A program made the translations under genes and the position numbers. The notes under the pieces were generated by a model that had not been told where the DNA came from, made no database searches, and saw nothing but the letters and a program-made list of their open reading frames with translations. This document shows positions 1 through 64,000 of a stretch of DNA of 64,000 nt, piece after piece. The stretch covers positions 224,001 through 288,000 of the forward strand of contig CBFIBM010000001.1 in the NCBI GenBank assembly GCA_965660855.1, written 5' to 3'. Each line of letters opens with the position of its first letter. Position 1 is the stretch's first letter. This stretch comes from an uncultured bacterium. Its GTDB lineage: Bacteria; Fidelibacterota; Marinisomatia; Marinisomatales; UBA1611.

Positions 1-1
1 T

Positions 2-418
2 ACCTACCCTCTTATCTAGTCCATATTTGACCAAGGTTGCACCAAGTGCAAGAGAACCGGCAATAAACCAAACTGCATCATGTGCATAAGTAAGAGCTAT
101 AGTTTTTGGAGCTGTAATGCCAAAAAATAATTGGATCAACCCAATTAATAAAGCTACCGCAGGCATTGGGACTGCTTCAGTTGCGAAAAATACCACACAT
201 GTTGCAAGAAGAGCGATTGTAAGCTGAATATGTTTTGCTTTCAATGCTACATCAATTGAACTATCCATTCCAAAAAGACTTGTTGCTTTTGCAAGCATTG
301 AATCTGGAGTAGGAAGAATGATGCCTATTAGAATAAAAATTATCACACCAATTCCAAACCATTTGAAATCAGTCGTTTTGGCGAAACCGCCGCTGTTATT
401 TTCGTTTGATTGACTCAT
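2..418 (-). CDS. DASS/SLC13 family anion:Na+ symporter, N-terminal part (runs off window edge)
   Basis: Manual translation from ATG at 418: MSQSNENNSGGFAKTTDFKWFG...FFATEAVPMPAVALL...AVWFIAGSLALGATLVKYGLDKR; hydrophobic, with TEAVP and GLDKR motifs typical of DASS. Confidence 0.75.
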   Translation of the reverse strand, partial: MSQSNENNSGGFAKTTDFKWFGIGVIIFILIGIILPTPDSMLAKATSLFGMDSSIDVALKAKHIQLTIALLATCVVFFATEAVPMPAVALLIGLIQLFFGITAPKTIALTYAHDAVWFIAGSLALGATLVKYGLDKRVG

Positions 419-529
419 AAGTAATATAAAATTGGCACACATAAAATTTAAAATCAACCTTTTGAAAAAAAAATATATAATACCCTACATTTCATATTTT
501 ATCTCTATTTATTAGATTCTATTGATAAT

Positions 530-1828
530 ATGAATCATCTAGTTAAGATTACATTATTTATATTCACATTGCTTTCTAGTAAAGATAGTTCTGATGTAAA
601 ATATTTTCATTCATCTATAATGAAAATACCTAATCTATCTTTTTTAGAAAGGACCTATAGTGGCTTAGATATTTTAGAGCAGATGGACTTCTCTCCATTA
701 AAAGATAAAAAAATTGCCATCTTAACAAATCACACTGCAGTAAACAGAAATGGTGATCACATACTTGACCTTATTCATCATGCAGCCAATTCTGAAATAT
801 CATTCATATTAGAATTTGAAAATGGATTATGGGGGGTGGATGATAAAAGATCTAAATTGATTGGCAGAGCAAATATTGAACCTCTTCATAATGCACCCAT
901 ACTAGATTTGTTTAATACATATGTTTATCCACCTCATTGGGTAATGGATAAAATAGATCTTGTATTGGTTGATTTTCAAGATACTGGAAGTCGTTATTCA
1001 ACATATATAGCAACATTGTCAAAGGTTTTTGAGAGTGCTTCCAATCATGAAAAACAAGTAATTCTCCTTGATAGGCCAAATCCAATTAGAGGCGATATAT
1101 TGGATGGTCCAATACCTAGAATAGAATATCAGTCTTTCGAATCTTACCATTTACTTCCAATAAGGCATGGATTAACATATGGAGAAATTTCCATTCTAAT
1201 AAATGAAATGGGTTGGATAAAAGATTCGAAAAGAGTAGATCTTACAGTTATTCCTATGGCAAATTGGAAAAGAGATTATTGGTTTTCTGAAACTAAATTA
1301 ATTTGGCGTAATCCAAAGCCATCAATAAAAAATGAAAATACATTATTAGCATATAATGGCTTTGATTTATTTCGAGGAACCAACATGAATATTGGTTTTG
1401 GAACTGAAGATCCTTATTTGATAGTTGGCTCACCATGGTTATCCACATCATTTTTATTAGATAAAATTAGATCAATTGGTCTCAAAGGTGTCAAGTTTGA
1501 AGAAATTTATTATAGGCCAAGTGGTTCTATAAACCAAGAGCGAATACCAAAATATGATGGTCAATCGTGCAGTGGAATACAAATAATTATTACCAATCGT
1601 GATACTTTTAAACCACTAAAAGTAGCAACAACAATATTATTTTTAATTAATCAGCTCCATCCAAGGGAGTTTCAATGGGAGAAGAATGACTATATAGATA
1701 AACTTTTTGGTTCGAATGAATTAAGAATTTTAACTGCACAAAAAAAACCGGCATCGCACTTAGCCGCAATATGGTCAAAAGATATTTACAAGTTTAGCGA
1801 ATTTAGAAAGAGGTTTTTGATCTATTGA
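530..1828 (+). CDS. DUF1343 / NamZ (YbbC)-like exo-beta-N-acetylmuramidase family protein
   Basis: LTNHTAV, DFQDTGSRYSTY, LDRPNP, IRHGLTYGE motifs; the usual PEHG motif reads FENG here. Confidence 0.8.
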   Translation: MNHLVKITLFIFTLLSSKDSSDVKYFHSSIMKIPNLSFLERTYSGLDILEQMDFSPLKDKKIAILTNHTAVNRNGDHILDLIHHAANSEISFILEFENGLWGVDDKRSKLIGRANIEPLHNAPILDLFNTYVYPPHWVMDKIDLVLVDFQDTGSRYSTYIATLSKVFESASNHEKQVILLDRPNPIRGDILDGPIPRIEYQSFESYHLLPIRHGLTYGEISILINEMGWIKDSKRVDLTVIPMANWKRDYWFSETKLIWRNPKPSIKNENTLLAYNGFDLFRGTNMNIGFGTEDPYLIVGSPWLSTSFLLDKIRSIGLKGVKFEEIYYRPSGSINQERIPKYDGQSCSGIQIIITNRDTFKPLKVATTILFLINQLHPREFQWEKNDYIDKLFGSNELRILTAQKKPASHLAAIWSKDIYKFSEFRKRFLIY

Positions 1829-3420
1829 TAAAATTTATTTTAGTTTTATTTGTGATAATTTCGCCTGTTTTTACTCAAATATTACCAACAATTCCCAAAA
1901 ATGTATTTAGGTTCTCAACTGGATACTATCATAATACTGGTGAATGGATTTTAAATAATCAGCATTTTAACTTAAATGGAATTGGTAGAAGATATTTTAA
2001 TGATAAAATTTATGATGAGTACGGGGTTTTTAACTCTAATCATGATTTATTCTTTTTAGGATCCACTAAACTTGATAGTAATAATACATTTGATCTTAAT
2101 TATATGGGAGATGATATTTTAGATACAGCTTCAACTGTAGAAGACTGGCTTATAAAATTTAATAATTACTATGGATTCAATTTACCTACTTTAAGTGAGC
2201 AGAATATTGATACAAATAATAGAATTTTGATTGAGGGATCTTTTGATGAAAAAAGGAAAAGAGATTTTTATGGAAAAACCTTCAAATTAGAATATGGTAT
2301 GTCTGATGAAATTACATTATCTATTTCAACATCTATTTTTGATAAATTCATTATTAATCAAAGTTTTTCAAATTATAATGTCGGTAAAGCAAATAACGTA
2401 GAGGAGCTAATTGACTATCATTTTGAAACGAAATCAGTGTTTAAAAACTTTATTGAATCAAATACTTTTTCAAATTTGCAAGGAGATATAAGAAATACAT
2501 TGAACATGATTTATGATTATTATTTTAGAAATAACAGTCCATTCTCAGTTAATTGGATATTCCATTCTTTAGATGACCCCATAAATAATTTAATAATTGA
2601 TGATAAAATGAAACCTTTAGAATTAACAGATGATGATAGTATTTCTTTCCAAGAACTAATTCAGTATTATTACCCCAAAAGAAAAATATCATCCGGAATT
2701 GATGATATTAGTATTGGTGCCACGGTTTTACTTAGTGGAAATCCTGCATGGAGAACAGGTGTAAAAGGCAATGCCTTTTATGGTAATTTTAATTTATCAA
2801 TTCCTTATGGTTCGACAATTGCTTCATTTAAATCAAATGGTGTAAGAACAAAACAATTTAAGCAAATAAATATTGGAAATGGGGCATTAGGTTACGGGTT
2901 GGGTTTTCTTGCTGAAAGAAAAATTAAATCAAAAAATAATTCTAGAATATTTTTTTCAAGCCTGATTCAATTTTTTTCTGATGCAACATTAAATACTCCA
3001 GTTCAACTTTTTTCTGGTGGACATAGTAACCCTGATACAATACTGAGCCATATTGGAAACACTTATAAATTTAAAAAAGGATTAATTTTAGATACACAAT
3101 TAGGTGGAGAGACTGAAATAGTAAAAAACCGATTGATAATCAAATATAATTTTAATTTTAAAAGTAAAAATAAAGATGAATACATCTCAAATAGCGTTGA
3201 CTGGAATCAATGGATGGAATCTCATAATGGTTACTCATCAGCCTATAAAATTTTCAAAGTAGGATCAGAATTTTGGATTGTCAATTCTACCTCTAAAAAT
3301 AAAATTGGTCCATTTTTATTTGATATTTATGCTGGATTTAATAGCTCAATTTTTTCAGAACATCACTATATTGAAAACAGATTATATAGTGGAATTACAA
3401 CATATTTTCAAGGATGGTAG
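1825..3420 (+). CDS. Hypothetical secreted / outer-membrane protein
   Basis: Signal peptide ending VFT|Q, beta-strand-like C-terminus ending in W; start overlaps upstream stop. Confidence 0.55.
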   Translation: MIKFILVLFVIISPVFTQILPTIPKNVFRFSTGYYHNTGEWILNNQHFNLNGIGRRYFNDKIYDEYGVFNSNHDLFFLGSTKLDSNNTFDLNYMGDDILDTASTVEDWLIKFNNYYGFNLPTLSEQNIDTNNRILIEGSFDEKRKRDFYGKTFKLEYGMSDEITLSISTSIFDKFIINQSFSNYNVGKANNVEELIDYHFETKSVFKNFIESNTFSNLQGDIRNTLNMIYDYYFRNNSPFSVNWIFHSLDDPINNLIIDDKMKPLELTDDDSISFQELIQYYYPKRKISSGIDDISIGATVLLSGNPAWRTGVKGNAFYGNFNLSIPYGSTIASFKSNGVRTKQFKQINIGNGALGYGLGFLAERKIKSKNNSRIFFSSLIQFFSDATLNTPVQLFSGGHSNPDTILSHIGNTYKFKKGLILDTQLGGETEIVKNRLIIKYNFNFKSKNKDEYISNSVDWNQWMESHNGYSSAYKIFKVGSEFWIVNSTSKNKIGPFLFDIYAGFNSSIFSEHHYIENRLYSGITTYFQGW

Positions 3421-3426
3421 TAATTA

Positions 3427-4692
3427 ATGAATAAAAAGAGAGTATGGAGTTGGGCTTTTTATGATTGGGCTAACTCAACATTTTATACAACAGTTGTTGC
3501 CGGATTTTTTCCAATATTTTTTGAAAAATATTGGTCAAATCCTTCAGATGTAGTCCAAAGTACATATCAATTGGGTATGGCTAACTCACTCGCATCGATA
3601 ATTGTTGCATTTCTATCTCCATTCCTTGGAGCTATGGCAGATAGAGGTTCTGCAAAAAAGAAATTTTTAATTATTTTTGCATTTTTTGGAGCACTAATGA
3701 CAAGTGGTCTATTTATTGTTAAGCAGGGTGAATGGGAATTAGCAGTAATTATCTATGTACTTGCGACAATTGGGTTTATGTCAGGAAATATTTTTTATGA
3801 TTCACTCTTAACAGATGTGGCAGAAAAAAAAGATTGGAATTATGTTTCTTCTTTAGGGTACGCATTGGGGTATTTAGGAGGTGGTATTTTATTTGCCATC
3901 AATGTGGGGATGTATTTAAACCCACAAATTTTTGGAATATCTGATTCCGCTACTGCAATAAAAATTTCATTTATAACTGTTTCTGTTTGGGTTATAGTCT
4001 TTACTATTCCAATAATTTTATTTGTACCTGAACCAAATGTTTCAAATTCGGTTCCTCTTAGAATAGCTTTTTTTGAGGGATATAAAGAGTTAAAGATTAC
4101 TTTTACTAAAATAAGAAATATGAAAGTTCTAGGAACATTTCTTTTTTCATATTGGTTATATATTGACGGTGTAGATACTATTATTAAAATGACTGTAAAA
4201 ATGGCATCCTCTCTTGGTTTTGAAACTTCAGACTTAATTATAGCTCTTCTTATGGTTCAATTCATAGCATTTCCAGCAGCAATTTTATATAATATTTTTT
4301 CTGAAAAAATTGGTGCAAAAAATGCAATATTTGTTGCTATAGGGGGATATACTATAGTGACTTTTTTAGCATATTTTATGGTTTCAAAAACTCACTTATA
4401 TATTCTAGCTGCAATGATTGGACTTTTTCAAGGTGGTATTCAAGCATTAAGTAGGAGCTTATACGCTAAATTGATACCTAAGAATAAAGAGACTGAGTTT
4501 TTTGGCTTTTTTAATATGTTGGGAAAATTTGCTGCAATTCTAGGTCCGTTTTTGATGGGATGGGTGACCTTGCAAACAGGCAACGTTCGCATTGGTATTT
4601 TATCAATTTTAATTTTATTCATTTCAGGAGCTTTTTTTCTTTACAAAGTTGATTTTGAACAGGGTGAAATAGACGCAAACAAAATATATTAG
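3427..4692 (+). CDS. MFS transporter, UMF1/Atg22-like family
   Basis: WAFYDWANS N-terminal motif, QALSRSLY, EFFGFF, about 12 TM segments. Confidence 0.85.
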   Translation: MNKKRVWSWAFYDWANSTFYTTVVAGFFPIFFEKYWSNPSDVVQSTYQLGMANSLASIIVAFLSPFLGAMADRGSAKKKFLIIFAFFGALMTSGLFIVKQGEWELAVIIYVLATIGFMSGNIFYDSLLTDVAEKKDWNYVSSLGYALGYLGGGILFAINVGMYLNPQIFGISDSATAIKISFITVSVWVIVFTIPIILFVPEPNVSNSVPLRIAFFEGYKELKITFTKIRNMKVLGTFLFSYWLYIDGVDTIIKMTVKMASSLGFETSDLIIALLMVQFIAFPAAILYNIFSEKIGAKNAIFVAIGGYTIVTFLAYFMVSKTHLYILAAMIGLFQGGIQALSRSLYAKLIPKNKETEFFGFFNMLGKFAAILGPFLMGWVTLQTGNVRIGILSILILFISGAFFLYKVDFEQGEIDANKIY

Positions 4693-4774
4693 AAATAATA
4701 TGCTAATTGTTCTTCTTTTTATAAATCTATCTTAAACTTGATAGTGTTTACCTAACAAATGCGCAGGATTAAAA

Positions 4775-5167
4775 ATGATAATTACTAGATATTCTCAACT
4801 TGTAATGCCACAAGATGCAAATGTTGTTGGAACCCTATTTGGTGGCCAAATGGTTTCATGGATGGATATATCTGCCTCGAAAGCTGTTCATAGATTTTTA
4901 AAAGATACAAAAGCTGAACTTGCTTTGACTCGTGCAATTGATGCAATAGAATTCAAAGAACCTGTCTATGTTGGTAATTGGGTGAACTTCGAAGCAAAAA
5001 TTTTAGAGACTGGGAAGTCATCTATTGTAATTCAAATAAATGCTTTTAAAGAATCACATCATATTGAAAAAGTATTAGCTTGTAAAGCAACTTTTACGTT
5101 TGTTTCAGTAAAGAAAAATACTGACGGGACATTTATGAAGGTTAATCATAATAAAAAACCAGAATAA
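4775..5167 (+). CDS. Acyl-CoA thioesterase (hotdog fold, YciA-like)
   Basis: DANVVGTLFGGQMVSWMD motif. Confidence 0.85.
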   Translation: MIITRYSQLVMPQDANVVGTLFGGQMVSWMDISASKAVHRFLKDTKAELALTRAIDAIEFKEPVYVGNWVNFEAKILETGKSSIVIQINAFKESHHIEKVLACKATFTFVSVKKNTDGTFMKVNHNKKPE

Positions 5168-5190
5168 AATTTGAATACAGGAATAAGGTA

Positions 5191-7113
5191 ATGAATGAAA
5201 ATATAATGAAAACAAACATTAATAATGTTAAAACCGAAAATGATTATAAAAATTTTTATACTAATTCTATTAAAGATCCAAAATCATTTTGGGATAAAAA
5301 AGCACATAGGCTTAATTGGTTCAAAAAATGGGAGGATGTCAGTAAAACGAATTTTAGAACTGGAGAAATTCAATGGTTTATTGGTGGTGAATTGAATGCT
5401 TCGTATAATTGTATCGATAGACATATTGAAAATGGATTTGGGGAAGATAATGCAATTATCTGGGAGGGAAATGATCCAGGACACTCAATAACAATAACTT
5501 ATAATCAATTACTAAAAAAAGTATCTCAATTCGCTAACGCATTGAAAGAATTAAATGTACGAAAAGGTGATAGAGTTTGTCTATACATGCAAATGATTCC
5601 TGAGCTGGCTATTGCTATCTTAGCCTGCGCCCGTATTGGTGCTGTTCATTCTGTAGTATTTGGTGCATTTTCGAGTGACTCTTTAAAAGATCGGATTAAT
5701 GATTCTAAATGTAAAATTCTTGTTACCCAAGATACAGGTGTAAGAGGAGAGAAAAATAATATTCCCATGAAAGTAAATGCTGATCAGGCAGTTATGGAGA
5801 CCCCATCAATAGAAAATGTAATTGTCGTTCGAAGAACAGGTGAACCTATTAATATGGATTCAAAAAAAGATATTTGGTGGCATGAAGCAATTTCTGGAGT
5901 TTCTTCAAAATGTAAGCCTGAAATAATGGGATCTGAAGACCCTTTGTTTATACTATATACTTCTGGGTCTACAGGAAAACCTAAAGGCGTATTACATACT
6001 ACTGGAGGCTATCTCACTTATGTCTCTTATACACATGAAATTATATTTAATTATAAACCAGGGGATATATATTGGTGTACAGCAGATTTAGGTTGGATAA
6101 CCGGACATTCATATATTATTTATGGACCACTTTCTAATAGAGCAACTTCAATAATGTTTGAAGGTGTTCCTAATTTCCCCGATTTTGGTAGATTTTGGGA
6201 CACAGTACAAAAACATAAAGTTAACCAATTTTATACCGCCCCAACCGCATTGAGAGCTCTTATGAAAGAAGGTAATTCATGGATTGAAAATAAAGACTTA
6301 TCATCGCTAAAAATACTTGGAACAGTAGGTGAGCCTATAAAAGAGCCAGAATGGAATTGGTATAACAGAGAAATAGGAAAAAATAATTGCCCAATTGTAG
6401 ATACATGGTGGCAAACTGAGACGGGAGGAATATTAATTTCGCCAATACCTGGAATTATTAAAACAAAACCAGGTTCTGCAACCTATCCACTTCCTGGAAT
6501 TGAACCGGTTTTACTTGATGATAATGGGAATGAAATATCAGGAAATAATGTGGCAGGTCTTTTAGCTATCAAATCTTCATGGCCTGGTCAGATGAGAACT
6601 ATTTATGGTGATCATAATCGGTTCTTAGATGTATATTTTTCAAAATTTCAAGGATATTATTTTACTGGAGATGGAGCTAAAAGAGATAAGGATGGCTATT
6701 ATTGGATAACTGGAAGAGTTGATGATGTATTAAATGTTTCAGGGCACAGAATAGGTACTGCTGAGGTAGAGGGAGCGATTGGTAAAACAAAAGGGGTTGC
6801 AGAAGCAGCAGTTGTTGGTTTTTCACATGATATTAAAGGTCAGGGTATTTATTCATTTGTAACACTAATGACTGGAGTTACTCAATCAAAAGAAATCCAT
6901 AGTAATATATTAGATACGGTTGCAAAAGAAATTGGACCACATGCAAAACCTGATAAAATACATTTTACACAATCACTTCCTAAAACTAGATCGGGTAAAA
7001 TAATGCGAAGAATATTAAGAAATATTGCAGAGGGGAATATCGATAATATGGGAGATATTTCAACTTTATCTGACCCTAGTGTTGTGAAGAATCTTATTTC
7101 AGATTTGCAGTAA
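5191..7113 (+). CDS. acs: Acetate--CoA ligase
   Basis: YTSGSTGKPKG, DTWWQTETGG, LPKTRSGKIMRR. Confidence 0.95.
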   Translation: MNENIMKTNINNVKTENDYKNFYTNSIKDPKSFWDKKAHRLNWFKKWEDVSKTNFRTGEIQWFIGGELNASYNCIDRHIENGFGEDNAIIWEGNDPGHSITITYNQLLKKVSQFANALKELNVRKGDRVCLYMQMIPELAIAILACARIGAVHSVVFGAFSSDSLKDRINDSKCKILVTQDTGVRGEKNNIPMKVNADQAVMETPSIENVIVVRRTGEPINMDSKKDIWWHEAISGVSSKCKPEIMGSEDPLFILYTSGSTGKPKGVLHTTGGYLTYVSYTHEIIFNYKPGDIYWCTADLGWITGHSYIIYGPLSNRATSIMFEGVPNFPDFGRFWDTVQKHKVNQFYTAPTALRALMKEGNSWIENKDLSSLKILGTVGEPIKEPEWNWYNREIGKNNCPIVDTWWQTETGGILISPIPGIIKTKPGSATYPLPGIEPVLLDDNGNEISGNNVAGLLAIKSSWPGQMRTIYGDHNRFLDVYFSKFQGYYFTGDGAKRDKDGYYWITGRVDDVLNVSGHRIGTAEVEGAIGKTKGVAEAAVVGFSHDIKGQGIYSFVTLMTGVTQSKEIHSNILDTVAKEIGPHAKPDKIHFTQSLPKTRSGKIMRRILRNIAEGNIDNMGDISTLSDPSVVKNLISDLQ

Positions 7114-10100
7114 GTTTATTATTCATTTTTCTTATTCTTTTTGAAAGAATTTTAACTATTTGTTTCATTATTTTATTGCTTGAAGCCATCAATTCATAAA
7201 ATACAAATTGGTTAATCTCTAACAATATACATTCGCTTATACAAATTGCATCTGCTGACCTTGGTTCTTGATCTAATAATGCCATTTCGCCAATACTCAT
7301 TCCAGTTTCTAAAGATGCAATCTCTTCTCCATCTTTGATAATATTAATTTTACCTTTTACAATTACGTACATTGACTCTCCGTGATCACCTTCAAGAAAT
7401 AATTGGAAACCCTCAGGCCTGTGAATCTCTTTAGTTATTTGACCAATTTTCGCAAGTAAATCACCTGGAATTTCTTTAAAAAGGTCAATTGATTTTAAAA
7501 TTAATGTTTTTTCTATTATTGAATACATGCTTGTGTCCTTTTTTAATGAATTTGCACTTCTTAAAAAGTTATTTTTTATGTATGATTTTTGATTATTTTG
7601 AAGGTATCCTTGACATAAAAATTTTGAATTAACTTTATCCCAATTAATTTTTTTTAATATTCTTGTACTCTCATTTTTTAGCAAATAATCTAGAGTTATT
7701 ACCTTTTTCCAATGAATATTATTTTCAACCCAACTTTTTAAAATAGATTCTTCACCAACCTTATCAATATCATAATTCTTTTTATTTTCTATGTCTAATT
7801 TCATATCTGGATCCATAAGTGTCAGTAAAATTGATTTTGCATTTTTGGAAAACGTTGTATCGATTAATTCTAGAATTACGGGTAAAAAAACTTTGTTTTT
7901 AGTTTTAACATATCTGATATACTTTTCTAATGGAATGCTAGAGTTTCTTATTGTTCCAAGTTTAATTAAACAAATAATAAAAATTTCAATTTCATTTTCT
8001 ATCTCATGAATTAATAAAGTGGTATTTTTCTGCTTTATTAAATCCAATTTCAAAAAATATAACATCAAAGCTTTTTTAGAAATTTTTATAATCTTACTCT
8101 CAATTTTTTCATGAACAGTATTTTCAAGATTATTACTTTTTGATATTAAAATCATAGCATTAGAAGCTTCAGATATAATTAAAGAATCATTATGGTCTAA
8201 AAAGAAAATTAATTGACTTATAAAAGTTTTATCAATTACCTTATTTCCGAATTTTAATATTTCAACTATAATTCGTCTATCAGTTTTTTGGTTTTTTAAA
8301 ATCGCTTTTATTTTTTCTTGGGAAAATTTTTTGGGTAACATATAAAGTGATCTTAATGCATTTTTCTTTAATTTTGGATTTAGTATAGATTCGAAAATCA
8401 TTTCAAAAAATATTTCATCTGGTTTTTCTTTAATAATCTCCAAAATGATATTTTTGATATTTATATTATTCTTATAATAGATATTTATAAGCTCATCTTT
8501 TGTCAAAAGATTGGGATAATTTTTAACATTCAATAACATTCCCTTCAAAACTGTAGAGTCACTACTATTTTTTATCTTTTTAAATACTTTTATAGCATTT
8601 TTATTTTCACTATCATTTTCTAAAAGGACTACAGCAGCACAAATAGAGGTTACTTTATTCTTATCTTTTAAAATTTTTGATAAGATATTACTCAGGCCAT
8701 TTATTTTTCTGTCATGTGCACAGTGAATTGCTTTTTCTGAAAGAATATTATCCTCTTTAATAAGATTCATTATTAAACTATTTTTTATTATATTTTTATT
8801 ATTCCACGTTAACTCTAATATTGCTCTTTTAACCGTTGTAGAACCATCTATAAATAATTTTCTAATTGTATTTTTCCAGTGTTCTAAAGGAATTTCCCAT
8901 AAAAGGTCAATAGCATATAATTGTTTTAATTCATCGTTACTATTAAGAGCACTATCAATTGTCTCAATAATTTTTTCATCATCAAGATCAATTTTTATTT
9001 TATCTAAACTTAATTGCCTACTTTCTATTGAATCTAAGAGAGACTCTATATAACCTTTCCTTAATTGAAAACAGTTATAAATCCACAAAATAATCAGAAT
9101 CAAAATTATATAGCTAAAAAAAGTAACGTCTTTTTCTGAAATGAAATCAAAAAAAATAAACACAAATATTATTAACCCTGAAATACCTTCAGAAAAAGAT
9201 TTTAAGGAACCATCAATTATTGGTTTGAACTTTTGTTTTTTAAACTTTGAGACTGGTAACCAAAGAATTTCCTTCATTGTACTGTTAGTAGAGAATTTTA
9301 TAACCTGATCAGAAAATTTTGTAAAAAAAATAGCTGATAAATTTTTAAATAATAGAAAACTAGATGAGCCTATTAAAATTGTCGAGGGTAATAATATTAA
9401 GACTGTCAGGACTCCAAAGTTTCTTAATAAATAACTGGATAAAAAAAATTGAAATATCAATGTTGTTAAACCTGTTAAAGCATAATAATTACCAAAAAAA
9501 GATACTAGCTCATAATCAGTACTATAAAAGTTGGTAGCTGTAATTTTAAATTGATAATCAATAATTTTTGTTATAAAAGAAGAAAGAACCACTAGAATTG
9601 CTATGTTCTTAATATAAGGCTCTATCGTTGAGATCGGTATTTCATCTTTTTGCGATAAATTATTTTCTATGTTTTGATTTTGTAACTGAAAAGGCCGGAT
9701 GAGCGTAGTTAAGTAAGATGAAATAATAATAAGAAATATTGATATATAAAGAAGACTTTCTACTCCATATAAATTTGAAAATGGCTGAATAAAATATCCT
9801 GCCAGAAGACTAGCAACAGATCCACCTGAAATAATTATTGTAAAAATACGTTTTGCTTGACGAGAATTAAAAACTTCTCCAGCAATCACCCAAAATTGCA
9901 TAACAGAAATTCCCATGAAAATTTCGAAAATAACATAAAATATGGGAATTTTATAAGTTGTCAGGTCAAACGTAAAAAAAATAAAAAAAATAAAAAAAAT
10001 TGAGTTAAAAATTAGCATGACACTAATTTGATCTTTTAAAATGGACAACTTTCTGTAAAATATTACAAAAAATGTCATAAATAATGCAGTAAATACATAC

Positions 10101-10252
10101 ATCAAAGGAAGAGCTGACTTATTATAATGAGTAAGAAAAATTGATTCTTTTAAGGTAGAACCTGCAATACTAGAAAAAATAATACTGAAAAAGCTAATGA
10201 ACAGAATTACAGCAGGAAAAATCTCTTCTTTTTTTATATTTATCAGTTTCAT
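7094..10252 (-). CDS. Npt/TLC-like (ATP/ADP translocase-like) MFS domain + HEAT-like repeats + cNMP-binding domain
   Basis: N-terminal TM block with QFW...FNSRQAKRIF and IIDYQFK; helical middle; C-terminal GEMALLDQEPRSA cNMP motif; 20-bp convergent overlap with acs. Confidence 0.75.
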   Translation of the reverse strand: MKLINIKKEEIFPAVILFISFFSIIFSSIAGSTLKESIFLTHYNKSALPLMYVFTALFMTFFVIFYRKLSILKDQISVMLIFNSIFFIFFIFFTFDLTTYKIPIFYVIFEIFMGISVMQFWVIAGEVFNSRQAKRIFTIIISGGSVASLLAGYFIQPFSNLYGVESLLYISIFLIIISSYLTTLIRPFQLQNQNIENNLSQKDEIPISTIEPYIKNIAILVVLSSFITKIIDYQFKITATNFYSTDYELVSFFGNYYALTGLTTLIFQFFLSSYLLRNFGVLTVLILLPSTILIGSSSFLLFKNLSAIFFTKFSDQVIKFSTNSTMKEILWLPVSKFKKQKFKPIIDGSLKSFSEGISGLIIFVFIFFDFISEKDVTFFSYIILILIILWIYNCFQLRKGYIESLLDSIESRQLSLDKIKIDLDDEKIIETIDSALNSNDELKQLYAIDLLWEIPLEHWKNTIRKLFIDGSTTVKRAILELTWNNKNIIKNSLIMNLIKEDNILSEKAIHCAHDRKINGLSNILSKILKDKNKVTSICAAVVLLENDSENKNAIKVFKKIKNSSDSTVLKGMLLNVKNYPNLLTKDELINIYYKNNINIKNIILEIIKEKPDEIFFEMIFESILNPKLKKNALRSLYMLPKKFSQEKIKAILKNQKTDRRIIVEILKFGNKVIDKTFISQLIFFLDHNDSLIISEASNAMILISKSNNLENTVHEKIESKIIKISKKALMLYFLKLDLIKQKNTTLLIHEIENEIEIFIICLIKLGTIRNSSIPLEKYIRYVKTKNKVFLPVILELIDTTFSKNAKSILLTLMDPDMKLDIENKKNYDIDKVGEESILKSWVENNIHWKKVITLDYLLKNESTRILKKINWDKVNSKFLCQGYLQNNQKSYIKNNFLRSANSLKKDTSMYSIIEKTLILKSIDLFKEIPGDLLAKIGQITKEIHRPEGFQLFLEGDHGESMYVIVKGKINIIKDGEEIASLETGMSIGEMALLDQEPRSADAICISECILLEINQFVFYELMASSNKIMKQIVKILSKRIRKMNNKLTANLK

Positions 10253-10360
10253 TTATATGAATTTAATAGTCTTTAACTTCGAAGTAATAGTGTATTCCTA
10301 TTAGGATTATGCACTAGATTCTAATGTTATTTTTTGATTTAATTAATAGAAGGAATCTAA

Positions 10361-11821
10361 ATGGGTTATTTATCAAAAATAAAATTTTCTAGTCAAAATT
10401 GGAATAATATAAAAGAAAAACTTATTTTTTCTGGTATATATGAAGATGGTTCTTTGACACCACTTAGCGAAAAAATAGATGTTGAATGTAAAAATATAAT
10501 TTCTATTCCATTAAAAAGTGGAAACATCAAAGGTTCTTTTGGAAAACATTATTCTTTTTACGTTGATGAAAAATTAGTTGTTTTAATTGGACTAGGTAAT
10601 AAAAAAGATTTTGATGTGAACAAAGTTAGAATTATCGCAGGAAAGGCTTCAAGATTATCTATAAAAGAAAAATTTGATTCCTTTGCGATAGAGTGCTTTA
10701 TTCCTGAAAATTTATCTTGTCAGTCCTTTGGAGAAGGGCTTGTACTTGGAAGTTATCAATATAAGGAACATAAATTAAATAAAGAGGATTATTTAAATAT
10801 AAAAACAGCTACAATTCTGGGCCCTGTTAAAACAAGTATTCAGAAAGGGTTCAATATTGCACAAGCTATTTGTTTATCCAGAGATTTAGGTAACCATCCT
10901 GCCAATGTAGCCACACCGTCAAGATTGGAAGCTGAAGCAAAAGAAATTTCTAAAAATGAAAATTTTAGCATAAAAGTATTTGAGAGAGAAGATTTTACAG
11001 AAATGGGTATGGGAGGACTTGCTGGAGTTGCACAAGGCACAGATGAACCACCTAAGTTTATCATTGTTGAATACTTTAATGGAAAGCCACATGAAAAGCC
11101 AAAAATAATTGTAGGGAAGGGATTAACATTTGATGCTGGTGGTATATCTATAAAACCGGCAAACAAAATGGATGAAATGAAGTATGATATGTGCGGTTCG
11201 GCTGTTGTTCTGGGAGTATTAAAAGCCATTTCTTTACTTAAACCTAATATCAATGTAGTTGGTATTATTCCATCTACGGAAAATTTGGTTGGAGCAAAAG
11301 CATATAAACCTGGAGACGTTTTAAAGGCTTATAATGGCAAGACAATAGAAGTCTTAAATACTGATGCAGAAGGAAGAATAATTCTTTCAGATGCATTATC
11401 TTACGCTTCAAAGCATTATGAACCTGAGTATATTATTGATTTTGCTACTCTTACAGGAGCTGTTCTTGTTGCCTTGGGACATATAGCTACAGGTATTCTT
11501 GGCACTGATAATATACTTATTGAAGCGGTTAAAAAATCATCAGTGGCCACAGGTGAAAAGGTCTGGGAACTTCCATTATGGCCTGAATTCTGTGAGCAAG
11601 TAAAAAGTGATATTGCTGACGTTAAAAATATGGGCTTACCAGGACAAGCCGGTACTATAGCTGGAGCTGCATTTTTAAAAGAATTTGTTGGAAAAGATAT
11701 TCCATGGGTGCATTTTGATATTGCTGGTACAGCGTGGGGAGTGAAACCGGATAGTCTAAACCCAAAAGGCAGTGCAACAGGTTGGGGGGTACGTCTAGTA
11801 TTGGATTTAATGAAAGTATAA
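10361..11821 (+). CDS. pepA: Leucyl aminopeptidase (M17)
   Basis: VGKGLTFDAGG, MKYDMCG, NTDAEGR, DFATLTGA. Confidence 0.93.
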   Translation: MGYLSKIKFSSQNWNNIKEKLIFSGIYEDGSLTPLSEKIDVECKNIISIPLKSGNIKGSFGKHYSFYVDEKLVVLIGLGNKKDFDVNKVRIIAGKASRLSIKEKFDSFAIECFIPENLSCQSFGEGLVLGSYQYKEHKLNKEDYLNIKTATILGPVKTSIQKGFNIAQAICLSRDLGNHPANVATPSRLEAEAKEISKNENFSIKVFEREDFTEMGMGGLAGVAQGTDEPPKFIIVEYFNGKPHEKPKIIVGKGLTFDAGGISIKPANKMDEMKYDMCGSAVVLGVLKAISLLKPNINVVGIIPSTENLVGAKAYKPGDVLKAYNGKTIEVLNTDAEGRIILSDALSYASKHYEPEYIIDFATLTGAVLVALGHIATGILGTDNILIEAVKKSSVATGEKVWELPLWPEFCEQVKSDIADVKNMGLPGQAGTIAGAAFLKEFVGKDIPWVHFDIAGTAWGVKPDSLNPKGSATGWGVRLVLDLMKV

Positions 11822-11995
11822 ATAAATAATTCTTAAATTTTTTTCCCATTAACTTTAAACCATATAAACACACAGGTCGTAAATAGAAAAATATAGAATA
11901 AAAGAAAGTTTTTAGTAAGTGTTCCATTAAAAAATTTAAATAATACCAAAGTGATTAGACTGAGCTCTGCAAATAATAGTTGCTTTTTCAGCAAT

Positions 11996-12103
11996 TTAGT
12001 CCGTAAATAATTTAAGCAAGACCATACCCAGTAATATCATTATAGCTAAGTTTATGATCAATCCTACCCAATTAATGATTTTATCTTTATTTTTTTTGTT
12101 CAT
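11996..12103 (-). CDS. Putative 35-aa single-TM small protein
   Basis: ATG overlaps the TGA of the upstream glycosyltransferase (ATGA); MNKKNKDKIINWVGLIINLAIMILLGMVLLKLFTD. Confidence 0.45.
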   Translation of the reverse strand: MNKKNKDKIINWVGLIINLAIMILLGMVLLKLFTD

Positions 12104-13203
12104 TTAATAGATATATTTCTAAATACTTTATCATACGCAGACACTATTTTTGGCCATTTAAATTCTTTCGCAATATGGCGAAGATTCATTTTAACTAACA
12201 TTTTGTGATTTTTCATTGCAAAAATAATTTTATTATAAAGATCATCTTCATTTTCGTAGAGATTATTCTTGTGAAATTTTTTTGGTATCAGTTCAGGATA
12301 AGTAAGATTTTTTGGTAAAATAGGCCAGGTTTTACAGTAAATCGCTTCCATTACACTTATACCAAAAAATTCTTGTTTGGATGTAACTGGAATTATATCT
12401 GCTTTCCAGAGGTGTTTTGCATATTGATCTAGAGATTCTAAATATCCCCAATGAATAATTTCATTCTTAAAAATAATTTTAGCTTTTTTAAAAATTTCAG
12501 GCTCAATTGAAAACTTTTTCCCTAAAACTATTAAATTAAATTTAAATCCATCTTGTTTAACTTTTTTTAATATCTTAAAAAATCTTTCAGGGTTTTTATC
12601 ATATTCCCATCTATGATTCCATAATATTGTAGGGATTTGGTTGCTAGATTTTTTTTGGATGTCTAGGATTTCTAGGTCTAATCCAATATGTAAAACTCTT
12701 GATTTTTTCCGTAAAATTTGGATTGAATTAGTTTCATTATGATCTGGAAAGTTTTTTAGAAATGGTTTTAAATCTTTATAAAAACTTTCCATATGAAATT
12801 TTGAGTTAAAAAAAATATTGTCTGCAGCCATAGCAGAAGAAAAATTAATAAAACCATAGTGAGAATCTCTATTTTTCTTTACATCACGATCGTTAGGAGA
12901 CCAAGGGTATGAAATTTGATTTTCATGAAAATAAATAGAGGTAGGAGTATGACTGGTTTTCTTCCTCGTTAGTGCAAGGAATGTCGTTAAGTCAAGCATG
13001 TCTGAGACAATAATTATATCAATGCTCCAATTTAAGTTATTAAACCTTCTTGCAAGAGTTATCGCACCACCATGCATTCTCCATTTCCAAAATTGACCTT
13101 TAAGAGAAAGAATTTTTATTTTATGATTGCTATATTTTTTATAACCATTAATCCATTGTTTATGGGACCCAGTGTAGTATGGCTCAATTATTAAGATATT
13201 CAT
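12100..13203 (-). CDS. DUF3524-domain GT-B glycosyltransferase (GTDC1/QTMAN-like)
   Basis: EPYYTGSHKQW, WKWRM, YFHENQISYP, WNHRWEYDKNP, EFFGISVMEA. Confidence 0.8.
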   Translation of the reverse strand: MNILIIEPYYTGSHKQWINGYKKYSNHKIKILSLKGQFWKWRMHGGAITLARRFNNLNWSIDIIIVSDMLDLTTFLALTRKKTSHTPTSIYFHENQISYPWSPNDRDVKKNRDSHYGFINFSSAMAADNIFFNSKFHMESFYKDLKPFLKNFPDHNETNSIQILRKKSRVLHIGLDLEILDIQKKSSNQIPTILWNHRWEYDKNPERFFKILKKVKQDGFKFNLIVLGKKFSIEPEIFKKAKIIFKNEIIHWGYLESLDQYAKHLWKADIIPVTSKQEFFGISVMEAIYCKTWPILPKNLTYPELIPKKFHKNNLYENEDDLYNKIIFAMKNHKMLVKMNLRHIAKEFKWPKIVSAYDKVFRNISIK

Positions 13204-13328
13204 GATAATATTTTATAAATTTAAAAATAATCGTATGAATTTTTTAAAAACTTATTCGGGCATGATTAATTACGGAATAATCTTGGTATACGATCTAGCA
13301 TTCTTGTATTTTTAGGTTATATATTTAA

Positions 13329-13775
13329 ATGAAAAATACTGTCATTGCTAACAATAAGAAAGCATTCCATGAATATCATATCCTTGAAATTTTTGAGGCT
13401 GGAATTCAGCTCAAAGGAAGTGAGGTTAAAAGTATTCGAGAGGGGAAGGCAAGTCTAAAAGAATCATATGTCTTAATAAGAAAAGGTGAAGCGTGGTTAA
13501 GAGGTGCCCATATTTCAAGTTATAGTCATACCGGTTTTGAAGGGCATAAATCAGTTAGAAATAGGAAACTATTACTTCATAAAAAAGAAATTATAAAAAT
13601 CAATTCTAAATTAGCAGAGAAAGGTCTTACTGCAGTTCCAATAAAATTGTATTTAAAAAATGGACTTGTAAAGCTTGAATTTGGATTAGCAAAAGGGAAA
13701 AAACTTTTTGATAAACGTGAAACCAAAAAGAAAAGAGATATAGAAAGAGATATTCAAAGGGCATTGAAACAATAA
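13329..13775 (+). CDS. smpB: SsrA-binding protein
   Basis: NKKAFHEY, EAGIQLKGSEVKS, RKLLLHK, GKKLFDKR. Confidence 0.96.
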   Translation: MKNTVIANNKKAFHEYHILEIFEAGIQLKGSEVKSIREGKASLKESYVLIRKGEAWLRGAHISSYSHTGFEGHKSVRNRKLLLHKKEIIKINSKLAEKGLTAVPIKLYLKNGLVKLEFGLAKGKKLFDKRETKKKRDIERDIQRALKQ

Positions 13776-14983
13776 TGGAATTTTTACCAGTAAAGGAACA
13801 ACTAAAACTTATAAAAAGAGGGGTTGAAGAAATCCTACCCGAAGATAACCTAGTTAAAAAACTAGAAGAATCTTATAAAAATAAAAAACCTTTAATTATC
13901 AAACTAGGATGCGATCCCAGCAGGCCAGATTTACATATTGGTCATGGTGTTGTTTTGCGAAAACTAAGGCATTTTCAAGATCTAGGGCATCAAGCTGTAT
14001 TAGTGATAGGTGATTTTACGGCAATGATAGGCGATCCGTCTGGAAGAAATAAGACAAGACCTCAATTAACATTAGATGAAGCTAAAGAAAACGCTAAAAG
14101 TTATGTTGACCAATCTAAAGTAATTCTTGACATAGAAAAAGTTAAGATTGTATATAACTCTAATTGGTTAAATAAAATGAATTTTAATGATGTAGTTAAA
14201 CTTGCAAGTTCTTACACTGTTGCAAGAATGCTTGAAAGAGATGACTTTACAAAAAGGTTTAAAGAGGAAATTCCGATCTCAATACATGAATTTCTATATC
14301 CTCTTGCCCAAGGGACAGATTCTGTAGTATTAAAATCAGATGTTGAATTAGGTGGAACAGATCAAAAATTTAATTTATTAGTTGGAAGAGACCTGCAAAA
14401 GGTAAATGGTCAATCACCTCAATGTATAATTACAACACCACTTCTTGAAGGAACTGATGGAACTGAAAAGATGTCAAAATCATATGGAAATGATATAGGA
14501 CTACTTGATAAACCTGAGGATATGTTTGGAAAAACACTATCTATTTCAGATAATATGATACTAAAATGGTTTGTTTTAGCTGCTGATGCTAATTCAGAAA
14601 CTTTAAAAAATGCAAAAAAATACCTAGAAGATAAATCTAAAAACCCTATGGTGATTAAAAGAAAATTGGCTAGGAAACTTGTAACTCTATTTTATAATGA
14701 AAATAAAGCAAAAAAAGCTGAAGCACACTTTGATAATGTTGTTGTTGGAAAAGGTATTCCAAAGGATATTCAAGAACTTCAAATTGAGACTGAAGAAATG
14801 CTTGTTAATGTAATTTTTAAGGCAGGATTATTGAAAAGTAAAGGTGAAGTAAGGCGAATGATTAAACAAAACGCTGTTAAAATTAATAATGAGTTAATTA
14901 CAAATATCAATGAGACAGTAATGCCTAGAAAGGAATATATTATAAAAGTTGGCAAAAGAAGGTTTTTAAGGATTACCGGTTGA
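13775..14983 (+). CDS. tyrS: Tyrosine--tRNA ligase
   Basis: HIGH, GDPSG, GGTDQ, KMSKS, C-terminal S4-like domain. Confidence 0.96.
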   Translation: MEFLPVKEQLKLIKRGVEEILPEDNLVKKLEESYKNKKPLIIKLGCDPSRPDLHIGHGVVLRKLRHFQDLGHQAVLVIGDFTAMIGDPSGRNKTRPQLTLDEAKENAKSYVDQSKVILDIEKVKIVYNSNWLNKMNFNDVVKLASSYTVARMLERDDFTKRFKEEIPISIHEFLYPLAQGTDSVVLKSDVELGGTDQKFNLLVGRDLQKVNGQSPQCIITTPLLEGTDGTEKMSKSYGNDIGLLDKPEDMFGKTLSISDNMILKWFVLAADANSETLKNAKKYLEDKSKNPMVIKRKLARKLVTLFYNENKAKKAEAHFDNVVVGKGIPKDIQELQIETEEMLVNVIFKAGLLKSKGEVRRMIKQNAVKINNELITNINETVMPRKEYIIKVGKRRFLRITG

Positions 14984-16590
14984 TTAAATATTTTTCAATT
15001 TTACTTTTTTCTTTTCTTATATCTTATTGCTCTGATCGTAAAGAAAACTCTCCTAAACTTGTAATTACAATTGTTGTTGATCAAATGAGACCTGATCTTC
15101 TTTCAAGATTTGAAAATATATATGATGGTGGATTTAAATGGCTTATTAATCATGGTAAATGGTATACAAACACACATCATGAGCACAGTTATACTGCAAC
15201 TGGTCCAGGGCATAGTGCAATCGGTTTTGGCCAGTACCCAGGTAAAATAGGAGTTCTTGGTAATAGTTTTTACGATAGAAAATTAAAGAAAAAAGTTAAT
15301 TGTGTTGAGGATCCTGATGCTAGAATTATTGGAGCTGAACAAGGATTAGCTAGGTCTTTTTCAAGGTATAATACTTTCGGACTTGGTGATTGGGTTCAAG
15401 ATAAATTTCCAGGTTCTAAGGTCATATCAATAGGCGGAAAAGATAGAGCTGCGTGTATTCTAGGGGGGAAAAACCCGACATTACCATTATATTACAATAA
15501 GGCAGGTCGGTTCATAACATCTAGCTATTATATGGATTCTTTACCTAAATGGGTTAAAAATTTTAATGATAGTTTAAACTTACACAAATATAAAGATTCC
15601 ACTTGGTCAAAATCACTTGAGGAAAATTTATATATTAATTATTCAAGAAAAGATTTTTTTTATGGCGAAAGTGATAACTTTCAAAGTAAACTATATTCAC
15701 CTGTTTTCCCAATTGGTCTAGATACTAATGATGATGTAACGTCTTCTATAATGGGTTTTCCTTGGTTTGAAAGGGAATTAATAGGCTTGGCTGAAAAGGC
15801 GATTATACATGAAAAATTAGGTCAAAAAGGCAAACCCGATTTATTATTTGTCGGACTTTCTGCAATGGACTGGATTATACATGATTACGGACCTTTTTCT
15901 CAAGAGGTTATGGATGCTTTTATAAAAGTTGATCAATACTTAATGAATTTTATAGATAATGTTGATTCGTTAGTAGGACTTGAAAATGTTTTATTTGTAT
16001 TGACTGCTGATCATGGTGGACTACCACTACCAGAATATCTGATCGAAAATGGAGGTGATGGAGGTAGAATTAATGGAGATCACTTAAAAGAGGCTTTAGA
16101 ATGGATTGATCATGAATCTGAAGAACTATACGGAAAAAATTTATATAATCGGAGTGGTTCAGATTTTTATTTGAATTATAAAAATGTCAAAAATAATAAT
16201 GTAGATACCTCTGACCTATTTAAGATAATTGAAAAATATTTATTGAAAGTTGATGGAATAGGTAGAGTTATCAGTAAGTACAATATTTTGAAAAATCAAA
16301 ATAATGACGATAAAATTGATAATAGAATAAAAAATATGATTCACCCTGAAAATAGTCCTGATTTTTTTGTAATTTTAAAAAGAGGTTATCTTTATAGATC
16401 TCCATATGGAACATCCCATGGCACACCATACGATTATGATACACATGTACCATTAATTTTTTCACAAATACAATTTAAAAAAGAAATAAATGATTCTAAG
16501 AGAGAGACCGTAGATATAGCGCCATCAATCGCTAATTACCTTGGTGTAGATATTCCAAGTTACTGTGATGGGAAACCAATAAAATTATAA
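14980..16590 (+). CDS. Alkaline phosphatase superfamily protein (PafA-like), probable lipoprotein
   Basis: VVDQMR, TATGPGH, KDRAA, TADHG, HGTPYDYDTHVPL. Confidence 0.85.
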   Translation: MIKYFSILLFSFLISYCSDRKENSPKLVITIVVDQMRPDLLSRFENIYDGGFKWLINHGKWYTNTHHEHSYTATGPGHSAIGFGQYPGKIGVLGNSFYDRKLKKKVNCVEDPDARIIGAEQGLARSFSRYNTFGLGDWVQDKFPGSKVISIGGKDRAACILGGKNPTLPLYYNKAGRFITSSYYMDSLPKWVKNFNDSLNLHKYKDSTWSKSLEENLYINYSRKDFFYGESDNFQSKLYSPVFPIGLDTNDDVTSSIMGFPWFERELIGLAEKAIIHEKLGQKGKPDLLFVGLSAMDWIIHDYGPFSQEVMDAFIKVDQYLMNFIDNVDSLVGLENVLFVLTADHGGLPLPEYLIENGGDGGRINGDHLKEALEWIDHESEELYGKNLYNRSGSDFYLNYKNVKNNNVDTSDLFKIIEKYLLKVDGIGRVISKYNILKNQNNDDKIDNRIKNMIHPENSPDFFVILKRGYLYRSPYGTSHGTPYDYDTHVPLIFSQIQFKKEINDSKRETVDIAPSIANYLGVDIPSYCDGKPIKL

Positions 16591-16593
16591 TTT

Positions 16594-17481
16594 ATGTTAT
16601 CACTGAAAAATTTAAATAAACAGTATGAAAATGTAAGCGCTGTAAAAAATATCTCTTTTGAAGTGAATAAAGGAGAAATATACGGCTTTTTAGGACCAAA
16701 TGGCGCTGGAAAGACTACAACCATAAGAATGATAATGGGAATCATTCATCCTGACTCAGGTTCCATTGAACTTGATGGGGAAAACATTAATTTAAATAGA
16801 AGAAAAAAATTAGGATACCTTCCAGAAGATAGAGGTCTGTATCAAAAACAAAAATTAGCAGAAACAATTAATTATTTTGGCCTATTAAAAGGTCTCGAAC
16901 TAAGTATTTCAAAAATGAATACTAATTTATGGTTGAAAAGGTTTAATCTTTTAGAGCAAAGTGAAAGAAAAATTGAAGAGCTTTCAAAAGGTAATCAACA
17001 GAAAATTCAATTTATTCTTGCTCTTTTACATAATCCAGATCTTCTAATCTTAGATGAACCTTTTACAGGCCTTGACCCTTTAAATCAATTGCTTCTTAAA
17101 GAGATTATTGAAGAGAAGGCTAATGAAGGGAAAACGATCGTTTTTTCTACACATCAAATGGAGCAAGTAGAACGCTTATGTTCTAATATTTGTTTAATTA
17201 ATAATGGAGAGATTCTTATTGAAGGAGATCTTAAAAAAATCAGAAATTCAAAAAAAACAAATTTAGTTGAAGTTGTTTTTTCTGGTAACTTAAAAGGCTT
17301 TAATTTGGGTAACTATTTAAATGACTATGAAATTAGAGAAAATAAAATTTCAGGGTTACTTAGAGTTGACTCAAAAGAGTTCATAAGCTCCATAAATGAT
17401 TATATTGAGATTACTTCCTTTAAATTAAAGCTACCTACTTTAGAACAAATTTTCATTCAGGAAGTCAGGCCTTCATTATGA
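16594..17481 (+). CDS. ABC-2 transporter ATP-binding subunit (NatA/YhaQ-like)
   Basis: GPNGAGKT, LSKGNQQK, LDEPFTGLDP. Confidence 0.9.
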   Translation: MLSLKNLNKQYENVSAVKNISFEVNKGEIYGFLGPNGAGKTTTIRMIMGIIHPDSGSIELDGENINLNRRKKLGYLPEDRGLYQKQKLAETINYFGLLKGLELSISKMNTNLWLKRFNLLEQSERKIEELSKGNQQKIQFILALLHNPDLLILDEPFTGLDPLNQLLLKEIIEEKANEGKTIVFSTHQMEQVERLCSNICLINNGEILIEGDLKKIRNSKKTNLVEVVFSGNLKGFNLGNYLNDYEIRENKISGLLRVDSKEFISSINDYIEITSFKLKLPTLEQIFIQEVRPSL

Positions 17482-18704
17482 ATCAAGTATGGAAAATTGT
17501 AAAATGGGAATTCACCAATAGGATAAAAACTAAATTATTTATTATTACTACTTTTGTTTTACCCATTTTCATGTATGGTATTATGTATTTACCATCAATA
17601 TTAATGGACTTAGAACCTGAAGAAGAGAGAACAATAGGTCTTATTTTTTCTGAAAACAATAAACCTCTTATTGAAAGGTTTAAGAATCAAGCACTATCAA
17701 CATTCAGGACACAAAATGGAGATTCACAATATAAATTTATTAGATTTTCCAGTAATGATGTTGCTTTAGAAAGTATTTTATCAAAAACTATTGAAGGTTT
17801 TATTTTTATACCAGAAAACATATTGGGCTCTGAAGAAATTCGATATTACAGTAAATCATTAAGTGATATAAAAATATATTCGAATCTAAGAAGTGTGCTA
17901 AACAAGGTTGTTATTGAGCAAAGAATGATCAACCAAGAGATTGATGTGTCGATAGTTAGTCAATTGAGTGAAAGAATACAATTTAATACATATGAAATTA
18001 ATGATTTTGGTGAAGCTGCAGAAAGTGATGGTTTTTCAAGCTTTGTTATTCCGTATTTGTTCCTAATGATATTGTTTATGACTGTTTTTATGAGTGGACA
18101 ACTTTTATTGCGATCAGTAATGGAAGAGAGAACCAGTAGGACTATTGAAATACTATTATCATCGGTTACTCCTAAGGAACTTATGAGTGGTAAAATATTA
18201 GGTCTTGGAGCATTAGGTTTAGCTCAAATAATTTTCTACCTTATTGCCGCTTTAAGTATTACTTATTATAAAAATTTAGCAGTTATAGAGCTAAGCCAGA
18301 TTCCATTTTTTTTAATCTATTTTATATCAGGTTATTTATTTTATGCATCAATATTTGCAGCAATGGGAACATTTTTTTCTTCAGAACAAGAGGCTCAGCA
18401 GTCAAGTGGTATAATAAGTTTGATTGCTATAATACCCATTGCTTTTGCATCCTATTTTATAACAAACCCAAGTTCCTCTTTTACAATTGGAACAACATAT
18501 TTTCCGCCGCTTACTCCTTTTATGATGATAATAAGATTAGGTACAGATACTGTGGGTATAGGTGAAATTTTTTATACAACCATTTTAATGATCATTTCAT
18601 GTTGGATAATGTTAATAGTTTCTGGAAGAGTTTTTCAAACAGCAATTTTGCTTTATGGTAAAAAAGTAACATTGAAAGAAGTAATAAAGTGGATTAGAAT
18701 TTGA
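17478..18704 (+). CDS. ABC-2 transporter permease (NatB/YhaP-like)
   Basis: EERTSRTIEILLSS, GKILG; TM helices; coupled to the ATPase gene. Confidence 0.88.
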   Translation: MNQVWKIVKWEFTNRIKTKLFIITTFVLPIFMYGIMYLPSILMDLEPEEERTIGLIFSENNKPLIERFKNQALSTFRTQNGDSQYKFIRFSSNDVALESILSKTIEGFIFIPENILGSEEIRYYSKSLSDIKIYSNLRSVLNKVVIEQRMINQEIDVSIVSQLSERIQFNTYEINDFGEAAESDGFSSFVIPYLFLMILFMTVFMSGQLLLRSVMEERTSRTIEILLSSVTPKELMSGKILGLGALGLAQIIFYLIAALSITYYKNLAVIELSQIPFFLIYFISGYLFYASIFAAMGTFFSSEQEAQQSSGIISLIAIIPIAFASYFITNPSSSFTIGTTYFPPLTPFMMIIRLGTDTVGIGEIFYTTILMIISCWIMLIVSGRVFQTAILLYGKKVTLKEVIKWIRI

Positions 18705-18744
18705 AACTTTTAATTATAATAAATAGCAAACTAAAATAAAATAA

Positions 18745-19779
18745 ATGACAGGATTAATTTTATATTTTCTCATTGCTTTAGTGGTTTCTTTTTTATGTTC
18801 TTTACTTGAAGCTGTTCTTCTAAGTATATCAATAGCTCAGGTATCTGTTATGGAGAAAGAAGGACATAAATCAGGGCTGTTTATGGTCGAATTAAAAAAT
18901 AACATTAATCGTCCATTAGCTGCAATCCTTACAATCAACACCATAGCCAATACTATTGGTGCAGTAGGTGTTGGAGCAAAGACTCAACTTATTTACGGAA
19001 ATGAATGGGTTACAATAGCTTCAGGTGCACTAACATTTTCAATATTAATTTTTTCTGAAATTATTCCTAAAACTGTTGGATCTGTTTATAATAAATCCCT
19101 TGCCGGCTTTGCTGCAGTTTCTATCAAAGTTTTAATGGTAATTGCTTGGCCTTTTGTAATTTTATCAGAAACTATTTCTAAATATATTCATAACGGTGAA
19201 AATAATACTACCTCCAAAGCCTCTAGAGAGGAACTTCTTGCATTGGCAGAGATTAGTGAAGATGAAGGGTCGATTGATGAACAAGAGGGAGATATAATTG
19301 AAAACCTTATGAAGCTCGATGATATGAAGGTAGAAGAAATTATGACTCCTCGCTCTGTAATGTTTTCTCTACAAGAAGAAGAAACAGTTGGAAGTGTTAT
19401 TGAAAAACACTCACCGATAGCATTTTCCAGAATACCAGTTTATCGTAAAGATTTTGATGATATTACAGGTATTGTAAATAGGTATACATTAGTTGATAAA
19501 CAAGCTCAAGATGAGTATCAAGTTAAAATGAATCATATGATGAAAAGTATTTTATCTATTGATGAGACAACTTCTGTTTCAGATGCGCTAGATATGTTTG
19601 TTAAAAGGAGGCAACAGATGTTTATCGTTAAAGATGAATTTGGTACAACGACTGGTCTCATTACTTTAGAGGATGCAATTGAAACTTTATTAGGAGTGGA
19701 AATTGTCGATGAACATGATAATGTAGTTGATATGAGAAAGTTCGCAAAAGCAAAACTAAAACAAAAAAATAAAACCTGA
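18745..19779 (+). CDS. CNNM/CBS domain protein (HlyC/CorC family)
   Basis: SFLCSLLEAVLLS, SEIIPK, MTPR, FSRIPV, TLEDAIETLLG. Confidence 0.88.
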   Translation: MTGLILYFLIALVVSFLCSLLEAVLLSISIAQVSVMEKEGHKSGLFMVELKNNINRPLAAILTINTIANTIGAVGVGAKTQLIYGNEWVTIASGALTFSILIFSEIIPKTVGSVYNKSLAGFAAVSIKVLMVIAWPFVILSETISKYIHNGENNTTSKASREELLALAEISEDEGSIDEQEGDIIENLMKLDDMKVEEIMTPRSVMFSLQEEETVGSVIEKHSPIAFSRIPVYRKDFDDITGIVNRYTLVDKQAQDEYQVKMNHMMKSILSIDETTSVSDALDMFVKRRQQMFIVKDEFGTTTGLITLEDAIETLLGVEIVDEHDNVVDMRKFAKAKLKQKNKT

Positions 19780-19850
19780 TAATATTGTATTGAGTTTACG
19801 TCGTTTGATCAATAAATTTGCCGGCTAATCTTTGGGAGAATTAAAATAAA

Positions 19851-20201
19851 ATGGCAAAAAAACAAAAAAGTTTTGCAGATAAAGCATCTGGAAATAAAAA
19901 TGCAGATTCGGTTTACGTAAAGTATGTTAAAAGTGTCAAGTCTGAAAAAAGTGGGCAATGGAGGTTCAATGAGCAAATAGTTCGGACCTCAAAAGGTGAA
20001 CAATTGGATGCAGCATTGAAAAGAATGGATGAGGTGGCTAATCTAATAGATATAGATTTAAGTCAATTCTCTGGAAATGAAGCACCGAAAGAAGAAACTC
20101 AGAAAGAAGAAACTCCGAAAGAAGAAACTCCGAAAGAAGTAGCACCGAAAGAAGAAGCACCAAAAGAAGAAACTCCGAAAGAAGAAGCACCGAAAGATTA
20201 A
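19851..20201 (+). CDS. DUF4295-like small protein with acidic PKEE tail
   Basis: MAKK... and VKSVKSEKSGQWRF resemble Bacteroidota DUF4295; GGAG RBS upstream. Confidence 0.55.
   Translation: MAKKQKSFADKASGNKNADSVYVKYVKSVKSEKSGQWRFNEQIVRTSKGEQLDAALKRMDEVANLIDIDLSQFSGNEAPKEETQKEETPKEETPKEVAPKEEAPKEETPKEEAPKD
20079..20198 (+). repeat. Coding tandem repeat, 8 x 15 nt (E[A/T]PKE)
   Basis: Units such as gaagcaccgaaagaa and gaaactccgaaagaa read directly. Confidence 0.9.
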
Positions 20202-20242
20202 ACGATTTTATTTTATAAAAATTGAAGTTTTAATTCTACTTT

Positions 20243-20330
20243 GGAGAGGTGGCCGAGTGGCTGAAGGCGCACGCTTGGAAAGCGTGTTTACGTTAATAGC
20301 GTAACGTGGGTTCGAATCCCACTCTCTCCG
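20243..20330 (+). tRNA. tRNA-Ser(GGA)
   Basis: GGAGAGG/CTCTCC acceptor, anticodon arm CACGC-TTGGAAA-GCGTG, long variable arm, GTTCGAATC; CCA not encoded. Confidence 0.95.
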
Positions 20331-20395
20331 CAATCTCAATTTTATTTATTAAAAAACCCTGTTAATAAAATTAGATTTTAAATATTTTACTTCTG

Positions 20396-21265
20396 ATGGG
20401 TTATGTATATATCATTTTTAGTGCACTTTCATTCTGTTTCATGACAATATTTGTTAAAATTGCAGGGCATGAAGTAAATACTTTACAAATTGTTTTTTTT
20501 AGAGGTCTTTTCACTTTATGTGTTACTTATTATTTCATTTATAAAAATAAAATTTATATTTGGGGAAATAATAAAAAAAAACTAATTAGTAGAGGATTAA
20601 GTGGAACGTTTGCTCTTTTTTTTGTTTACGAATCAATTCAAAGGATAACCCTTTCAGAAGCCACAGTAATTCAATATTTGTATCCAATTTTTACGATTAT
20701 ATTAGCTGCGATATTTTTGGGAGAAGAGTCTACAAAAAAAAATTATCTTGCAATATTTATCGGATTATTTGGAGTATATATCGTATTAGATTTTCCTTTT
20801 TTAAATAGTAATATTTCATTTAATTATAATAATGTCTTGATAGCTTTAATTGGATCTGTTCTAACTGCCCTAGCGTATGTACTTGTAAGGTCATGTTCAA
20901 ATGATGATGAATCACCTTATGTTATAATGTTTTATTTTCCATTGTTTACTGTTCCGTTAAGTTTACCATTTACAATTATAAATTGGTCGAACCCAAGTTT
21001 AAATACCTGGTTTTATATTTTTATGGTAGGTTTATGTACTCAGCTTGGACAGACTTTTTTAACGTTTGGATATAAATTAATACCAGCGAGTAAAGCCGCA
21101 ACAGCTAGTTATGTTCAAGTGCCATTTGCTGCTTTGGGAGGTTTTATGTTCTTCAATGAAGAGATCTCGATAAATTTTTTAGCAGGATCATTAATAATTT
21201 TTGTTGCAGTTTCTCTTATCATTGACAAAAAAAAGAAAAAGAAAAATAAAGTTTTTACGCCTTAA
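20396..21265 (+). CDS. DMT/EamA family transporter
   Basis: About 10 TM, QIVFFRG, two EamA repeats. Confidence 0.85.
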   Translation: MGYVYIIFSALSFCFMTIFVKIAGHEVNTLQIVFFRGLFTLCVTYYFIYKNKIYIWGNNKKKLISRGLSGTFALFFVYESIQRITLSEATVIQYLYPIFTIILAAIFLGEESTKKNYLAIFIGLFGVYIVLDFPFLNSNISFNYNNVLIALIGSVLTALAYVLVRSCSNDDESPYVIMFYFPLFTVPLSLPFTIINWSNPSLNTWFYIFMVGLCTQLGQTFLTFGYKLIPASKAATASYVQVPFAALGGFMFFNEEISINFLAGSLIIFVAVSLIIDKKKKKKNKVFTP

Positions 21266-21337
21266 GTCTGTTTATTCATGTCTTTATAAGTAATATTAGT
21301 TGTTGTATTTTTCAATAATTTTATCTGAAGGCTTAAA

Positions 21338-21685
21338 ATGTTTTTAAAAAAAATAACAATATTATTTTTATTAATTGTTATCTGTTGTACTCATAATTAT
21401 GAACCTGTAATAACCTCTATCATTGCTGAACCAAATCCGGTACAAATCAATGGCTTAGTTTTTTTAGTTTGTAATGCAAAAGATGATGATACATCAAGCT
21501 CTATGAAAGATGAAGAGTTAACCTATGAATGGATTGCTGCATCAGGAGATATTTTAGTTGGTGAGAGTTTTGAAAATGCGACATGGGTAGCACCATCTGA
21601 ACCCGGAATATATTCGATCACTTGTAAGGTATTAGATCAATATAACGGCACAGATATTAAAACAATTAGTGTTGAAGTACAGTGA
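21338..21685 (+). CDS. Lipoprotein with PKD/Ig-like domain
   Basis: Lipobox-like IVICC; LTYEW...ATWVAPSEPGIYSITCKV. Confidence 0.65.
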   Translation: MFLKKITILFLLIVICCTHNYEPVITSIIAEPNPVQINGLVFLVCNAKDDDTSSSMKDEELTYEWIAASGDILVGESFENATWVAPSEPGIYSITCKVLDQYNGTDIKTISVEVQ

Positions 21686-22581
21686 AGAAAATCTTAAAGT
21701 CAAAATGGATATATTTAACAGTCTTAATCAATATAAGCTGTGAAATAGACAACAATCCAATTCAAATAATCCTCATGGAATCTAGTAGCTCTGAAGTATC
21801 TTCTAATGAAGTAGTTAAATTTTATGTTCAGGCTGTAGATGGAGATGGCGACAAACTTTCTTATAGTTGGGGCTCGTCCGGAGGTCAGTTTATGGTCCAA
21901 AGGGATACAGCTTATTGGACTGCTCCAAATCGAGGTGGGTTTTATAATATCACCTGTAAAGTATCAGATGGTGTTGGTTCATCTGATGCAAGTTCATTAT
22001 CGATAAAAGTTTTAGCTCTAGTACCTGTTCCAGTAAATGGGTTAGAATGGTTATTAGAAGATAATGGTCTTACAAATGGACCTAACACATCAAATGATGA
22101 TAAAAACGGAATAAATAATTTTTGGAATGGTCTTGCAGGAGATGCAGATTATGGATGGAATATTACTGCTCCAATTGAGGCAGCTAATGAAATATCACAA
22201 TCACTTCAATTTAAAGTTGAAGATAGTGCAAATTGTGGAGGATCCAATCCAGATGAACAGCGGGGGAAAGCAACAGCCGATATTCAAATTAATGGTGAAA
22301 CACCTGTTGTCTTAGATATAGATTTTTCTGGTATTGGTGAAGCCCAATCTGCAGGTTACGATTTGATTGAATTTAAGCTGAATGGATCTATAATAGGTAG
22401 TGGTCAAGCACCTGGTGGTGGACTAGGCTGTACTTCAGATTCGGTTACTGTAATCCCAGCAAACCAACAAACACTTAATCCTGGACCGCATAGCCTTATT
22501 ATTGATTTTACAACCAATGATGGTTTATTTCATGTAGATGCTTATTATGAAATAAAATTGAAACTAAGACTTGAAAATTAG
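21682..22581 (+). CDS. Lipoprotein, PKD/Ig-like N-domain + unknown beta-rich C-domain
   Basis: NISC lipobox; DGDKLSYSW...WTAPN...YNITCKVSDG. Confidence 0.65.
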   Translation: MKKILKSKWIYLTVLINISCEIDNNPIQIILMESSSSEVSSNEVVKFYVQAVDGDGDKLSYSWGSSGGQFMVQRDTAYWTAPNRGGFYNITCKVSDGVGSSDASSLSIKVLALVPVPVNGLEWLLEDNGLTNGPNTSNDDKNGINNFWNGLAGDADYGWNITAPIEAANEISQSLQFKVEDSANCGGSNPDEQRGKATADIQINGETPVVLDIDFSGIGEAQSAGYDLIEFKLNGSIIGSGQAPGGGLGCTSDSVTVIPANQQTLNPGPHSLIIDFTTNDGLFHVDAYYEIKLKLRLEN

Positions 22582-22589
22582 GTATTTAG

Positions 22590-23618
22590 TTGAATTTTAT
22601 TTTAAAATACTTCAACATTGTTTTATTTTTCTTTTTTGTTTTAATAATTCAAACAAGCTGTGAGCTTGAAAATAAACCTATTGAGATATTATCTTTAGAA
22701 TCAAGTGACTCAATCACAATTTCTGGAGATACCATCAAGCTATATGTGGAAGCATTTGATTACGATGGCGATAAAATATCCTATAGTTGGGATGCATCTG
22801 AAGGCCAATTTTTAGTAAAAAAAGATACTGCATTTTGGATTGCTCCAAACCAAAATGGATACTACAATATAACATGTAAAGTCTCTGATGGTGTTGGATC
22901 TTCAGATGCTAAGGCTGTTGGAATAAGGGTAGTCGGTAAAATTATTAAAGGACAAGTTTTAAATGCTATAGATGGAACTCCAATTTTTGGCGCTACAGTC
23001 AGTATTGACGATAATGATGGAATATCAGATGTGGAAGGTAATTATATTTTATTTATGGATTATGATCCAGGTGACCAATTTAGTTCTTTAGCTTCCAAGG
23101 ATCTTTTCTGCCCTTATGTTGGTTCATTTCTAATACCTAATGATTACTATGAAAATAAGTATACCTATAACTTATCTATGAGCCCTATACCGTCAGAAGG
23201 TGAAATTAGATTGGTACTCAATTGGGGGGCTGAGCCTAGAGATTTAGATTCTCATTTAAAAACACCTTTAATTGATGATGTTGAGTATCATATTTTGTAT
23301 AGTAATAAAGGGAGCTCTGATAGCGTACCTTTTGTAAAACTTGACATTGATGATACATCTGGGTTTGGTCCAGAAACATTTACAATATCTCAATTATTTG
23401 AGGGCAAATATTCGTATTATATATATCAATTCTCTGCAGACGCAACTTTATCAACTTCAAATGCTACAATTAATATTTACAATTCACCTGATTGCGAAGG
23501 AGAAACAATTATAGTCCCTAATTCTGGTATAGGGAGATATTGGTATGTTTGTGATATTGATGGTGGTACTGGAGCGATTGATGTTATAAATATAATTCAA
23601 GCTTCAGAGCCCAACTGA
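22590..23618 (+). CDS. Lipoprotein, PKD/Ig-like + carboxypeptidase-regulatory-like + YfaP/DUF2135-like domain
   Basis: QTSC lipobox; GQVLNAIDGTPIFGATV; LNWGAEPRDLDSHL...LDIDDTSGFGPET. Confidence 0.65.
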   Translation: MNFILKYFNIVLFFFFVLIIQTSCELENKPIEILSLESSDSITISGDTIKLYVEAFDYDGDKISYSWDASEGQFLVKKDTAFWIAPNQNGYYNITCKVSDGVGSSDAKAVGIRVVGKIIKGQVLNAIDGTPIFGATVSIDDNDGISDVEGNYILFMDYDPGDQFSSLASKDLFCPYVGSFLIPNDYYENKYTYNLSMSPIPSEGEIRLVLNWGAEPRDLDSHLKTPLIDDVEYHILYSNKGSSDSVPFVKLDIDDTSGFGPETFTISQLFEGKYSYYIYQFSADATLSTSNATINIYNSPDCEGETIIVPNSGIGRYWYVCDIDGGTGAIDVINIIQASEPN

Positions 23619-23657
23619 AATAAAGAATTCAATCAAATTAATTTTATAAAATTATTG

Positions 23658-23685
23658 TTGCAAAAAAGTATATTTTTTGTACATT
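23658..23685 (+). promoter_or_regulatory. Putative sigma70 promoter of csp gene
   Basis: TTGCAA-16 nt-TACATT about 85 nt upstream of the ATG. Confidence 0.4.
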
Positions 23686-23770
23686 CTGACCTCTTTATGA
23701 TAGAAGATGATCTTTTTCATCTATTTTTTATAAAAGAGATTAATAATAACAACAATAGGAATATAGTTTA

Positions 23771-23983
23771 ATGAGTGATACTAGAAAAGGAACGGTTAAG
23801 TGGTTCAATGATTCTAAAGGATATGGATTTCTTACACCGTCTGAAGGTGGTAAAGACCTTTTTGTTCACATGAGTGAAATCAAAATGGAAGGTTTTAAAA
23901 CGTTAAAAGAAGGACAAGAAGTAGAATATGAAGAGGGTGAAAGTGATAAAGGCCCTTGTGCGACTAACGTTCATCCACAGTAG
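23771..23983 (+). CDS. Cold-shock protein (CspA family)
   Basis: [18 protein letters not shown] (RNP1/RNP2). Confidence 0.95.
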
Positions 23984-24032
23984 AATATTAATCTTAGAAA
24001 ATTTTTTATTACATATTTTAAGGATATAATAA

Positions 24033-24347
24033 ATGTTTTACGAAGATATTAATATTACAAAAAGAAAGACAATCACCAATGGTGCGAAGTATGACTTTTT
24101 TATTTACGACATGATGTCTCTAGAAAAAGAAATTTCTAAAGGAAAGTTCGGAAAAGGAGATACCACTATTAGTAGATTTAAAAATTACAAAATGCTTGAT
24201 GATGAAACTGGTGAGATGCTTGACGTGAAGATAAGATGCTCAAAAAGGATAGATGATGCTCTTGATGGGCTTGACCCCACGGAAAGTAAAAAAGTATTAG
24301 ACAAATGTCTAAAAGAGTTAGAAAATAGAGGTCTTGTTAAACAATAA
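24033..24347 (+). CDS. Hypothetical protein
   Basis: 104-aa ORF with AAGGA RBS, followed by a terminator. Confidence 0.6.
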   Translation: MFYEDINITKRKTITNGAKYDFFIYDMMSLEKEISKGKFGKGDTTISRFKNYKMLDDETGEMLDVKIRCSKRIDDALDGLDPTESKKVLDKCLKELENRGLVKQ

Positions 24348-24376
24348 TTAAGATTTTAAGTTCTACCAAGTACTTT

Positions 24377-24412
24377 AACAAAAACCCTTGTATTAACAAG
24401 GGTTTTTGTTTT
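24377..24412. terminator. Intrinsic terminator (potentially bidirectional)
   Basis: Perfect 15-bp inverted repeat AACAAAAACCCTTGT-atta-ACAAGGGTTTTTGTT. Confidence 0.85.
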
Positions 24413-24547
24413 CCAAAAATACCGAATTTTATTAATTTTTTTTTATATAATATTAGTCAGTTTGTGTAAGTTTTGACTTACAGATTGCGATAATATTTTA
24501 AAATCTTGCTCAAATATTAGTTTTTTTAAATACTAAAAGATTTTTTT

Positions 24548-24636
24548 GGAGGGGTGGCAGAGCCTGGCTGATTGCACTAGTCTTGAAAACTAGCAAGGGT
24601 TAATACCCTTCGGGGGTTCGAATCCCTCCCCCTCCG
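24548..24636 (+). tRNA. tRNA-Ser(TGA)
   Basis: GGAGGGG/CCCCTCC acceptor, anticodon arm CTAGT-CTTGAAA-ACTAG, long variable arm; CCA not encoded. Confidence 0.95.
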
Positions 24637-24858
24637 CACCTTATTTTAGATGTTTCTCCTTGACAAACTCTCTTTTACAGCATTTTTAATTTTTAAATAT
24701 TCTACGAGGATCTATGTTATTCGGGAACATTAAAGGAACATTAAGGGAACATTGTGACCCCCAACGCTTTTTAAAATTTGTTAAAGTTGGGAGTTTAAAT
24801 TTCAAGTAATGCTGTAAGACACATTGAATATTTATCTTAACTTGATTATTATTAATCT

Positions 24859-25098
24859 ATGTTTAATTATATTATTTTAATTGTATCTTTTTCATTATTT
24901 AGTTGCGTCGATATTACTTATAACCTGAATAGTAATGACAAAACGCTAGTTTTAACTTATTTGGAAGAAAGTAAGTGCGTTGAGGAAGCAATATTTAGTG
25001 AGGCTTAAGTTATTATGGATTCTGCAGATTGCATTTTTGAAGGAAACACTTGGTATCCTGAATGCATATCGAAACTAACATACTTAAAAGAACAATAA
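24859..25098 (+). pseudogene. Degraded lipoprotein gene (premature TAA at 25006-25008)
   Basis: MFNYIILIVSFSLFSC...LTYLEESKCVEEAIFSEA*VIMDSADCIFEGNTWYPECISKLTYLKEQ*; the final TAA overlaps the next ATG (TAATG). Confidence 0.5.
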
Positions 25099-25538
25099 TG
25101 TTTAAAAAATATATATCAATTGTTATATTGTGTTTTTTTTTCAGTAGCTGCGCTGACTCAATTTTAGATAGTAGTAGTGACATCATAATTGAAAACAACA
25201 TTTCTATAATTGGTACATGGACATCTTCAGATTGGTGCATATACGAAGATTTTACCTGTTCAGGAAATTGCGTTGGTGGAACCTTTGCAGATTTATGGAT
25301 TTCAGCTGAAAATATAGATCCTCTTTTTACAATTACATTCTCTGAAGATAGCACAGCTCAGTGGAAAGCATTATATGATGATGACATTTCCGATCTTGTT
25401 TTTTCAAAAAATTTGGATGACTCATATAGCCTAATTGCGGATGCGAATGATATTTTTCAAGTAAAACTGTCAAATTCTAATATGCTATTATACTGGCTCG
25501 AAGATGATAGGTGTATAGAATATACTTTAACTAAATAA
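25098..25538 (+). CDS. Lipoprotein (lipocalin-like, IIGTW motif)
   Basis: Start re-called to ATG 25098 (MFKKYISIVILCFFFSSC lipobox). Confidence 0.6.
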   Translation: MFKKYISIVILCFFFSSCADSILDSSSDIIIENNISIIGTWTSSDWCIYEDFTCSGNCVGGTFADLWISAENIDPLFTITFSEDSTAQWKALYDDDISDLVFSKNLDDSYSLIADANDIFQVKLSNSNMLLYWLEDDRCIEYTLTK

Positions 25539-25576
25539 TATCAAGTTTTTCTTTAAATTATATTTATTAGGTTATT

Positions 25577-26701
25577 ATGAAAAATTTATTATTAATCATA
25601 TTTTTATTGGTTTTTGCTTGTAATGGTACCAAACCTGTTGATGTATCAAATCTTGTTGAAAGAGGGGGATTGACCTATTACTATCAATATCATTCTTTTT
25701 TTAAAGGAGACGGTGTTAAAGTCCCCGATAATCCTTTTAGTGGAAAAGCTATTAAGTATTATCCAACTGGTGAAGTTCAGTTAAAAGGAATATTTAAAAA
25801 TGGGATACTTATTCAGAGTTCCTATTTGGATGTATATGGTAATATTTTGGAAAGCATGGAAATAAATGGAGATACTACAATATCTATCGAATGGTACAGC
25901 AATGGACTAAAAAGATGGGAGAATAGAACAATAGATGGTAACAGTGTTTTTATTAATAGATGGCATGAAGATGGAATGAAACGTAAAGAACCTTTTAAAT
26001 GGGAAAAGGAAGCACTTGAAAATGACGATTCTAACTTTGAAGGGGAAAGGACTCTCCATTATATCATAAAGAAACCATTATATAATGCAGAAAAACAAGA
26101 TGTTTTATTTTTCATGCATGGACACACTGAAAATTTATGGAACTATCAAGATCCTATAATAAATCAGTTTGGTGATAATTATTTTACCGTAATTCTCCAA
26201 GCTCCTTACGAATTATGGATAACCTCTAATAAGTTTACATGGTTTGACTTTAGATCTTCTAATTTTTTTGATGACTTTACAGCTAATGAAGAGCAATTAA
26301 ATGTTACTTTAGAAAAAGTATTGTTTAGTATTGATAAAATTATTGAAAAAGAAAACATTAATCCTAAAAGGGTATTTGTTGGTGGCCATAGCCAAGGTGG
26401 AATCATGGCATGTAAATTAGCGTTAGAATATCCTGATGTAATAGATGGTTTTATTGCTCACAATACTTTTTTACCCAATGTTTATCAAACAAAAAAAGAT
26501 AAAACTAAATATTCTTCGTTGAGAGGGTTAGTAATCAATGGTGAATACGATAAAAGAATAGATCCAATTAATTCAAAAAAAATAGCAAATACATTTATTG
26601 AGTTAGGGGTAAATATAAAATCAAAAGAATTGAAAATGGGTCATGAGTTTCCAAAATCATCAAGAGGTGTGATTAACGATTGGATGTCTCAAAATAATTA
26701 A
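25577..26701 (+). CDS. Lipoprotein: MORN/YwqK-like repeat + alpha/beta hydrolase (esterase)
   Basis: VFAC lipobox; YYPTGEV and WYSNG repeats; FMHG, GHSQGG nucleophile elbow, GEYD, MGHE. Confidence 0.75.
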   Translation: MKNLLLIIFLLVFACNGTKPVDVSNLVERGGLTYYYQYHSFFKGDGVKVPDNPFSGKAIKYYPTGEVQLKGIFKNGILIQSSYLDVYGNILESMEINGDTTISIEWYSNGLKRWENRTIDGNSVFINRWHEDGMKRKEPFKWEKEALENDDSNFEGERTLHYIIKKPLYNAEKQDVLFFMHGHTENLWNYQDPIINQFGDNYFTVILQAPYELWITSNKFTWFDFRSSNFFDDFTANEEQLNVTLEKVLFSIDKIIEKENINPKRVFVGGHSQGGIMACKLALEYPDVIDGFIAHNTFLPNVYQTKKDKTKYSSLRGLVINGEYDKRIDPINSKKIANTFIELGVNIKSKELKMGHEFPKSSRGVINDWMSQNN

Positions 26702-26948
26702 TGTTTAGGTATTTTTTGTTTAAAAAATGGGAACACTAAGGGAATACCAAAACATGATTTTTAGATAGGGAGAACAAGGGTTCGAATCCCTCCACCTCCG
26801 CGAATTCTTACATATTTCCAATGAAAAAATAAAAGCTATAAGGTTTGAGATTCAGTTAATTATTTAACTTTTCAAGTTAAATAATAATCCTTATCCATTA
26901 TTTTTTTTATTTATGATATGATAGTTAAATTTTAATAATAAGGTTGTT

Positions 26949-27353
26949 ATGAAAATTTTAGAACAATTCATTCATTTTTGTATTGTATGTTGGACTCTTG
27001 CAGGTATAGGAGCTATAAATTCAGCTTTAAACTTTCCTCCACAAAGTTATGAAGGAATTTTTTATTTTATTTTTTTTTTATTGTTAGGAATTATAGGAAA
27101 ATATATTACCGCAGTCATTTATTATGATATTAGATCCTATTTATCAATTTTATTAGCAATATTTTTTTATTTACCTAACTTCCTAGGATTACTATATATA
27201 AAAAATTTTTTTTTTAGTGTATTTATTCTTACTTTATCAGTCTTAGTCATAAATAAGCTGTTATCAAAAAATTTACTTAAATGGAAAAATATTTTTACAT
27301 TTCGATTTTTTTATAGATCTTATTTCGAATTAAAAAAAGTATTAAAAAAATAA
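26949..27353 (+). CDS. Hypothetical membrane protein
   Basis: 134 aa, about 4 hydrophobic segments, AGG RBS. Confidence 0.5.
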   Translation: MKILEQFIHFCIVCWTLAGIGAINSALNFPPQSYEGIFYFIFFLLLGIIGKYITAVIYYDIRSYLSILLAIFFYLPNFLGLLYIKNFFFSVFILTLSVLVINKLLSKNLLKWKNIFTFRFFYRSYFELKKVLKK

Positions 27354-27524
27354 TTTTAAACTTTATCAAGAAAATTAAAAACTATAATTATTCCTCAATG
27401 TTCTTGTTTTAAAACTTCTTAAATATTAGGAGCAAATGTAATATTAATTTAAGTTTTATATTGAGTTTCGCAGTAAAATTCACCTTTTTAAGTTTAACTT
27501 TATTTAATCAAAACACTACATAAT

Positions 27525-29552
27525 ATGAAAAATCCCAACTCATTTCTTTCAGAAAATAACCAACCTTTTGGTACTGTCCCTTTCAATAAAATAGAAACAA
27601 AATATTTTATCCCAGCTATCAAAGCTGGTATAAATGAAGCTGTCGAAAATATTAAAATAATTGTCCAAAACTCAGAGTTAGCAACTTTTGAAAATACAAT
27701 TTTGCCTCTTGAATTATCTTCAGAAAAACTTGATAATGTAAGCAGAGTTTATTTTCATCTTTTTGGCTCAGAATCAGATGAAGAATTTCAGAAATTAGCA
27801 TCTGAAATCAGTCCAATGTTGGCAAACCACACCAATGATATTATGCTTGATGAAAAATTATTTGAAAAAGTCAAATTTGTTTTCCAAAACCTAGTGACTA
27901 TAAAAGATGAGCAGGATAAGAAATTAACTGAGGTATGGTATAGTGAGTTTATAAGAAATGGAGCAAACCTTGATAAAAATCAAAAAATACAGCTTCGAAA
28001 ACTTGATGAGCAACTTTCTACTTTATCACCAAAATTTCAAAATAATAATCTAAAGGCTACAAACTCATTTGAGTTGTGGTTAAGAGATTCAGACTTATCA
28101 GGCTTGCCTAAAAGTGTTCTTGATAATGCGAAAAATGAAGCTATCTCAAAAGGTCAACCAGAAAAATGGCTGATAACATTGCAAGCGCCAAGTTTTTTAC
28201 CTTTTTTGACATTCTCAGACAACCGAGAATTAAGGAAAAAAATTATGTTAGCTAATGCTCAAAAATGTAATGGTGGTGAGTATGATAATACATCAATTTT
28301 AAAAAAAATTGTTAAGCTTAAACATCAAAGAGCAAACCTATTAGGTTATGAAAATTTTGCAGACTATATACTCGAAAAAAGAATGGCTAACAGTCAAAAA
28401 ATGATTTATCAATTACTAGATGACCTTTATGATTCATGTATTGAGTTAGCTAAAAAAGATTTAGAAAAAGTTGGAAATCTCGCTTTCGAGTTAGACGGAA
28501 TAGATGATTTACAACGATGGGATTTTGACTATTACAGTGAAAAATTGAAAAAAAGAATATATGATTTTAATGATGATGAACTTCGACCATATTTCAATTC
28601 TGATAATGTTATAAATGGAGTATTTGAAATAGCTAAACGGCTTTATGGGTTGGATTTTAAACTACTTGAAAATATTGATGTTTATCATGAAGATGTAAAA
28701 GTCTATGAAGTGACTTCAAATGAAGGTGATCATATAGGGATTCTCTATGAGGACTTATTCCCAAGGTCAACTAAAAGATCAGGTGCGTGGATGAATGAAC
28801 TTCGTTCTCAAGGAATGTATAGTGATGGTCTCAGAAGACCTCACGTCACTTTTACTTGTAATCTTACAAAGCCGACACCTGATAAACCTTCTTTATTAAC
28901 TCTCAGGGAAGTTGAGACAATTTTTCATGAATTTGGACACTGTCTACATGGATTACTTTCTGATTCAAAATATACATCAATAGGTGGAACATCTGTTTAT
29001 TGGGACTTTGTTGAACTTCCATCACAAATAATGGAAAATTGGGTAGTTGAAAAAGAGGCACTTCAATTATTCGCAAAACATTATAAAACAAACCAAACGA
29101 TTCCTGACCAATTAATAGATAAAATTAAAAATTCTAAAAAATTTCTTTCAGCTACTGCATGCCTAAGACAACTTTCCCTAGGCTATCTTGATATGGCTTG
29201 GTACGGCAAAGATAATGAAGTCGATGATGTTGAAAAATTTGAAAAAACCTCTGTAAGTAAGGCAGTCTTACTTCCAACTATTCCTGGAGCTTCAATCTCA
29301 TGTAGTTTTGGACATATTTTTGCAGGTGGATACTCTGCTGGTTATTATTCTTACAAATGGGCTGAAGTATTGGAAGCAGATGCATTCGAAAAGTTCAAAG
29401 AGGAAGGCATTTTTAACCAAGAAACTTCAAAAGCATTTCGTGATAATATTTTATCTAAAGGAAATCAAAAACACCCTATGGAACTATTTAAAGCTTTCAG
29501 AGGAAGAGAGCCAAAAATAGAAGCTTTATTGAAAAGAGAGGGCTTAAAATAA
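27525..29552 (+). CDS. M3 family metallopeptidase (peptidyl-dipeptidase Dcp/oligopeptidase A)
   Basis: FHEFGHCLH, DFVELPSQ, GYSAGYYSYKWAE, FRGREP. Confidence 0.92.
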   Translation: MKNPNSFLSENNQPFGTVPFNKIETKYFIPAIKAGINEAVENIKIIVQNSELATFENTILPLELSSEKLDNVSRVYFHLFGSESDEEFQKLASEISPMLANHTNDIMLDEKLFEKVKFVFQNLVTIKDEQDKKLTEVWYSEFIRNGANLDKNQKIQLRKLDEQLSTLSPKFQNNNLKATNSFELWLRDSDLSGLPKSVLDNAKNEAISKGQPEKWLITLQAPSFLPFLTFSDNRELRKKIMLANAQKCNGGEYDNTSILKKIVKLKHQRANLLGYENFADYILEKRMANSQKMIYQLLDDLYDSCIELAKKDLEKVGNLAFELDGIDDLQRWDFDYYSEKLKKRIYDFNDDELRPYFNSDNVINGVFEIAKRLYGLDFKLLENIDVYHEDVKVYEVTSNEGDHIGILYEDLFPRSTKRSGAWMNELRSQGMYSDGLRRPHVTFTCNLTKPTPDKPSLLTLREVETIFHEFGHCLHGLLSDSKYTSIGGTSVYWDFVELPSQIMENWVVEKEALQLFAKHYKTNQTIPDQLIDKIKNSKKFLSATACLRQLSLGYLDMAWYGKDNEVDDVEKFEKTSVSKAVLLPTIPGASISCSFGHIFAGGYSAGYYSYKWAEVLEADAFEKFKEEGIFNQETSKAFRDNILSKGNQKHPMELFKAFRGREPKIEALLKREGLK

Positions 29553-29566
29553 AAAATAAATCATCC

Positions 29567-30985
29567 ATGGGTTGCCGTGTTAGGTTTGCTCCAAGTCCAA
29601 CTGGACAGCTTCATATTGGTGGTGCAAGAACAGCACTTTCGAATTATTTGTTCGCAAAGCAAAATAATGGAAAATTTCTATTAAGAATTGAAGATACTGA
29701 TCTAGAAAGATCAAAAAAACAATACGTAGATCAAATTTGTGATTCCCTAAAATGGCTAGGGCTAAAATGGGATGAGAAAATGGTGTTTCAATCGTCAAAT
29801 ACTAGTTCTTACAGGAAAGCTGTCGACTACTTAATAAGAACTGAGAAGGCTTACTATTGCTTTGAAACAAAAGAAGAATCCGTTATTCACAGACAAAAAA
29901 CAGGTTCTTTTAGGTATTCGGGAAAATGGAGGAGTGCCGATAAAAATCTCATAAATGAAAGTTTAGAAAAAAAAATTCCCTTCACTGTCAGGTTTTACAA
30001 CAAAAATAAAGATTATACAATTTTCAATGATCTTATATATGGACAAATAAGAAATAAAAATTCAGAATTAGATGATTTTATAATTGTACGATCTGATGGT
30101 ACTCCAGTCTATAATTTGACCAATGTAATAGATGATAATAATATGAATATTTCACATGTTATTAGAGGAGAGGACCATATAGCAAATACCTCTAAGCAAA
30201 TTCTTTTATATGATGCTTTAAAATATCAATTACCAGTTTTTGCCCATTTACCGATGATATTGGGACCTGACAAAAAAAGATTGAGTAAAAGACATGGTGC
30301 TATGGGGGTCAAGAGTTATAGCGAGAGAGGTTATCAACCAGAGTCTCTAATAAACTATCTTGCATTGCTGGGATGGAATCCTGGGACAGAAGAAGAAATT
30401 ATGAATAAAGATCGACTTATTAAAATATTCGATCTATCAAAAGTTCAAAGAAAGAGTGCAATCTTTGATTTAAAAAAATTAAATTGGATGAGTGGTCAGT
30501 ATTTAAAAAATCAAAAAAATTCTGAAATTCTATTGAGAATCAGAAAAATAAATGAACTCTGGGGAATAGAAAAAAATAATAAATATTGCGAAAAAATCAT
30601 TGAATTGAATAAAGTGCGATCTGATTCATTAATAGATTTAATTGCAAATTCAGAATACTTTTTTAATGACCCTAAAATTGAGCGCGAAAATGATTTTCAA
30701 AAACTAATAAACAAAGATTCCATTGATCTAATCAGAAAATATTTAATAGCTTTAGAAAAGATTCAACATTGGAATATTGAAAGCATTGAAAACAAATCAA
30801 AAGACTTTATGCAAGATAATCAAATTGGTTTTGGTAAATTAATGAAACCTATTCGTTTTATTTTATGTGGAGCATTGAAAGGTGCTTCTATTTTCCACAT
30901 AATAATGTGCTTAGGTAAAGAAAAAACAATTTTTAGATTGAAGAAGGTTTTATTAATTAATTTTGATAAAGAAAGTAATGAATAA
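29567..30985 (+). CDS. gltX: Glutamate--tRNA ligase
   Basis: RFAPSPTG, HIGG, RIEDTD, IRGEDH, LSKR. Confidence 0.95.
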   Translation: MGCRVRFAPSPTGQLHIGGARTALSNYLFAKQNNGKFLLRIEDTDLERSKKQYVDQICDSLKWLGLKWDEKMVFQSSNTSSYRKAVDYLIRTEKAYYCFETKEESVIHRQKTGSFRYSGKWRSADKNLINESLEKKIPFTVRFYNKNKDYTIFNDLIYGQIRNKNSELDDFIIVRSDGTPVYNLTNVIDDNNMNISHVIRGEDHIANTSKQILLYDALKYQLPVFAHLPMILGPDKKRLSKRHGAMGVKSYSERGYQPESLINYLALLGWNPGTEEEIMNKDRLIKIFDLSKVQRKSAIFDLKKLNWMSGQYLKNQKNSEILLRIRKINELWGIEKNNKYCEKIIELNKVRSDSLIDLIANSEYFFNDPKIERENDFQKLINKDSIDLIRKYLIALEKIQHWNIESIENKSKDFMQDNQIGFGKLMKPIRFILCGALKGASIFHIIMCLGKEKTIFRLKKVLLINFDKESNE

Positions 30986-32636
30986 AAAAAATCATTTTAT
31001 TCAAAAAATAATTGATAATGATAATATAACCGGTAAATGGAATAAAAGAGTACATACCCGTTTCCCCCCTGAACCAAACGGATATCTTCATATTGGTCAT
31101 GCAAAATCTATTTTTCTTAATTTTGGGCTCGCAGAAGAAAATAATGGTAAATGTAATCTTCGCTTTGATGACACAAATCCAATTAAGGAGAATCTTGAGT
31201 ACGTTGAATCAATCAAAAATGATGTAAAATGGTTAGGCTTTGATTGGGAGGATAGGCTGTTTTATGCATCTGATTATTTTGAAAAAATGTATGATTACGC
31301 TATCCAACTCATTAATGATGGTAAAGCATATGTTTGCGACCTCTCTTTTGAAGAAATACAACATTTTAGAGGGACTTTAAATAAACCTGGAATAAATAGT
31401 CCTAGCAGGACAAGACCTATATCTGAAAATATAGAACTATTTAAAAAGATGCGTAATGGTGTATTTAATGATGGGGAAAAAACACTTAGAGCAAAAATTG
31501 ATATGCAACACTCGAATTTGAATATGCGTGATCCTGTTCTTTATCGTATTCTTCATGCTAAACATCATAGAACGGGGTCTAAGTGGTGCATTTATCCCAT
31601 GTATGATTGGGCTCATGGACTTGAGGATTCTATAGAAAAAATTACTCATTCAATTTGTACACTAGAGTTTGAAGATCACAGACCTTTATATAACTGGTAC
31701 CTCGAATCATTATCCTTGTATCATCCTCAACAAATTGAATTTGCAAGGTTGAATCTAAATTATACTATTATGAGTAAAAGGAAACTTAAAGAATTAGTTG
31801 ATAAAGAATATGTTGATGGTTGGGATGATCCCAGAATGCCGACAATTTCTGGTCTAAGACGTAGAGGTTACACACCGAATTCAATTAAGAATTTTGTAGA
31901 TGATGTCGGAGTAACTAAACGAGACTCTGTAATCGATGTAGTGCGTTTAGAAAATTCCTTAAGGGAAGAGCTAAATAAAACCTCTTCAAGGGTAATGGGT
32001 GTTATAGATCCTATCAAAGTTGAAATAATTAATTATCCTGAAAACCAAAAAGAAACTTTGAAAGCGATAAATAATCCTGAAAATGCAAATGCAGGAAAGA
32101 GAGATATTCCATTTGGGAGAGAAATATTTATTGAGAGAAATGATTTTATTGAAAACCCACCCAAAAAGTTTTTTAGGTTAGGAGTTGGGAGAGAAGTAAG
32201 ATTAAGATATGCATATTTTATTAAATGTGTAGATGTAGTAAAAGATGAAAATGGAAATATCCTCAAAATTAAATGTACATATGATCCTGAGACCTTAGGA
32301 GGAAAAGCTCCTGATGGAAGAAAAGTAAAGGGAACAATTCATTGGGTAGATTGTAATAAATCAGTTGATGCTGAAATAAGATTATACGATCGACTTTTTT
32401 CTATTGAAAATCCTAATAAAAAAGACAATTTTTTAGATGCATTAAATACAGATTCTTGTATAATTAAAGCAAACGCTAAATTAGAAATTTCAATGGAAAA
32501 TCCAGAAGAGAAAACATACCAATTTGAAAGAAACGGTTATTTTAAACTAGATAAAAAATATTCAAATAAAGGGAAAAATGTTTTCATCAGAACAGTCTCG
32601 CTTAGAGATTCATGGGCTAAATTAAAAAATAAATAA
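30978..32636 (+). CDS. glnS: Glutamine--tRNA ligase
   Basis: TRFPPEPNGYLHIGH, THSICTLEF, MSKRKL, QFERNGYF; ATG 30978 preferred over TTG 30963. Confidence 0.95.
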   Translation: MNKKNHFIQKIIDNDNITGKWNKRVHTRFPPEPNGYLHIGHAKSIFLNFGLAEENNGKCNLRFDDTNPIKENLEYVESIKNDVKWLGFDWEDRLFYASDYFEKMYDYAIQLINDGKAYVCDLSFEEIQHFRGTLNKPGINSPSRTRPISENIELFKKMRNGVFNDGEKTLRAKIDMQHSNLNMRDPVLYRILHAKHHRTGSKWCIYPMYDWAHGLEDSIEKITHSICTLEFEDHRPLYNWYLESLSLYHPQQIEFARLNLNYTIMSKRKLKELVDKEYVDGWDDPRMPTISGLRRRGYTPNSIKNFVDDVGVTKRDSVIDVVRLENSLREELNKTSSRVMGVIDPIKVEIINYPENQKETLKAINNPENANAGKRDIPFGREIFIERNDFIENPPKKFFRLGVGREVRLRYAYFIKCVDVVKDENGNILKIKCTYDPETLGGKAPDGRKVKGTIHWVDCNKSVDAEIRLYDRLFSIENPNKKDNFLDALNTDSCIIKANAKLEISMENPEEKTYQFERNGYFKLDKKYSNKGKNVFIRTVSLRDSWAKLKNK

Positions 32637-32701
32637 TGATCGAAAAAATCTTCTCATGATTTTAACTGGATTAAACTGTTTTTTTCCCCTAATTTGAATA
32701 A

Positions 32702-34021
32702 ATGATTGAATTCTTTAGAATATCAAGATTAATAATGTTTTTATTAATAGTGCGGTTTATCTCAGCTGCTGAGCCCTACGTAATCATTTACTTATTACCG
32801 TTTGATAATACTCAAAATGATCCTGCTTTAGAATGGATATCCCCAGGATTATCCGATATGACTAAGGAACAGATTAAAAGTATCTACGGAGTTAAAATAA
32901 AATCAAAAGAAGATTTAGAGATTATAATGAATGACAGATCTTTAATGTTGCAGCAGCCACGAGGATCAAGGAATTTACTTTTGTTGGGGAAATATAACCG
33001 AAAGCTTGATAAAGTTCATGTTACGATTCAACTTGTTGATGTAGCTAATTGGGAAGAGTTAGGAAAAACACACACTACTGAAGTATATACCAGAATACCT
33101 TCATTGAATAAAAGCGTTGGTGCATCAGTTATCCAAATGATAGAACCTTTTTTGCCCAAACCTCCAAAAACAAAAATATCTCCATTCCCAATGTATGCTA
33201 AGCCAGAATTACAAGATCAAAGAAATCCTGTGTCAACCCAAGCAGAAAAACTTGCTTCGGGCCTAGACAAACAGATAGCAGAACTAGAAGCTTCAATGGA
33301 TTATTTATTAGGTGCAAGAGAACGAAGAAAAGAAAAACCAAAAGTAGATGTTCCCAGGTTTAAATCAGGTGAATGGACAATGGATTTTGATGTTGATCGT
33401 AAGCTTAAGGACAATCCTGAAAATAATTCTAATACACAAATGCTAAGCAATGTATTAGATCAGTTGTTGACTAATCCTTATGAAGTTGAATTACAACGTC
33501 CAGAATTTGACTATCAGAAGGATGACGAATTGTACATGACAGTTAGGTTTCCTATAATATACAGGTTAAAGGATAAGATCTTAAAAGATATGTTATCTAG
33601 TCTGCCTTATACTGGGCTGCAACAAGATGGATCACTTACTGTTTTCTATTTTGACAGAACAAAGTTTAATTTTCCACAAAATCATGTGGAGTCAATAGCA
33701 AATGGTGATTTCAGAATTATCCCTGTTCTGAGGATTTTTGATGAAAATAGAAATACTTTAATCTTGGTGGCTGATACTCCAGAAAAATACTGGCATTCTA
33801 GGTCAAGCGATAAGGTTTATTACGTACCCCAACATCAATTTTCACCTCTTATTGATTTTACGGTTGGCGGTTGGTCTATTCAAGTTGCTATGGAGACTGT
33901 AGAAATTCAAGCCGTTTATGAATTTATATTACCTGTAAGTGAAATGGAATCCCTCAGTAATATTAGTTTGAAATTCATAAAAGAGAATGATTTAAGAGCT
34001 TTTCTTGATCCAATCCTTTGA
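32702..34021 (+). CDS. Secreted hypothetical protein (N-terminus resembles TolB_N/FlgO/CsgG-like fold)
   Basis: Signal peptide; LLPFDN...EWISPGLSDM pattern; coiled-coil-like segment. Confidence 0.5.
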   Translation: MIEFFRISRLIMFLLIVRFISAAEPYVIIYLLPFDNTQNDPALEWISPGLSDMTKEQIKSIYGVKIKSKEDLEIIMNDRSLMLQQPRGSRNLLLLGKYNRKLDKVHVTIQLVDVANWEELGKTHTTEVYTRIPSLNKSVGASVIQMIEPFLPKPPKTKISPFPMYAKPELQDQRNPVSTQAEKLASGLDKQIAELEASMDYLLGARERRKEKPKVDVPRFKSGEWTMDFDVDRKLKDNPENNSNTQMLSNVLDQLLTNPYEVELQRPEFDYQKDDELYMTVRFPIIYRLKDKILKDMLSSLPYTGLQQDGSLTVFYFDRTKFNFPQNHVESIANGDFRIIPVLRIFDENRNTLILVADTPEKYWHSRSSDKVYYVPQHQFSPLIDFTVGGWSIQVAMETVEIQAVYEFILPVSEMESLSNISLKFIKENDLRAFLDPIL

Positions 34022-34097
34022 AAATATAGTTGTTAAAATAAGGATTTATTACTATTTTCGGGATATATTTATTTATTCTGTAAGTGTAGGATTTTAG

Positions 34098-35231
34098 ATG
34101 AAAATACTTTTGTTAATTTTATTGTTAATGTCAAAAATTCAAGGACAGAAACTAGATGCAATTGACATTAATTTAAGAAACCTTAATGATGTCTTAGAAA
34201 CTGCACAAAGATCTTCTCAAAAAGTATTTGTTGACGATTTTACAGGCCTTTTGTGACCATACTGTCCCTCTGCGAGTTTCGCAATTTCAGAAATGTTAGA
34301 TTTATATCCAGAAACTTTGATTAGTGTCGAGTGGCACAGCTCAGGTTTTACTCCAGGAAATTCAGATTTTGATATACCAGCATATTCTACCAGGGCAGCG
34401 TTGTACAATGTAGGAGGTATTCCTCATACTCAATGGAATGGCGTTGTTTCAACTGTTGGTGGGTATCCAAATGGTAACTGGCAAGCCTTTATTGGAGAAT
34501 TTACAAATACCTATAATAGTATGGTTGGAGAAGAAACTCCATACAATATTGACATAAACGGTTACGCGGGTAATACTGTGAATTACGATGTTACGATTTC
34601 AATGGATTCTGATATGAGTAGCTCAAACCAGAAAGTTGATGTCTTCCTTGCTGAAGATAATATATGGTCTTATTGGAGCGGCGCAAGTTCATATCATAAT
34701 GCAAGATTTGTAGCAAGGGAATGGCTTTCTTCGGAGTATCTGAGTATCAGCAGTGCCGGCCAGAGTGAAACTTTTTCTGGTTCATTTGAATACAATGGAA
34801 ATTGGAATAGTGATAGCCTTTTTTTAATTGCTATTGTTCAAAACTATTCATCAAAACAAATTTATCAAGCCTCAAAAGTTAATATAAATGATATGGATCC
34901 GGATATTGATGATGATGGTATTTTGAATAATACTGATAATTGTATTGAAGATTACAATCCTCAGCAAGAAGATATTGATAACGATCAAATAGGTGATGCT
35001 TGCGATCCATGTAATAATTTAATTTATACTCTAGGCAACCCAAATGGTGATACAAATATCAATGGAGATCCCCTCATTGACATCATGGATGTCTTAACCC
35101 TTGTAGATTATCTTGCATTTGATCAAAATGAAAATATTTGCCAGGAACCAACTCTAAATATAAATCAAGATAATCATGTTAATATCGTTGATGTAATAAA
35201 TCTTGTTCAACTGATTCTTAATGGTGCATAA
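34098..35231 (+). CDS. Putative selenoprotein: signal peptide + Omp28-like thioredoxin fold (U53-P-Y-C) + TSP3 + dockerin-like domain, 377 aa
   Basis: Open frame from ATG 34098 (AGGA RBS): MKILLLILLLMSKIQGQ...KVFVDDFTGLL-TGA(34254)-PYCP, continuing in frame into track ORF 34293; hairpin 34271-34283. Confidence 0.85.
34271..34283 (+). promoter_or_regulatory. SECIS-like hairpin 1
   Basis: TGCGA-GTT-TCGCA; G-initiated loop 19 nt after TGA. Confidence 0.6.
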
Positions 35232-35733
35232 TTTCTTAATAAAACCACTATTAAAATTTGTTTTTTTTAGTTCAGTTTTCTTTTCTTTTGCTCTTGCAAA
35301 AAAAGTTCCTGATTTAAATATTAAACTTATTGATGGATCAAAGACTACAATTCTAGAGCTTGCAGAAGATGGTCCATTATTAATTGATTTTTGGGCAACT
35401 TGGTGTGTTCCATGCAAAAAAGTGATGAAACATTTAAATCAATTTCATCTAAAATATGATGATCAAAATTTTAAGGTTTTAATGATTAATACAGATAGTC
35501 CTAGGTCTTTTGGAAAAGTAAAATCATTTATAAGATCTCAAGATTATAAATTTTATGTAGGGTTAGATCCTAACCAAATTACAGCCAGAAAACTTGATGG
35601 ATTAGTTATGCCTACTCTTATTTTAGTTGATGCAGGTGGGGAAATAACTTGGAGACATCAAGGTTACTCACCAGGTGATGAAAAAGAAATTGAAAATCAG
35701 ATTGAATTATTACTAAGTAAAAATACTAAATGA
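35221..35733 (+). CDS. TlpA-family thiol:disulfide oxidoreductase
   Basis: Signal peptide, DFWATWCVPC, cis-Pro MPT. Confidence 0.9.
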   Translation: MVHNFLIKPLLKFVFFSSVFFSFALAKKVPDLNIKLIDGSKTTILELAEDGPLLIDFWATWCVPCKKVMKHLNQFHLKYDDQNFKVLMINTDSPRSFGKVKSFIRSQDYKFYVGLDPNQITARKLDGLVMPTLILVDAGGEITWRHQGYSPGDEKEIENQIELLLSKNTK

Positions 35734-37682
35734 TATCAAAATTATTTAGGCTTAGTAAGCTTATTTTTCTTTTATGTTTTTTAACAGCTCAAGACTTTAG
35801 TTATAACGCCTCTATTAATTCAAGTTTTGGAAATAGTTATGATTTTTATTCTTTTTCAGAAAATAGGATAAACATCAACTTATTTTACAATAACTTTCAA
35901 AGTTGGGTTCAATATGAATATTCAAACCCACCCGACGTAGGTTTTCCAATTAATGATATAAGAAAATTTCGATTTGAATATCAAAATAAAGCTTTAAATA
36001 TTAAACTTGGCGACATTTATGAAATTTGGGGTAGGGGTTTAGTTCTTAATCAATTCGATGATCAACTTTTAGATTTTGACAATGGAATAAGAGGACTTTT
36101 TATAAATTATGGTAAAGGTCCGTTTAGTTTAACACACATAAATGGTAATGCAAATTTATGGAGTTACGGTCTTGATTTAAGAAAACCATATTATAATGAT
36201 AAGCATAATGTTATAGCAAACAGACTCCTTTATGAAAAAGGTTCCACAGTATTAGGCTTGACACATTTGATTTCTAGTGAAGAGCATTCCAAGTTAAATT
36301 TAGATGTAGTAGATGTGGGGCATACAATTAAGGGTATTTACGGTGATTATTCTTCTAATAATTTTGATATTTTTTTAGAATATGTAGATAAGGTCTCAAT
36401 CTCTAAAAATATAGTTTCAAATAATTTTCCAAATGATACCCTCAAAACAGGGTATGGTTTATATGGTAATTTGAATTTTTACTTAGGATCTTGGGGTCTA
36501 ACTACCGAGTATAAAAATTATTCTTTTGATTCGTTTATTAGTGATAAAACTCCAGATGATTATGGAAATCAAATTCAATTTCAACAAATGCCAACTTTAG
36601 GTAAGGAGCATAATTCAACGCTACTTGGTAGACTTAGCCATTATTATAATTTTAATGATGAAAGAGGTGTACAGTATGAGTTAAATGGATCATTTATAGG
36701 ACTGTCAATTAACCTTCAATATGCTCATTTAAGTAGGAATGAACAATGGTTTTCACAAAATGGCCCGTTTTCTTGGACAAATAAGATTTTGAGATCAAAA
36801 TTACCTAGTACAAAAATTAATACTAACCCATACTATGAAAACTTCCAAGAATTAAGTGGCTATCTGTTTGAAGATAAACTCTTTTTTAAGATTGGCAGGG
36901 GAGCAAATAAAGAAGTTTTAGGAACAAATTGGTTTTTTAATGGGGTTCAAACAGACACCTCTTATAGTTTGAGTTTTGCTTATGATACAACCTATTCGCC
37001 ATATGCTCCTGATTATCCAATAATTACGGTTGATAGCCTATATGACACATCTTCTGTTAGTTATAATATAAAAGCAGAGAATTGGAGAGAGAGTCAATCT
37101 TTTACGATTCCTGTTGAATTAAATTATACTATGTCAAGTGGATACTCCTTCGGAGTTGGTTTTCAGTACCAGGAGAGAACTTTAAATGAAAAAAGAAAAG
37201 GAAATTCTCATTCATATAATGTTGGAAATTCAAAATGGAATTTAGTTAATCCAGATGATTCAGACTATAAATCTACTTTAATTATATCTCAACTCTCTAT
37301 AAATGGTAAACCTAGGAAAATCCAACATAATCGTCTATTATCATTTACTTTAAGTAAAGCGCAGAAATGGTCAGTTACTATTACACAAGATTGGACTGAT
37401 GCATATGAGGTCCAATCATCTGATCCTTATTATAATCCATTAGAGGCAATAGTATATGGTGATTTAAAATATTTTACTGGGAAAAGAAATAATGTTTCTC
37501 CTCCTTCATTTATTCAAAATAAATGGGTTTCGGCAGAAGTATCATATAACATTAATTCATCTCAAAAAGTTTCAATTTTTTATGGATCTATTCAAGGTGG
37601 CTTATTCTGTAATAATGGAATATGCAGAATTATACCTGCATTCAATGATGGTATAAAAGTTGGCTATTATTTCAGTTTATAA
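35730..37682 (+). CDS. DUF6029-like outer-membrane beta-barrel
   Basis: GDIYEIWGRGLVL, DNGIRG, EYKNY, C-terminal GGLFCNNGICRIIPAF and terminal amphipathic strand. Confidence 0.7.
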   Translation: MISKLFRLSKLIFLLCFLTAQDFSYNASINSSFGNSYDFYSFSENRININLFYNNFQSWVQYEYSNPPDVGFPINDIRKFRFEYQNKALNIKLGDIYEIWGRGLVLNQFDDQLLDFDNGIRGLFINYGKGPFSLTHINGNANLWSYGLDLRKPYYNDKHNVIANRLLYEKGSTVLGLTHLISSEEHSKLNLDVVDVGHTIKGIYGDYSSNNFDIFLEYVDKVSISKNIVSNNFPNDTLKTGYGLYGNLNFYLGSWGLTTEYKNYSFDSFISDKTPDDYGNQIQFQQMPTLGKEHNSTLLGRLSHYYNFNDERGVQYELNGSFIGLSINLQYAHLSRNEQWFSQNGPFSWTNKILRSKLPSTKINTNPYYENFQELSGYLFEDKLFFKIGRGANKEVLGTNWFFNGVQTDTSYSLSFAYDTTYSPYAPDYPIITVDSLYDTSSVSYNIKAENWRESQSFTIPVELNYTMSSGYSFGVGFQYQERTLNEKRKGNSHSYNVGNSKWNLVNPDDSDYKSTLIISQLSINGKPRKIQHNRLLSFTLSKAQKWSVTITQDWTDAYEVQSSDPYYNPLEAIVYGDLKYFTGKRNNVSPPSFIQNKWVSAEVSYNINSSQKVSIFYGSIQGGLFCNNGICRIIPAFNDGIKVGYYFSL

Positions 37683-37760
37683 AACCATTAATTGTTTCTT
37701 TTTATTAATTATCTTTTGAATTTTTCAGTTCCAAAAGTATATCGTGATATTTAAAATTAT

Positions 37761-38645
37761 GTGAAGAATTATATCTTAAGCATTCCTTTAGCAAAATTAA
37801 TTTTTATTCTATCTATTATTTTATCAAATACTATTTATCCTCAAATAGATATAGGTTCAATATCTCCTAATTTCACTGCTCCTGTATGCGCAAACGGTGA
37901 TCTCGAGTTATTCAACTTGTACCAACAAACTAATGGCAGTTTTAATGGTGGTGATTATAAAGTAGTATGGATCAATTTATTTACTTCTTGGTGACCAAGT
38001 TGCCAAGTGGAGGCTCCACTATCAGAAGAAATATGGCAAGAATATTTAAGCGGAGGGGAAGAAAAATTAGTTGTTATGGCAGCTGGGTTTGATTGGCATC
38101 AGCCTTATAGCTGTGAAGAATGGTCAACTGCATTTGGTATAACATACCTAATGGTAGATGATACAAATAATGAAGCATGGAATATTTATGGTGATGGCTA
38201 TATTCCGCATAATGTAGTGTTAGATCATAACATGCAGGTTCTATATACAAGTTCAGGATTTAACTCAAATGAAATAAAAGATGCAATCGATCTCGGCCTA
38301 TCTTATGTTCCAAGAGATTTAGATTTAGATGGAATTAATGATAACATAGATAACTGTGATGATATTTATAATCCTAATCAAGAGGATGTTGATGTAGATG
38401 GCATCGGTGATTTATGTGATAATTGCGATAACTATAATGTATTTATTTCTGGAAATACTGATGGTGGTTTAGTAAATGGAATTCCCATTTTAGATATTTT
38501 TGATGTGTTGAACCTAGTTGATATTGTTTTATTGGATGAATCTGGTACCTGTAGATCTGATATCTCAGATTTGAATTCAGATAATAATATTAATATTATT
38601 GATGTGATATTTCTTGTACAGGGGTTGTTAAATGGTGAATTTTAA
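37761..38645 (+). CDS. Putative selenoprotein: signal peptide + AhpC/TSA-TlpA-like fold (U78-P-S-C) + TSP3 + dockerin-like domain, 294 aa
   Basis: Track ORFs 37761-37994 and 38007-38645 are in frame, joined as LFTSW-TGA(37992)-PSCQVEAP; aligns with Cys paralogue IFTSWCGFCQTEA. Confidence 0.88.
38000..38039 (+). promoter_or_regulatory. SECIS-like hairpin 2
   Basis: AGTGGA-GGC-TCCACT (38006-38020), loop 17 nt after TGA; lower stem TTGCCA/TGGCAA. Confidence 0.7.
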
Positions 38646-38757
38646 ATTCAAAAACTTAGTTAAGATTTAAACAATAAAAAATATTACAATTTAACATTCA
38701 TAAATGTTGATGTTTTTAAAGATTTAGATTAGAATTTATATATATATTTCTACATTC

Positions 38758-41700
38758 ATGAATATTTTTAAAAAAATGACCTTCTTCCTTCTGTTTTTTT
38801 CCTTAATTAAAGGTCAAGGTGATTATTCATTTAAAAATATTTCAGTAGAAGATGGACTTGCTGAAAGTACTGTAAAGATAATCTATGAGTCAAAACAAGG
38901 TTTTTTATTTTTTGGAACTGAAAATGGTCTTGATATTTTTGATGGTTATAAATTTAAAAACTATCATATGGATTCATTCGATAATGAATCAATTCTTGGA
39001 AATAAAGTTTCAGCTATTTACGAATCAAGTAATAATTTGATCTGGGTAGGAAGTGAGCTAGGATTTAGTTCATTTAATCCTTCAACACAAAAATTCAAAA
39101 GACCGTCATTAAGTAATAATAATATTACAAATCCAGAAAAAATTACAGAAGATGAAAGTGGGAAAATCTGGATTAAAGAGGCTCAATCTAGCCGTTTATT
39201 TAAATATGATTTTAATAAAGATATTCTTGAATGTATTTCATGTGATCAAATGAGCATCCTTTTTAATCAAACCATAAATATTCTACACAAATCGAATAAA
39301 GGTGCTTTGTGGATTGGTACTGATAAAGGTCTTTATTTTTATGATATTAATGATAAATCTATCAGGCCGATTGAATCAAAATATTCCTTAAGCATTAATG
39401 AGCCATATTATATTACATCAATTGAAAATGGATCAGATTCCATTTTATGGATAGGAACAAAACAAGGTCTTATCAAAATTGAAGAAAATAATAAGAGTCA
39501 AATTAAGATTTTTAAGAATTCGGAGGTTGAAAATTCTATCGTTTCTAACAAGATAAATGATATTAAATGGGATAATCTTAGGAATGAGTTATGGATTTCT
39601 ACTGTGGATGGAATTTCAAAATATTCACCTGAACTAAATTCTTTTTCTAACATTCAAGTAGGTCCGTTTGCTAATAGCATAATAGAAAATGATGTTACGG
39701 ATATTTTGATTGCTGAAAAGTCTGGAACTTTATGGTTTAAAACCAGAAACCGCTTTGGAATAAATAGTTTTAAAGCAACATTCAATGAATTTGAGGGGCC
39801 GGATACTTCAATTATGCATTTTGAACATGATCCTATTGATCCATTTTCTATTGCTGACAATGATATAACAAATTTTATTGAGGATAGAGCTGGCCACGTC
39901 TGGATAGGAACACGACAAAATGGGATAAGCTTTTATTCATTTTTGAAGCCTAAATTCTCATTGCTTGAATATGATCAAGAAAATGAATGGGGCCTCAAAA
40001 GTAATAAGATTTATTCAATTACAACCGATTCTTATGGTATGATGTGGGTTGCAACAGGGTTTGGATTAGAAAATATTTCTTCGGATGGTATTAGAGATTT
40101 TGAATTTGAAAAATCTTTTATTGAATCCAACCATGTCATGGATTTAGAGTTAGTAAATGATCAATATTTATGGGCGGCAACTGAAAATGGAATTCTTAGA
40201 ATTGATGTATTATCAGAAGAAATTATTCGATTTAACACCTCTCAAAATGTTAATAAAAAAAGATTAATTTCTGATAATTTTATTAGAGACCTGCTTATAA
40301 CAAAAAATGGTTCTATTTGGGCGGGGACAAAATCAGGAATTACAATAATAGATACAGTTGATTTAAGTGCTGTCAGTTTTAGCTCAGATTTTACTGCTAG
40401 GGTATTATACCAAGACGAAAGTGAAAATATATGGATAGGAACAGATTATAATGGATTATATCAAATACCATATGAAATTATTTCTGATCTAAAAAAAGAA
40501 GATATTTTTGAAGTAGAGGGTCATGTTTTTGACTCAGAGTTTTCTGATGGTCTATCATCTTCACAAATAACCTCTATAACTCAAGATACGACTGGTGTTT
40601 TATGGGTTGGTACAGCTAGTGGTTTAAATAAGTATATTGAAAGTGAAGATACCTTCTATCATTATTTCATGAAAGATGGTCTACCTAGTAACTATATTAC
40701 GGGTGTTATTGTAGATCAAAGTAATAACCTGTGGATAAGCTCTAAGAACGGTATTTCTTTCTTTAATCAGAAAGACTCTTCTTTTATAAATTATGGGGTT
40801 TCCGATGGAATAGGGAATATTGATTTTCATCAACATTCTTTTGAAAAAAGTATTGATGGAAACATATATTTTGGTGGGCCAAAAGGAATAACTAAAGTAA
40901 ATCCCTCAAATTTACAATATAATGAATACAAACCTCCTTGTTCAATTCTACGCATTAAAAAAACACTTTATGATGGATCTATTACTGAAGTTTTTCCTCA
41001 AAAAAGTTCGAAACTAGAAATTCAAAAGATTAATATAAATCATAAAGTAAAATCATTCTCAATCGATTTTGTTGCTCTGAATTATCATAAAACTATAAAG
41101 AATGAATATAGATATAAACTTCAACCTTTTGATAGGAATTGGGTAGAATCGGGGAATATTAAATTTGCATCTTACAATAATTTAGGTAGAGGAGAGTATA
41201 CCTTTTTTGTGCAAGGATCTAACGATGATGGATTATGGAGTCAGTCTGCTGTTTTAGATTTTAAATTTATTCCTCATCCTCTTTTAAGTTATGGTGCTTT
41301 TGGAGTCTATCTTGCACTAATTATATTTGGTGTATACTGGCTAGTTAAACAAAGAATATTAAAACAGCAATCTGAGGCTGATGAAAAGAGAAGAGCCGAA
41401 GAATTAGAGCAAGCTCGGGAATTCCAGATGTCACTAATACCTCAAAATCCTCCTTCTATCAGCGGATTTGAATTTGCTTTGCATATGAAAACATCTACGG
41501 AGGTTGGTGGTGATTATTATGATTTTTTTCCTCAAAAAAATAATGTTCTTTATGTAGTTTGTGGTGACGCCACTGGGCACGGTTTAAATGCTGGTATGAT
41601 GGTTTCAATTACAAAAGCAGGATTATTCGGATCAGACTTTAGTAATCCAGGTATTACAACTACTAGGTTAAATCAAACAATAAAAGCTATTGATCTTGGA

Positions 41701-42105
41701 ACAACAAGGATGTCTTTGAATATGGCTAAGTTTGAAAATGAATCCTTTGAGTTTACATCAGCTGGTATGCCTCCTGCATATTTATTTCGTGGTGAAACAA
41801 AGGTTGTAGAGGAAATTTTAATTCCTGGTTTGCCTCTGGGGTCTATGAAAAATGCTACATTTGATTCTGAGATATTTGAATTTAAAATAGATGATGCGTT
41901 AATCTTAATTTCAGATGGACTTCCTGAATGTGTTGACCATAAAGATGAAATGTTAGATTATGATGCAGTAAAGAACTGTATTGAAAAAAATGGGCATAAA
42001 TCAGCAAATGGCATTAAAGATGCCTTGATAAAATTGGGTGATGACTGGATGGACGGTCTAATGAATGATGATGATATAACATTGGTAATTATAAAGAGGA
42101 AATAG
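38758..42105 (+). CDS. Membrane sensor phosphatase: two-component-regulator beta-propellers + Y_Y_Y + TM + SpoIIE/PP2C domain
   Basis: Repeated DxxGxLWIGT, YRYKL...ASYNNL..GEYTF, TM, EVGGDYYDF, GDATGHG, SDGLPE, DDITLV. Confidence 0.88.
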   Translation: MNIFKKMTFFLLFFSLIKGQGDYSFKNISVEDGLAESTVKIIYESKQGFLFFGTENGLDIFDGYKFKNYHMDSFDNESILGNKVSAIYESSNNLIWVGSELGFSSFNPSTQKFKRPSLSNNNITNPEKITEDESGKIWIKEAQSSRLFKYDFNKDILECISCDQMSILFNQTINILHKSNKGALWIGTDKGLYFYDINDKSIRPIESKYSLSINEPYYITSIENGSDSILWIGTKQGLIKIEENNKSQIKIFKNSEVENSIVSNKINDIKWDNLRNELWISTVDGISKYSPELNSFSNIQVGPFANSIIENDVTDILIAEKSGTLWFKTRNRFGINSFKATFNEFEGPDTSIMHFEHDPIDPFSIADNDITNFIEDRAGHVWIGTRQNGISFYSFLKPKFSLLEYDQENEWGLKSNKIYSITTDSYGMMWVATGFGLENISSDGIRDFEFEKSFIESNHVMDLELVNDQYLWAATENGILRIDVLSEEIIRFNTSQNVNKKRLISDNFIRDLLITKNGSIWAGTKSGITIIDTVDLSAVSFSSDFTARVLYQDESENIWIGTDYNGLYQIPYEIISDLKKEDIFEVEGHVFDSEFSDGLSSSQITSITQDTTGVLWVGTASGLNKYIESEDTFYHYFMKDGLPSNYITGVIVDQSNNLWISSKNGISFFNQKDSSFINYGVSDGIGNIDFHQHSFEKSIDGNIYFGGPKGITKVNPSNLQYNEYKPPCSILRIKKTLYDGSITEVFPQKSSKLEIQKININHKVKSFSIDFVALNYHKTIKNEYRYKLQPFDRNWVESGNIKFASYNNLGRGEYTFFVQGSNDDGLWSQSAVLDFKFIPHPLLSYGAFGVYLALIIFGVYWLVKQRILKQQSEADEKRRAEELEQAREFQMSLIPQNPPSISGFEFALHMKTSTEVGGDYYDFFPQKNNVLYVVCGDATGHGLNAGMMVSITKAGLFGSDFSNPGITTTRLNQTIKAIDLGTTRMSLNMAKFENESFEFTSAGMPPAYLFRGETKVVEEILIPGLPLGSMKNATFDSEIFEFKIDDALILISDGLPECVDHKDEMLDYDAVKNCIEKNGHKSANGIKDALIKLGDDWMDGLMNDDDITLVIIKRK

Positions 42106-42116
42106 GTTAAACTCTC

Positions 42117-42683
42117 ATGATAAAAAATACAATTAGAATAATCTATTTGCTTATGTTTCTTTCACTTGGATATTCTCAAGAAAAAATACCAAACTTGAGA
42201 CTTAAAATGTTGAATGGAAAATATGCAAAAGTAAATGATTTTTTAAAAGATGGACCAATGATTATAGATTTTTGGGCTACTTGGTGTGAGCCATGTAAGA
42301 AACAGATGAAATATCTTAATATATTTAATAATCATTTTAAGGAAACTGGATTTAAAGTACTTGCTGTTAACACTGATACACCTAAAAGTATGAGTAAGGT
42401 TAAATCTTATGTCAGAACAAAAAAGTTTGAGTTTGACGTTGCAGTGGACCCGAATAGTCAGGTTAAAAAGAAAATGAAGGTTTTGCAAATGCCTACAACT
42501 ATTTTAGTTGATAAAACTGGACAAATAGTTTTTAGACATCAAGGATATTTACCTGGCGATGAACATGATATTCTTCAAGCTATTTATGGTTTAATGGATA
42601 AAAACAATACTAGTTATGAAAAACTTGATTTGAATAAGAACAATAAAAAACAAATTAAATCCGGTGCTGAAGTTGATTTTTAA
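42117..42683 (+). CDS. TlpA-family thiol:disulfide oxidoreductase (paralogue of 35221)
   Basis: DGPMIIDFWATWCEPC, MPT, RHQGY. Confidence 0.9.
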   Translation: MIKNTIRIIYLLMFLSLGYSQEKIPNLRLKMLNGKYAKVNDFLKDGPMIIDFWATWCEPCKKQMKYLNIFNNHFKETGFKVLAVNTDTPKSMSKVKSYVRTKKFEFDVAVDPNSQVKKKMKVLQMPTTILVDKTGQIVFRHQGYLPGDEHDILQAIYGLMDKNNTSYEKLDLNKNNKKQIKSGAEVDF

Positions 42684-44946
42684 TAAGCAAATAATTGTAT
42701 CATTCATATTGATACTTAGTAATTCAGATTTATTTTCCCAAATAACAGCTGGTGGGAACTCTATTCTAAAATTTGGCGAGAGTAAAAATGAATTTCACTA
42801 TTCAGAGGTTTTGCTGAATATGAACTTATCAAATGATTATTTGGAGACTTGGTTTCAATTCGAATACAGCAAACCACCTGAGATTGGGATGAGTATTAAT
42901 GGTCTGAGAAAATTTAGGATTGACTATTCTGATGGCCCTTTCGAATTATCTGTTGGAGATATATATAAAATTTGGGGGAGGGGGTTAATATTGAACCAGT
43001 TTGATGATCAGGATGTAAATCTTGATAATGGTTATAGAGGATTAAGTTTCAGTATAATAAAAGATAACTATACCATTGATTTAATATCTGGAATTTCAAA
43101 TATACATAGAATTAGTCAAGATTACTGGCAAAATATAGATCAAGAATCAAGAAAGCCAAATCATTTATCAAAACATTCTATGTTTGGTAGTGATTTAGAG
43201 TTTTTTCAAGGACCTTTTTCTCTAGGTTTATCCTTTCTTCAAAGTAGAGAGAATCATCCCATCAATAATCCGATCACGATGATGGCAGATAGTATTAATG
43301 TAATTCATCGAATAAATGGTTTAAGAGCCGGATATGAAGGCGGGCGTCTCGCCTCCTACTTAGAATTATCTGGAAAAAATACGCTATTATCTCAATCCGA
43401 AAGTCAAATATATAAGGAAAATTTTAATCCTTATAATGGCTTCAGTCTTTTTGGAAATATTAATTATTATTTTCAAAGTCAGCTTCTAGACGGATGGTCA
43501 TTAACAATGGAGTATAAAAACTACAATACAACAAAATTAAATACATCAGATAAAGACAATTTTGTTAAAAATTATGATATGAATTTAATTTTTACTCAAC
43601 CCCCGACTGTTTTAAGGGAACATAGCAGTGTATTTTTAGCTAGACTTATTCCTCAGGTAAATTTCAGCGATGAAGTAGGTTATCAATTTTCTCTTGTTGG
43701 TCCTATTATGGGGATAGGGTATTTTACTCTCAACTATCAAGCCGCAAGTAGAACAAACTTATGGGGTAAAACATACCCAGATACTGTAAATGCTATATTA
43801 TCTACTAAATGGGAAAGTGATAGTGCAGTTACCGTATTGCCATTCAGTGAAAAATCCGGACTGCCATACAATGAACTTTATCTTGAAATGGAAGGTTACA
43901 TAAAAAATATTAGGTATCAATTTGGCTTTGGTATCACAAACAAAATACCTGAATATCATTCGTCGTATAATAGTGGAAAGAATGGTGTCTGGGATAATGG
44001 TGAAGCGTTTGATGATTTAAATGGCAATAATATTTATGATATTGGAGAAAATTTTACTGATCTTTACAGTATAGTAAATGAAAAAATTGATAATAAAACT
44101 GTTACAGCCATTACAATACCTTCTCTTCTAAATTATAATTTAGGAAATGGGTGGAGTATTGATTTAAAATATGAATTTCAAAAGATTAAAAGTGGTACAA
44201 AATATTATAATTCATTGTCCTCTGATGAAGTATTCTATGATAGTAATGGAAATGGTGTTTGGGATATTGCAGAGTTATTTGAAGATAGTAATGGTGATGG
44301 TATTTGGAACCAAGCTGAAGAGACATGGTATGATTTATGGCAAAGTGGTTTAATACCCGATGAACAATTATACTACTATGATACTGACGGCGATGGTTTA
44401 TTTTCGGAGGGAGAATATTTTACTGATGCTGATGGAAATGGCATGTGGAATTCATCAGAAAACTTAATTGATGAAGATGGTGATGGAATATGGGATGATT
44501 CAGAGTATTTGGAGGATCTAAATAATGATGGAGTCTGGACAAAAAGTGGAGTGTATGAAGATAGGTATCAATCTAATTTTTATTCAAATGATTCAAAAAG
44601 TGGGTTGAGTATTCCTGAAGATTTTCAAAATAATCATCTGATATCACTCGGAATAGGAAAATCGCCTTATTGGTCACTATCTTTAACGGTTGAATCAAGT
44701 TCAACCTATGAATATGGTCCATTAAAAAATAGTGTTGTTAATCCTCTAGAGAGTTTCTTAGGTAATATTATTGATTTAAATAATAAGTGGATTGCTTTAG
44801 AATTTATGGTGAATATAAATTCAAATACTAGGCTCGATTTAATGTACGGTACGCAAAGGGGAGGGATTATTTGCAGTAATGGAATTTGTAGGTATGTTGA
44901 ACCTTTCGATGATGGATTTAAATTAGCGTTATCAACAGTATTTTAA
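42664..44946 (+). CDS. DUF6029-like outer-membrane barrel with inserted Ca-binding-like DxNGDGxWD repeats
   Basis: GDIYKIWGRGLILNQFDDQ, C-terminal QRGGIICSNGICRYVEPF...TVF. Confidence 0.7.
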   Translation: MLKLIFNKQIIVSFILILSNSDLFSQITAGGNSILKFGESKNEFHYSEVLLNMNLSNDYLETWFQFEYSKPPEIGMSINGLRKFRIDYSDGPFELSVGDIYKIWGRGLILNQFDDQDVNLDNGYRGLSFSIIKDNYTIDLISGISNIHRISQDYWQNIDQESRKPNHLSKHSMFGSDLEFFQGPFSLGLSFLQSRENHPINNPITMMADSINVIHRINGLRAGYEGGRLASYLELSGKNTLLSQSESQIYKENFNPYNGFSLFGNINYYFQSQLLDGWSLTMEYKNYNTTKLNTSDKDNFVKNYDMNLIFTQPPTVLREHSSVFLARLIPQVNFSDEVGYQFSLVGPIMGIGYFTLNYQAASRTNLWGKTYPDTVNAILSTKWESDSAVTVLPFSEKSGLPYNELYLEMEGYIKNIRYQFGFGITNKIPEYHSSYNSGKNGVWDNGEAFDDLNGNNIYDIGENFTDLYSIVNEKIDNKTVTAITIPSLLNYNLGNGWSIDLKYEFQKIKSGTKYYNSLSSDEVFYDSNGNGVWDIAELFEDSNGDGIWNQAEETWYDLWQSGLIPDEQLYYYDTDGDGLFSEGEYFTDADGNGMWNSSENLIDEDGDGIWDDSEYLEDLNNDGVWTKSGVYEDRYQSNFYSNDSKSGLSIPEDFQNNHLISLGIGKSPYWSLSLTVESSSTYEYGPLKNSVVNPLESFLGNIIDLNNKWIALEFMVNINSNTRLDLMYGTQRGGIICSNGICRYVEPFDDGFKLALSTVF

Positions 44947-45015
44947 TCTAGCTTTTAATGAAAAATATCAATAAATTGAAAATAATTACATAACTTCAAT
45001 TAAAACAAAACTTAC

Positions 45016-45909
45016 ATGAAAAAATTCATTTTAAAGTTTTTTATTTTATTTTCTATAACATTTCCCTCATTTGTTATATGTCAGGGTCAAATTATACAAG
45101 ATTTTTCCTACCCAATTTGTGCTAATGGTGATGGTGAAACAGTTTTAAATTTTTATGAATCATTCAACGGATCAGTAAACAATTGTGAGTATAAAGTAGT
45201 TCTTGCTACACTTTTCACCTCCTGGTGACCATCCTGTATGACGGAGGCTCCGGTTCTAGAAGAAATATTTAACACCTACAAAGATCAAGGATTAGAAGTT
45301 GTTGCATTTGGAGCCGACTGGTATCCTGATGGACCCTATACTTGTGAAGGGTGGGATCAACAATTTAATCTTTCTTACCCAATACTTGATTTTGAGACAG
45401 GATTAGAAAATTGGTATTGGGAGTCAGCTCCGTATGATTTATACCAGCCCGAGTTAGGTTGGGGGTTACCTTTTAATGTAATAATAAATCATGAGATGGA
45501 AGTTTTATGGGGTGCAGCAGCCAACTTTGAGGGTGATGTAATGGCTGAGGCTATAGGTGTTATTGAATCAGCTCTCCAAGCGTTGAATGAAGAATTTCCC
45601 GATGGTCCAGGGGATGATGATGGAGATGGAATAGCAAATGGTTGTGATCCTTGTCCAGAATCTCATTTACACCATCCTGGAAATTTTGATTTTTCTCAGG
45701 TTTATTCACATTTTGATAATGGTGCAGTCTTTGTACCATCTGTAGATATTTTTGATTTAATACTATTTTCAGATTATATAATGGATGGTGGCTACCTAAC
45801 TGATTGTATCTTAGAGGCGCACGATATTACCGGGGATGGTTATGTCAATCCTTTCGATGTTATAGCATTAGCTCAATTAATTCTTGGAAATGATTGGGGT
45901 TTAAATTAG
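45016..45909 (+). CDS. Putative selenoprotein: signal peptide + AhpC/TSA-TlpA-like fold (U71-P-S-C) + TSP3-like + dockerin-like domain, 297 aa
   Basis: Track ORFs 45016-45228 and 45238-45909 are in frame, joined as LFTSW-TGA(45226)-PSCMTEAP. Confidence 0.88.
45242..45252 (+). promoter_or_regulatory. SECIS-like hairpin 3
   Basis: CGGA-GGC-TCCG, loop 17 nt after TGA; same GGAGGCTCC core as hairpin 2. Confidence 0.65.
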
Positions 45910-45931
45910 CCTGATTATTTTCTTCTTATAA

Positions 45932-46855
45932 ATGAAATTATTTTATCATATTTTTCAGAAGAGTATTATTATTTTTGTTTTAATTTATACTTCTACCACT
46001 TCAGAAATGCAAGGTCAGGTAGCTGTAGGTGACACTATAAACCCTTCTCAATTAAGTTTACCAATTTGCGCTAATCAAGAACCCTTTGGCCCTTCAGAGC
46101 AATTTTTTGATATTTCGATTTATAATAACCCAGATCAAGATTCACAATCAAAAGTAATTTTACTTTCTATTTTTACATCATGGTGCGGATTTTGTCAAAC
46201 TGAAGCTACACACTTACAAGATTTACATACTGAATTTGCCGATGATGGATTGTTAGTTGTTTCAGCTGGAGGAGATTGGGGTTTTCCATATGATTGTGAG
46301 GGTTGGTCTAATGAATTTGATTTAAGTTATCCAATATTAGATTTTATGAATCCCTTTAATCCTAATTGGGGAGAAGCGCCATTAATGACCTATTTAGGAG
46401 TAGCTGCAATACCCTTTAATGTAATTATAGATCATAGGAACATAGTCTCAAATATTATAATAGGATATAATGAGGAAATATTGAACCTAGCTATTGAAGA
46501 TGCTCTTGAAGCAATGATTCAAGATAGTGATGGTGATGGAATTAATTCTGAAGCAGATAACTGTCCATCAATATTCAACCCAGGTCAATCTGATTTTGAC
46601 GGTGATGGCATAGGAGATGTCTGCGATGCTTGTGATAATCTTAATATATTTGTTAACGGAAATCTTAATGGTACATTAAATCTTGATCAAGAACCAACCA
46701 TTGATATTCTAGACTTATTGTTACTGGCCGACTTCCTTGAGGGATTACCAGATCAAAATATCTGTCATGAGGCTGCCTCTGATATTAATGAGGATTCTAA
46801 TATAAATTTACTTGATGTATTTTCACTTGCCTATCAAATTACTGGGCAAAATTAA
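45932..46855 (+). CDS. Secreted thioredoxin-fold protein (CGFC) + TSP3 + dockerin-like; Cys paralogue
   Basis: IFTSWCGFC; DSDGDGINSEADNC; IDILDLL and DINEDSNINLLDV. Confidence 0.85.
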   Translation: MKLFYHIFQKSIIIFVLIYTSTTSEMQGQVAVGDTINPSQLSLPICANQEPFGPSEQFFDISIYNNPDQDSQSKVILLSIFTSWCGFCQTEATHLQDLHTEFADDGLLVVSAGGDWGFPYDCEGWSNEFDLSYPILDFMNPFNPNWGEAPLMTYLGVAAIPFNVIIDHRNIVSNIIIGYNEEILNLAIEDALEAMIQDSDGDGINSEADNCPSIFNPGQSDFDGDGIGDVCDACDNLNIFVNGNLNGTLNLDQEPTIDILDLLLLADFLEGLPDQNICHEAASDINEDSNINLLDVFSLAYQITGQN

Positions 46856-47001
46856 AATAGGATAAAGGCCTTGAGCAAAGTTATACTTTTATCGTTGGTT
46901 ATTTATTATCAAATTTTGAACCTATATAAAAAGGTATCTATTTTGTATAATCAGGTTCTATTTACAAAATTTTAACAAAAATTATTTTAAAAAGATCAGT
47001 T

Positions 47002-47916
47002 TTGTTAAAAAAAAATTTTAAAAAAATAAATTACCTCAAAGTATTTACAATACTTTTATTGCAATCATTATTATATAGTCAAATTGCAATTGGTGATACT
47101 GTCTTTAATCTGCAATTACCAATATGTGCTAATTCTGATCCTGATATTCACGAACAGCAATATTTTGATATAAATGATTATAATGGTTTTCCCGAAAGTA
47201 CTATCAGCCCAAGGGTAATTCTTCTTGCAATCTTTACTTCATGGTGTGCGTATTGTCAAACTGAAGCGTTCCTTTTAGAAGATTTACATGAGGAGTATAT
47301 TGATGATGGATTATTGGTCCTTTCTGCTGGTGGTGATTGGGGCTTCCCATATGATTGTAGTGGTTGGGCAAATTCATTTAATTTAACTCATCCAATATTA
47401 AATTTTATGACAACTAATGTGGAAAGTTGGGAAGATGCTCAATTGATAAACTATTTGGGAGTTGGTATTGTACCACATGCTGTTGTAATTGATCATCGAA
47501 ATATTCTTTCAAACACCATTGTGGGTTATAATCCTAATGCTTTGAATCAAGCTGTTGAAAGTGCGCTTGAAACAATGGCTCAAGACCTTGATGGTGATGG
47601 AGTTTTATTTGATGATGATAATTGTCCTTCAATTCATAACCCAGAACAAATAGATATTGACAATGATAACCTTGGTGATGAATGTGATTTATGTGATAAT
47701 CTTAATAATTTTGTAATTGGCAATCTAAATGGTACACTAGATCAATTTCAGCAAGCAACCATTGATATTTTTGATTTATTGTTATTAACTGATTTTTTAG
47801 ATAATTCTTACGAGAATAATGTATGCTCTAACGCTGTATCCGATATTAATGGTGATAATTCTATAGATCTAATTGACGTATTTACGCTTGCTTATATTAT
47901 TTCAGAACAAAATTAA
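47002..47916 (+). CDS. Secreted thioredoxin-fold protein (CAYC) + TSP3 + dockerin-like; Cys paralogue
   Basis: IFTSWCAYC; DLDGDGVLFDDDNC; DINGDNSIDLIDV; close paralogue of 45932. Confidence 0.85.
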   Translation: MLKKNFKKINYLKVFTILLLQSLLYSQIAIGDTVFNLQLPICANSDPDIHEQQYFDINDYNGFPESTISPRVILLAIFTSWCAYCQTEAFLLEDLHEEYIDDGLLVLSAGGDWGFPYDCSGWANSFNLTHPILNFMTTNVESWEDAQLINYLGVGIVPHAVVIDHRNILSNTIVGYNPNALNQAVESALETMAQDLDGDGVLFDDDNCPSIHNPEQIDIDNDNLGDECDLCDNLNNFVIGNLNGTLDQFQQATIDIFDLLLLTDFLDNSYENNVCSNAVSDINGDNSIDLIDVFTLAYIISEQN

Positions 47917-47974
47917 AAAAAAATAAATTTTTTGAAAGGAAGTCTGTAATTTCAATCCTATTCAAAGAGTATAT

Positions 47975-48048
47975 GCGCCCGTAGCTCAACTGGATAGAGT
48001 GTCTGGCTACGGACCAGAAGGTTGGGGGTTCGAATCCTCCCGGGCGTA
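47975..48048 (+). tRNA. tRNA-Arg(ACG)
   Basis: GCGCCCG/CGGGCGT acceptor, anticodon arm TCTGG-CTACGGA-CCAGA, GTTCGAATC; CCA not encoded. Confidence 0.95.
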
Positions 48049-48056
48049 CTGACGAC

Positions 48057-48090
48057 AAACCCTTCTTTTCAGAGGGGTTTTTTGTTTTTT
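48057..48090 (+). terminator. Intrinsic terminator after tRNA-Arg
   Basis: AAACCCTTCT-tttc-AGAGGGGTTT followed by T-rich tract. Confidence 0.75.
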
Positions 48091-48157
48091 TGAAAGTGTA
48101 ATTTTGTGTAAATAAGATGCAGTAGACGGGATTAAGAATGTCCCAAAAATGTCCCAA

Positions 48158-48325
48158 TTACAACTGATTGATAATAGGGGATAGTTTATCTACATTAATA
48201 TGGACATATTGAGCAGTAACATCATCAGCCTTATGTCCTAATAGATATTTGGTATCCCACTTGGTAGCACCAAACTCTTTCAGGTGCGTAGAGAATGAAT
48301 CGCGAAGAGTATGCAAATCGCTATG
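48158..48325 (-). pseudogene. Tyrosine recombinase/integrase C-terminal remnant
   Basis: Minus-strand translation HSDLHTLRDSFSTHLKEFGATKWDTKYLLGHKADDVTAQYVHINVDKLSPIINQL*: HxLR, LGH and catalytic Y; no in-frame ATG before the upstream stop. Confidence 0.85.
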
Positions 48326-48566
48326 AATTATATTTAATGTAGAATTTTTGTAATATTCATATCTTGAGTAATTTATTTTTTTTATAAAGTTTTTTAAATG
48401 AAAATAATCATTAATGATTATTCAATCTATTTACTTATTAATCTTGATTAATTCTTTTTCGTTTGCTCAGGAAACATGATTTATTTAAAATTTGCCATAA
48501 ACTGACTATTGAGCTTATATTCTAGTAGAGTAAAGTACTCACGAGGTAAGTGAAAAAGTTAAATAA

Positions 48567-49403
48567 TTGAAGATCACACGGTGCGGTGTGTCTTATATGG
48601 AGTTCAACATGTCGAAAAGAATGAATAGTTCTATTCTTATTCGTGCAGTTCAAATTATAATTTGGACTAGCCTATTTCTACTTATTTTAACCCCCACATC
48701 CCTAATATATGGTCAGGATGCTGAAGATGATGTTGAAGAATATTTTGGAGATGATGATGAATATTTAGATGATGAAGAATACCTTGATGATGAAGAATAC
48801 CTTGATGATGATGAATATGACGATGAATATGACGATGAAGAATATGATGATGAAGAATATGACGATGAAGAATATGAGGATGAAGAATATGAGGATGAAA
48901 TTCTTGAGGATAGTGCTGAAAATTTAGGTTACACAATTGACCTCGCTCTCGGTTCACCGCGATTCACAAATAGAGTACTCATGGATTGGACTTCTGCAGT
49001 CGACCTTCGGGCAAGTGTAGAGTTTCCAATTTTAATGCAATTGCTTGGTGCAAATTTTAGATTTGGTGCTGAAGTTGGTTCTTTCAAGTTTGAGAATGCT
49101 ATTCCTAAAGAAGAGGCAGATGGAAGCCTCCTTCAATTAGGTGAGACAATAAGTGGCATTACTGCTATGGGTATTGTTTCGTTTCCAGCAGGACCGGGAA
49201 AAATTAAATTTGGTGCTGGTCTTGTAGGCTCTTCTCCAGGTTTTTCCATGGAAGCTTCATACGGTATACGCATAGGTGAAATGGTAGAGATAAGAGGTGG
49301 GATTAGATCTACAGAAGCATTAAATACGAAAACTTCTGAATCCAATGAACTTGGTAGGGCGGGTTGGATGGATGGACAAATTGTTTTAGGTGTAAACCTT
49401 TAA
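48567..49403 (+). CDS. Secreted/outer-membrane protein with acidic DDEEY repeat and small beta-barrel-like C-domain
   Basis: Signal-like segment ending LIYG|Q, acidic repeat, alternating Gly/hydrophobic strands ending LGVNL; true start probably later (48597-48621). Confidence 0.6.
   Translation: MKITRCGVSYMEFNMSKRMNSSILIRAVQIIIWTSLFLLILTPTSLIYGQDAEDDVEEYFGDDDEYLDDEEYLDDEEYLDDDEYDDEYDDEEYDDEEYDDEEYEDEEYEDEILEDSAENLGYTIDLALGSPRFTNRVLMDWTSAVDLRASVEFPILMQLLGANFRFGAEVGSFKFENAIPKEEADGSLLQLGETISGITAMGIVSFPAGPGKIKFGAGLVGSSPGFSMEASYGIRIGEMVEIRGGIRSTEALNTKTSESNELGRAGWMDGQIVLGVNL
48750..48899 (+). repeat. Coding tandem repeat D-D-E-E-Y(-L), 12-18 nt units
   Basis: gatgatgaagaata[t/c] units read directly. 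Confidence 0.85.
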
Positions 49404-49413
49404 AATCTAAACA

Positions 49414-52400
49414 ATGTATAAATCATATAATTCTAAGTATTTATCTGTCGTATTATTCCTGTTTTTTCAGTCGGGTTTGATATTTGGACAAGCTATTGAT
49501 TTTTATCCTGCTGGTCAAGTAGCAGATGGTGATAATATTTACAATATTAATTCAACAGTTGCAACTAATGGTCCTTTTTCTGGGTCAAATGCCGGTGGAG
49601 TATGGGTAACGGGATCAAGTCTTGAATACACTTCATGGGATGTTCAAATACAATTTGATGGTGGGGCGTTTACTACTATAAACGGTGATGGTTCAAATGA
49701 TGATAATGCCTCTGCTAATGGGCAAAGTTTTGGAAGTGCAACTGTTCGCCCAACTGCTGATGGTGATCTTAATATCTGGTTTAGTCATGCAGAGATTGCG
49801 GCCACCTCAGGTTATCCTGGAACTGTTGATGGGATTAACATCTCATTTAGAATAAGAAAAGTAAGTGATGGTAGTACATTACCAACTTCGCCACAAGATT
49901 ATGCCTTTGATTTAGTTGCTCCGACTCTTACTTCTGCCAGTATAGCTTCAGATAACGATAATACAAGTTGGGCTAAGTCTGGCGACAATATTACCATAAC
50001 GTTAACTGCACCAAGTGGAAGTGACGGAGAAAATTTAGGTACCTCAGATCAATGGTCAACATCAATTCAGGGTCTTGGTGCTTCTGTATCAGGTTCAGGG
50101 CTTGTTTGGACTGTCTCAGCAACTGTAAGTAGTCATCCGGAAGGGACTGTTTATTTTCAAATAACATATTACGATGCATATGAAAACCCAGGAACTGTAC
50201 TAACCGCTGTAGTGGGAAATACTTCACAAGTAATAATAGATAAGACTCCCCCTAATATTTCAGCTACAATTCTATCAGATGATAATACAAATAATACACA
50301 ATATTTAGCGACTACTGGTGACGACGTTACTTTAACAATTACTGCAACTGATGATGATGGAGGTGCAGAGATTATTCAAGTTCCAACCGTAACTATTGAC
50401 GGAAATACTCCTACTGGAAGTAATCTTTCTGTTCCAGCTAGTTCCTACACTGCTTACAGAACGATGCAAGCAGGTGATACGCAAGGAGATGTTGGCTTTG
50501 CAATTACTGGTATAAAAGATAGAGCCGGTAATACGGCTACCAATGTAACTGCTGTTACATCTGGTAGTAATGTTCGGTTTGATTCAGCTGTTCCAACAAT
50601 AAATTCTCTCACAGTTGCATCAAATAACGCCATTGCGAGTAATAAAGCTACCATAGGAGATGTTATAACTATTTCCTTTGCATCAACTGGTAATGAATCT
50701 TTACAAACTCCTGTTGTTACTATCGATGGTGAAGATGCGCTTGAGCAACAAAATGGGAATGCTTATACTTGGACAGCAACAAAAACAATGGATGCGGAAG
50801 ATACGGAGCGACTTACGCAGTTCTCATTGAATTTTAAAGATTTAGCTGCTAACAGTGGTACCGCTTTAGATCATGGTGATATTACAGCTGGTACACTTGT
50901 TGATTTTGACGCAACGCCTCCAACAATTAATTCGGAAACTGCTTCCACCACAAATTCCTACGATAACACGCTAGCAATTTTAAATCAGGTCATCTCTATT
51001 GATATTGTAAGTGCTGAAGAACTCTATAGTATTAAGGATGTTCTTATCGCAGGGAAAGCGGTAGCTGATCAAGTGACTGCAGCAACAAATGTAACAGATT
51101 GGACTATAAATCATGTAGTGGATGGTACGGAAGCGGATGGGTATGTTGGTTATTCTTACACAGCTGTTGATTTAGCTGGAAATGAGACAAATGTAGTTAA
51201 ATCAAGTAGTAGTATTCGTATCGATAACTCAAAACCAGTGCTAAATACAGTTACCATTATTTCAAATAATACAAATACTGCTTACGCAAAAATTGGTGAT
51301 GTTGCTACGATAAATATTGTTGCAAATGAGGCTCTCCGCATTAGCCCTGTTGTTTCGATTCAAGGGAGAACTGCGACTATCGCTGCTGCAGGAGATGGCA
51401 TCACCTTTACAGCAACTCATACCTTTGATAATACTGATACTGAAGGTCTCGTAGCTTTTCAAATTGATTTTGAAAATGCTTTTGGACTTGCTGGAGACAG
51501 AATTATTGATGATGGTACAGGTTCCACAACTAATAATGGCGCAACCGTAAGGTTTGATAGAACAGCTCCTACATTAAACCCTGTTACTGTAACATCAAAT
51601 AATAATAATTCTTCATATGCGAAAGTAGGTGATATTGTTACGTTATCTTTTACTTCTATTGAAGCGATTCAAGATCCACCAACAGTCGTTTTCCTAAGCA
51701 CACCGGGAGATAATCGAGCTGGGACTGTTTCTGGAAGTGGTACAAGTTGGAATGCAACATATACTATGCAAAACTCTGATACAGAGGGAGATGTTGATTT
51801 TTACATTGATTTTGTTGATATCGCGGGGAATACGGGTGTAAGAGAAACAAGTCTTTCATCTGGAAGTGAAATTATTTTTGATCGTGATATACCCGAACTC
51901 ACAACTGTAGATATATCCTCGAGTAATGCAAATCCAGCTCTATCAAAAGTTGGTGATGTTATAACCTTAGCTATTACTTCAGATGAAGATATTCAGATAC
52001 CGACTGTTACTATTGCAGGAACCACAATAGCTAGTGAAAATATTACCGGTAATGATGGTGAAAGAAACTTCACAGCTACATATACGATGCAAAGCTCAGA
52101 CAATACAACAGCTGCTATTGGTTTTACAATTGATTTTGCAGATCTTGCAAATAATTTAGGAACTCAAAAAACAGCTATAGTAAATGATGGAGATGGACTT
52201 GGAGTTGGTTTTGACAAACAGGCGCCAGGTTTAAATATTGTTACTATACTTTCGAATAATGATAATAGAGCAGGAACAGGAAATAAAACTGGTTTAGCAA
52301 TAGTAAATGATATCATCACTTTAAACTTTGAGTCAGACGAAGATTTAAAAACTGGAGTGACTCCGGCTGTCCTTATTGCGGGAAATGCTGCAACGGTTGT

Positions 52401-55400
52401 TCGTAATGCAAATAATGATTTTACTGCCACTTATCAAATGGCATCAGATGATGACACAGATGGAGCTAATATTACTATTTCTATTTCTAACCTTGTTGAC
52501 CCATCTGGGAATACTCCTGCTAGTGCAATAACAACAACTACTGATGGTTCGTATGTTAAATTTGATAAAACAAACCCAATCTTGGGTTCTATTACTATTG
52601 CATCTAATAATTTAAATAATACACTTGCTATCGAGGGTCAAGTTGTTACATTGACTTTTGCATCTAGTGAAGATATCGGAACACCAACTGTGAATATCTT
52701 GGGTGGTGCTGCTACAGTTACTAATGTTGCAGACTCAAGTAATTGGGTTGCCACAAAAACTGTTGGTGGCGCTGATAGCGAGGGTGTAGTAGGATTTAGT
52801 ATTGCTTATTCTGATAAGGCAGGAAATAACGGAACGACGAGAACTGATTTAACAGGCGGAGGTGATCCTGTTACTGTTGATCTAACAGTACCTCAAATTA
52901 CCAAAGCTTCTATAGCTACAAATAATTCCACAGGCGATGAATTATCGGTTCCTGGTGATGTCGTAACTCTTGAAATAGAGACCTCAGAGGCTATTCAGAC
53001 ACCGACTGTTACTATTGCCACACAAACAGCTACTGTAAGTCAAGGTGCAGATGCATTAACGTGGACAGCCACATACGCGATGACAACAAATGAATCAAAT
53101 GGAGCAGTTCCTTTCGCAATTGATTTTACGGATCTTTCCGGAAACCAAGGAAATGGTGGGGCTTCCTATACCGCCTTACTAAATGACGATGATGGAAACT
53201 CTGTCAGTTTTGATAAAACTCAGCCAGAGTTAGATTATGTAAATATACAATCAGATAATACTTTGCCTGCTTATGCTAGAGTTGGATCTGAAGTAACTTT
53301 AGGGTTCGAGTCTAACGAAGCATTAAGCTCATATGCTGTAACTATTAATGGAAATACAGTTGCAGTTTCTTATGATGCTGTTGCAGATAGATATAGCGCT
53401 GCATATACCTTAGTTGACGGAGATTCGGAAGGGGATGTTACGTTTACAATTGATTATACAGATTTAAATGGTTATCAGGGCGTTCAGCAAACGGAAACTT
53501 TAGATGATTCTAATGTAGAGTTTGATAAAACTCCTCCACAGATGGATGTACTCACTTATTCTTCAAATAATGCAAATATGACATCAATGGCAAAAGAAGG
53601 AGATGTTATTACTGTAAATCTTGAAGCGGATGAAAATTTACAATCTCCAACTATTACCCTAGCAGGAAATGCTAGCGGAACTCCAGTTGTTGGAGGTACA
53701 AATGCTATTTGGAGTTCGGCTTACACTGTTCCATCTCTGTCTGATGGTGTTGTTGCATTGCAAGTTGATTTTAAAGATTATGCAGGTAATTCTGGTACTA
53801 GGCAGGTTGCGCCGTTGACAGGATCTGCTGTGACCTATGATGGTACTGCTCCGACACTTGGAACAGTAACCTTTGTAAGTAATAATAGCTATTCAACTGC
53901 AAAAGCAAAATTATTTGATGAGGTAACTCTTACAATTGCTGCAGATGAAAGCATTCAAACACCAACTATTACAATTTCAGGGACTTCTATAACTCCAACG
54001 ATGGGACTAAATTCTGAAAATTGGGTTGCTACATACATTTTACAAGAATCCGACGCAGAAATAGATATTCCATTTACTGTAGATTTTAATGATTTAGCTG
54101 ATAACGCTGGAACTCAAGTAATTGCTACTACCGGTGGTGAGGTCGTTAATTATGATAATACAGCTCCTGTAACTACCGGACTTGTTGTTGATTTGAAAGA
54201 TGCATCGGACACAGGGTTATCAAATAGCGATAATATCACAACTGTTTTAACTCCTACATTTGAAATTCAAAATTTAACATCAGGTCCTGCTTCTGCGACA
54301 GGAGAGAAGTTAATTCTTAATATTAATGGCACGGACTATGATTCTCTGACAATCACTGTTAATGCAATGAGTATATCTGTCCCTGATGCAACCCCGCTTA
54401 CAAATAATGTACTTCCCTATACGGTGACAGCATATATAAGAGATCTTGCTGGTAATTTATCTCTTGCATCCACATCCTCTATTTCATTAACAATTGATAC
54501 TGAAGCACCATTAACAAATGCTGAAATAAATCTTGTTGATGGGTCAGACTCCGGATCTGATAATGCTGATAATATTACAAGTGACAATACGCCCACTTTA
54601 GAAGTGAATGGATTAGCTGATGGAGAGATTTATACTGTTATTGTTGAATATGATCTTGAAGGTGGTGCATCTGACCAAGTAGTTGTTAATGATCTTATGA
54701 GTCAAGCAGTAACGGATCAATTTACTACAACCGCATTAAGTGATGGGGTTTATACTTTTACGTATAAATTGGTAGATACAGCGGGAAATACTTCATTGGA
54801 AAGTGATCCTCTTGCAGTAACAATTGACCGAACACAACCTGCAATATCAAGCGCTCCTGATCTTGTTGATGTGTTTGATACAGGTACTCTAGATAGCGAT
54901 AATCTTACAAATCTCGAAAATCTTCAATTTAGTGTATCAAATTTAGTTGTGGGTGAAACCTTAACAATATATAACGATGCTGATGATAGTGTCTTAGGTA
55001 GCAAAACAATAACAGCAGTAACAGAGACTATTACGATAAATGGTTTTACGGAAGGTGCACATACTGTTTACGCACGACTAACAGATTTAGCAGGAAACCA
55101 GTGTGGTGAATCTGGAGCACTTAGTTTTACTGTAGATATAACTGCAATCGATGTTACTGGTATTACTCTCGATCTAAATACTGCAGATGACTCTGGTACT
55201 AGGTCTGATGACGATCTTACAAATATTAACACACCAACTTTTACATTAGCAACGGTCTCTATTAATGATATCGTACATCTTTACGCAGATGGCAGTTTAG
55301 TTGGTTCAGCAACTTCTATTGGATCATCAGTTGAGGTAACAAGTAGCACGCTAGTTGATAATCCGTATGAAATGAGTTTTACCGTGACAGATTATGCTGG

Positions 55401-58400
55401 AAATGTATCTCTTGTTTCAGGTAATACATTGGATATTACGATTGATACGACTCCATGGGGAACGTTAAAAGACCTTGTCTTAGTTACAGATACTGGCGTA
55501 GATAATGCAGACAATATTACCAATGATCAAACGCCTACATTTAATATTCCTTCTGATTTAGATTTTGCCGAATTAGATATGATTCGTCTATACAGGAATA
55601 ATGGTGTTTCAACGACTCTTATTCACTCTGAGAGAAAGTTAGCTTCTACAACTTCTCATAGTATTACTGTTCCTAATGCGTCTGCGCTTGGGGAAGGTAG
55701 TTATGATTTCAGATACGACATAGTGGACTATGCTGGGAATGTATCCTTAGCAACGAGTGCCTCTTTATCAATTACTATAGATGTAACGCCTCCACTATAT
55801 TCGCAAAATACTCCTGATTTAAGTGATAATACAGATACAGGAGGAGATTCATCAGACCCAACGGATCCTTTAACTATTGATAATTTAACAAATAGTTCAA
55901 CGCTTACGGTTACTCTAGGTGGGTATACAACAGGTGATTATGCTGTTTTAAGTTATTCCTATGGCGGCGTAATAACTGTAGTAGAAGATTATAGCTTAGT
56001 TGAAGCCGGTGATGCAGGAAGCAAGACGTTCTCATTTCCGCATGTTGGAGAAGGAACCTACTCAATACTTTCAAATGCATCTGATGCAGCAGGAAATCTT
56101 ACAGGAACTACAGCCTTAACTGTCACCGTTGATACCACCCCTCCAGATGCAAATCTAGTTGTATTAGATTTAGTAGATGGCTCTGATACTGGTGGTGATC
56201 CTTTAAATGGTTCTGATCCTTTAACTATTGATAATATTACAAATGATACTACTCCAGATATAACAATTTCTGGAGTCTCATCTCTGGATTCGGTTATTGT
56301 ACATAATAATGATGTTAATAACTCAGGAAAAGCTAGAGGGCTTCCAACTGGAACGACAATAACATTAACACAAGATTTTACATCTGCTGCAGATGCGCAA
56401 ATTAATATGCATGTAACCTTAAAAGATCTTGCTGGAAATGAATCCGTAGCTTCTCCTGTTCCCCTGGTTCTAACCTTAGATACTACTGCACCGCTTTCTG
56501 GAACAACTCCCACCTTGCCAGACTTAACGGATGCAACGGATACAGGAGAATATCCATCAGATAATAAAACATACCTACAAAATCCAAGTTTTGATTTAGA
56601 TCTAACAGGCGTCTTTGAAGCAGATAGTATTATTCTTTTTGCCCAAACAGGAATAATAAAATCTACAGTGGGACGTAGTATTAAAATTTTGAATGATCAA
56701 ACCGCATCCATTACAGTAGGTGAAGGTGGAGTAGCTGTTGGAACAAAATTAAGTGAAGCTAGTGATTATATTATAACCTATAAATTAAAGGATGCAGCAG
56801 GAAATATATCCTCTGAAAGTGCTCCTTTGAACCCATTGCATATTGATATCACTTACCCAGCTGTTCCTGGAAATCCAGATCTTGAATCTGCATATGATAC
56901 GGGGAAAAGTGATTCTGATAATATTACAAATGCATCAAATGTTTTTATTGATATGCCAGGGATTGAACCCGGTCTAATTGGAAAGCTCTATACCTTCTCT
57001 GATGTGGGAGATGATGGTATAGCTGGAACTGGAGATACTGGTGAAAATGATGGGATATTTAATTTTGAGGATTATGGTTTAGATGCTACACCTGGTACCA
57101 ATGATTTTGGTGAAGGGAATGGTGCATATGATGAAGGAGAAAACTCTGCAGAATCGCCTACAATCGTTGTTGCTGATTACAGCGGTGATAACCCTAACTT
57201 TGATAATTGGTTTTTAAATGATTGGGATCTTTCAGGAAATGACTCAGATTGTGGATGTTTAGATGGAACTCTTACTTATAATTACGAAACAGCTCCAAAT
57301 GATTCTGTAGCGATTGGTTTTTTTACAATTCATGAAGATTTAGTTGGTCATAGAAAACAGTCTTCTAATGCATTAATTATTCAAGCGGATAGAAAAATTC
57401 CATTACAATTAGCTACTGTGACTTATTCAGATGCTGATTTCTTAGTGAACTCTACTAATATTCTAAGGTATACTTTTACTTATCCAGAAGAATTAGATTC
57501 TAGTATTGAACCTCCAACTTTTGACCTGAGGTTCCCTACAGAAGCACCAACTTTAGAAAATCAACCATTGGTTTATTCTGGATCTAACAATGTATGGTAT
57601 TATGATTTAAACCTATCAGGTTATAGTGGCGAAAATGGTTTAATCATAGCTCAAAATCATTCAGCTCGTGATGTTGCAGGTAATTCAATTGTAGCACCTC
57701 TTTGGACAGATATAACAATTGATAATTTACCTGCGGAATTCACTCAGATATCACCAGATACAGGTTCATTCAATAATGTTTTGAATAATTTCTCCTGGAT
57801 CTTAAGTGAAGATTTAGATCCTGCGCAAACAAACGTTATCAATTTTTATCAAAACAATACTGTTGTCACGACTTACCCTCTTTCTGGAACTGAGCTTTTG
57901 GCTGGAATACGTGCAATTGGTGAATTGGGTATTGGTTTTTCTATTGCAGATGGAATGTACACTATATCTTTTGAGACAGTAGATGTTGTTGGGAATGTTG
58001 GAAAAGTAGATTTAGAAAATTACTCATATGATACAAAAAATCCTTCCGTTTCGATGAGCTACTCTAGAGAAGTAGTAACGGCTGATTCTATAGTAACAAT
58101 TACAGCTACCTTTGATGAACCTGTTAAGAGTTCTCCTGTAATTCACCTTACAGCGATGGATAGTTTGATTGCTGGTGCAAATCATATTGAAGCTGAAATG
58201 ACACTACCTGGCGGTTGCGAGTGTTTAGATAATAATGGAATTCTTATTCCTGAATGTGATCCTGCAATTGATGAAGCTACTTGCACAGATGTTAATGGAT
58301 TTAATGCAAATTGGGATCCTGATTACTTTGGTGTAGATGATAGTACTATTTGGATTTATCATTACACCGCCCCTGATATTGATGAAGTTAATTTAAGTAT

Positions 58401-61400
58401 TACCAATTCAGGTGTAGTTGATGTTTGGATAATTGCAAATGATTTAGCTGCAAATCCATTATATATGAATGATAATGCAGTAAATGGTACCACATCAGGA
58501 TATACAAATTCAAAACCTCTGTATGTTGATAACGATAAAACAATACCAACTTACAGTTATGTGAATCTTACAAATAGCTCCATAGTAGATGCAGCTGGTA
58601 ACCCAACTAATTATGCTGGTGCAGGTGGGGATATAATTGAAATTACCATTACTTTAAATCAGCCCATCTTAACTAATAATCCTATTCCAGAGCTGAGATA
58701 TTCCTATGGATCTGGTTCTGGAGATGGAATAAGTGATGTTACTTTCGTCTCTGTTGCTGATGTAGAAGATGGAATTGACCCTTCATCTATTGACCCCTTA
58801 ACTGAGGCTAATAGAATTTGGAAGTGGAATTTACTCATTCCTGATTTGCTGGAGTGGGATGGAGAAATAGATTTTAACTTATATGCTCGAGATTTAGCAA
58901 ATGTACTCATTTCAGATATAAATGAAGTAGATGATAAAAGTTTTATTGTAGATAATATTCATCCTGCTGATTTTCAAACTGGTACAGTTACTGTTGCTGG
59001 TGAAAATCCAGTACAGGGATATATAACAGGTTTTATAAATCAAATTAGTGTGGCTGTTCCAATTCCTACACAAGCTGAAGATCCTACAATTATTAACGGT
59101 GAAGTAAAAGTGGAGTTCTTTAATTTGAATAGGGGCGTTGATTGGGTTACCATTGGAACAAATTCAGACATCACAGAGGTAGGCGATTTAGTGTTCACTA
59201 GGAATTTAACAGATCTTTATGCAGTTATGACTCAAGATGTTGATATTATTACTGGTGATCAAATTTCTGTTCGTGCTAGTCTCATTGATCGTAATGGAAA
59301 TGTAACAATTGGATCTGAAAGTGCTATGCAAATGGCGTATGATCCAACTGCTCCTGTTATGGGTTCTATAACAGGTGGTAATTTTTCAGGTGAAAGTAGC
59401 CCTCAATATTCGAATGATTTAATTAATCTAGAATGGTCTGAGTTTCTTGAAAGTGATCCAGGTGAATCTGGTGTCCAGAAATACGAAATATTAATTCGAA
59501 AACTAGCAGACGGAGATTGTGATTGTCTTGACTCTGATGGAAATATTATTGCAGAATGTGAATCCACCGTTGATTATACTACCTGTGTTTCAGATGTTGA
59601 AGATGGTGGCTTTGCGAGTAACTGGTCTATTGAAGATATTGCTGATAGTGTACTTATCGATTGGACGGAAGTCTTACCGCCAACAACAAGTTTCTCCTAT
59701 GAACCTGTTTTAGAGCACAATAATAAGTATAGAGCTTTTGTTCGAGCTATAGATGTAGCAGGAAATATATCTTCTACGTTATCTTCCGAGATTTTATTTA
59801 GATTAAACTCTGCTCCAATTATATCATCTTTAGAATCTGCAATATTAAATGAGGATTTTTTCTGGTCGGATACGATAAAATTCACAGATCTTGATTTAAA
59901 TATCCAACAAAATGATCAATTTACGTTTGAAGTAATTACAACTCTTCAAGAAGGAGCAACAGCATTTTTAGAAGAGGGTGTAGCACAAGGTGGTAGTGTA
60001 TCTGAGATTATTTTCTCTGAATCAGCAGTGCCTCAAGATAATTTTTATAAAGGAAATGTCGTCACATTATTAGGTGGTGTTGAGGATAGTGTTAGGACAA
60101 TTTTAGACTATGATGGTACAACAAAGGTTGCTACTATATCAGAAGGGTTAAATGATTGGACTTCTCCACCAATACAGGGTTCTCAATATAAAATAACCAG
60201 AGGGTCCGTTTCGATAAATGCATATACACCAGAGGAAGGTGATTCAGGCATTGACAGGTATGCCATTTTATCTTGGAAACCAACACAAGTTGATGTAAAC
60301 AGCTATGATCTATCAATTAGAGTAAATGATGCATATAACCACGCTGACACATTACCGCTTGTATTAACCGTTCGACCTATCAATGACCCACCAGTATTTG
60401 TGATTGCTGACGATAATAAAACTATTGAATGGAGAGAAGACACTAGTTCTGTTTTGCCTGCTACACTGAATTTAAGTCGTTATATGTATGATGTTGATAA
60501 TGATATGACAAACGAAGATGAAATAAACTGGACTGCTATTATTTATGATACATCCCAAATTGATGAAGACTTTCCCTATGGACAAGTTTTTGTGAAACCA
60601 GGAACTCCAAAACATATACAAGCAAGGCTACTTAGAGATAATATAGGTTTTGACATTTATGATATGGATTCAAAAGGAAGCAATAAAATATCTAGACGTA
60701 CATTAGAATTGATGAATAGTTCTGTAGTAAATGATCCTCTAATTAATATTACATTTACTATGACTGCAGCGGACTCGACCATAGCTACATTTTTTAGTGC
60801 ACCTAACTATTACGGTTCCAATCACATGGTTGTATTTGAGGTATCTGATTTGGATGGTGCTGCAGCTCGTGACACAATTACAGTTAATGTATTACCGGAA
60901 AATGATCCACCTTTAATCACAACTCTTGAAAATGCATTCGTTGCTGAAAATGACTCAATTAATTTAGAATTTGGTTCTTTCACTACTGATATTGATGATA
61001 CATCATTGACATTTACAATTGAAGCATTCAGAGCAAATAGACAAACGGGCGAAGTCATTTTAAATGAAAGTGGTTTACCCATACCTCAGGATAGTATCAC
61101 TATATTTCCAAATACTTTTATTTCACATAATGTTGGTGACTCTGTTTTATTTATTCCAGATAAGCTCTGGTCTCATAAAGCCATTATTCAAGTTGTTGCT
61201 AGTGATGGGGTTTCTTCTGATACCTCAAGTTTTACACTTGATGTAGAAAGAGTTTTGCGCCCTCATTTAACTGTTGCTCTTATACAAAATACTGCTTTTA
61301 GTAGATTCTTGCAGGTCATTGTTACAGATACAGCCTCCAAAGCAACAAATATTTCTATGGAAATTCAAAATCAAGATATAGAAATAGATACAATAGCTGC

Positions 61401-62157
61401 CCACACATATGTTAGCGATCTAAGTTTTGAGTCCTCAGGAAATTACTCTGTTGATATTTTTGCAAATGCTTCTGTTGGTGATACTACAATCAATGAATAT
61501 TTTGCATTAGTTGCAGGTAAATCTGCCTCTAGATGGGTTGGACGTAGTTTTGACGGTAATTTTGGTGTTTCTGGAGATCCAGGTGCAGTAAGCCATGATC
61601 AACCATTTTTAATTGCTGATTCAACTTTGTTTATAAATAATTTTCATGATAGAGCATCTTATATTTTTGGAAATGAGGATATCTCATTTAATAAGGCAAT
61701 AGAAGTTAGGCTTCGTAGTAAAAGAGATGACTTAGCAATATATAGAAGAAAAAATGGAGTAGTCTGGGAAGAATTGCCCTCTATATCAATTGAAAATGAA
61801 ATTTTTACCTTAACAGAAAAAGCAGGTTATTTTAAATTGGGTCCAAAAACTTTAATTGTACCAGAAAAGACTAATATACACCAAAATTACCCGAACCCGT
61901 TTAATCCGACAACAAAGATAAGCTATGATATTGGCTTAATGGATGGGCTTAGTCAGAATGTCTCTATAGATGTATATAATCTACTTGGTCAGCATGTAAA
62001 ATCTCTTATCAGAGATATTGATCAAATAGGTCAATATACAATACAATGGGATGGTCAGGATTCTTTTGGTCAGCAAATGTCATCTGGTGTGTATTTTATC
62101 CAATTGAAAACAAAAACTGGAATAGTTAAAAATAAAAAAATGATGTTATTAAAATAA
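49414..62157 (+). CDS. Giant (4247 aa) secreted surface protein: tandem bacterial Ig-like domains, cadherin-like domains, C-terminal T9SS-CTD/FlgD-like domain
   Basis: Signal peptide LIFG|Q; repeated DxAGN...D(T/K)TAP; DSG..NxDNIT..TPT repeats; VRPINDPP; QNYPNPFNPTT...WDGQD...SSGVYF...KMMLLK. Confidence 0.85.
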   Translation: MYKSYNSKYLSVVLFLFFQSGLIFGQAIDFYPAGQVADGDNIYNINSTVATNGPFSGSNAGGVWVTGSSLEYTSWDVQIQFDGGAFTTINGDGSNDDNASANGQSFGSATVRPTADGDLNIWFSHAEIAATSGYPGTVDGINISFRIRKVSDGSTLPTSPQDYAFDLVAPTLTSASIASDNDNTSWAKSGDNITITLTAPSGSDGENLGTSDQWSTSIQGLGASVSGSGLVWTVSATVSSHPEGTVYFQITYYDAYENPGTVLTAVVGNTSQVIIDKTPPNISATILSDDNTNNTQYLATTGDDVTLTITATDDDGGAEIIQVPTVTIDGNTPTGSNLSVPASSYTAYRTMQAGDTQGDVGFAITGIKDRAGNTATNVTAVTSGSNVRFDSAVPTINSLTVASNNAIASNKATIGDVITISFASTGNESLQTPVVTIDGEDALEQQNGNAYTWTATKTMDAEDTERLTQFSLNFKDLAANSGTALDHGDITAGTLVDFDATPPTINSETASTTNSYDNTLAILNQVISIDIVSAEELYSIKDVLIAGKAVADQVTAATNVTDWTINHVVDGTEADGYVGYSYTAVDLAGNETNVVKSSSSIRIDNSKPVLNTVTIISNNTNTAYAKIGDVATINIVANEALRISPVVSIQGRTATIAAAGDGITFTATHTFDNTDTEGLVAFQIDFENAFGLAGDRIIDDGTGSTTNNGATVRFDRTAPTLNPVTVTSNNNNSSYAKVGDIVTLSFTSIEAIQDPPTVVFLSTPGDNRAGTVSGSGTSWNATYTMQNSDTEGDVDFYIDFVDIAGNTGVRETSLSSGSEIIFDRDIPELTTVDISSSNANPALSKVGDVITLAITSDEDIQIPTVTIAGTTIASENITGNDGERNFTATYTMQSSDNTTAAIGFTIDFADLANNLGTQKTAIVNDGDGLGVGFDKQAPGLNIVTILSNNDNRAGTGNKTGLAIVNDIITLNFESDEDLKTGVTPAVLIAGNAATVVRNANNDFTATYQMASDDDTDGANITISISNLVDPSGNTPASAITTTTDGSYVKFDKTNPILGSITIASNNLNNTLAIEGQVVTLTFASSEDIGTPTVNILGGAATVTNVADSSNWVATKTVGGADSEGVVGFSIAYSDKAGNNGTTRTDLTGGGDPVTVDLTVPQITKASIATNNSTGDELSVPGDVVTLEIETSEAIQTPTVTIATQTATVSQGADALTWTATYAMTTNESNGAVPFAIDFTDLSGNQGNGGASYTALLNDDDGNSVSFDKTQPELDYVNIQSDNTLPAYARVGSEVTLGFESNEALSSYAVTINGNTVAVSYDAVADRYSAAYTLVDGDSEGDVTFTIDYTDLNGYQGVQQTETLDDSNVEFDKTPPQMDVLTYSSNNANMTSMAKEGDVITVNLEADENLQSPTITLAGNASGTPVVGGTNAIWSSAYTVPSLSDGVVALQVDFKDYAGNSGTRQVAPLTGSAVTYDGTAPTLGTVTFVSNNSYSTAKAKLFDEVTLTIAADESIQTPTITISGTSITPTMGLNSENWVATYILQESDAEIDIPFTVDFNDLADNAGTQVIATTGGEVVNYDNTAPVTTGLVVDLKDASDTGLSNSDNITTVLTPTFEIQNLTSGPASATGEKLILNINGTDYDSLTITVNAMSISVPDATPLTNNVLPYTVTAYIRDLAGNLSLASTSSISLTIDTEAPLTNAEINLVDGSDSGSDNADNITSDNTPTLEVNGLADGEIYTVIVEYDLEGGASDQVVVNDLMSQAVTDQFTTTALSDGVYTFTYKLVDTAGNTSLESDPLAVTIDRTQPAISSAPDLVDVFDTGTLDSDNLTNLENLQFSVSNLVVGETLTIYNDADDSVLGSKTITAVTETITINGFTEGAHTVYARLTDLAGNQCGESGALSFTVDITAIDVTGITLDLNTADDSGTRSDDDLTNINTPTFTLATVSINDIVHLYADGSLVGSATSIGSSVEVTSSTLVDNPYEMSFTVTDYAGNVSLVSGNTLDITIDTTPWGTLKDLVLVTDTGVDNADNITNDQTPTFNIPSDLDFAELDMIRLYRNNGVSTTLIHSERKLASTTSHSITVPNASALGEGSYDFRYDIVDYAGNVSLATSASLSITIDVTPPLYSQNTPDLSDNTDTGGDSSDPTDPLTIDNLTNSSTLTVTLGGYTTGDYAVLSYSYGGVITVVEDYSLVEAGDAGSKTFSFPHVGEGTYSILSNASDAAGNLTGTTALTVTVDTTPPDANLVVLDLVDGSDTGGDPLNGSDPLTIDNITNDTTPDITISGVSSLDSVIVHNNDVNNSGKARGLPTGTTITLTQDFTSAADAQINMHVTLKDLAGNESVASPVPLVLTLDTTAPLSGTTPTLPDLTDATDTGEYPSDNKTYLQNPSFDLDLTGVFEADSIILFAQTGIIKSTVGRSIKILNDQTASITVGEGGVAVGTKLSEASDYIITYKLKDAAGNISSESAPLNPLHIDITYPAVPGNPDLESAYDTGKSDSDNITNASNVFIDMPGIEPGLIGKLYTFSDVGDDGIAGTGDTGENDGIFNFEDYGLDATPGTNDFGEGNGAYDEGENSAESPTIVVADYSGDNPNFDNWFLNDWDLSGNDSDCGCLDGTLTYNYETAPNDSVAIGFFTIHEDLVGHRKQSSNALIIQADRKIPLQLATVTYSDADFLVNSTNILRYTFTYPEELDSSIEPPTFDLRFPTEAPTLENQPLVYSGSNNVWYYDLNLSGYSGENGLIIAQNHSARDVAGNSIVAPLWTDITIDNLPAEFTQISPDTGSFNNVLNNFSWILSEDLDPAQTNVINFYQNNTVVTTYPLSGTELLAGIRAIGELGIGFSIADGMYTISFETVDVVGNVGKVDLENYSYDTKNPSVSMSYSREVVTADSIVTITATFDEPVKSSPVIHLTAMDSLIAGANHIEAEMTLPGGCECLDNNGILIPECDPAIDEATCTDVNGFNANWDPDYFGVDDSTIWIYHYTAPDIDEVNLSITNSGVVDVWIIANDLAANPLYMNDNAVNGTTSGYTNSKPLYVDNDKTIPTYSYVNLTNSSIVDAAGNPTNYAGAGGDIIEITITLNQPILTNNPIPELRYSYGSGSGDGISDVTFVSVADVEDGIDPSSIDPLTEANRIWKWNLLIPDLLEWDGEIDFNLYARDLANVLISDINEVDDKSFIVDNIHPADFQTGTVTVAGENPVQGYITGFINQISVAVPIPTQAEDPTIINGEVKVEFFNLNRGVDWVTIGTNSDITEVGDLVFTRNLTDLYAVMTQDVDIITGDQISVRASLIDRNGNVTIGSESAMQMAYDPTAPVMGSITGGNFSGESSPQYSNDLINLEWSEFLESDPGESGVQKYEILIRKLADGDCDCLDSDGNIIAECESTVDYTTCVSDVEDGGFASNWSIEDIADSVLIDWTEVLPPTTSFSYEPVLEHNNKYRAFVRAIDVAGNISSTLSSEILFRLNSAPIISSLESAILNEDFFWSDTIKFTDLDLNIQQNDQFTFEVITTLQEGATAFLEEGVAQGGSVSEIIFSESAVPQDNFYKGNVVTLLGGVEDSVRTILDYDGTTKVATISEGLNDWTSPPIQGSQYKITRGSVSINAYTPEEGDSGIDRYAILSWKPTQVDVNSYDLSIRVNDAYNHADTLPLVLTVRPINDPPVFVIADDNKTIEWREDTSSVLPATLNLSRYMYDVDNDMTNEDEINWTAIIYDTSQIDEDFPYGQVFVKPGTPKHIQARLLRDNIGFDIYDMDSKGSNKISRRTLELMNSSVVNDPLINITFTMTAADSTIATFFSAPNYYGSNHMVVFEVSDLDGAAARDTITVNVLPENDPPLITTLENAFVAENDSINLEFGSFTTDIDDTSLTFTIEAFRANRQTGEVILNESGLPIPQDSITIFPNTFISHNVGDSVLFIPDKLWSHKAIIQVVASDGVSSDTSSFTLDVERVLRPHLTVALIQNTAFSRFLQVIVTDTASKATNISMEIQNQDIEIDTIAAHTYVSDLSFESSGNYSVDIFANASVGDTTINEYFALVAGKSASRWVGRSFDGNFGVSGDPGAVSHDQPFLIADSTLFINNFHDRASYIFGNEDISFNKAIEVRLRSKRDDLAIYRRKNGVVWEELPSISIENEIFTLTEKAGYFKLGPKTLIVPEKTNIHQNYPNPFNPTTKISYDIGLMDGLSQNVSIDVYNLLGQHVKSLIRDIDQIGQYTIQWDGQDSFGQQMSSGVYFIQLKTKTGIVKNKKMMLLK

Positions 62158-62933
62158 TGAACCTTAAAAAATTAAAAATAAATCAAGTTATGTCGTTGTG
62201 TTTTATTTGTTTAATACTTCTAAATTGTAGAGGTGAGGTAATCGCGACAGATACAGATCTTTCAAGTTATGGATGGGCTTTATATGAAGATGGGGAATAT
62301 ATAGAAGCTCTTGATTGGTTTAAAGAATCCATAAAATCGGATTCAAATCATTATGATGCATATAATGGTGCTGGGTGGACAATGGGCCAATTGCGACAAG
62401 CAGATCAAGCGATTGATTATTTTAGTTCTTATCTGGAAAAGGATTCCTCAGATTTTCAGGATAAACTAGATTTTTATGCAGGATTAAGCTTTGGTTATAG
62501 CGCTGTTGGAAATGATGCTAAAGCTTTAGAATATGCTAAAACTTACTTTTTTGGTACTCAAAATTCAGATCTTGGTGACCCCAATTGGTGTTTTTGCCAT
62601 AAAACAGATATAAATATGTTGGATGTTAGATTAATTCTAGCAATATCAGAATTTAGATTAGGGTTATTTCAAAACTCGTTAATAACAATAAATGATACAT
62701 ATAATGAACTTGGGTATGCTGATGGTGATTCTTTAAAAAATGGTGAAGTTAAGGGTGTGAGAGAATTAAATGATGCATATCCACTTGAGTATGATGTTTC
62801 AACAATTTCTGGTCGTACATTTATGGCTAATCATCTTGAAATCTTACAAAGAAAATTAGCGAGTAGTAATGGTGAAAATAATTTAAGTTGTAATGAAAAT
62901 AATGGTTTAGGTGGAGGTTATTGCGACCAATAA
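62157..62933 (+). CDS. TPR-containing lipoprotein
   Basis: LLNC lipobox; GWALYEDGEYIEALDWF and DAYNGAGW TPR-like helices; TAATG coupling to the giant gene. Confidence 0.7.
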   Translation: MNLKKLKINQVMSLCFICLILLNCRGEVIATDTDLSSYGWALYEDGEYIEALDWFKESIKSDSNHYDAYNGAGWTMGQLRQADQAIDYFSSYLEKDSSDFQDKLDFYAGLSFGYSAVGNDAKALEYAKTYFFGTQNSDLGDPNWCFCHKTDINMLDVRLILAISEFRLGLFQNSLITINDTYNELGYADGDSLKNGEVKGVRELNDAYPLEYDVSTISGRTFMANHLEILQRKLASSNGENNLSCNENNGLGGGYCDQ

Positions 62934-63411
62934 TTTATTGATTGAGTTATCCAAAACAGACTCAGAATGGATGGACTCTGCAATTAGAATGGCAGAAAAA
63001 GCATTCTCTAAAAGTGAAGTTCCTGTTGGTGCAGTAATTGTAAAAGATAACAAGATAATTGGTAGAGGAAGCAATCAGACTCAAGCTTTAAATGATCCCA
63101 CAGCGCACGCAGAAATTATAGCGATAACCGCAGCATCATCTTCTTTAAATGATTGGCGACTAAATGGCGCAAGTATTTATGTTACAAAAGAGCCATGTGC
63201 TATGTGCGCTGGAGCAATAATGAATGCTCGTTTATCTAATTTAATTTTTGGTGCTTATGATGATAAAAAAGGTTGCTGTGGTTCTCTTTATCAACTTTGT
63301 GGAGACTATAGATTGGATAGTAAAACATCTGTGAGAGGCGGAGTGAGGGAGGAAAGCTGTCAGCAATTATTGAAGGCTTTCTTTTCAAAAAAACGAAAGC
63401 CCTCAATATAG
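62911..63411 (+). CDS. tadA: tRNA adenosine(34) deaminase
   Basis: EVPVGAVIV, DPTAHAE, EPCAMCAGA; start uncertain. Confidence 0.9.
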   Translation: MEVIATNNLLIELSKTDSEWMDSAIRMAEKAFSKSEVPVGAVIVKDNKIIGRGSNQTQALNDPTAHAEIIAITAASSSLNDWRLNGASIYVTKEPCAMCAGAIMNARLSNLIFGAYDDKKGCCGSLYQLCGDYRLDSKTSVRGGVREESCQQLLKAFFSKKRKPSI

Positions 63412-63427
63412 TATTTTTTTCTGGTAA

Positions 63428-63817
63428 TTAATTTTTAGTCAAAACAAATTTTTCTGATTCGAATTTCCCATTTTTTATATTACCTTCAATCTCTGCAACT
63501 CTCACAGCATTACAAAATCCATCCTTAGCATGTGAATTACCATGATCGTCAATGTTTGTACCTTTCACAGAAAATACATTTTCGTTAATTTTTATTGCAA
63601 GACTACAGTCTTTTTCATTTATCATTCCAAAATTACACATTCCGCAAGATGCTAGAGCTAGACCTTTTACTTTACCAGATTTGCTAACTGTTTTGATAAA
63701 ATCAGAGGAAGCAGCAGGGGCTGTAATTGATTTTTTTGATACTTTACAAGATGCACAGCCAGCATAAACGGTTTGTAATGTTAATAAAATAGAAAGACTG
63801 AGTATGAATTTTTTCAT
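63428..63817 (-). CDS. DUF6370-like secreted Cys/His-rich small protein
   Basis: Signal peptide, CASC, CGMCNFGM, IDDHGNSHAKDGFCNA; AGGAG RBS. Confidence 0.65.
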   Translation of the reverse strand: MKKFILSLSILLTLQTVYAGCASCKVSKKSITAPAASSDFIKTVSKSGKVKGLALASCGMCNFGMINEKDCSLAIKINENVFSVKGTNIDDHGNSHAKDGFCNAVRVAEIEGNIKNGKFESEKFVLTKN

Positions 63818-64000
63818 TTAAAACTCCTATTAAATATATTGTTACACTAAAATTACAACAATAATTACCCTTTTGATGCACTAAAATAATATCAATGATA
63901 AATATTTTAAAAGATTATAAATTTAATTGACTCTGGTAATTCATCAGCGACGTTAAATTAAAAACTAGATTAGGACATCAATCAATATATTTTATTAAAT

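Follow-up and report, generated by a model that had tools for sequence, protein, structure and literature searches.

The window, a stretch of 64,000 nucleotides from a marine SAR406 (Marinimicrobia) genome of 84% completeness, carries ten genes, g1 to g10, all on the forward strand between positions 34098 and 47916. The list of open reading frames and their translations shows this same-strand cluster as it was first noted in a sequence-only reading of the DNA. It contains two tandem copies of a cassette, in each of which a TlpA-like reductase is accompanied by a DUF6029 outer-membrane barrel of 24 strands and by one or more exported Trx-fold oxidoreductases; signal peptides were called from N-terminal hydrophobic stretches alone. 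In the first copy, g1 (34098..35231) encodes an Omp28-related selenoprotein of the GOS_C family with the site U-P-Y-C and a TSP3 plus dockerin-like tail. It is followed by g2 (35221..35733), a TlpA/ResA-like periplasmic thiol:disulfide oxidoreductase (WCVPC) that overlaps the start of g3 (35730..37682), the barrel of about 24 strands, and by g4 (37761..38645), an exported ResA-like Trx-fold selenoprotein with the site W-U-P-S-C and a TSP3 plus dockerin-like tail. The second copy comprises g6 (42117..42683), another TlpA-like reductase (WCEPC) with a C-terminal ...IDF/VDF tail that is kept in relatives; g7 (42664..44946), a second DUF6029 barrel, extended by a long insertion in which DxDGDG-type repeats can be read; g8 (45016..45909), a Trx-fold selenoprotein (W-U-P-S-C); and the Cys-type paralogues g9 (45932..46855; WCGFC) and g10 (47002..47916; WCAYC), which bear the same TSP3 plus dockerin-like tail as g1 and g4. 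The copies are separated by g5 (38758..42105), a membrane-spanning sensor that combines a SpoIIE/PP2C phosphatase with Reg_prop beta-propellers and Y_Y_Y, of which Pfam recognised Reg_prop, Y_Y_Y and SpoIIE; its position between the cassettes is the same in relatives.

The unit is wider than first described. The exported protein p439 (32702..34021, forward strand) precedes the first cassette copy and has to be added, as probably does p278 (48567..49403, forward strand), a small protein resembling an outer-membrane barrel, its N-terminal region acidic and rich in D/E/Y, and often the last of the cluster in relatives; both travel with the cluster there. Across Marinimicrobia, the order p439, TlpA, DUF6029 barrel, exported Trx-fold protein is conserved. 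In 71 of 78 related loci the gene immediately before the barrel is TlpA, which bears out the synteny on which the sequence-only reading depended, p439 lies upstream in 60/78, and a Trx-type or Omp28-type gene lies downstream of the barrel in 53/78 (44 with U, 4 with C); these counts are not independent, the related genomes being kin and the two locus sets overlapping. The genes almost certainly constitute a conserved functional cassette. Contigs from RNA libraries (four runs, four studies) extend over the cluster and run across two in-frame TGA codons, that of g8 included; RNA libraries can contain DNA, and the expression of the cluster is weakly indicated.

Standard ORF calling splits g1, g4 and g8, as had been anticipated, each at an in-frame TGA that occupies the first Cys position of a CxxC motif: 34254..34256 in g1 (L-U-P-Y-C), 37992..37994 in g4 (W-U-P-S-C) and 45226..45228 in g8 (W-U-P-S-C). 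This splitting favours the reading of the TGAs as real stops, with the genes split or pseudogenes; a variant of it holds that TGA is read generally as an amino acid. General recoding is contradicted because many genes of the window, g2 and g3 included, end normally under table 11. Real stops are contradicted by the homologues, in which TGA recurs at the same active-site column and the rest carry Cys: among 28 aligned Trx-type homologues the column holds 25 TGA versus 3 Cys codons, and in the regions of 20 relatives it holds TGA in 17/17 g1-type orthologues. Exactly one TGA is present in each of the 28 best-scoring g4 matches in relatives. The g9 orthologues in relatives carry Sec, while g9 itself has Cys. 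Selection downstream of the TGA does not appear relaxed; differences at the first, second and third codon positions after it (59/39/109, 82/52/166 and 88/64/113) are most numerous at the third and fit coding sequence.

The Sec machinery and the hairpins also stand against the TGAs being real stops. All four components looked for were found in the host genome: selA (494.2 bits) adjoining selB (303.4 bits), selD (388.9 bits, itself with one TGA) and tRNA-Sec (63.3 bits; anticodon tca by ARAGORN). A SECIS-like hairpin with compensatory changes follows each TGA, at 34271..34283 in g1 (5-bp stem, loop GUU), at 38006..38020 in g4 (beginning 11 nt past the TGA, loop GGC) and at 45240..45254 in g8, where the hairpin analysis was the same as for g4; all three are on the forward strand. 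In the Trx-type hairpin 88.3% of cells are paired, compared with 24-47% when the partner is slid, and the covariation of 0.309, against 0.115 in shuffles, was reached by 0 of 500 shuffles. Pair 17-27 alternates between CG (16), UA (6) and GC (2), and pair 16-28 is unpaired in 10/27 sequences. In the Omp28-type hairpin of g1, four pairs are always paired and one pair covaries (18-30; CG 10, UA 5, UG 1), and two outer pairs that were tried are unpaired in 14/16 sequences. In g9 and g10, no such hairpin was found behind the Cys codon. Taken together, the three TGAs are virtually certain, by these sequence criteria, to encode selenocysteine, and the reading as stops or as a general recoding has a negligible probability and is all but refuted. 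As far as sequence can show, true selenoproteins make up three (g1, g4 and g8) of the five exported oxidoreductases, and in their UxxC it is Sec that attacks.

The sequence-only reading knew of no description of the system, and this holds for the cassette as a system and not for its selenoproteins, as both families were catalogued in 2008 (PMC2398784). Dataset S2 of Zhang and Gladyshev (2008, PMC2398784) contains sequences of the g1 family (...DFTGLxUPYCPSASFA...) as 'Hypothetical protein GOS_C', with a description limited to 'Trx-like fold, UxxC', without function or gene context. The family is represented by a curated model in NCBIfam, NF045500, 'Omp28-related selenoprotein', of which g1 is a member (562.6 bits, cut-off 200; positions 4-377 of 377); what differs is the context, g1 being part of a conserved cassette of TlpA and barrel. 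In its Dataset S1 the same work files homologues of g4 and g8 (...LFTSWUPSCQVEAP..., with TSP3/dockerin tail) as '#Prx-like 1', and NCBIfam holds no model specific for their family. That filing, together with Redoxin or AhpC-TSA matches near the Pfam cut-off in g4, g8, g9 and g10 (21-31 bits), is in favour of an oxidant defence, in which the exported Sec proteins would remove external peroxides in the manner of peroxidases and be reduced again by TlpA, with no redox role for the barrel. We consider this quite improbable. Although the name implies a peroxiredoxin, the motif W-U/C-x-x-C is that of ResA and TlpA, and in sequence the g4 type comes closest, among solved proteins, to thiol:disulfide oxidoreductases (ResA, StoA and the DsbE type) and not to peroxiredoxins; moreover, the proposal leaves the invariant Cys pair of the barrel and the docking of TlpA on it (see below) unexplained. 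Sec is often found in place of Cys in peroxide-reducing enzymes, which is a further point on the side of oxidant defence.

The tails of the exported proteins bear on where they act. TSP3-like plus dockerin-like tails had been claimed for all five; the tails do align with each other, that of g8 being the most divergent, while the Pfam matches stay under the cut-off (TSP_3 16-22 bits, cut-off 25; Dockerin_1 16.5-17.6 bits, cut-off 22.9). Against the PDB, g1 (E 1.8e-10) and g4 (E 7.3e-15) match thrombospondin-2 in its type-3 repeats. The surface display and Ca anchoring proposed in the sequence-only reading are putative. In the host genome, the full TSP3 plus dockerin tail is found only on six Trx-fold genes. 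A T9SS sorting domain was found by Pfam and NCBIfam in 0/5 exported proteins of the window, and by a crude motif the CTD is missing in 39/49 Omp28-type relatives as well. The absence of this domain supports a redox set confined to the periplasm, in which CTD-less Trx-fold proteins would stay and be reduced by TlpA, while the barrel would be a channel for a substrate (organic disulfide, polysulfide or a selenium compound are candidates) with TlpA as gate or first acceptor at its periplasmic mouth. On the other hand, 28/42 of the Trx-type orthologues in relatives carry the T9SS sorting domain (Pfam Por_Secre_tail), a finding new to this work, T9SS cargo is present in the host genome, and the exported proteins have extra invariant cysteines, C43 and C118, which, like disulfide-rich TSP3 repeats, are commoner in proteins outside the cell. 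Confinement to the periplasm is rather unlikely.

The TlpA-like proteins are placed by Pfam with Redoxin (g2, 70.9 bits) and AhpC-TSA (g6, 85.2 bits), and the best solved relative of the TlpA-family profile is PDB 2m72 (E 3.1e-30); the NCBIfam equivalog cut-offs are not reached (ResA 66.8 versus 170; TlpA 56.5 versus 230). Sec-containing paralogues of g6 occur elsewhere on the contig. The host genome encodes a full DsbD with N-domain, TM domain and Trx domain, and the cassette resembles the DsbD/CcdA to TlpA/ResA/CcmG pathways, with which g2 and g6 share family and WCxPC motif. Known TlpA-type proteins serve periplasmic clients, e.g., cytochrome c and Cu centres. Here, unlike in those pathways, an outer-membrane barrel is the translationally coupled neighbour of TlpA and its predicted docking site.

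Both barrels match DUF6029 well above the cut-off of 27 (g3 87.3 bits, g7 75 bits) and, as had been claimed, end in CxNGIC (...FCNNGIC... in g3, CSNGIC in g7). The motif CxxGxC is present in 57/57 complete Marinimicrobia barrels and in 99/102 long representatives. In the AF2 model of g3 (pLDDT 87.8, pTM 0.84), which has no plug of its own, the cysteines of this hairpin (C627-N-N-G-I-C632; 37608..37625, forward strand) sit on either side of the two-residue turn that joins strands 624-628 and 631-635. By strand order the hairpin is predicted on the outer side of the barrel, which again argues against confinement to the periplasm; the Cys pair could also be a purely structural disulfide. In fold, g3 is matched best by FimD (Z 18.0) and PapC (Z 16.9), usher pores that are likewise 24-strand barrels wide enough for a folded domain. 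The usher lumen holds a folded plug, whereas g3 lacks the usher plug and the N- and C-terminal domains, and with 9-10% identity it is not a member.

A controlled prediction of the barrel-TlpA complex, which is new here, supports the physical link envisaged by the sequence-only reading. For g2 with g3, ipSAE values of 0.75, 0.73 and 0.73 were obtained against 0.01 for the best control; the pass mark is reached by 116/157 solved complexes and 2/215 mismatched pairs. Contacts agree between the runs to at least 85%, and the pLDDT of the partner is at least 84. TlpA is placed against or inside the barrel at its periplasmic end, touching nearly all periplasmic turns, a pose which would also suit the confinement to the periplasm. 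The predicted interface includes W61-C62-V63 and V129 of TlpA and, on the barrel, the N- and C-termini, the inter-strand turns, the invariant Y97, G101, R102 and G103, and also N629. The 25 predicted residue pairs listed do not include C62 beside either C627 or C632, and residues conserved at 90% or more are not significantly enriched at the interface (10/65 versus 56/565 other barrel residues, Fisher p 0.20). The likeness of g3 to usher pores, in which a folded plug occupies the lumen, also speaks for docking. On these models, a stable TlpA-barrel complex is reasonably probable.

The barrel and p439 can also be seen as a device for export or anchoring, in which a ring of p439, as PelC under PelB, and the DUF6029 barrel would move or hold the dockerin-tailed proteins, with TlpA as a plug that can be withdrawn or as a holdase by which Sec and Cys stay reduced in passage. 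The N-terminal domain of p439 is PelC/TolB-N/CsgG/LpoB-like and is followed by a linker and a beta-rich C-terminal domain; p439 has no Pfam or NCBIfam match, but its AF2 model (pLDDT 78.8) finds PelC by Foldseek (E 1.7e-5, TMt 0.5), TolB-N too, and it sits in a FlgO/CsgG/LpoB-like cluster of the Atlas. The closeness of the barrel to usher translocation pores, the restriction of the full tail to the six Trx-fold genes and an HHpred link of DUF6029 to Wzi-like export barrels, given in PMC9603273, point the same way. However, no lipobox is found in the sequence of p439, unlike in PelC, and the barrel persists in cassettes whose cargo has its own T9SS signal. A role in export or anchoring is unlikely.

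We tentatively prefer a thiol relay. Reducing power from the cytoplasm would pass through the full-length DsbD to TlpA, which would be docked at the periplasmic mouth of the plug-less barrel or within its lumen, the CxxC face of TlpA turned to barrel loops and close to the invariant CxxGxC hairpin; from there, reducing equivalents would pass on to the Sec/Cys oxidoreductases exported to the outer membrane or past it, and these would act on an oxidised substrate. The explanation as a whole, two tandem envelope thiol-redox cassettes with a relay from DsbD through TlpA and the barrel to the exported oxidoreductases, is largely inferred and falls a little short of an even chance; the relay across the outer membrane is plausible, though still rather doubtful. 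The cassette is, in any case, a conserved, unstudied system by which reducing power may cross the outer membrane. In mode it would be similar to the MtrCAB porin-cytochrome conduits (PDB 6r2q), in which a periplasmic redox protein in a large barrel feeds a redox protein outside, and MtrB is among the fold matches of g3 (Z 14.1). Here there are no hemes, and the would-be carriers are Cys/Sec pairs; homology is not claimed.

Neighbourhoods of TlpA, DUF6029 and Omp28 occur in Bacteroidota, with Cys. They follow the same three-part logic, g1 being distantly Omp28-like, but the third partner here differs in having Sec and a TSP3/dockerin tail or, in relatives, a T9SS domain.

The ten same-strand genes listed between 34098 and 47916 in the sequence-only reading were recovered as such; the region is split under translation table 11 and becomes whole when TGA is read through. 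The row consists of an Omp28-related gene (g1, 34098-35231, motif L-U-P-Y-C), two TlpA/ResA-like genes (g2 and g6), two genes for DUF6029 barrels (g3 and g7), a Reg_prop/Y_Y_Y/SpoIIE sensor (g5) and four Trx-fold genes, of which g4 (37761-38645, start codon GTG) and g8 (45016-45909) carry W-U-P-S-C while g9 and g10 carry W-C-x-x-C at the matching position. A tRNA-Arg (acg) at 47975-48049, directly after g10, marks the end of the row. To the extent that sequence analysis can establish it, the TGAs of g1, g4 and g8 encode selenocysteine and the three are real selenoprotein genes. The decoding machinery predicted with them is complete in the genome (2.09 Mb in 81 contigs, 84% complete), where adjoining selA (494.2 bits) and selB (303.4 bits), selD (388.9 bits) and tRNA-Sec (63.3 bits; called by ARAGORN as tRNA-SeC with anticodon tca) all score above curated cut-offs. 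The selD gene (contig C19, 7427-8353) itself holds one in-frame TGA, so selenophosphate synthetase probably belongs to the selenoproteins as well. Sub-threshold tRNA-Sec matches inside the window are due to two tRNA-Ser genes at 20243-20331 and 24548-24637. Scanning the window for in-frame TGA candidates returned g1, g8 and one antisense chance match at 49135; g4 was missed because the scan requires an upstream M and this gene starts with GTG.

Conservation of the TGA, which the earlier reading had made a condition of its proposal, was borne out in related genomes. With g4 as query, 59 of 61 such genomes gave a match, many spanning the tail only, and each of the 28 best-scoring matches holds exactly one TGA. 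Across 20 fetched regions, the 28 Trx-type genes have TGA (25) or a Cys codon, TGT/TGC (3), at the active site, and the 17 Omp28-type genes all have TGA there. Differences from orthologues past the TGA fall mostly at third codon positions (59/39/109, 82/52/166 and 88/64/113), which answers the concern that selection might be relaxed downstream. Bacterial SECIS elements follow a spacing rule and a loop-G rule. Hairpins starting 11-14 nt past the TGA were found; they show compensatory changes, and their loops, only 3 nt long, contain a G. Part of these rules is given in the legend of Figure 7 of PMC2398784. The Trx-type hairpin has its stem 11 nt after the TGA and the loop GGC, with 88.3% of cells paired vs 24-47% for shifted partner columns, and its covariation of 0.309 vs 0.115 in shuffles was reached by none of 500 shuffles; pair 17-27 occurs as CG (16), UA (6) and GC (2), and 10 of 27 sequences leave pair 16-28 open. 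For the Omp28-type hairpin, a 5-bp stem with the loop GUU has 75.0% of cells paired and one covarying pair (CG 10, UA 5, UG 1), and two further outer pairs that were tried fail to form in 14 of 16 sequences. Neither g9 and g10, the Cys paralogues, nor the three Cys orthologues have the GAGGCUCC core.

Contigs of four RNA libraries from four studies cover the cluster and span the TGAs of g1 and g8, which is weak evidence because such libraries can contain DNA; the four metatranscriptome runs speak for the presence of the cluster, neither proving transcription nor ranking the genes. RNA-library contigs differ from the window by 3- and 12-nt insertions in an acidic D/E/Y repeat near 48750-48880, within the gene p278 (48567-49403) that follows g10 and whose product looks like a small outer-membrane barrel. 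The summed library depth is highest in the bin of p278 and may include other organisms.

The selenoprotein families of the window are not new; both have been catalogued since 2008. The product of g1 scores 562.6 bits (cut-off 200) over residues 6-375 of 377 against NCBIfam NF045500, 'Omp28-related selenoprotein', with the motif UPYC. It stays below the cut-offs of the Omp28 models proper (PF11551, 27.3 vs 34.9 bits; NF033782, 44.9 vs 150), phmmer against the PDB, with E values up to 1 admitted, returned no Omp28 structure, and its signal region lacks the Cys of a lipoprotein signal; by sequence, g1 is a distant Omp28 relative only. In the available part of Zhang & Gladyshev 2008 (PMC2398784), its family goes under 'Hypothetical protein GOS_C' and comprises 74 Sec sequences of Trx-like fold without a known function. 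There, g4-like sequences, tail included, are filed under 'Prx-like 1', as is a g6-type TlpA in its Sec form. The available part of Peng et al. 2016 (PMC5029168) has SAR406 genomes only among organisms with an orphan SelD, and our literature search found no paper combining Omp28 with a selenoprotein. Two adjoining paralogues of the g6 type, with Sec at the active site, lie outside the window on the minus strand of its contig (C1:178995-180736) and read FWTTWUPNC and FWTTWUTYC, both with the conserved ...IDF tail.

Peroxiredoxins are defined by a peroxidatic Cys in a T/S-x-x-C context. The Trx-type proteins were rejected as peroxiredoxins proper, their motif being W-U/C-x-x-C and their nearest solved sequences ResA, StoA and DsbE. 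Peroxide defence, one of the main rival explanations for the role of the cluster, is a poor fit to this ResA-like motif and to these nearest solved relatives.

What is new is the cassette around the selenoproteins, which is undescribed as a system. It comprises an exported protein (p439, encoded at 32702-34021 before g1, with a PelC/TolB-N/CsgG-like N-terminal domain), the TlpA-like reductase, the DUF6029 outer-membrane barrel and an exported Trx-fold protein. In g2 and g6 a Redoxin/AhpC-TSA fold was found above cut-off (Redoxin 70.9 bits for g2, AhpC-TSA 85.2 bits for g6) along with the WCxxC motif, the export signal being read from the protein sequence; the NCBIfam equivalog models for ResA and TlpA were not reached. 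The barrels g3 and g7 match DUF6029 (PF19494) with 87.3 and 75 bits (gathering cut-off 27) and end in ...FCNNGIC... and ...CSNGIC..., respectively. Unlike g3, g7 (42664-44946) has a long insertion at roughly residues 440-640, made up of seemingly calcium-binding repeats of the type D-x-D/N-G-D/N-G-x-W/F-D.

With the barrel profile, 78 loci were collected, all from Marinimicrobia/Neomarinimicrobiota/Fidelibacterota records, so that the synteny counts apply within the phylum; this set overlaps with the 20 fetched regions because some contigs are common to both, and the genomes are kin. The TlpA/barrel synteny put forward earlier holds in 71 of the 78 loci, where TlpA is the immediate upstream neighbour of the barrel, the remaining upstream neighbours being an Omp28-type gene in 4 and a contig edge in 3. 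Downstream, the neighbour is of Trx or Omp28 type in 53 loci (44 with U, 4 with C) and was not found in 22. Cys forms are thus also seen at barrel loci (two of the Omp28 type and two of the Trx type), as in g9 and g10, and p439 is present in 60 of the 78. The recurring order in the window's family is GlnRS-p439-[Omp28U]-TlpA-barrel-[Omp28U x n]-TrxU-PP2C-TlpA-barrel-TrxU...-p278. CxxGxC occurs in all 57 complete Marinimicrobia barrels and, of the best 149 of 1458 library representatives, in 99 of the 102 that are long proteins, and a homologous-protein search with g3 returned only near Marinimicrobia relatives. Conservation of a cassette of four to five parts is carried by these counts as far as gene comparison can carry it. 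The only paper found to discuss DUF6029 (PMC9603273) links it, in its available part, by HHpred to Wzi-like export barrels, and the literature on PorA/Omp28/T9SS and TlpA/PG2175 yielded nothing on the cassette.

The AF2 model of g3 (pLDDT 87.8, pTM 0.84) is a barrel of ~24 strands with no plug. Immediately ahead of the last strand, C627 and C632 lie on either side of the two-residue turn that joins strands 624-628 and 631-635. By VIA-align, the fold of the barrel comes closest to two usher pores of 24 strands, FimD (Z 18.0; 361 residues aligned at rmsd 4.4) and PapC (Z 16.9), with MtrB at Z 14.1; Foldseek against the PDB gave generic large barrels only (TM about 0.4). Complex prediction with barrel residues 21-650 (49-row alignment) and g2 residues 27-170 (38 rows) was scored as 'supports binding', with ipSAE of 0.75, 0.73 and 0.73 vs 0.01 for the best control. 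In the calibration, 116 of 157 solved complexes pass the mark, as do 2 of 215 mismatched pairs; these counts are only rough here because our own alignments were used. The runs have at least 85% of contacts in common, with a partner pLDDT of at least 84. The ~140 predicted contacts involve, on the barrel side, the N- and C-termini, the turns of nearly all strand pairs, residues 288-295, N629 and the invariant Y97/G101/R102/G103 loop and, on the TlpA side, W61-C62-V63, K67 and V129, that is, the catalytic face. The model would place TlpA inside the periplasmic half of the barrel lumen. The residue pairs listed for the model do not include C62 beside C627 or C632. Mean conservation is higher at the interface than elsewhere (0.60 vs 0.45 for the barrel, 0.70 vs 0.62 for TlpA), and residues at or above 90% conservation are not significantly enriched there (p 0.20). 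To our knowledge there is no solved complex of the TlpA-in-barrel kind, so a score owed to memorised structures seems unlikely. A TlpA-barrel complex is thus predicted, with controls.

We tentatively propose, at rather less than even confidence, that the cassette works as a thiol/selenol equivalent of porin-cytochrome conduits. The separately encoded TlpA would sit as a plug inside the 24-strand outer-membrane barrel and would hand reducing equivalents, via the invariant CxxGxC hairpin, to Sec oxidoreductases outside the cell. Only the architecture would be alike, as the multiheme cytochrome in the barrel belongs to those conduits and not to the cluster, in whose genes Pfam and NCBIfam profiles found no heme-binding families. 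We infer the substrate, the direction in which electrons flow, their transit via the Cys hairpin and, for this organism, display at the surface. If true, it would mean disulfide-reducing power at the cell surface for FCB-group bacteria. We know of no route for thiol-based reducing power across the bacterial outer membrane, and the cassette, with its reductase predicted in a plug-less barrel with an invariant Cys pair, is a concrete, testable candidate for one. It would also supply a function for DUF6029 and for two selenoprotein families listed in 2008 and still lacking a role. In the dark ocean, SAR406/Marinimicrobia are an abundant group, and their exported selenoproteins are concentrated at this locus; since standard annotation splits the three Sec genes, the system is invisible in most genome records.

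The tails of the exported proteins, read earlier as TSP3-like plus dockerin-like, are softer calls than implied. The TSP3 part is upheld by PDB matches of g1 (E 1.8e-10) and g4 (E 7.3e-15) to the type-3 repeats of thrombospondin-2, with Ca-binding D-x-D-x-D-G and paired Cys, despite Pfam TSP_3 staying below its cut-off; for the dockerin-like part, Dockerin_1 scores 16.5-17.6 bits vs a cut-off of 22.9 for type I dockerin. The full tail is limited to six genes in the genome, the window's five and a paralogue on the plus strand of the same contig (C1:123923-124756), ~100 kb from the cluster, which has an in-frame TGA and reads FATWUGGCQAEAP. Por_Secre_tail of Pfam was found in 28 of 46 aligned Trx-type proteins (28 of 42 relatives and none of the four window copies), so the Trx family is surface-directed in many relatives; in the long ones the order is Trx(U)-TSP3-dockerin-like-extra domain-T9SS tail, and by a crude motif 10 of 49 Omp28-type relatives also have a T9SS tail. 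The window's exported copies end at the dockerin-like module, and profile search found the T9SS type A sorting domain in none of the five. A periplasm-only system, with the barrel as a substrate channel, and export or anchoring of the tailed proteins by the barrel, with p439 as a PelC-like ring, are the other main rivals to the proposed surface route.

T9SS is in use in this genome, TIGR04183 being reached with 35.3 bits (cut-off 23) both in a 4247-residue protein after the cluster and in a 1281-residue ORF on another contig (C2:65734-69576). The latter holds the sole cohesin match of the genome, a weak one (22-25 bits vs 24.1), and is possibly a surface partner for the dockerin-tailed proteins that have no sorting domain of their own. 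As the source of electrons for the proposed route, DsbD is plausible, a full-length copy (N-domain, TM domain, Trx domain) being present in the genome. The ORF on C2 ends with a dockerin-like module, the cohesin-like domain and the sorting domain, in the C-terminal order of the relatives' long Trx(U) orthologues. The 4247-residue protein (49414-62157) comes directly after the cluster; it is a surface protein rich in repeats, its sorting domain is of T9SS type A, and in several relatives a related gene also follows the cluster.

Follow-up and report, generated by a model that had tools for sequence, protein, structure and literature searches.

An Omp28-related UxxC selenoprotein of the GOS_C family and its conserved reductase–barrel neighbourhood in a SAR406 genome

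The selenoprotein family GOS_C was predicted by Zhang and Gladyshev on the basis of 74 Sec and 312 Cys sequences (PLoS Genet, 2008; PMC2398784), and the accessible text of that study gives no known function for it. Table 1 of a recent review lists ‘hypothetical protein GOS_C’ as NF045500 (PMC13188914, 2026), the NCBIfam profile named ‘Omp28-related selenoprotein’, so the family has to be regarded as already known. Our literature search found no paper in which ‘Omp28’ and ‘selenoprotein’ occur together. One paper that joins Marinimicrobia and selenocysteine mentions the phylum, in its accessible text, just as one entry among the genomes that were reconstructed, and another, as far as its accessible text goes, places SAR406 single-cell genomes under ‘orphan SelD’. 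Two further groups of proteins, both with Cys where GOS_C has Sec, provide the closest structural comparisons. HBP35 of Porphyromonas gingivalis (5y1a) is a surface protein that has been reported to act as a thioredoxin in vitro and to bind hemin (PMC2907840). The other group is Omp28 (PF11551, NF033782, 2r2c).

Here we describe a gene at positions 34098..35231 of a 64,000-nucleotide stretch of DNA (the window) from a genome of Candidatus Neomarinimicrobiota (SAR406; 2.09 Mb in 81 contigs, 84% complete). The gene is a typical member of the GOS_C/NF045500 family, with which its product shares the UxxC motif, the thioredoxin-like fold and a single Sec, with no difference at the level of the family; its detection from the DNA is a correct rediscovery. 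We consider it very likely that UGA-53 of this SAR406 GOS_C selenoprotein is decoded as selenocysteine and that the product would act as an exported, two-domain selenol/thiol-disulfide oxidoreductase. What this analysis may add to the known GOS_C family is a description of its domain anatomy, of covariation in a GUU-loop SECIS, of its secretion tails and of a conserved TlpA–DUF6029 neighbourhood. The recoding and the family are established, and the conserved cassette of reductase, barrel and selenoprotein is the only fresh angle.

The gene, like its two downstream partners and the redoxin-type selenoprotein genes described below, is on the forward strand. Its frame starts at ATG 34098, with AGGA at 34088-34091 separated from it by a 6-nt spacer, contains one in-frame TGA, and closes at TAA 35229-35231, which gives a complete gene of 377 codons plus stop. 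The TGA (34254..34256) is codon 53 and supplies the first residue of a U-P-Y-C redox motif, the peptide across it reading KVFVDDFTGLL-U-PYCPSASF. Gene calling under table 11 splits the gene into a 52-aa ORF (34098-34256) and a 312-aa ORF (34293-35231), the latter being its truncated 3′ part, downstream of the TGA. Residues 1-16 (34098..34145) were recognised by eye as a signal peptide, with predicted cleavage before Gln17 and no lipobox. A reading of the sequence alone had held that the ORF at 34293 lacks its N-terminus and that the true start, with a ribosome-binding site and a signal peptide, is ATG 34098, upstream of a single TGA within KVFVDDFTGLL-U-PYCP. The frame and the AGGA agree with this start, an MK followed by a hydrophobic run and then ..QG/Q fits the signal peptide, and the TGA was found exactly there. 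A scan of 33800-38800 for promoters and terminators gave no excess over shuffled sequence (28 promoter-like sites vs 32.1, and two terminator-like sites vs 1.6), and therefore no transcription unit has been drawn from it.

The readthrough product of 377 amino acids matches NF045500 (cut-off 200 bits) with a score of 562.6 bits and E 5.1e-169. The alignment joins residues 6-375 to profile positions 4-377 of 377, so the match spans the TGA, and a search of the genome with the same profile returned the gene at 556.1 bits with the remark ‘1 TGA’. The sequence-only reading had called for a profile match across the TGA and had classed the protein as Omp28-type. The former was obtained; the latter holds in the sense of the full-length NF045500 match, but not for Pfam Omp28 (PF11551), which scored 27.3 bits, below its threshold of 34.9, over residues 133-264, that is over the beta-sandwich only with the redox motif outside the match. 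NF033782, the profile for Omp28 family outer-membrane lipoproteins, gave 44.9 bits against a cut-off of 150.

The domain structure was examined with an AlphaFold2 model built from a 42-sequence alignment (mean pLDDT 89.6, pTM 0.71). In the model, a helix following the signal peptide precedes a thioredoxin fold of beta-alpha-beta-alpha-beta-beta-alpha topology at approximately residues 39-142 (34212..34523), which is also found by profile and by Foldseek; its strands are at residues 43-49, 74-80, 110-113 and 117-120, and its helices at 56-69, 95-102 and 129-142. U53-P-Y-C56 lies between strand 43-49 and the start of helix 56-69. A cis-proline has a role in thioredoxin-fold enzymes, and Pro109, invariant in the alignment, occupies the equivalent place. 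The second domain, at approximately residues 149-262 (34542..34883), is an Omp28-type beta-sandwich, identified by the weak PF11551 match, the model and Foldseek. It is followed by thrombospondin type-3 (TSP3) calcium-binding repeats at approximately residues 266-310 (34893..35027; Pfam and PDB profiles) and by a dockerin-like C-terminal module at approximately residues 316-377 (35043..35228), in a tail common to four other proteins of the window. Searches against PDB profiles matched the TSP3 structure 2rhp over positions 272-309 (E 1.8e-26), the thioredoxins 1nho (E 7e-6) and 1fo5 over residues 45-130, HBP35 (5y1a, E 6e-5) and Omp28 (2r2c, E 0.03). The likeness to dockerin is weak, with PDB profile E values of 0.002-0.5 over positions 316-380 (6kg9 being the best, E 0.002) and no Pfam dockerin match at E <= 1. 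The product may accordingly be pictured as a UPYC thioredoxin fold packed on an Omp28-type beta-sandwich, trailed by TSP3 repeats and a putative dockerin-like module.

The best Foldseek match of the model is HBP35 (5y1a; E 5.5e-12 over 253 columns, target TM 0.57, identity 17%), followed by Atu2684 (2axo), the Omp28 domain 2r2c (E 1.9e-4, target TM 0.70) and thioredoxins. HBP35 and the window protein both combine a thioredoxin-like domain carrying a redox motif with a beta-sandwich and export, but HBP35 has Cys and a C-terminal domain of the type IX (T9SS) secretion system, whereas the window protein has Sec and the TSP3/dockerin-like tail. The sandwich resembles Omp28, weakly by sequence (PF11551) and by structure (2r2c); in contrast to the Omp28 lipoproteins, the protein misses both curated cut-offs, has no lipobox, carries Sec in place of Cys and has the additional C-terminal tail.

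The resemblance to HBP35 raises the question of whether this protein, while a true selenoprotein, serves mainly to bind or capture a ligand such as haem or a metal at the surface, the UxxC motif being metal-binding or structural. HBP35 is the best structural match and has been reported to bind hemin as well as to act as a thioredoxin (PMC2907840, in its accessible text). Three residues of the sandwich (E186, D187 and R207) are invariant, and in a single homologue (P0053) the redox pair is gone, D..S standing in place of U..C. However, the protein shares only 17% identity with HBP35, the U/C..C pair and the position of the cis-Pro hardly vary in the alignment, and the neighbouring genes encode thiol-disulfide oxidoreductases. 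A predominantly ligand-binding role is, in our view, unlikely.

The locus holds Sec in a second thioredoxin-fold family. A second selenoprotein gene (37761..38645) encodes a protein of the Redoxin/AhpC-TSA type, with TGA 37992-37994 in FTSW-U-PSC and the same TSP3 and dockerin-like tail. A third, also of the redoxin type with FTSW-U-PSC, extends from ATG 45016 to 45909 (45016..45909), with its TGA at 45226-45228; table 11 shows just a shortened part of it, the ORF 45238-45909. These two genes confirm the suggestion made from the sequence alone that Sec is used by two distinct families at one locus, and bring the number of Sec genes in the window to three, all lying within 12 kb. The third is followed by two Cys paralogues (45932-46855 and 47002-47916) with SWCGFC and SWCAYC and the same dockerin-like tail. 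In homologous loci the TGA of the redoxin-type genes recurs together with a downstream hairpin with a GGC loop, the outer pairs of which, judged by eye, change together. The redoxin-type proteins have the UxxC logic and the C-terminal tail in common with the Omp28-related one, but belong to a different thioredoxin-fold family (AhpC/TSA-Redoxin, W-U-P-S-C) and are without the Omp28 sandwich. Both fall within the Sec-containing redoxin/thiol:disulfide interchange proteins listed as ‘Redoxin family protein, PF08534, UxxC’ (Table 1 of PMC13188914). Elsewhere in the genome, outside the window, a redoxin-type ORF (G000:C1:122879-126250, locus L020) has a TGA in FATW-U-GGC and a similar downstream hairpin. 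Altogether the genome has at least four genes for exported UxxC selenoproteins, besides a selD gene with a TGA.

The abundance of AhpC/TSA- and Redoxin-family proteins at the locus suggests another role for a true selenoprotein, that of an envelope scavenger of peroxides or other oxidants, peroxidase-like rather than a disulfide reductase. Sec at UxxC sites raises reactivity towards peroxide, which adds to the appeal of this proposal. A CPYC-type motif in this kind of fold is, on the other hand, typical of disulfide exchange by glutaredoxins and thioredoxins and unlike the peroxiredoxins; the fold of the window protein and the CPYC found in Cys forms agree with the former, and no peroxidatic-site residues were identified in the window protein. 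We therefore think a peroxidase improbable, and favour a selenol/thiol-disulfide oxidoreductase. In such an enzyme the selenolate of Sec53 would be the nucleophile that attacks the disulfide of a substrate, or else some other oxidised species of sulfur or selenium, while Cys56 would resolve the intermediate formed with Sec53.

These functional considerations presuppose that the TGA is read as Sec. The genome carries a complete set of genes for this purpose. A tRNA-Sec was found at 63.3 bits (cut-off 47), which ARAGORN likewise reports as tRNA-SeC with the anticodon TCA; selA (494.2 bits) and selB (303.4 bits), both above their cut-offs, are adjacent on contig 16; and selD, at 388.9 bits also above its cut-off, is itself a gene with one TGA (G000:C19:7427-8353). 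NF045500 was searched in 61 genomes, namely the source genome and 60 relatives from its family and order. Matches above the cut-off were present in 27 of the 61 genomes, and 61 of the 64 distinct matches had exactly one TGA; the remaining three comprise one match that a contig end truncates just past the Sec position and two Cys forms (G020:C16 and G006:C69) with DFTGAH(L/Y)-C-P-Y-C. Among the motif-bearing ORFs of the fetched loci (L018-L081), 68 of 69 have U at the Sec column, the sole exception being a distant, lipoprotein-type Omp28 paralogue from the source genome (L025) with EFTGSWCGYC. That the TGA might be a peculiarity of this assembly, which the sequence-only reading had named as the outcome that would speak against it, is answered by both counts.

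Some of these loci had been retrieved from the same genomes by two routes, and deduplication left 46 distinct segments of 48 nt and 50 distinct segments of 123 nt. The TGA is invariant in all 50 of the latter. Their entropy at codon positions 1, 2 and 3 is 0.63, 0.49 and 1.48 over the 20 codons that lead up to the TGA and 0.58, 0.36 and 1.19 over the 20 that come after it. The third position thus varies alike on both sides, which argues that translation continues across the TGA. Cys forms with CTYC, CYYC, CTFC or CPYC at the Sec column (P0131, P0136, P0144, P0149, P0129 and P0138) make up six of the seven fetched protein-library matches that reach the N-terminus; the seventh has W there, evidently a code-4 translation.

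Bacterial SECIS elements are judged by their distance from the UGA and by a G in the apical loop. A SECIS-like hairpin of 5 bp with a GUU loop, UGCGA-GUU-UCGCA, lies at 34271..34283, its stem beginning 17 nt after the U of the UGA, and is kept at this distance in all 46 distinct sequences. Over the five core pairs, 229 of 230 cells are paired, although the sequences are related and include paralogues, so that independent events are fewer than cells. Pair 18-30 is CG in 30 sequences, UA in 12, UG in two, AU in one and unpaired in one; pair 21-27 is GC in 36 and AU in 10, where the change from GC to AU may be a single event; pair 20-28 is CG in 42 and UG in four; and the two other core pairs are invariant. 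Compensatory changes are thus seen at two pairs. The columns that covary fall on third codon positions (Ser, Ala, Phe and Ala), and the changes are therefore synonymous and occur in concert. AGT, the Ser codon from which the G and first U of the loop derive, is invariant (50/50) despite the availability of six Ser codons. Of the two close Cys forms that retain the SFA peptide (n = 2), one has a single mismatch in the stem and the other has two. Additional outer pairs, 16-32 and 17-31, can form in 12 and six of the 46 sequences, and lie outside the conserved element. Folding of the single sequence over the 60 nt after the TGA gave -7.3 kcal/mol (z -0.37), a value reached by 68 of 200 shuffles, so that the evidence for a SECIS comes from the alignment. 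Rfam at gathering thresholds reported three tRNAs over the whole window and nothing at TGA 34254. We propose that SelB and tRNA-Sec would decode UGA-53 under the guidance of this minimal GUU-loop hairpin approximately 17 nt downstream.

A conventional gene call takes TGA 34254 as a true stop, leaving either a pseudogene or two genes, one for a 52-aa peptide and one for a 312-aa protein from ATG 34293. Table 11 splits the frame in this way, and 118 of 120 listed database relatives are truncated calls of the same kind, which start after the Sec codon and span no more than 79% of the query region; the energetically unexceptional hairpin would also suit such a reading. Against this, the 50 distinct sequences all keep the TGA together with 20 preceding codons whose conservation has the signature of coding DNA, a start at Met66 would cost the thioredoxin fold its first beta-strand, the redox motif and helix 1, the Cys forms run without interruption through the Sec column, and the Sec machinery of the genome is complete. 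A true stop is, on this evidence, very hard to credit. That TGA encodes a standard amino acid (Trp in code 4, Gly in code 25), so that residue 53 would not be Sec, is almost certainly wrong: the depositors' pipelines put W at the TGA column of P0011 and P0191, it seems by use of the wrong code, and the genome is AT-rich (31.8% GC), but TGA terminates 10 of the 42 window ORFs and occurs in frame in none of their remaining 19,585 codons, one ORF of 4247 aa included, against 276 TGG, which excludes codes 4 and 25, while the TGA falls exactly where a CxxC motif has its first Cys, in a genome with tRNA-Sec and selA, selB and selD. On these comparative grounds we conclude that UGA-53 is decoded as selenocysteine. 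This corrects an annotation, as calls that start past the Sec codon lack the active site.

As for the location of the selenoprotein, a small residue followed by Gln marks the end of the signal peptide in 41 of 50 homologues, and a lipobox is found in none of the 50, nor in the window protein. An NCBIfam profile search found no T9SS type A sorting domain (TIGR04183) in the window protein. In two homologues this domain replaces the TSP3 and dockerin-like tail, at 42.5 bits in L076, a Sec form from another Neomarinimicrobiota genome, and at 40.6 bits in P0136, a protein-library entry with Cys (cut-off 23). SprA, the translocon of the T9SS, is present in the source genome itself as fragments at the ends of contigs, together with 78 T9SS tails above the cut-off. 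Because of the signal peptides, the T9SS-tailed homologues and the SprA and T9SS tails of this genome, the NF045500 family is likely to be extracytoplasmic, probably at the surface, and by analogy with its homologues the same may be expected of the window protein. It would be exported via the Sec pathway with cleavage of its signal peptide, and the TSP3/dockerin-like tail probably holds it at or outside the outer membrane. The window also encodes a protein of 4247 aa (49414-62157) that has a T9SS sorting tail (61888-62139) and seven Ig-like stretches of the Big_13 type. We considered whether it might offer cohesins as a scaffold to the dockerin-like tails and rejected the idea, as Pfam gives Big_13 and the T9SS tail and no cohesin.

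The genes that follow the selenoprotein gene form a cassette with it. The first (35221..35733) encodes a TlpA/ResA-like thiol:disulfide oxidoreductase with WCVPC, and its start overlaps the stop of the selenoprotein gene. The second (35730..37682) encodes a DUF6029 protein, which is predicted to form a large beta-barrel in the outer membrane and has invariant Cys627 and Cys632. In the DUF6029 alignment these two cysteines lie in GLFCSNGVCR, and the C-terminus, SYSASF, ends in Phe. The model of this protein is of low confidence (pLDDT 61.8), with a signal helix and then a long run of beta-strands, and Foldseek places it alongside TonB-dependent receptors at a TM of about 0.4 and an rmsd of 10-21 Å, a likeness of general large-barrel shape only. 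A similarity of DUF6029 to Wzi-type barrels by HHpred is noted in PMC9603273. Across 27 related loci, the selenoprotein gene has a DUF6029 homologue beside it in 20 and a TlpA1-like gene in 17, and several of the 27 have two to four Sec paralogues in tandem.

Other genes of the window are worth recording here. A second pair of TlpA-like and DUF6029 genes lies at 42117-44946 (DUF6029 gene 42664-44946). Between the two redox cassettes sits a gene (38758-42105) for a protein of 1115 aa with Reg_prop/Y_Y_Y propeller repeats and a SpoIIE-type phosphatase domain, a position that is kept in locus L074. Directly upstream of the selenoprotein gene lies one for a 439-aa protein (32702-34021), an arrangement conserved at 21 of the 27 related loci. 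The protein has no Pfam or NCBIfam match, and the Atlas provided only weak leads, with CsgG/LpoB-like clusters at 0.87 and, at 0.95, a ‘FlgO domain’ cluster that is probably the one to which the protein itself belongs.

Judging by gene neighbourhood, the co-encoded TlpA-like periplasmic reductase may recycle the selenoprotein, and the adjacent DUF6029 outer-membrane barrel would be a member of the same conserved cassette. A more ambitious proposal is that the cassette constitutes a trans-envelope redox relay, made up of the periplasmic TlpA-like reductase, the DUF6029 barrel with its Cys pair and the exported Sec proteins. On the cell surface there would be one to several Sec thioredoxin-fold proteins, with TSP3/dockerin-like or T9SS tails, and reducing power from the periplasm would reach them through such a relay. 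We offer this as a speculative and rather improbable arrangement.

In conclusion, the SAR406 genome studied here invests selenium in exported redox proteins, and a family that has been without a known function since 2008 now has an anatomy and a neighbourhood of reductase and barrel that yield testable ideas. If the relay should prove to exist, outer-membrane electron transfer by thiols and selenols would be a new kind of system, by which SAR406 cells would reduce or remodel disulfide-bonded or oxidised extracellular substrates in sea water.

Follow-up and report, generated by a model that had tools for sequence, protein, structure and literature searches.

The window analysed here, a stretch of 64,000 nucleotides from an uncultured marine bacterium, carries on its forward strand three genes with an in-frame TGA and two related genes in which a cysteine codon takes its place. 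Gene 1 (34098-35231) is one open frame across its TGA, and with TGA read as U its product of 377 amino acids has a signal-like N-terminus, a U-P-Y-C motif, an Omp28-like region (Pfam match to Omp28 at 27.3 bits, under the cut-off) and a TSP3/dockerin-like tail. Gene 2 (37761-38645, 294 amino acids) combines a thioredoxin fold of the Redoxin/AhpC-TSA type with the same kind of tail, and gene 3 (45016-45909, 297 amino acids) is its paralogue. Both carry W-U-P-S-C, in which U replaces the leading Cys of a CxxC motif, and both have a Pfam domain above the curated cut-off (Redoxin at 31.0 bits, cut-off 26.6, for gene 2; AhpC-TSA at 26.2, cut-off 26, and Thioredoxin at 23.6, cut-off 23.5, for gene 3). 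Homologues of gene 1, nearly all with one TGA, were found in 33 of the genomes of 61 relatives, and homologues of gene 2 in 54 of them. The two Cys paralogues lie downstream: the first (45932-46855) reads W-C-G-F-C-Q-T-E-A-T, with its Cys codon at 46184-46186 and ACTGAAGCTACA at 46199-46210, and the second (47002-47916) reads W-C-A-Y-C-Q-T-E-A-F, with its Cys codon at 47245-47247 and ACTGAAGCGTTC at 47260-47271. The first-pass annotation had stated that these two copies encode the same E-A residues without forming a hairpin, and this is indeed the case for both, but the Pro that follows E-A in the TGA copies is not kept.

A small hairpin follows each TGA. After the first (34254-34256) it is UGCGA-GUU-UCGCA (34271-34283, 5 bp), after the second (37992-37994) AGUGGA-GGC-UCCACU (38006-38020, 6 bp, encoded by the codons for Q-V-E-A-P-L) and after the third (45226-45228) CGGA-GGC-UCCG (45242-45252, 4 bp). 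The first loop base is always a G, separated from the UGA by 19, 17 and 17 nucleotides, respectively, while the first base of the hairpin itself lies 14, 11 and 13 nt past the UGA. The sequences and spacings are exactly as first annotated, and so is the use of GC-rich codons in an AT-rich setting, the hairpins having a G+C content of 54-82% as opposed to about 30% across the surrounding region. The same annotation had pointed to a CCA directly after each TGA; this triplet is present at all three sites, yet it is simply the Pro codon of U-P-x-C, and among homologues it follows the TGA in 24 of 57 cases (sites 2/3 family) and 36 of 59 (site 1 family), with GGN, CCY, ACA, AGY and others in the remainder.

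One may ask whether these TGAs are true stops of split or decaying genes, or codons for another amino acid in a variant code. Standard ORF calling does break each gene at its TGA. However, in alignments of the two families, A1 for sites 2 and 3 (57 distinct TGA-bearing rows, gapless; gene 3 is one of them, with L058-L060 as its closest relatives) and A2 for site 1 (59 distinct TGA-bearing homologue rows of gene 1), the TGA occupies one column and both flanks are conserved. Moreover, it is aligned with the catalytic Cys that opens the CxxC motif of paralogues and orthologues (L142 and L145, Cys forms of the gene 1 family, have TGC where gene 1 has TGA). A variant code is at odds with the use of TGA elsewhere in the genome, where it is a normal stop and terminates 229 of the 1291 ORFs with 200 or more amino acids. 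The genome also contains the full selenocysteine machinery, namely selB (303.4 bits, cut-off 242.25), selA (494.2 bits, cut-off 267.9), selD (388.9 bits, cut-off 125), which itself has one in-frame TGA, and one tRNA-SeC(tca). We therefore give practically no weight to either of these explanations.

Folded one sequence at a time, the hairpins do not stand out. Alone they have energies of -3.9, -5.7 and -2.2 kcal/mol, the third being the weakest, and it is absent from the minimum free energy (MFE) fold of both the 60-nt and the 45-nt stretch. The 60-nt folds have energies of -7.3, -12.1 and -6.6 kcal/mol at sites 1, 2 and 3, with z-scores of -0.37, -1.36 and +0.77 against shuffled sequences, i.e. 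no excess over chance. The 45-nt folds (-6.5, -6.7 and -4.8 kcal/mol) are all weaker than -7.5 kcal/mol, the published threshold by which a prediction program filters its candidates; by the 60-nt folds site 2 is stronger than this value, site 1 borderline and site 3 weaker, although the program's own window may differ. From +9 to +40 the MFE is -4.9, -6.7 and -3.8 kcal/mol after the three TGAs, and 0.0 and -1.9 kcal/mol after the Cys codons of the first and second Cys paralogue. Thus, the hairpins go beyond chance when set against homologues and Cys codons, and not when folded singly.

The failure of single-sequence folds to exceed shuffles would also agree with a simpler explanation, in which the hairpins are a by-product of conserved residues and local codon choice and have no role as RNA. 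The pairs at the core, GGA/UCC and GCG/CGC, arise from first and second positions of the Glu-Ala-Pro and Ala-Ser-Phe-Ala codons, and GGAGGCTCC occurs at C3:45076 as well, in plain G-E-A-P codons without a Sec codon. On the other side, where Cys orthologues have this E-A-P, it is spelled with GAA or GAG followed by GCC: in L029 (GAT GAA GCC CCA) and L066 (GAT GAG GCC CCT) the three residues are kept and the hairpin is lost.

The comparison with Cys codons can be made on a larger scale. In the same genome, 12 Sec sites (paralogues included) have a mean MFE of -5.56, as opposed to -2.41 for 3112 in-frame Cys codons (Mann-Whitney p 4.6e-6), and the mean after 188 TGA stops is -1.40. A hairpin descriptor, written after the sites had been seen, is matched by 9/12 Sec sites, against 152/3117 in the comparison. 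Within the family the mean is -7.59 for 56 U forms and -2.72 for nine Cys forms (p 2.2e-5). An equal frequency of hairpins after Cys codons, which the first-pass annotation had named as evidence against its reading, is therefore not what is observed. Its statement that the hairpins are present only in the TGA copies is true inside the window and not absolute beyond it. The Cys form L029 reaches -7.0 through another stem, of 7 bp, a distant Cys paralogue in L113 reaches -9.8, and the Cys forms L070 and L071 retain, as judged by eye, most of the CUCAA-GUC-UUGAG hairpin found in their U-form relatives.

In A1 the helix columns (15-20 with 24-29) are paired in 86.3% of cells, compared with 71.8% in shuffles, and the covariation score is 0.366 compared with 0.143; none of 500 shuffles matched either value, and slid registers were paired in 21-48% of cells. 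Pair 17-27 is C-G in 40 rows, U-A in eight, G-C in three, A-U in one and unpaired in five (n=57), while pair 16-28 is G-C in 15, U-A in 15, C-G in four, G-U in four and unpaired in 19 (n=57). The G of the loop, at column 21, hardly varies and is present in at least 90% of the 57 rows. RNAalifold retains only three pairs, with no conserved lower stem. As for the codons, the hairpin Glu is always GAG (51 of 51), whereas Glu five codons downstream is GAA in 41 and GAG in seven, and GAA makes up 76.6% of Glu codons genome-wide. The hairpin Ala codon is GCT in 46 cases and GCC in two, and its Pro codon is CCG in 33 of 47, as opposed to 6.7% genome-wide. ACG precedes GAG in 12 of the 57 rows, and where its partner is CCG these rows form the 4-bp core of hairpin 3. 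On a protein tree for which the hairpin residues were masked, four independent pairs show a difference at column 17, and in all four column 27 differs in the matching way.

The site 1 family gives a similar picture. In A2 91.2% of helix cells are paired, compared with 82.8% in shuffles, a value that none of 500 shuffles equalled. Pair 18-30 is C-G in 33 rows, U-A in 18, U-G in three, A-U in one and unpaired in four (n=59), pair 21-27 is G-C in 44, A-U in eight and unpaired in seven, and column 23 is an invariant G. The Ser codon is AGT in 52/52 and the Phe codon TTC in 44/52. Among U forms GCG occurs with TTC 36 times and GCA with TTT eight times, and the combinations GCA with TTC and GCG with TTT never occur; in the Cys forms L145 (GCA with TTC) and L142 (GGA with TTT) the stem is broken. 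For pair 18-30, four to five of six independent pairs change the same way, none the opposite way, and one to two are unchanged. A register slid by -2, which is sterically impossible, has a covariation score of 0.327, as compared with 0.294 for the real one. Outside A2, CGUGA-GUU-UCGCG is found in five further UPTC paralogues.

An absence of covariation in orthologues was the other outcome that the first-pass annotation had considered contrary to its reading; pairs 17-27 and 16-28 in A1 and 18-30 and 21-27 in A2 all covary. Over three pairs, nine to ten independent events go the same way and none the opposite way (4/4, 4-5/6 and 1/1), although the sign tests are singly not significant (p 0.125, 0.06-0.125 and 1). 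The three innermost pairs are almost invariant, since they fall on first and second positions of the conserved Glu, Ala and Pro codons, and the informative positions are only the wobble positions and the two outer pairs. The structure is thus under selection, with compensatory changes in both families and few independent events. For a mere by-product one would not expect synonymous sites to be frozen or to covary in TGA forms only (GAG 51/51 against GAA 41/48; AGT 52/52), nor the choice of CCG, NCG, TTC and GCG, each of which makes up only 4-15% of its own codon family genome-wide, and we regard that explanation as very improbable.

We consider it highly probable (roughly 0.9), judging from sequence comparison, that the three hairpins are bacterial SECIS elements (bSECIS) inside the coding sequences of three secreted thioredoxin-fold selenoproteins. 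The bSECIS model (bSECISearch, Zhang and Gladyshev 2005), as summarised in PMC13188914, has a loop of 3-9 nt on a 4-16 bp upper stem, a G at loop position 1 or 2 or at both, most often followed by G or U, a spacing of 16-37 nt and an MFE of -7.5 kcal/mol or lower. The present hairpins, stem-loops right after the Sec-UGA within the ORF, resemble this summary in having 3-nt loops, stems of 5, 6 and 4 bp and spacings within the given range, and their loops GUU, GGC and GGC with an A-U closing pair correspond exactly to N1-G-[G|U]-N-N2. They differ in that their 45-nt folds are weaker than the threshold and hairpin 3 is outside the MFE fold. The original reading as bacterial SECIS thus agrees with three of the four published properties (the dimensions of loop and stem, the G[G|U] loop start and the spacing), and the biological context is that of a SECIS: SelA, SelB, SelD and tRNA-Sec in the genome, and an in-frame UGA aligned with Cys.

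Could the hairpins instead act independently of SelB, as generic downstream structures that cause read-through, either by slowing the ribosome or by making termination at UGA less efficient? They are very small, 4-6 bp and -2.2 to -5.7 kcal/mol alone, and SelB binding is here only predicted. On the other hand, stems this weak are poor roadblocks, and a roadblock needs no such rule as the one seen, by eye, at all 14 candidate Sec sites read in the genome, where a small loop starts with G[G|U] 16-22 nt past the UGA. The SelB retained in the genome also has the winged helix that binds mRNA (SelB-wing_3 domain PF09107, 63.5 bits). We thus think action without SelB hardly likely, and SECIS function remains the preferred reading. 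Reportedly, in the "minimal SECIS" of E. coli fdhF (Liu et al. 1998) SelB needs a short upper stem-loop with a GG or GU loop some 11 nt past the UGA. Compared with that element, the present hairpins are alike in being short, in their GG/GU loops and in the distance at which they begin, and unlike in having no bulged U, shorter stems, no conserved lower stem and a different loop, of 3 nt or, should the A-U pair open, of 5.

By analogy with the mechanism established in E. coli and Moorella, from which SelB binding, ribosome geometry and Sec incorporation are all inferred, a hairpin that begins 11-14 nt on would sit at the mRNA entrance of the ribosome when the UGA is in the A site. A SelB carrying Sec-tRNA(Sec) would bind the small apical loop, A-GGC-U or A-GUU-U, through its C-terminal winged-helix domain and, competing with release factor 2, would then deliver selenocysteine at the UGA. 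In this reading the signal is spelled by the codons of conserved peptide stretches, which are x-E-A-P for genes 2 and 3 and S-A-S-F-A for gene 1. Most of the stem comes from the first two positions of these codons, and the wobble bases are tuned to complete it: the codon preceding Glu has G as its last base, GAG and GCU are used for Glu and Ala, and the wobble base of the Pro codon matches the middle base of the codon that precedes Glu.

The first-pass annotation had also suggested that the hairpins may define a lineage-specific consensus, which is not borne out, since the loops fit the general published bacterial pattern N1-G-[G|U]-N-N2; a covariance model scan of the genome for further selenoproteins, which it had proposed, was run with a model built from the family and matched only its own three training sites. 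The finding is correct and already known in kind, a well-supported ordinary case of a known mechanism in families catalogued in 2008. That catalogue of selenoproteins from ocean metagenomes (Zhang and Gladyshev, PMC2398784) includes the GOS_C and Prx-like 1 and 3 families and, in the parts consulted, describes new families with bacterial SECIS-like elements that have a conserved G in the apical loop. On sequence grounds gene 1 is a member of the family "hypothetical protein GOS_C": ...FVDDFTGL.UPYCPSASFAISEMLD.YPETLISVEWHSS... is found, by eye, both in gene 1 and under the GOS_C heading of the supplement, where reads have the near-identical motif block ...DFTGLNUPYCPSASFAISEML.... The legend of Figure 7 lists a SECIS drawing for GOS_C, which is known here by legend and text only and does not imply a likeness to the 5-bp GUU hairpin, and the text on this SECIS, as far as consulted, contains no covariation analysis. 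Genes 2 and 3 share the UxxC motif of the Prx-like 1 and Prx-like 3 families, an assignment made by motif and by eye; the Prx-like 1 block of the supplement has reads with ...LFTSWUPSCQVEAPQTE..., and the Prx-like 3 block has reads with ...FTSWUGSCQVEAPQTEE... and ...WFASYUGLCQAEAP....

Three in-frame TGA codons, at 34254, 37992 and 45226 (sites 1, 2 and 3), are each followed by a short hairpin, and both hairpins and spacings agree exactly with those described in the first-pass annotation: UGCGA-GUU-UCGCA at 34271-34283 (19 nt from UGA to loop), AGUGGA-GGC-UCCACU at 38006-38020 (17 nt) and CGGA-GGC-UCCG at 45242-45252 (17 nt). We consider this observation confirmed and its interpretation in terms of selenocysteine (Sec) insertion well supported, with a probability of about 0.9; judging from sequence comparison, the three hairpins are predicted bacterial SECIS elements. 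When TGA is read as selenocysteine (U), gene 1 (34098-35231, ...FTGLL-U-PYC-PSASFA...), gene 2 (37761-38645, ...LFTSW-U-PSC-QVEAP...) and gene 3 (45016-45909, ...LFTSW-U-PSC-MTEAP...) each form one open frame. Taken together, the results confirm that the three genes split by standard gene callers are whole selenoprotein genes. Two paralogues downstream of gene 3 have Cys at the U position (45932-46855, W-C-GFC-QTEAT, and 47002-47916, W-C-AYC-QTEAF). Genes 2 and 3 and both Cys paralogues fall in the Redoxin/AhpC-TSA/Thioredoxin group of Pfam and bear thrombospondin-type-3 and dockerin-like tails, while the sole Pfam match of gene 1 is a weak one to Omp28.

The organism's own genome (2.09 Mb in 81 contigs, the window being G000:C1:224001-288000) contains selB (303.4 bits, cut-off 242.25), selA (494.2 bits, cut-off 267.9), selD (388.9 bits, cut-off 125), which itself has one in-frame TGA, and one copy of tRNA-SeC with anticodon tca. 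SelB, of 625 aa and encoded on contig C16, has a C-terminal SelB-wing_3 winged helix (PF09107, 63.5 bits). Binding of the loop by SelB and delivery of Sec-tRNA(Sec) are established in E. coli and Moorella, and by analogy SelB would here bind the apical loop and deliver Sec-tRNA(Sec) to the UGA. Elsewhere in this genome TGA is an ordinary stop, with ORFs of at least 200 aa ending 850 times in TAA, 229 in TGA and 212 in TAG.

Both protein families are among those listed by Zhang and Gladyshev 2008 (PMC2398784). In its supplement file 4, the entry "Hypothetical protein GOS_C" contains ...FVDDFTGLNUPYCPSASFAISEMLD..., a counterpart of gene 1; GOS_C is described there as a Trx-like fold with UxxC represented by 74 selenoprotein reads, and the legend of Fig. 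7 places a GOS_C read among the drawings of predicted bacterial SECIS elements. Supplement file 3 has ...LFTSWUPSCQVEAPQTE... in its Prx-like 1 block, and ...FTSWUGSCQVEAPQTEE... and ...WFASYUGLCQAEAP... in its Prx-like 3 block.

The first-pass annotation had further claimed that the hairpin is present only in the TGA copies. Within the window this holds, since Cys paralogue 1 has ACTGAAGCTACA at 46199-46210 and Cys paralogue 2 has ACTGAAGCGTTC at 47260-47271, both without a hairpin, but it fails among homologous loci of related genomes (L-numbers below), where some Cys forms do fold: L029 attains -7.0 kcal/mol with a 7-bp stem of another kind, L113 holds a distant Cys paralogue at -9.8 kcal/mol, and L070 and L071 retain, by eye, most of the hairpin found in their U-form relatives. 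Single-sequence folding alone cannot decide the matter for these sites. When the 60 nt after each TGA and each Cys codon were compared with dinucleotide shuffles no significant z-score was obtained (-0.37, -1.36 and +0.77 for sites 1, 2 and 3), and hairpin 3 is absent from the 60-nt minimum free energy (MFE) structure; the hairpins by themselves have energies of -3.9, -5.7 and -2.2 kcal/mol, respectively. Rfam gave no match between 33500 and 48000 at E-values up to 1.

A scan of the own genome for in-frame TGAs with coding flanks yielded 12 candidate Sec sites, comprising window sites 1-3, one more paralogue, the fourth, at C1:124118 (hairpin GCGGA-GGC-UCCGC), SelD, one protein each with UGTC, C-G-U and UTWC (the last thioredoxin-like), and two proteins each of the TlpA-like and Prx/BCP types. 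The hairpins of the two Prx/BCP proteins, GGAUUC-CGUGAU-GAAUUC and GGACUC-CGGGAU-GAGUUC, are related by a compensatory base-pair change. The expectation that hairpins should not be equally frequent after Cys codons is borne out here: over positions +9 to +40 after the codon the mean MFE of the 12 Sec sites, which include paralogues, is -5.56 kcal/mol, whereas 3112 Cys codons lying in frame in long ORFs average -2.41 (p 4.6e-6) and 188 TGA stops average -1.40 (p 7.4e-8). Within the family of sites 2 and 3, 56 U forms average -7.59 and nine Cys forms -2.72 kcal/mol over the same interval (Mann-Whitney p 2.2e-5). The folds of window sites 1, 2 and 3 are equalled or bettered by 13%, 4.9% and 24% of Cys sites, respectively, so no site is proof by itself. 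A hairpin descriptor written after the sites had been seen, which asks for at least 4 bp of stem, 3-7 nt of loop and an early loop G, matched 9 of the 12 Sec sites (paralogues included); among 3117 Cys sites it matched 152, and among 189 TGA stops 3.

Codon-usage scoring as a route to all selenoproteins of the genome was given up, because real genes and antisense shadows proved inseparable, and an overlap filter and a descriptor scan took its place; the scan returned 42 matches, of which 9 were among the 12 known sites, 31 were others and two were plausible new sites, one SelW-like and one ArsC-like. The SelW-like C-G-M-U candidate, with hairpin CUUCCA-GUU-UGGAAG, adjoins a Prx/BCP T-P-G-U selenoprotein (G000:C6:59416 and C6:59769, both minus strand); neighbouring Prx/SelW pairs are mentioned in the GOS paper (PMC2398784). 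The ArsC-type selenoprotein candidate is suggested by a short ORF at G000:C15:4736, minus strand, which reads MKNIIIYHNPR-U-KKSRGAVQLL and carries the hairpin GAGGAGC-CGUGCA-GCUCCUU (7 bp). We also tried the 9-mer GGAGGCTCC as a SECIS marker. It occurs six times in the own genome (about 1.1 expected), yet just three of these copies follow a family TGA and are predicted SECIS elements; the copy at C3:45076 was rejected, because the TGA 21 nt before it lies in a frame filled with stops and the 9-mer itself specifies G-E-A-P within an ordinary protein read in a different frame.

For the sites 2/3 family, the thioredoxin-fold part of gene 2 was searched against the own genome and those of relatives in its genus, family and order, 61 in all; 54 gave matches, mostly containing one TGA. 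Every W/Y-U-x-x-C site with open flanks in the matched loci and the window was collected, giving 57 rows of which 55 were distinct, and with site 3 and the paralogue at C1:124118 these make up alignment A1, of 57 rows and 48 gapless columns. Left out were two exact duplicates, four W-TGA-xx-C matches in other frames without family context (L019, L024, L025 and L028, other strand), loci L067-L069 and L072-L074, in which no family site was found, and L076, whose only site, U-x-x-U, lies outside the filter. In the helix (columns 15-20/24-29) 86.3% of 342 cells are paired versus 71.8% in shuffled alignments, and the covariation score is 0.366 versus 0.143, with none of 500 shuffles reaching either value; six slid registers are 21-48% paired. 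Pair 15-29 is A-U 19, G-U 13, U-A 8 and G-C 2 (15 unpaired); 16-28 is G-C 15, U-A 15, C-G 4 and G-U 4 (19 unpaired); 17-27 is C-G 40, U-A 8, G-C 3 and A-U 1 (5 unpaired); 18-26 is G-C 53, U-A 2 and U-G 1 (1 unpaired); 19-25 is G-C 50, G-U 4 and U-A 1 (2 unpaired); and 20-24 is A-U 51 and G-U 1 (5 unpaired). Most unpaired cells belong, by eye, to sub-families with a different hairpin in another register: UPVCAPEFS (CCGGA-GUU-UUCGG), UIPCQTESQ, UGTCQGHVS and UPYCEADAP. Cell counts of this kind tally sequences and not events; on a protein tree of the flanks, built with FastTree after masking the ten residues that the hairpin encodes, pair 17-27 changed state at least 9 times and pair 16-28 at least 16 times. 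All four phylogenetically independent pairs that differ at column 17 (U/C) differ matchingly at column 27 (A/G), for which a sign test alone gives p 0.125. A covariance model built from A1 returned only its three training sites from the whole own genome at E-values up to 10, which makes it a model of this family and no general-purpose detector of SECIS elements.

Some members of this family have further structures. An extra lower stem, CUGUC...GACAG, encoded by Cys-Gln and Thr-Glu codons, surrounds the core hairpin in U forms L013, L015, L017-L019 and L026. We rejected it as a conserved element, as by eye it occurs in one sub-clade and is absent from the window genes, and RNAalifold on A1 retains three pairs only (17-27, 18-26 and 19-25). 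The Cys orthologue L029 has lost the core hairpin and kept a 7-bp CUGUCAG/CUGACAG stem, which may be left over from an ancestor with Sec or may be due to chance. By eye, the U-G-T-C forms L062 and L063 have a U-specific hairpin, UGCC-AGG-GGCA, just 9 nt after the UGA and a second one, CUCAA-GUC-UUGAG, about 24 nt after it, the latter being largely kept in Cys forms L070 and L071. The relative behind L076 (G059:C230, minus strand, offset 302 of the reverse complement) belongs to a different family within the same order; here two TGAs lie in frame at a distance of three codons, in ...LQSGT-U-D-G-U-AGIAPQVEE..., possibly a U-x-x-U redox motif in place of U-x-x-C.

For the site 1 family, a search with the first 201 aa of gene 1 found matches in 33 of the same 61 genomes. 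Many of these genomes hold several paralogues, with as many as 7 matches, and almost every match has one TGA. After removal of three duplicates, the 62 U rows left 59 distinct ones (alignment A2); the filter missed five loci, L139-L141, L143 and L144 (U-P-T-C, hairpin CGUGA-GUU-UCGCG), which are outside the counts. In helix columns 18-22/26-30, 91.2% of 295 cells are paired versus 82.8% in shuffled alignments, and 27 cells are changed on both sides versus 7.9, again with 0 of 500 shuffles reaching either value. Pair 18-30 is C-G 33, U-A 18, U-G 3 and A-U 1 (4 unpaired), and pair 21-27 is G-C 44 and A-U 8 (7 unpaired). The 7-8 unpaired rows are distant, order-level members with x-A-R-A/S-G, which by eye have a hairpin in a shifted register (GCCC-GGGCC-GGGY or GCCC-GGUCU-GGGC). 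Sliding the register by -2 gives a higher covariation score than the true register (0.327 versus 0.294), but that structure is impossible, as a 1-nt loop would remain. On the A2 tree, pair 18-30 offers six independent pairs on supported branches, 4-5 changing the same way, none the opposite way and 1-2 unchanged, and pair 21-27 offers one. Thus the covariation in orthologues whose absence would have spoken against the first-pass reading is present in A1 and A2, where three pairs across both families amount to 9-10 independent compensating changes and none against (for 9/9, a two-sided sign test gives about 0.004 by our own arithmetic).

Codon choice can be followed at the same positions, in a region of about 30% G+C. 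The Glu codon inside the A1 hairpin is GAG in 51 of 51 Glu rows, and five codons downstream Glu is GAA 41 times and GAG 7 times (GAA is 76.6% of Glu in the own genome). Ala is GCT in 46 rows and GCC in 2 (genome GCA 45.5%), and Pro is CCG 33, CCA 8, CCT 3 and CCC 3 (genome CCG 6.7%). The codon before Glu has third base G in 53 of 57 rows (TCG, ACG, GCG, GTG, GGG or CCG), the first four being each 4-9% of their codon family in the genome, and the last base of the Pro codon covaries with the middle base of that preceding codon (GTG with CCA, NCG with CCG, GGG with CCC). Cys orthologues L029 (GAT GAA GCC CCA) and L066 (GAT GAG GCC CCT) keep E-A-P and have lost the hairpin. In A2, all 52 Ser rows use AGT (genome 21.7%), 44 of 52 Phe rows use TTC (14.7%) and 36 rows have GCG for Ala (7.7%); U forms always combine GCG with TTC and GCA with TTT, a pairing that the Cys forms break (L145 GCA+TTC, L142 GGA+TTT).

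The published bSECIS consensus (PMC13188914, Fig. 2 legend) comprises a loop of 3-9 nt on a stem of 4-16 bp, a spacing of 16-37 nt, a G in the first two loop positions, mostly as N1-G-[G|U]-N-N2 with N1 and N2 paired, and an MFE of at most -7.5 kcal/mol. The window hairpins agree with this consensus in three of these four respects (loop and stem size, loop G, spacing), A-GGC-U and A-GUU-U being literal instances of the loop pattern. By energy the result is mixed: site 2 alone passes, and on 60 nt only (-12.1), while over the same length site 1 comes close to the limit (-7.3) and site 3 falls short of it (-6.6). Mechanism, consensus and protein families have all been published, so novelty is low, and knowledge of the mechanism and of both families is unchanged; in the passages of the selenoprotein and bSECIS literature consulted we found no covariation study of these particular elements. 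What is added is a clean demonstration of wobble tuning, with Cys orthologues as natural controls, in elements weaker than the usual energy filter. One peptide motif with the hairpin present or absent according to an upstream UGA or UGY is an unusually clean natural control for a bacterial SECIS. Energy-thresholded predictors may miss such small elements in A+T-rich marine genomes, and alignment-based wobble covariation can recover them.

A more tentative proposal, which we regard as possible although somewhat the less probable outcome, is that SelB of this marine lineage works with a truly minimal SECIS: a G+C-rich stem of 3-6 bp, contributing no more than -2 to -6 kcal/mol, would present an A-G-K-Y-U loop at 16-19 nt from the UGA, and nearly all of this structure would come from adjusting four wobble positions within pre-existing x-E-A-P and A-S-F-A motifs. 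If so, a switch from Cys to Sec would need a handful of mostly synonymous changes, this ease would help to explain the expansion of Sec forms in secreted redox families, with up to 7 matches in one genome, and the usual filter of -7.5 kcal/mol would leave some selenoproteins of A+T-rich ocean bacteria uncalled.

The stretch 34098-47916 is organized as two look-alike gene modules, each with a TlpA-like CxxC redoxin (35221-35733; 42117-42683), a DUF6029 protein (35730-37682; 42664-44946) and dockerin-tailed UxxC/CxxC thioredoxin-fold proteins. Between the modules lies a gene for a 1115-aa protein (38758-42105) with Reg_prop, Y_Y_Y and SpoIIE/PP2C domains; Prx fusions to PP2C-type phosphatase domains are recorded in the GOS paper (PMC2398784). 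The gene at 32702-34021 also ends in TGA, probably as a genuine stop rather than a Sec codon, because only four sense codons precede the next stop (34022-34036). Further downstream, at 49414-62157, is a 4247-aa ORF with many repeated domains, whose C-terminal end resembles, by eye, what we take to be a type-IX-secretion sorting domain.

Follow-up and report, generated by a model that had tools for sequence, protein, structure and literature searches.

As judged from the portions of Zhang and Gladyshev (2008; PMC2398784) available to us, the gene analysed here is a new member of a selenoprotein family that has been in print since 2008, so that its selenoprotein status comes as only a small surprise. 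In that paper, Prx-like 1 (pfam00578, UxxC motif) is entered in Table 2 with 225 selenoproteins, and the motif FTSWUPSC occurs in 19 sequences of its GOS Dataset S1. In the dataset file, the sampled matches and the Prx-like 1 heading both lie near part 27, before the Prx-like 2 heading near part 31, and this position suggests that the FTSWUPSC sequences fall in the Prx-like 1 block. The text shown for one read of the dataset is identical to the protein of a family member found here (L061). A second read, judged by eye and not by alignment, is an orthologue of the subfamily of 45016-45909, very close to the gene L024 discussed below, and a third appears by eye to be orthologous or close to the fifth paralogue of the genome (L022). 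GOS Prx-like 2 was rejected as the family of this gene, since the first sequence listed there differs in its motif.

The product of 45016-45909 shares with the GOS Prx-like 1 proteins a UxxC motif and a faint Pfam similarity to AhpC-TSA/Redoxin. However, Prx-like 1 is broadly drawn and takes in WUPYC and WUPHC proteins that look unrelated, and the passages of PMC2398784 that were available do not describe the tail, gene neighbourhood, specific hairpin or organism of this subfamily. No report on the family of 45016-45909 was found in the literature searched on Marinimicrobia selenoproteins, and in that on SAR406 and selenocysteine, Peng (2016) has SAR406 single-cell genomes in a table only. From the results presented below, we conclude that 45016-45909 very likely encodes a genuine selenoprotein. 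Its product would be an exported thiol-disulfide oxidoreductase with a thioredoxin fold, structurally of the ResA/TlpA/DsbE type, in which selenocysteine (Sec, U) is the first residue of a U-x-x-C motif.

The UGA-containing gene and its paralogues

The window, which is the whole 64,000-nt stretch of DNA that was analysed, contains the following features of the gene and its family.

45016-45909, + strand: very probable selenoprotein gene of 297 codons plus a TAG stop at 45907-45909, with leader, thioredoxin-fold domain and tail
45016-45084, + strand: probable signal peptide MKKFILKFFILFSITFPSFVICQ, based on composition and on homologue leaders ending in ..AQ
45226-45228, + strand: in-frame TGA, residue 71, very probably read as Sec, at the column where the Cys paralogues have the first Cys of CxxC
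45240-45254, + strand: SECIS-like hairpin, starting 13 nt after the TGA and lying within Thr-Glu-Ala-Pro-Val codons
45601-45906, + strand: C-terminal tail with a degenerate TSP3-like Asp-rich loop DDDGDGIANGCDPC and a dockerin-like helical pair
37761-38645, + strand: second U paralogue, with its sole TGA at 37992-37994 (residue 78, LFTSW-U-PSC) and a hairpin at 38006-38020
45932-46855, + strand: Cys paralogue (FTSWCGFC), with no hairpin at the equivalent place
47002-47916, + strand: Cys paralogue (FTSWCAYC), with no hairpin at the equivalent place

When TGA is read as U, gene 45016-45909 forms one open frame, whose sole TGA lies in an LFTSW-U-PSC motif and whose redox centre is U71-x-x-C74 in the thioredoxin-fold domain. 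Translation with table 11 breaks the same gene into two ORFs of 70 and 223 aa, and the second of these has an ATG at 45238. An earlier note, made from the letters of this DNA, had placed TGA 45226-45228 in the same column as the TGA of 37761-38645 and had described the two proteins as otherwise clearly diverged. A four-way alignment of the paralogues agrees on both counts: the two TGAs share one column with the first Cys of FTSWCGFC and FTSWCAYC, and 45016-45909 shows 37-41% identity to the other three proteins. Both TGAs are followed by CCA, as had also been noted, and in both genes the hairpin core GGAGGCUCC begins 15 nt past the A of the TGA.

A fifth paralogue (L022) lies outside the window on the same contig and carries FATW-U-GGC, with its TGA at the same column. 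The tally for this redoxin family in the genome is three U and two Cys paralogues, which shows cleanly that a single genome can keep both the Sec and the Cys form of an enzyme next to each other. No description of such side-by-side copies was found in the literature searched on Marinimicrobia/SAR406 selenoproteins or in the available passages of PMC2398784.

A covarying hairpin downstream of the UGA

In E. coli SECIS elements of the fdhF type, a minimal upper stem-loop lies approximately 11 nt after the UGA, and the G residues of its apical loop are bound by SelB. Like these elements, the hairpin of the present family is intracoding, lies 10-13 nt after the UGA, and has an apical GG and a covarying stem. 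Unlike them, it is shorter (4-7 bp), its loop is a 3-nt GGC or a 5-nt AGGCU, no bulged U was identified in it, and it matches no Rfam model.

We aligned 57 distinct U-form contexts without gaps, in the register TGA NNN NNN TGY NNN NNG GAG GCU CCN. The core GGAGGCUCC that follows the TGA in these sequences is encoded by Glu-Ala-Pro codons (GAG GCU CCN), and the stem shows compensatory changes. When a 7-pair helix is placed around the loop GGC, pairing holds in 85.7% of cells compared to 71.8% in column shuffles (0 of 500 shuffles were as high), and pairing falls to 19-47% when the 3' partners are slid by 1-3 columns. Pair 23-33, which flanks the invariant core, is CG in 46, UA in 9, GC in 1 and broken in 1 of the 57 sequences; the next two pairs outward show many double changes as well, and RNAalifold returned the same 6-bp stem. 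Because the core overlaps the conserved Glu-Ala-Pro, only the synonymous positions and the flanking pairs constitute independent RNA evidence. At the synonymous positions, all 57 U forms have GAG, although this is the less frequent of the two Glu codons here (24%), and 45016-45909 uses CCG, which accounts for 8% of Pro codons. GAA is used in all four Cys forms, and the two Cys forms of the window, which are the only Cys forms that were folded, gave 0 kcal/mol and no hairpin. The Cys copies have probably lost both the hairpin and the constrained codons.

The hairpin of 45016-45909 has a stem in which 45242-45245 pairs with 45249-45252 (CGGA/UCCG) around the loop GGC, and an outer G-U pair (45240/45254) lies beyond an A-G mismatch. 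The earlier note had spoken of the same hairpin core after both TGAs in the window, and this core is real; however, the hairpin of 45016-45909 is the weakest among the three U paralogues of the genome. Taken alone, it has 4 bp and folds at -3.8 kcal/mol, as well as which 64 of 200 shuffles fold, compared to -6.7 kcal/mol for the 6-bp hairpin of 37761-38645 and -7.0 kcal/mol for that of the remaining U paralogue. The 60- and 85-nt contexts of 45016-45909 fold no better than shuffles (z = +0.77 and +1.36, respectively). Since single-sequence folding is weak, the hairpin evidence rests on the family and not on 45016-45909 by itself. An Rfam scan of 37900-45400 with E values up to 10 gave five chance-level matches and no SECIS family.

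These results are consistent with a mechanism in which SelB carrying Sec-tRNA(Sec) would bind the short hairpin 13 nt downstream, so that UGA 45226-45228 would be recoded co-translationally. No description of a covarying hairpin encoded by Glu-Ala-Pro was found in the available passages of PMC2398784 or in the Marinimicrobia/SAR406 selenoprotein literature searched. As a compact, family-specific SECIS, such a hairpin could help to detect and annotate further members of the family.

Relatives, selection and the reading of the UGA

We searched 40 related genomes (41 with the source genome) with the protein and counted matches of at least 260 query residues as full-length. Matches were found in 34 of the 41 genomes, the source genome included. 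All 20 full-length matches from other genomes, which span residues ~5-294, contain exactly one TGA, and this TGA lies at the redox column in every full-length match extracted, so that the sharing of the TGA is far beyond chance. The 20 full-length matches contain no extra stops or frameshifts, and their other TGAs are terminal only; one partial match (L045) has an internal TAG and may be broken. An orthologue of the 45016-45909 subfamily itself is present in 1 of the 40 relatives (G004). A scan of one genome per species, with a 9-sequence alignment as query, added 47 further loci, mostly from Marinimicrobia. A few of the added loci are in records titled as KSB1, Calditrichota, Deferribacteres, Lentisphaeria, Cytophagia and Bacteroidaceae MAGs, most of them with W-U-x-x-C. 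A pattern search with the single protein 45016-45909 gave 84 pattern matches, none of which was confirmed. Among 57 distinct proteins, the redox column is U in 53 and C in 4.

A maximum-likelihood tree was built from the thioredoxin domain with the redox column masked, using 53 family rows and a TlpA-like outgroup and omitting four long or multi-domain rows (L085, L087 and two L097 genes). When U/C states are mapped on this tree, 49 of the 53 rows are U, and the basal rows from other phyla are among them. Gene 45016-45909 is sister to the U gene L024 of another genus (support 100/99), and this pair is sister to the two Cys genes of the window (98/82). The second U paralogue, 37761-38645, falls in a separate all-U clade beside a same-genus orthologue (99/82), and the fifth paralogue falls in a third U clade. 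The two Cys paralogues of the window are nested inside U clades, and the Cys state requires at least three changes on the tree. With a Cys paralogue as query, no Cys orthologue was found in the 40 relatives, where the best matches outside the genome are U forms of 37-44% identity. The simplest history would be that the U state is ancestral and inherited, with three U paralogues kept in this genome, and that a Sec-to-Cys replacement occurred before the tandem Cys pair was duplicated, making such replacement the most likely origin of both Cys copies. The direction of U/C change is likely and not proven, since the root hangs on one very long outgroup branch.

Nei-Gojobori dN/dS was calculated separately on each side of the TGA and was about 0.07-0.23 over both sides, with 0.06-0.21 in the closer family pairs and 0.06-0.20 on the downstream side. 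For 45016-45909 and its orthologue L024, dN/dS is 0.15 upstream and 0.20 downstream, values that are rough because dS is saturated (2.2-2.6). We therefore added the two closest family pairs as backing, for which dN/dS is 0.16-0.19 upstream and 0.07 downstream at dS of 0.36-0.65. In each of the nine U-form pairs compared, TGA is aligned to TGA. Four studies supplied four metatranscriptome libraries with contigs that span the TGA and hairpin and show no difference there; these RNA-library contigs indicate presence and not expression level, and DNA carry-over is possible. The CDS of 45016-45909 contains 14 strain variants, of which 8 are synonymous and none is an indel.

This evidence bears on the possibility that 45016-45909 is a decaying copy, in which a former Sec codon now mostly terminates translation to give a 70-residue fragment on the way to loss or Cys conversion. 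Such decay could account for the hairpin being the weakest of the three U paralogues, for a TSP3 region that is degenerate relative to those of the paralogues, for the restriction of subfamily orthologues to 1 of 40 relatives, and for the Cys state already reached by the adjacent sister genes. However, the 217 codons past the TGA are conserved with the G004 orthologue (49% identity, dN/dS ~0.2), and the strain variants downstream of the TGA (6 synonymous and 6 non-synonymous) include no stops or indels. Moreover, the gene retains GGAGGCUCC as its hairpin core as well as the rare CCG codon, and the A-G mismatch that interrupts the stem, at pair 22-34, also occurs in five other family sequences. 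We consider decay to be very unlikely.

The machinery for Sec insertion is encoded by the same genome, which is ~84% complete. The genes selB (303 bits) and selA (494 bits) adjoin on one contig, selD (389 bits) carries one in-frame TGA itself, and the tRNA-Sec (63 bits) is called tRNA-SeC with anticodon TCA by ARAGORN; all four are above curated cut-offs. TGA is the terminal stop of 8 of the 32 long ORFs in the window and of several orthologues, which implies that UGA is not globally reassigned. A reading in which the TGA specifies a standard amino acid, either Trp or Gly by a reassigned code or Cys by near-cognate read-through, has in its favour that a frame left open when TGA is treated as sense cannot tell which residue is inserted, and that Cys is functionally acceptable at this site, as in the paralogues. 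The use of TGA as a stop, the retention of selA, selB, selD and tRNA-Sec, and the presence of the covarying hairpin after the TGA in U forms only all argue against this reading, which we regard as highly improbable. Least credible of all is a nonsense mutation or sequencing error that leaves two unrelated ORFs (45016-45228 and 45238-45909) or a pseudogene, which would fit the table 11 translation with its ATG at 45238 but not the recurrence of this TGA, always in the one column, among 57 distinct sequences of many genomes, the Gln, Ala or Trp that homologues have in place of a start codon at the Met75 position, the TGA kept in contigs of independent runs, or the purifying selection on either side of it.

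Thus, a recoded UGA remains the preferred reading of 45226-45228. The earlier note had favoured an inherited recoded UGA over two independent nonsense mutations at one catalytic codon, and this interpretation is supported by the tree, the dN/dS values, the intact orthologues and the Sec machinery; in all likelihood both its observation and its interpretation were right. Gene callers split or truncate the gene at the TGA, and correct annotation therefore recovers, at full length, a putative redox enzyme of the envelope. The lineage concerned, SAR406 (Marinimicrobia), ranks among the most abundant uncultured ones in the dark ocean.

Protein architecture, gene cassette and known systems

Pfam matches of the 45016-45909 protein are borderline, with AhpC-TSA (PF00578) at 26.2 bits compared to a gathering threshold of 26 and Thioredoxin at 23.6 compared to 23.5; sub-threshold matches were Redoxin (22.1 compared to 26.6 bits) and Thioredoxin_8, and Dockerin_1 matched weakly. 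No NCBIfam model scored above its cut-off. The best NCBIfam matches of thioredoxin type were ResA (35.7 bits, cut-off 170), DsbE (20.9, cut-off 123) and TlpA (20.8, cut-off 230), and the ResA score indicates that the gene is not a ResA orthologue. An AlphaFold (AF2) model from a 53-sequence alignment (pLDDT 81) shows a thioredoxin fold; after it come an Asp-rich linker of low confidence, a beta-hairpin and three helices. The best Foldseek matches in the PDB were DsbE, ResA, TlpA and CcmG, with target-normalised TM scores of 0.63-0.82 (3gl3, 1su9, 2b1k, 4txo). Identity as a peroxiredoxin (peroxidase) was rejected because of the W-U-x-x-C motif and the best folds, ResA and TlpA.

W70, U71, C74, E77 and P152 are invariant throughout the family, and Pro152 is the cis-Pro position. 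C35, Y108, C110 and W113 do not vary among 22 aligned rows, and their conservation is 90% or more in the 53-row alignment. Within the U-x-x-C redox centre, it would be Sec at residue 71 that makes the attack. The N-terminus resembles an export leader, and the domains, fold, invariants and leader together led us to read the product as a probable exported Sec-dependent thiol-disulfide oxidoreductase. Fold and leader are also what point to the redox direction and substrate, and suggest that the exported Sec/Cys pair may act on envelope or surface substrates by reducing or isomerising their disulfides or other oxidised species of sulfur or selenium.

The tails of the paralogues match thrombospondin type-3 repeats strongly (E = 1e-32), and the tail of 45016-45909 is degenerate and weakly dockerin-like; this predicted Ca-binding, TSP3/dockerin-like tail probably tethers the protein. 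No match to the T9SS C-terminal domain (Por_Secre_tail/TIGR04183) was found in 45016-45909, which, like its nearest relatives, ends after the dockerin-like part. Most relatives are ~500 residues long and have an apparent T9SS sorting domain, with ends similar to ..K[AK]xLLxK, and the one long homologue that was scanned (L026) scored above the cut-offs of T9SS tail models. The TSP3/dockerin/T9SS architecture was not found described in the available passages of PMC2398784, whose Figure S1 on fusion selenoproteins may bear on it, and no account of it was found in the T9SS and Omp28 papers listed, none of which mentions selenoproteins.

Together with the genes upstream of them, the two U paralogues in the window form two copies of one cassette.

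34098-35231: true Omp28-related selenoprotein (NF045500, 562.6 bits, U at about residue 53), heading cassette 1
about 35245-35739: TlpA-like Cys thioredoxin, cassette 1
35730-37682: DUF6029 gene, cassette 1, before the Sec-redoxin 37761-38645
42117-42683, + strand: TlpA/ResA-like Cys thioredoxin (WATWCEPC), first gene of cassette 2
42664-44946, + strand: DUF6029 protein, putative outer-membrane beta-barrel, directly upstream of 45016-45909

Cassette 2 thus runs from the TlpA-like gene through DUF6029 and 45016-45909 to the two Cys paralogues. Upstream sequence of 400 nt or more was covered for 59 distinct family genes, which are kin so that the counts are not independent. Among these genes, DUF6029 ends at most 300 nt upstream on the same strand in 32 and at most 2 kb upstream in 38. 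DUF6029 lies downstream, after the TlpA-like gene, in 2 of the 59 (both from other phyla), and is absent from the flanking DNA covered for 19. The DUF6029 proteins have an invariant C-x2-G-x-C near an aromatic C-terminus, and one paper, as far as the part available to us goes, ties DUF6029 by HHpred to Wzi-like outer-membrane barrels (polysaccharide porins). It is possible, if on balance doubtful, that a periplasmic TlpA-like Cys reductase, the DUF6029 outer-membrane barrel and the Sec-redoxin form a conserved three-gene envelope redox module. Such a module would provide a previously undescribed route by which abundant marine bacteria could bring thiol/selenol redox chemistry to their outer membrane or across it, and the recurrent cassette gives a testable functional hint both for DUF6029 and for a surface-exposed selenoenzyme. 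No description of a recurrent TlpA-like/DUF6029 barrel/Sec-redoxin cassette was found in the portions of the DUF6029 and selenoprotein literature searched.

Two further observations concern the distribution of this arrangement. It recurs in Marinimicrobia and appears with another gene order in records titled as KSB1, Calditrichota, Deferribacteres and Cytophagia MAGs. The Sec-redoxin of most relatives has an apparent T9SS sorting domain and would, as part of such a module, sit on the cell surface.

Two described selenoprotein models share single parts with 45016-45909. The Omp28-related selenoprotein NF045500 has the same C-terminal TSP3 and dockerin-like module (profile positions ~250-377), and 45016-45909 matches it with 44 bits (cut-off 200) in the tail only, over the last ~80 profile positions (296-376); the N-terminal domain is Omp28-like in NF045500 and thioredoxin-like in 45016-45909. 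NF041054, the ResA-like WAxxUGC motif-containing protein, is likewise ResA-like with Sec in the redox motif; however, 45016-45909 has UxxC in place of UGC and scores 15.6 bits against a cut-off of 300. The modelled fold appears nearer to ResA/TlpA than to peroxiredoxins. In common with ResA, TlpA and DsbE (CcmG), the protein has the thioredoxin fold, W-[C/U]-x-x-C, a predicted N-terminal export leader and Pro152. It differs from these proteins in having Sec where they have the first Cys, a further conserved pair of Cys residues (C35/C110) and a TSP3/dockerin-like tail, and its cassette shows no link to cytochrome c maturation genes.

Cassette gene order and the Omp28-related selenoprotein

We found that the gene order TlpA-like Cys thioredoxin, DUF6029 protein (a putative outer-membrane barrel), and Sec-redoxin recurs across the window and other loci (L055, L058, L064-L066, L069, L071, L073-L076, L078, L080-L082, L086, L088, and L089). 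In records titled KSB1 (L095) and 'Deferribacteres' (L092), the order is Sec-redoxin, TlpA-like, and DUF6029. The relevant window features are:

34098-35231, +, Omp28-related selenoprotein, full-length (scores 562.6 bits with NF045500, whose cut-off is 200)
35245-37682 and 42117-44946, +, cassette genes upstream of Sec-redoxin, in the recurrent order
35730-37682 and 42664-44946, +, two DUF6029 proteins with a C-x2-G-x-C motif
38758-42105, +, protein of 1115 residues combining beta-propeller repeats (Reg_prop/Y_Y_Y) with a SpoIIE (PP2C) phosphatase domain

The Omp28-related gene, the third selenoprotein gene in the window, lies immediately upstream of the first cassette. Its in-frame TGA is at 34254-34256 (approximately residue 53; motif GLL-U-PYC), and its product has the same TSP3/dockerin-like tail as Sec-redoxin. 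The C-x2-G-x-C motif is invariant in the DUF6029 proteins, ≈20 residues before the aromatic C-terminus (C627, G630, and C632 in the first copy). The second copy contains an insert of ≈110 residues, whose Asp-rich DxDGDG-like repeats suggest Ca-binding loops. The Reg_prop/Y_Y_Y-SpoIIE gene separates the two cassettes.

Cys paralogues and a giant ORF

45932-46855 and 47002-47916, +, tandem Cys paralogues placed by the family tree
49414-62157, +, ORF of 4247 residues with C-terminus ..KNKKMMLLK

The two tandem Cys paralogues, which share 58% identity, are nested among U (TGA-encoded Sec) forms in the tree, and both have lost the GAG codon and the hairpin. They likely arose by Sec-to-Cys conversion followed by duplication. 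The 4247-residue ORF presumably encodes a giant surface protein; its ending resembles the type IX secretion sorting domains of ≈500-aa Sec-redoxin homologues.

Selenocysteine machinery and a divergent locus

The selD gene of this genome (locus L008; G000:C19:7427-8353) contains a single in-frame TGA, and therefore is probably a selenoprotein gene itself. The true tRNA-Sec is on a different contig from the window. Within the window, the tRNA-Sec model matched 24548-24635 (+) and 20243-20329 (+) at 45 and 32.7 bits, both below the gathering score of 47; these matches probably mark tRNAs with a long arm, for example those for Ser or Leu.

Locus L097, from a record titled as a Bacteroidaceae MAG, carries two tandem genes of ≈570-590 residues with W-U-P-[SG]-C. 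Downstream, both read ACC GAG UUU CCG GUG, unlike the family core. Their SECIS may differ from that core.
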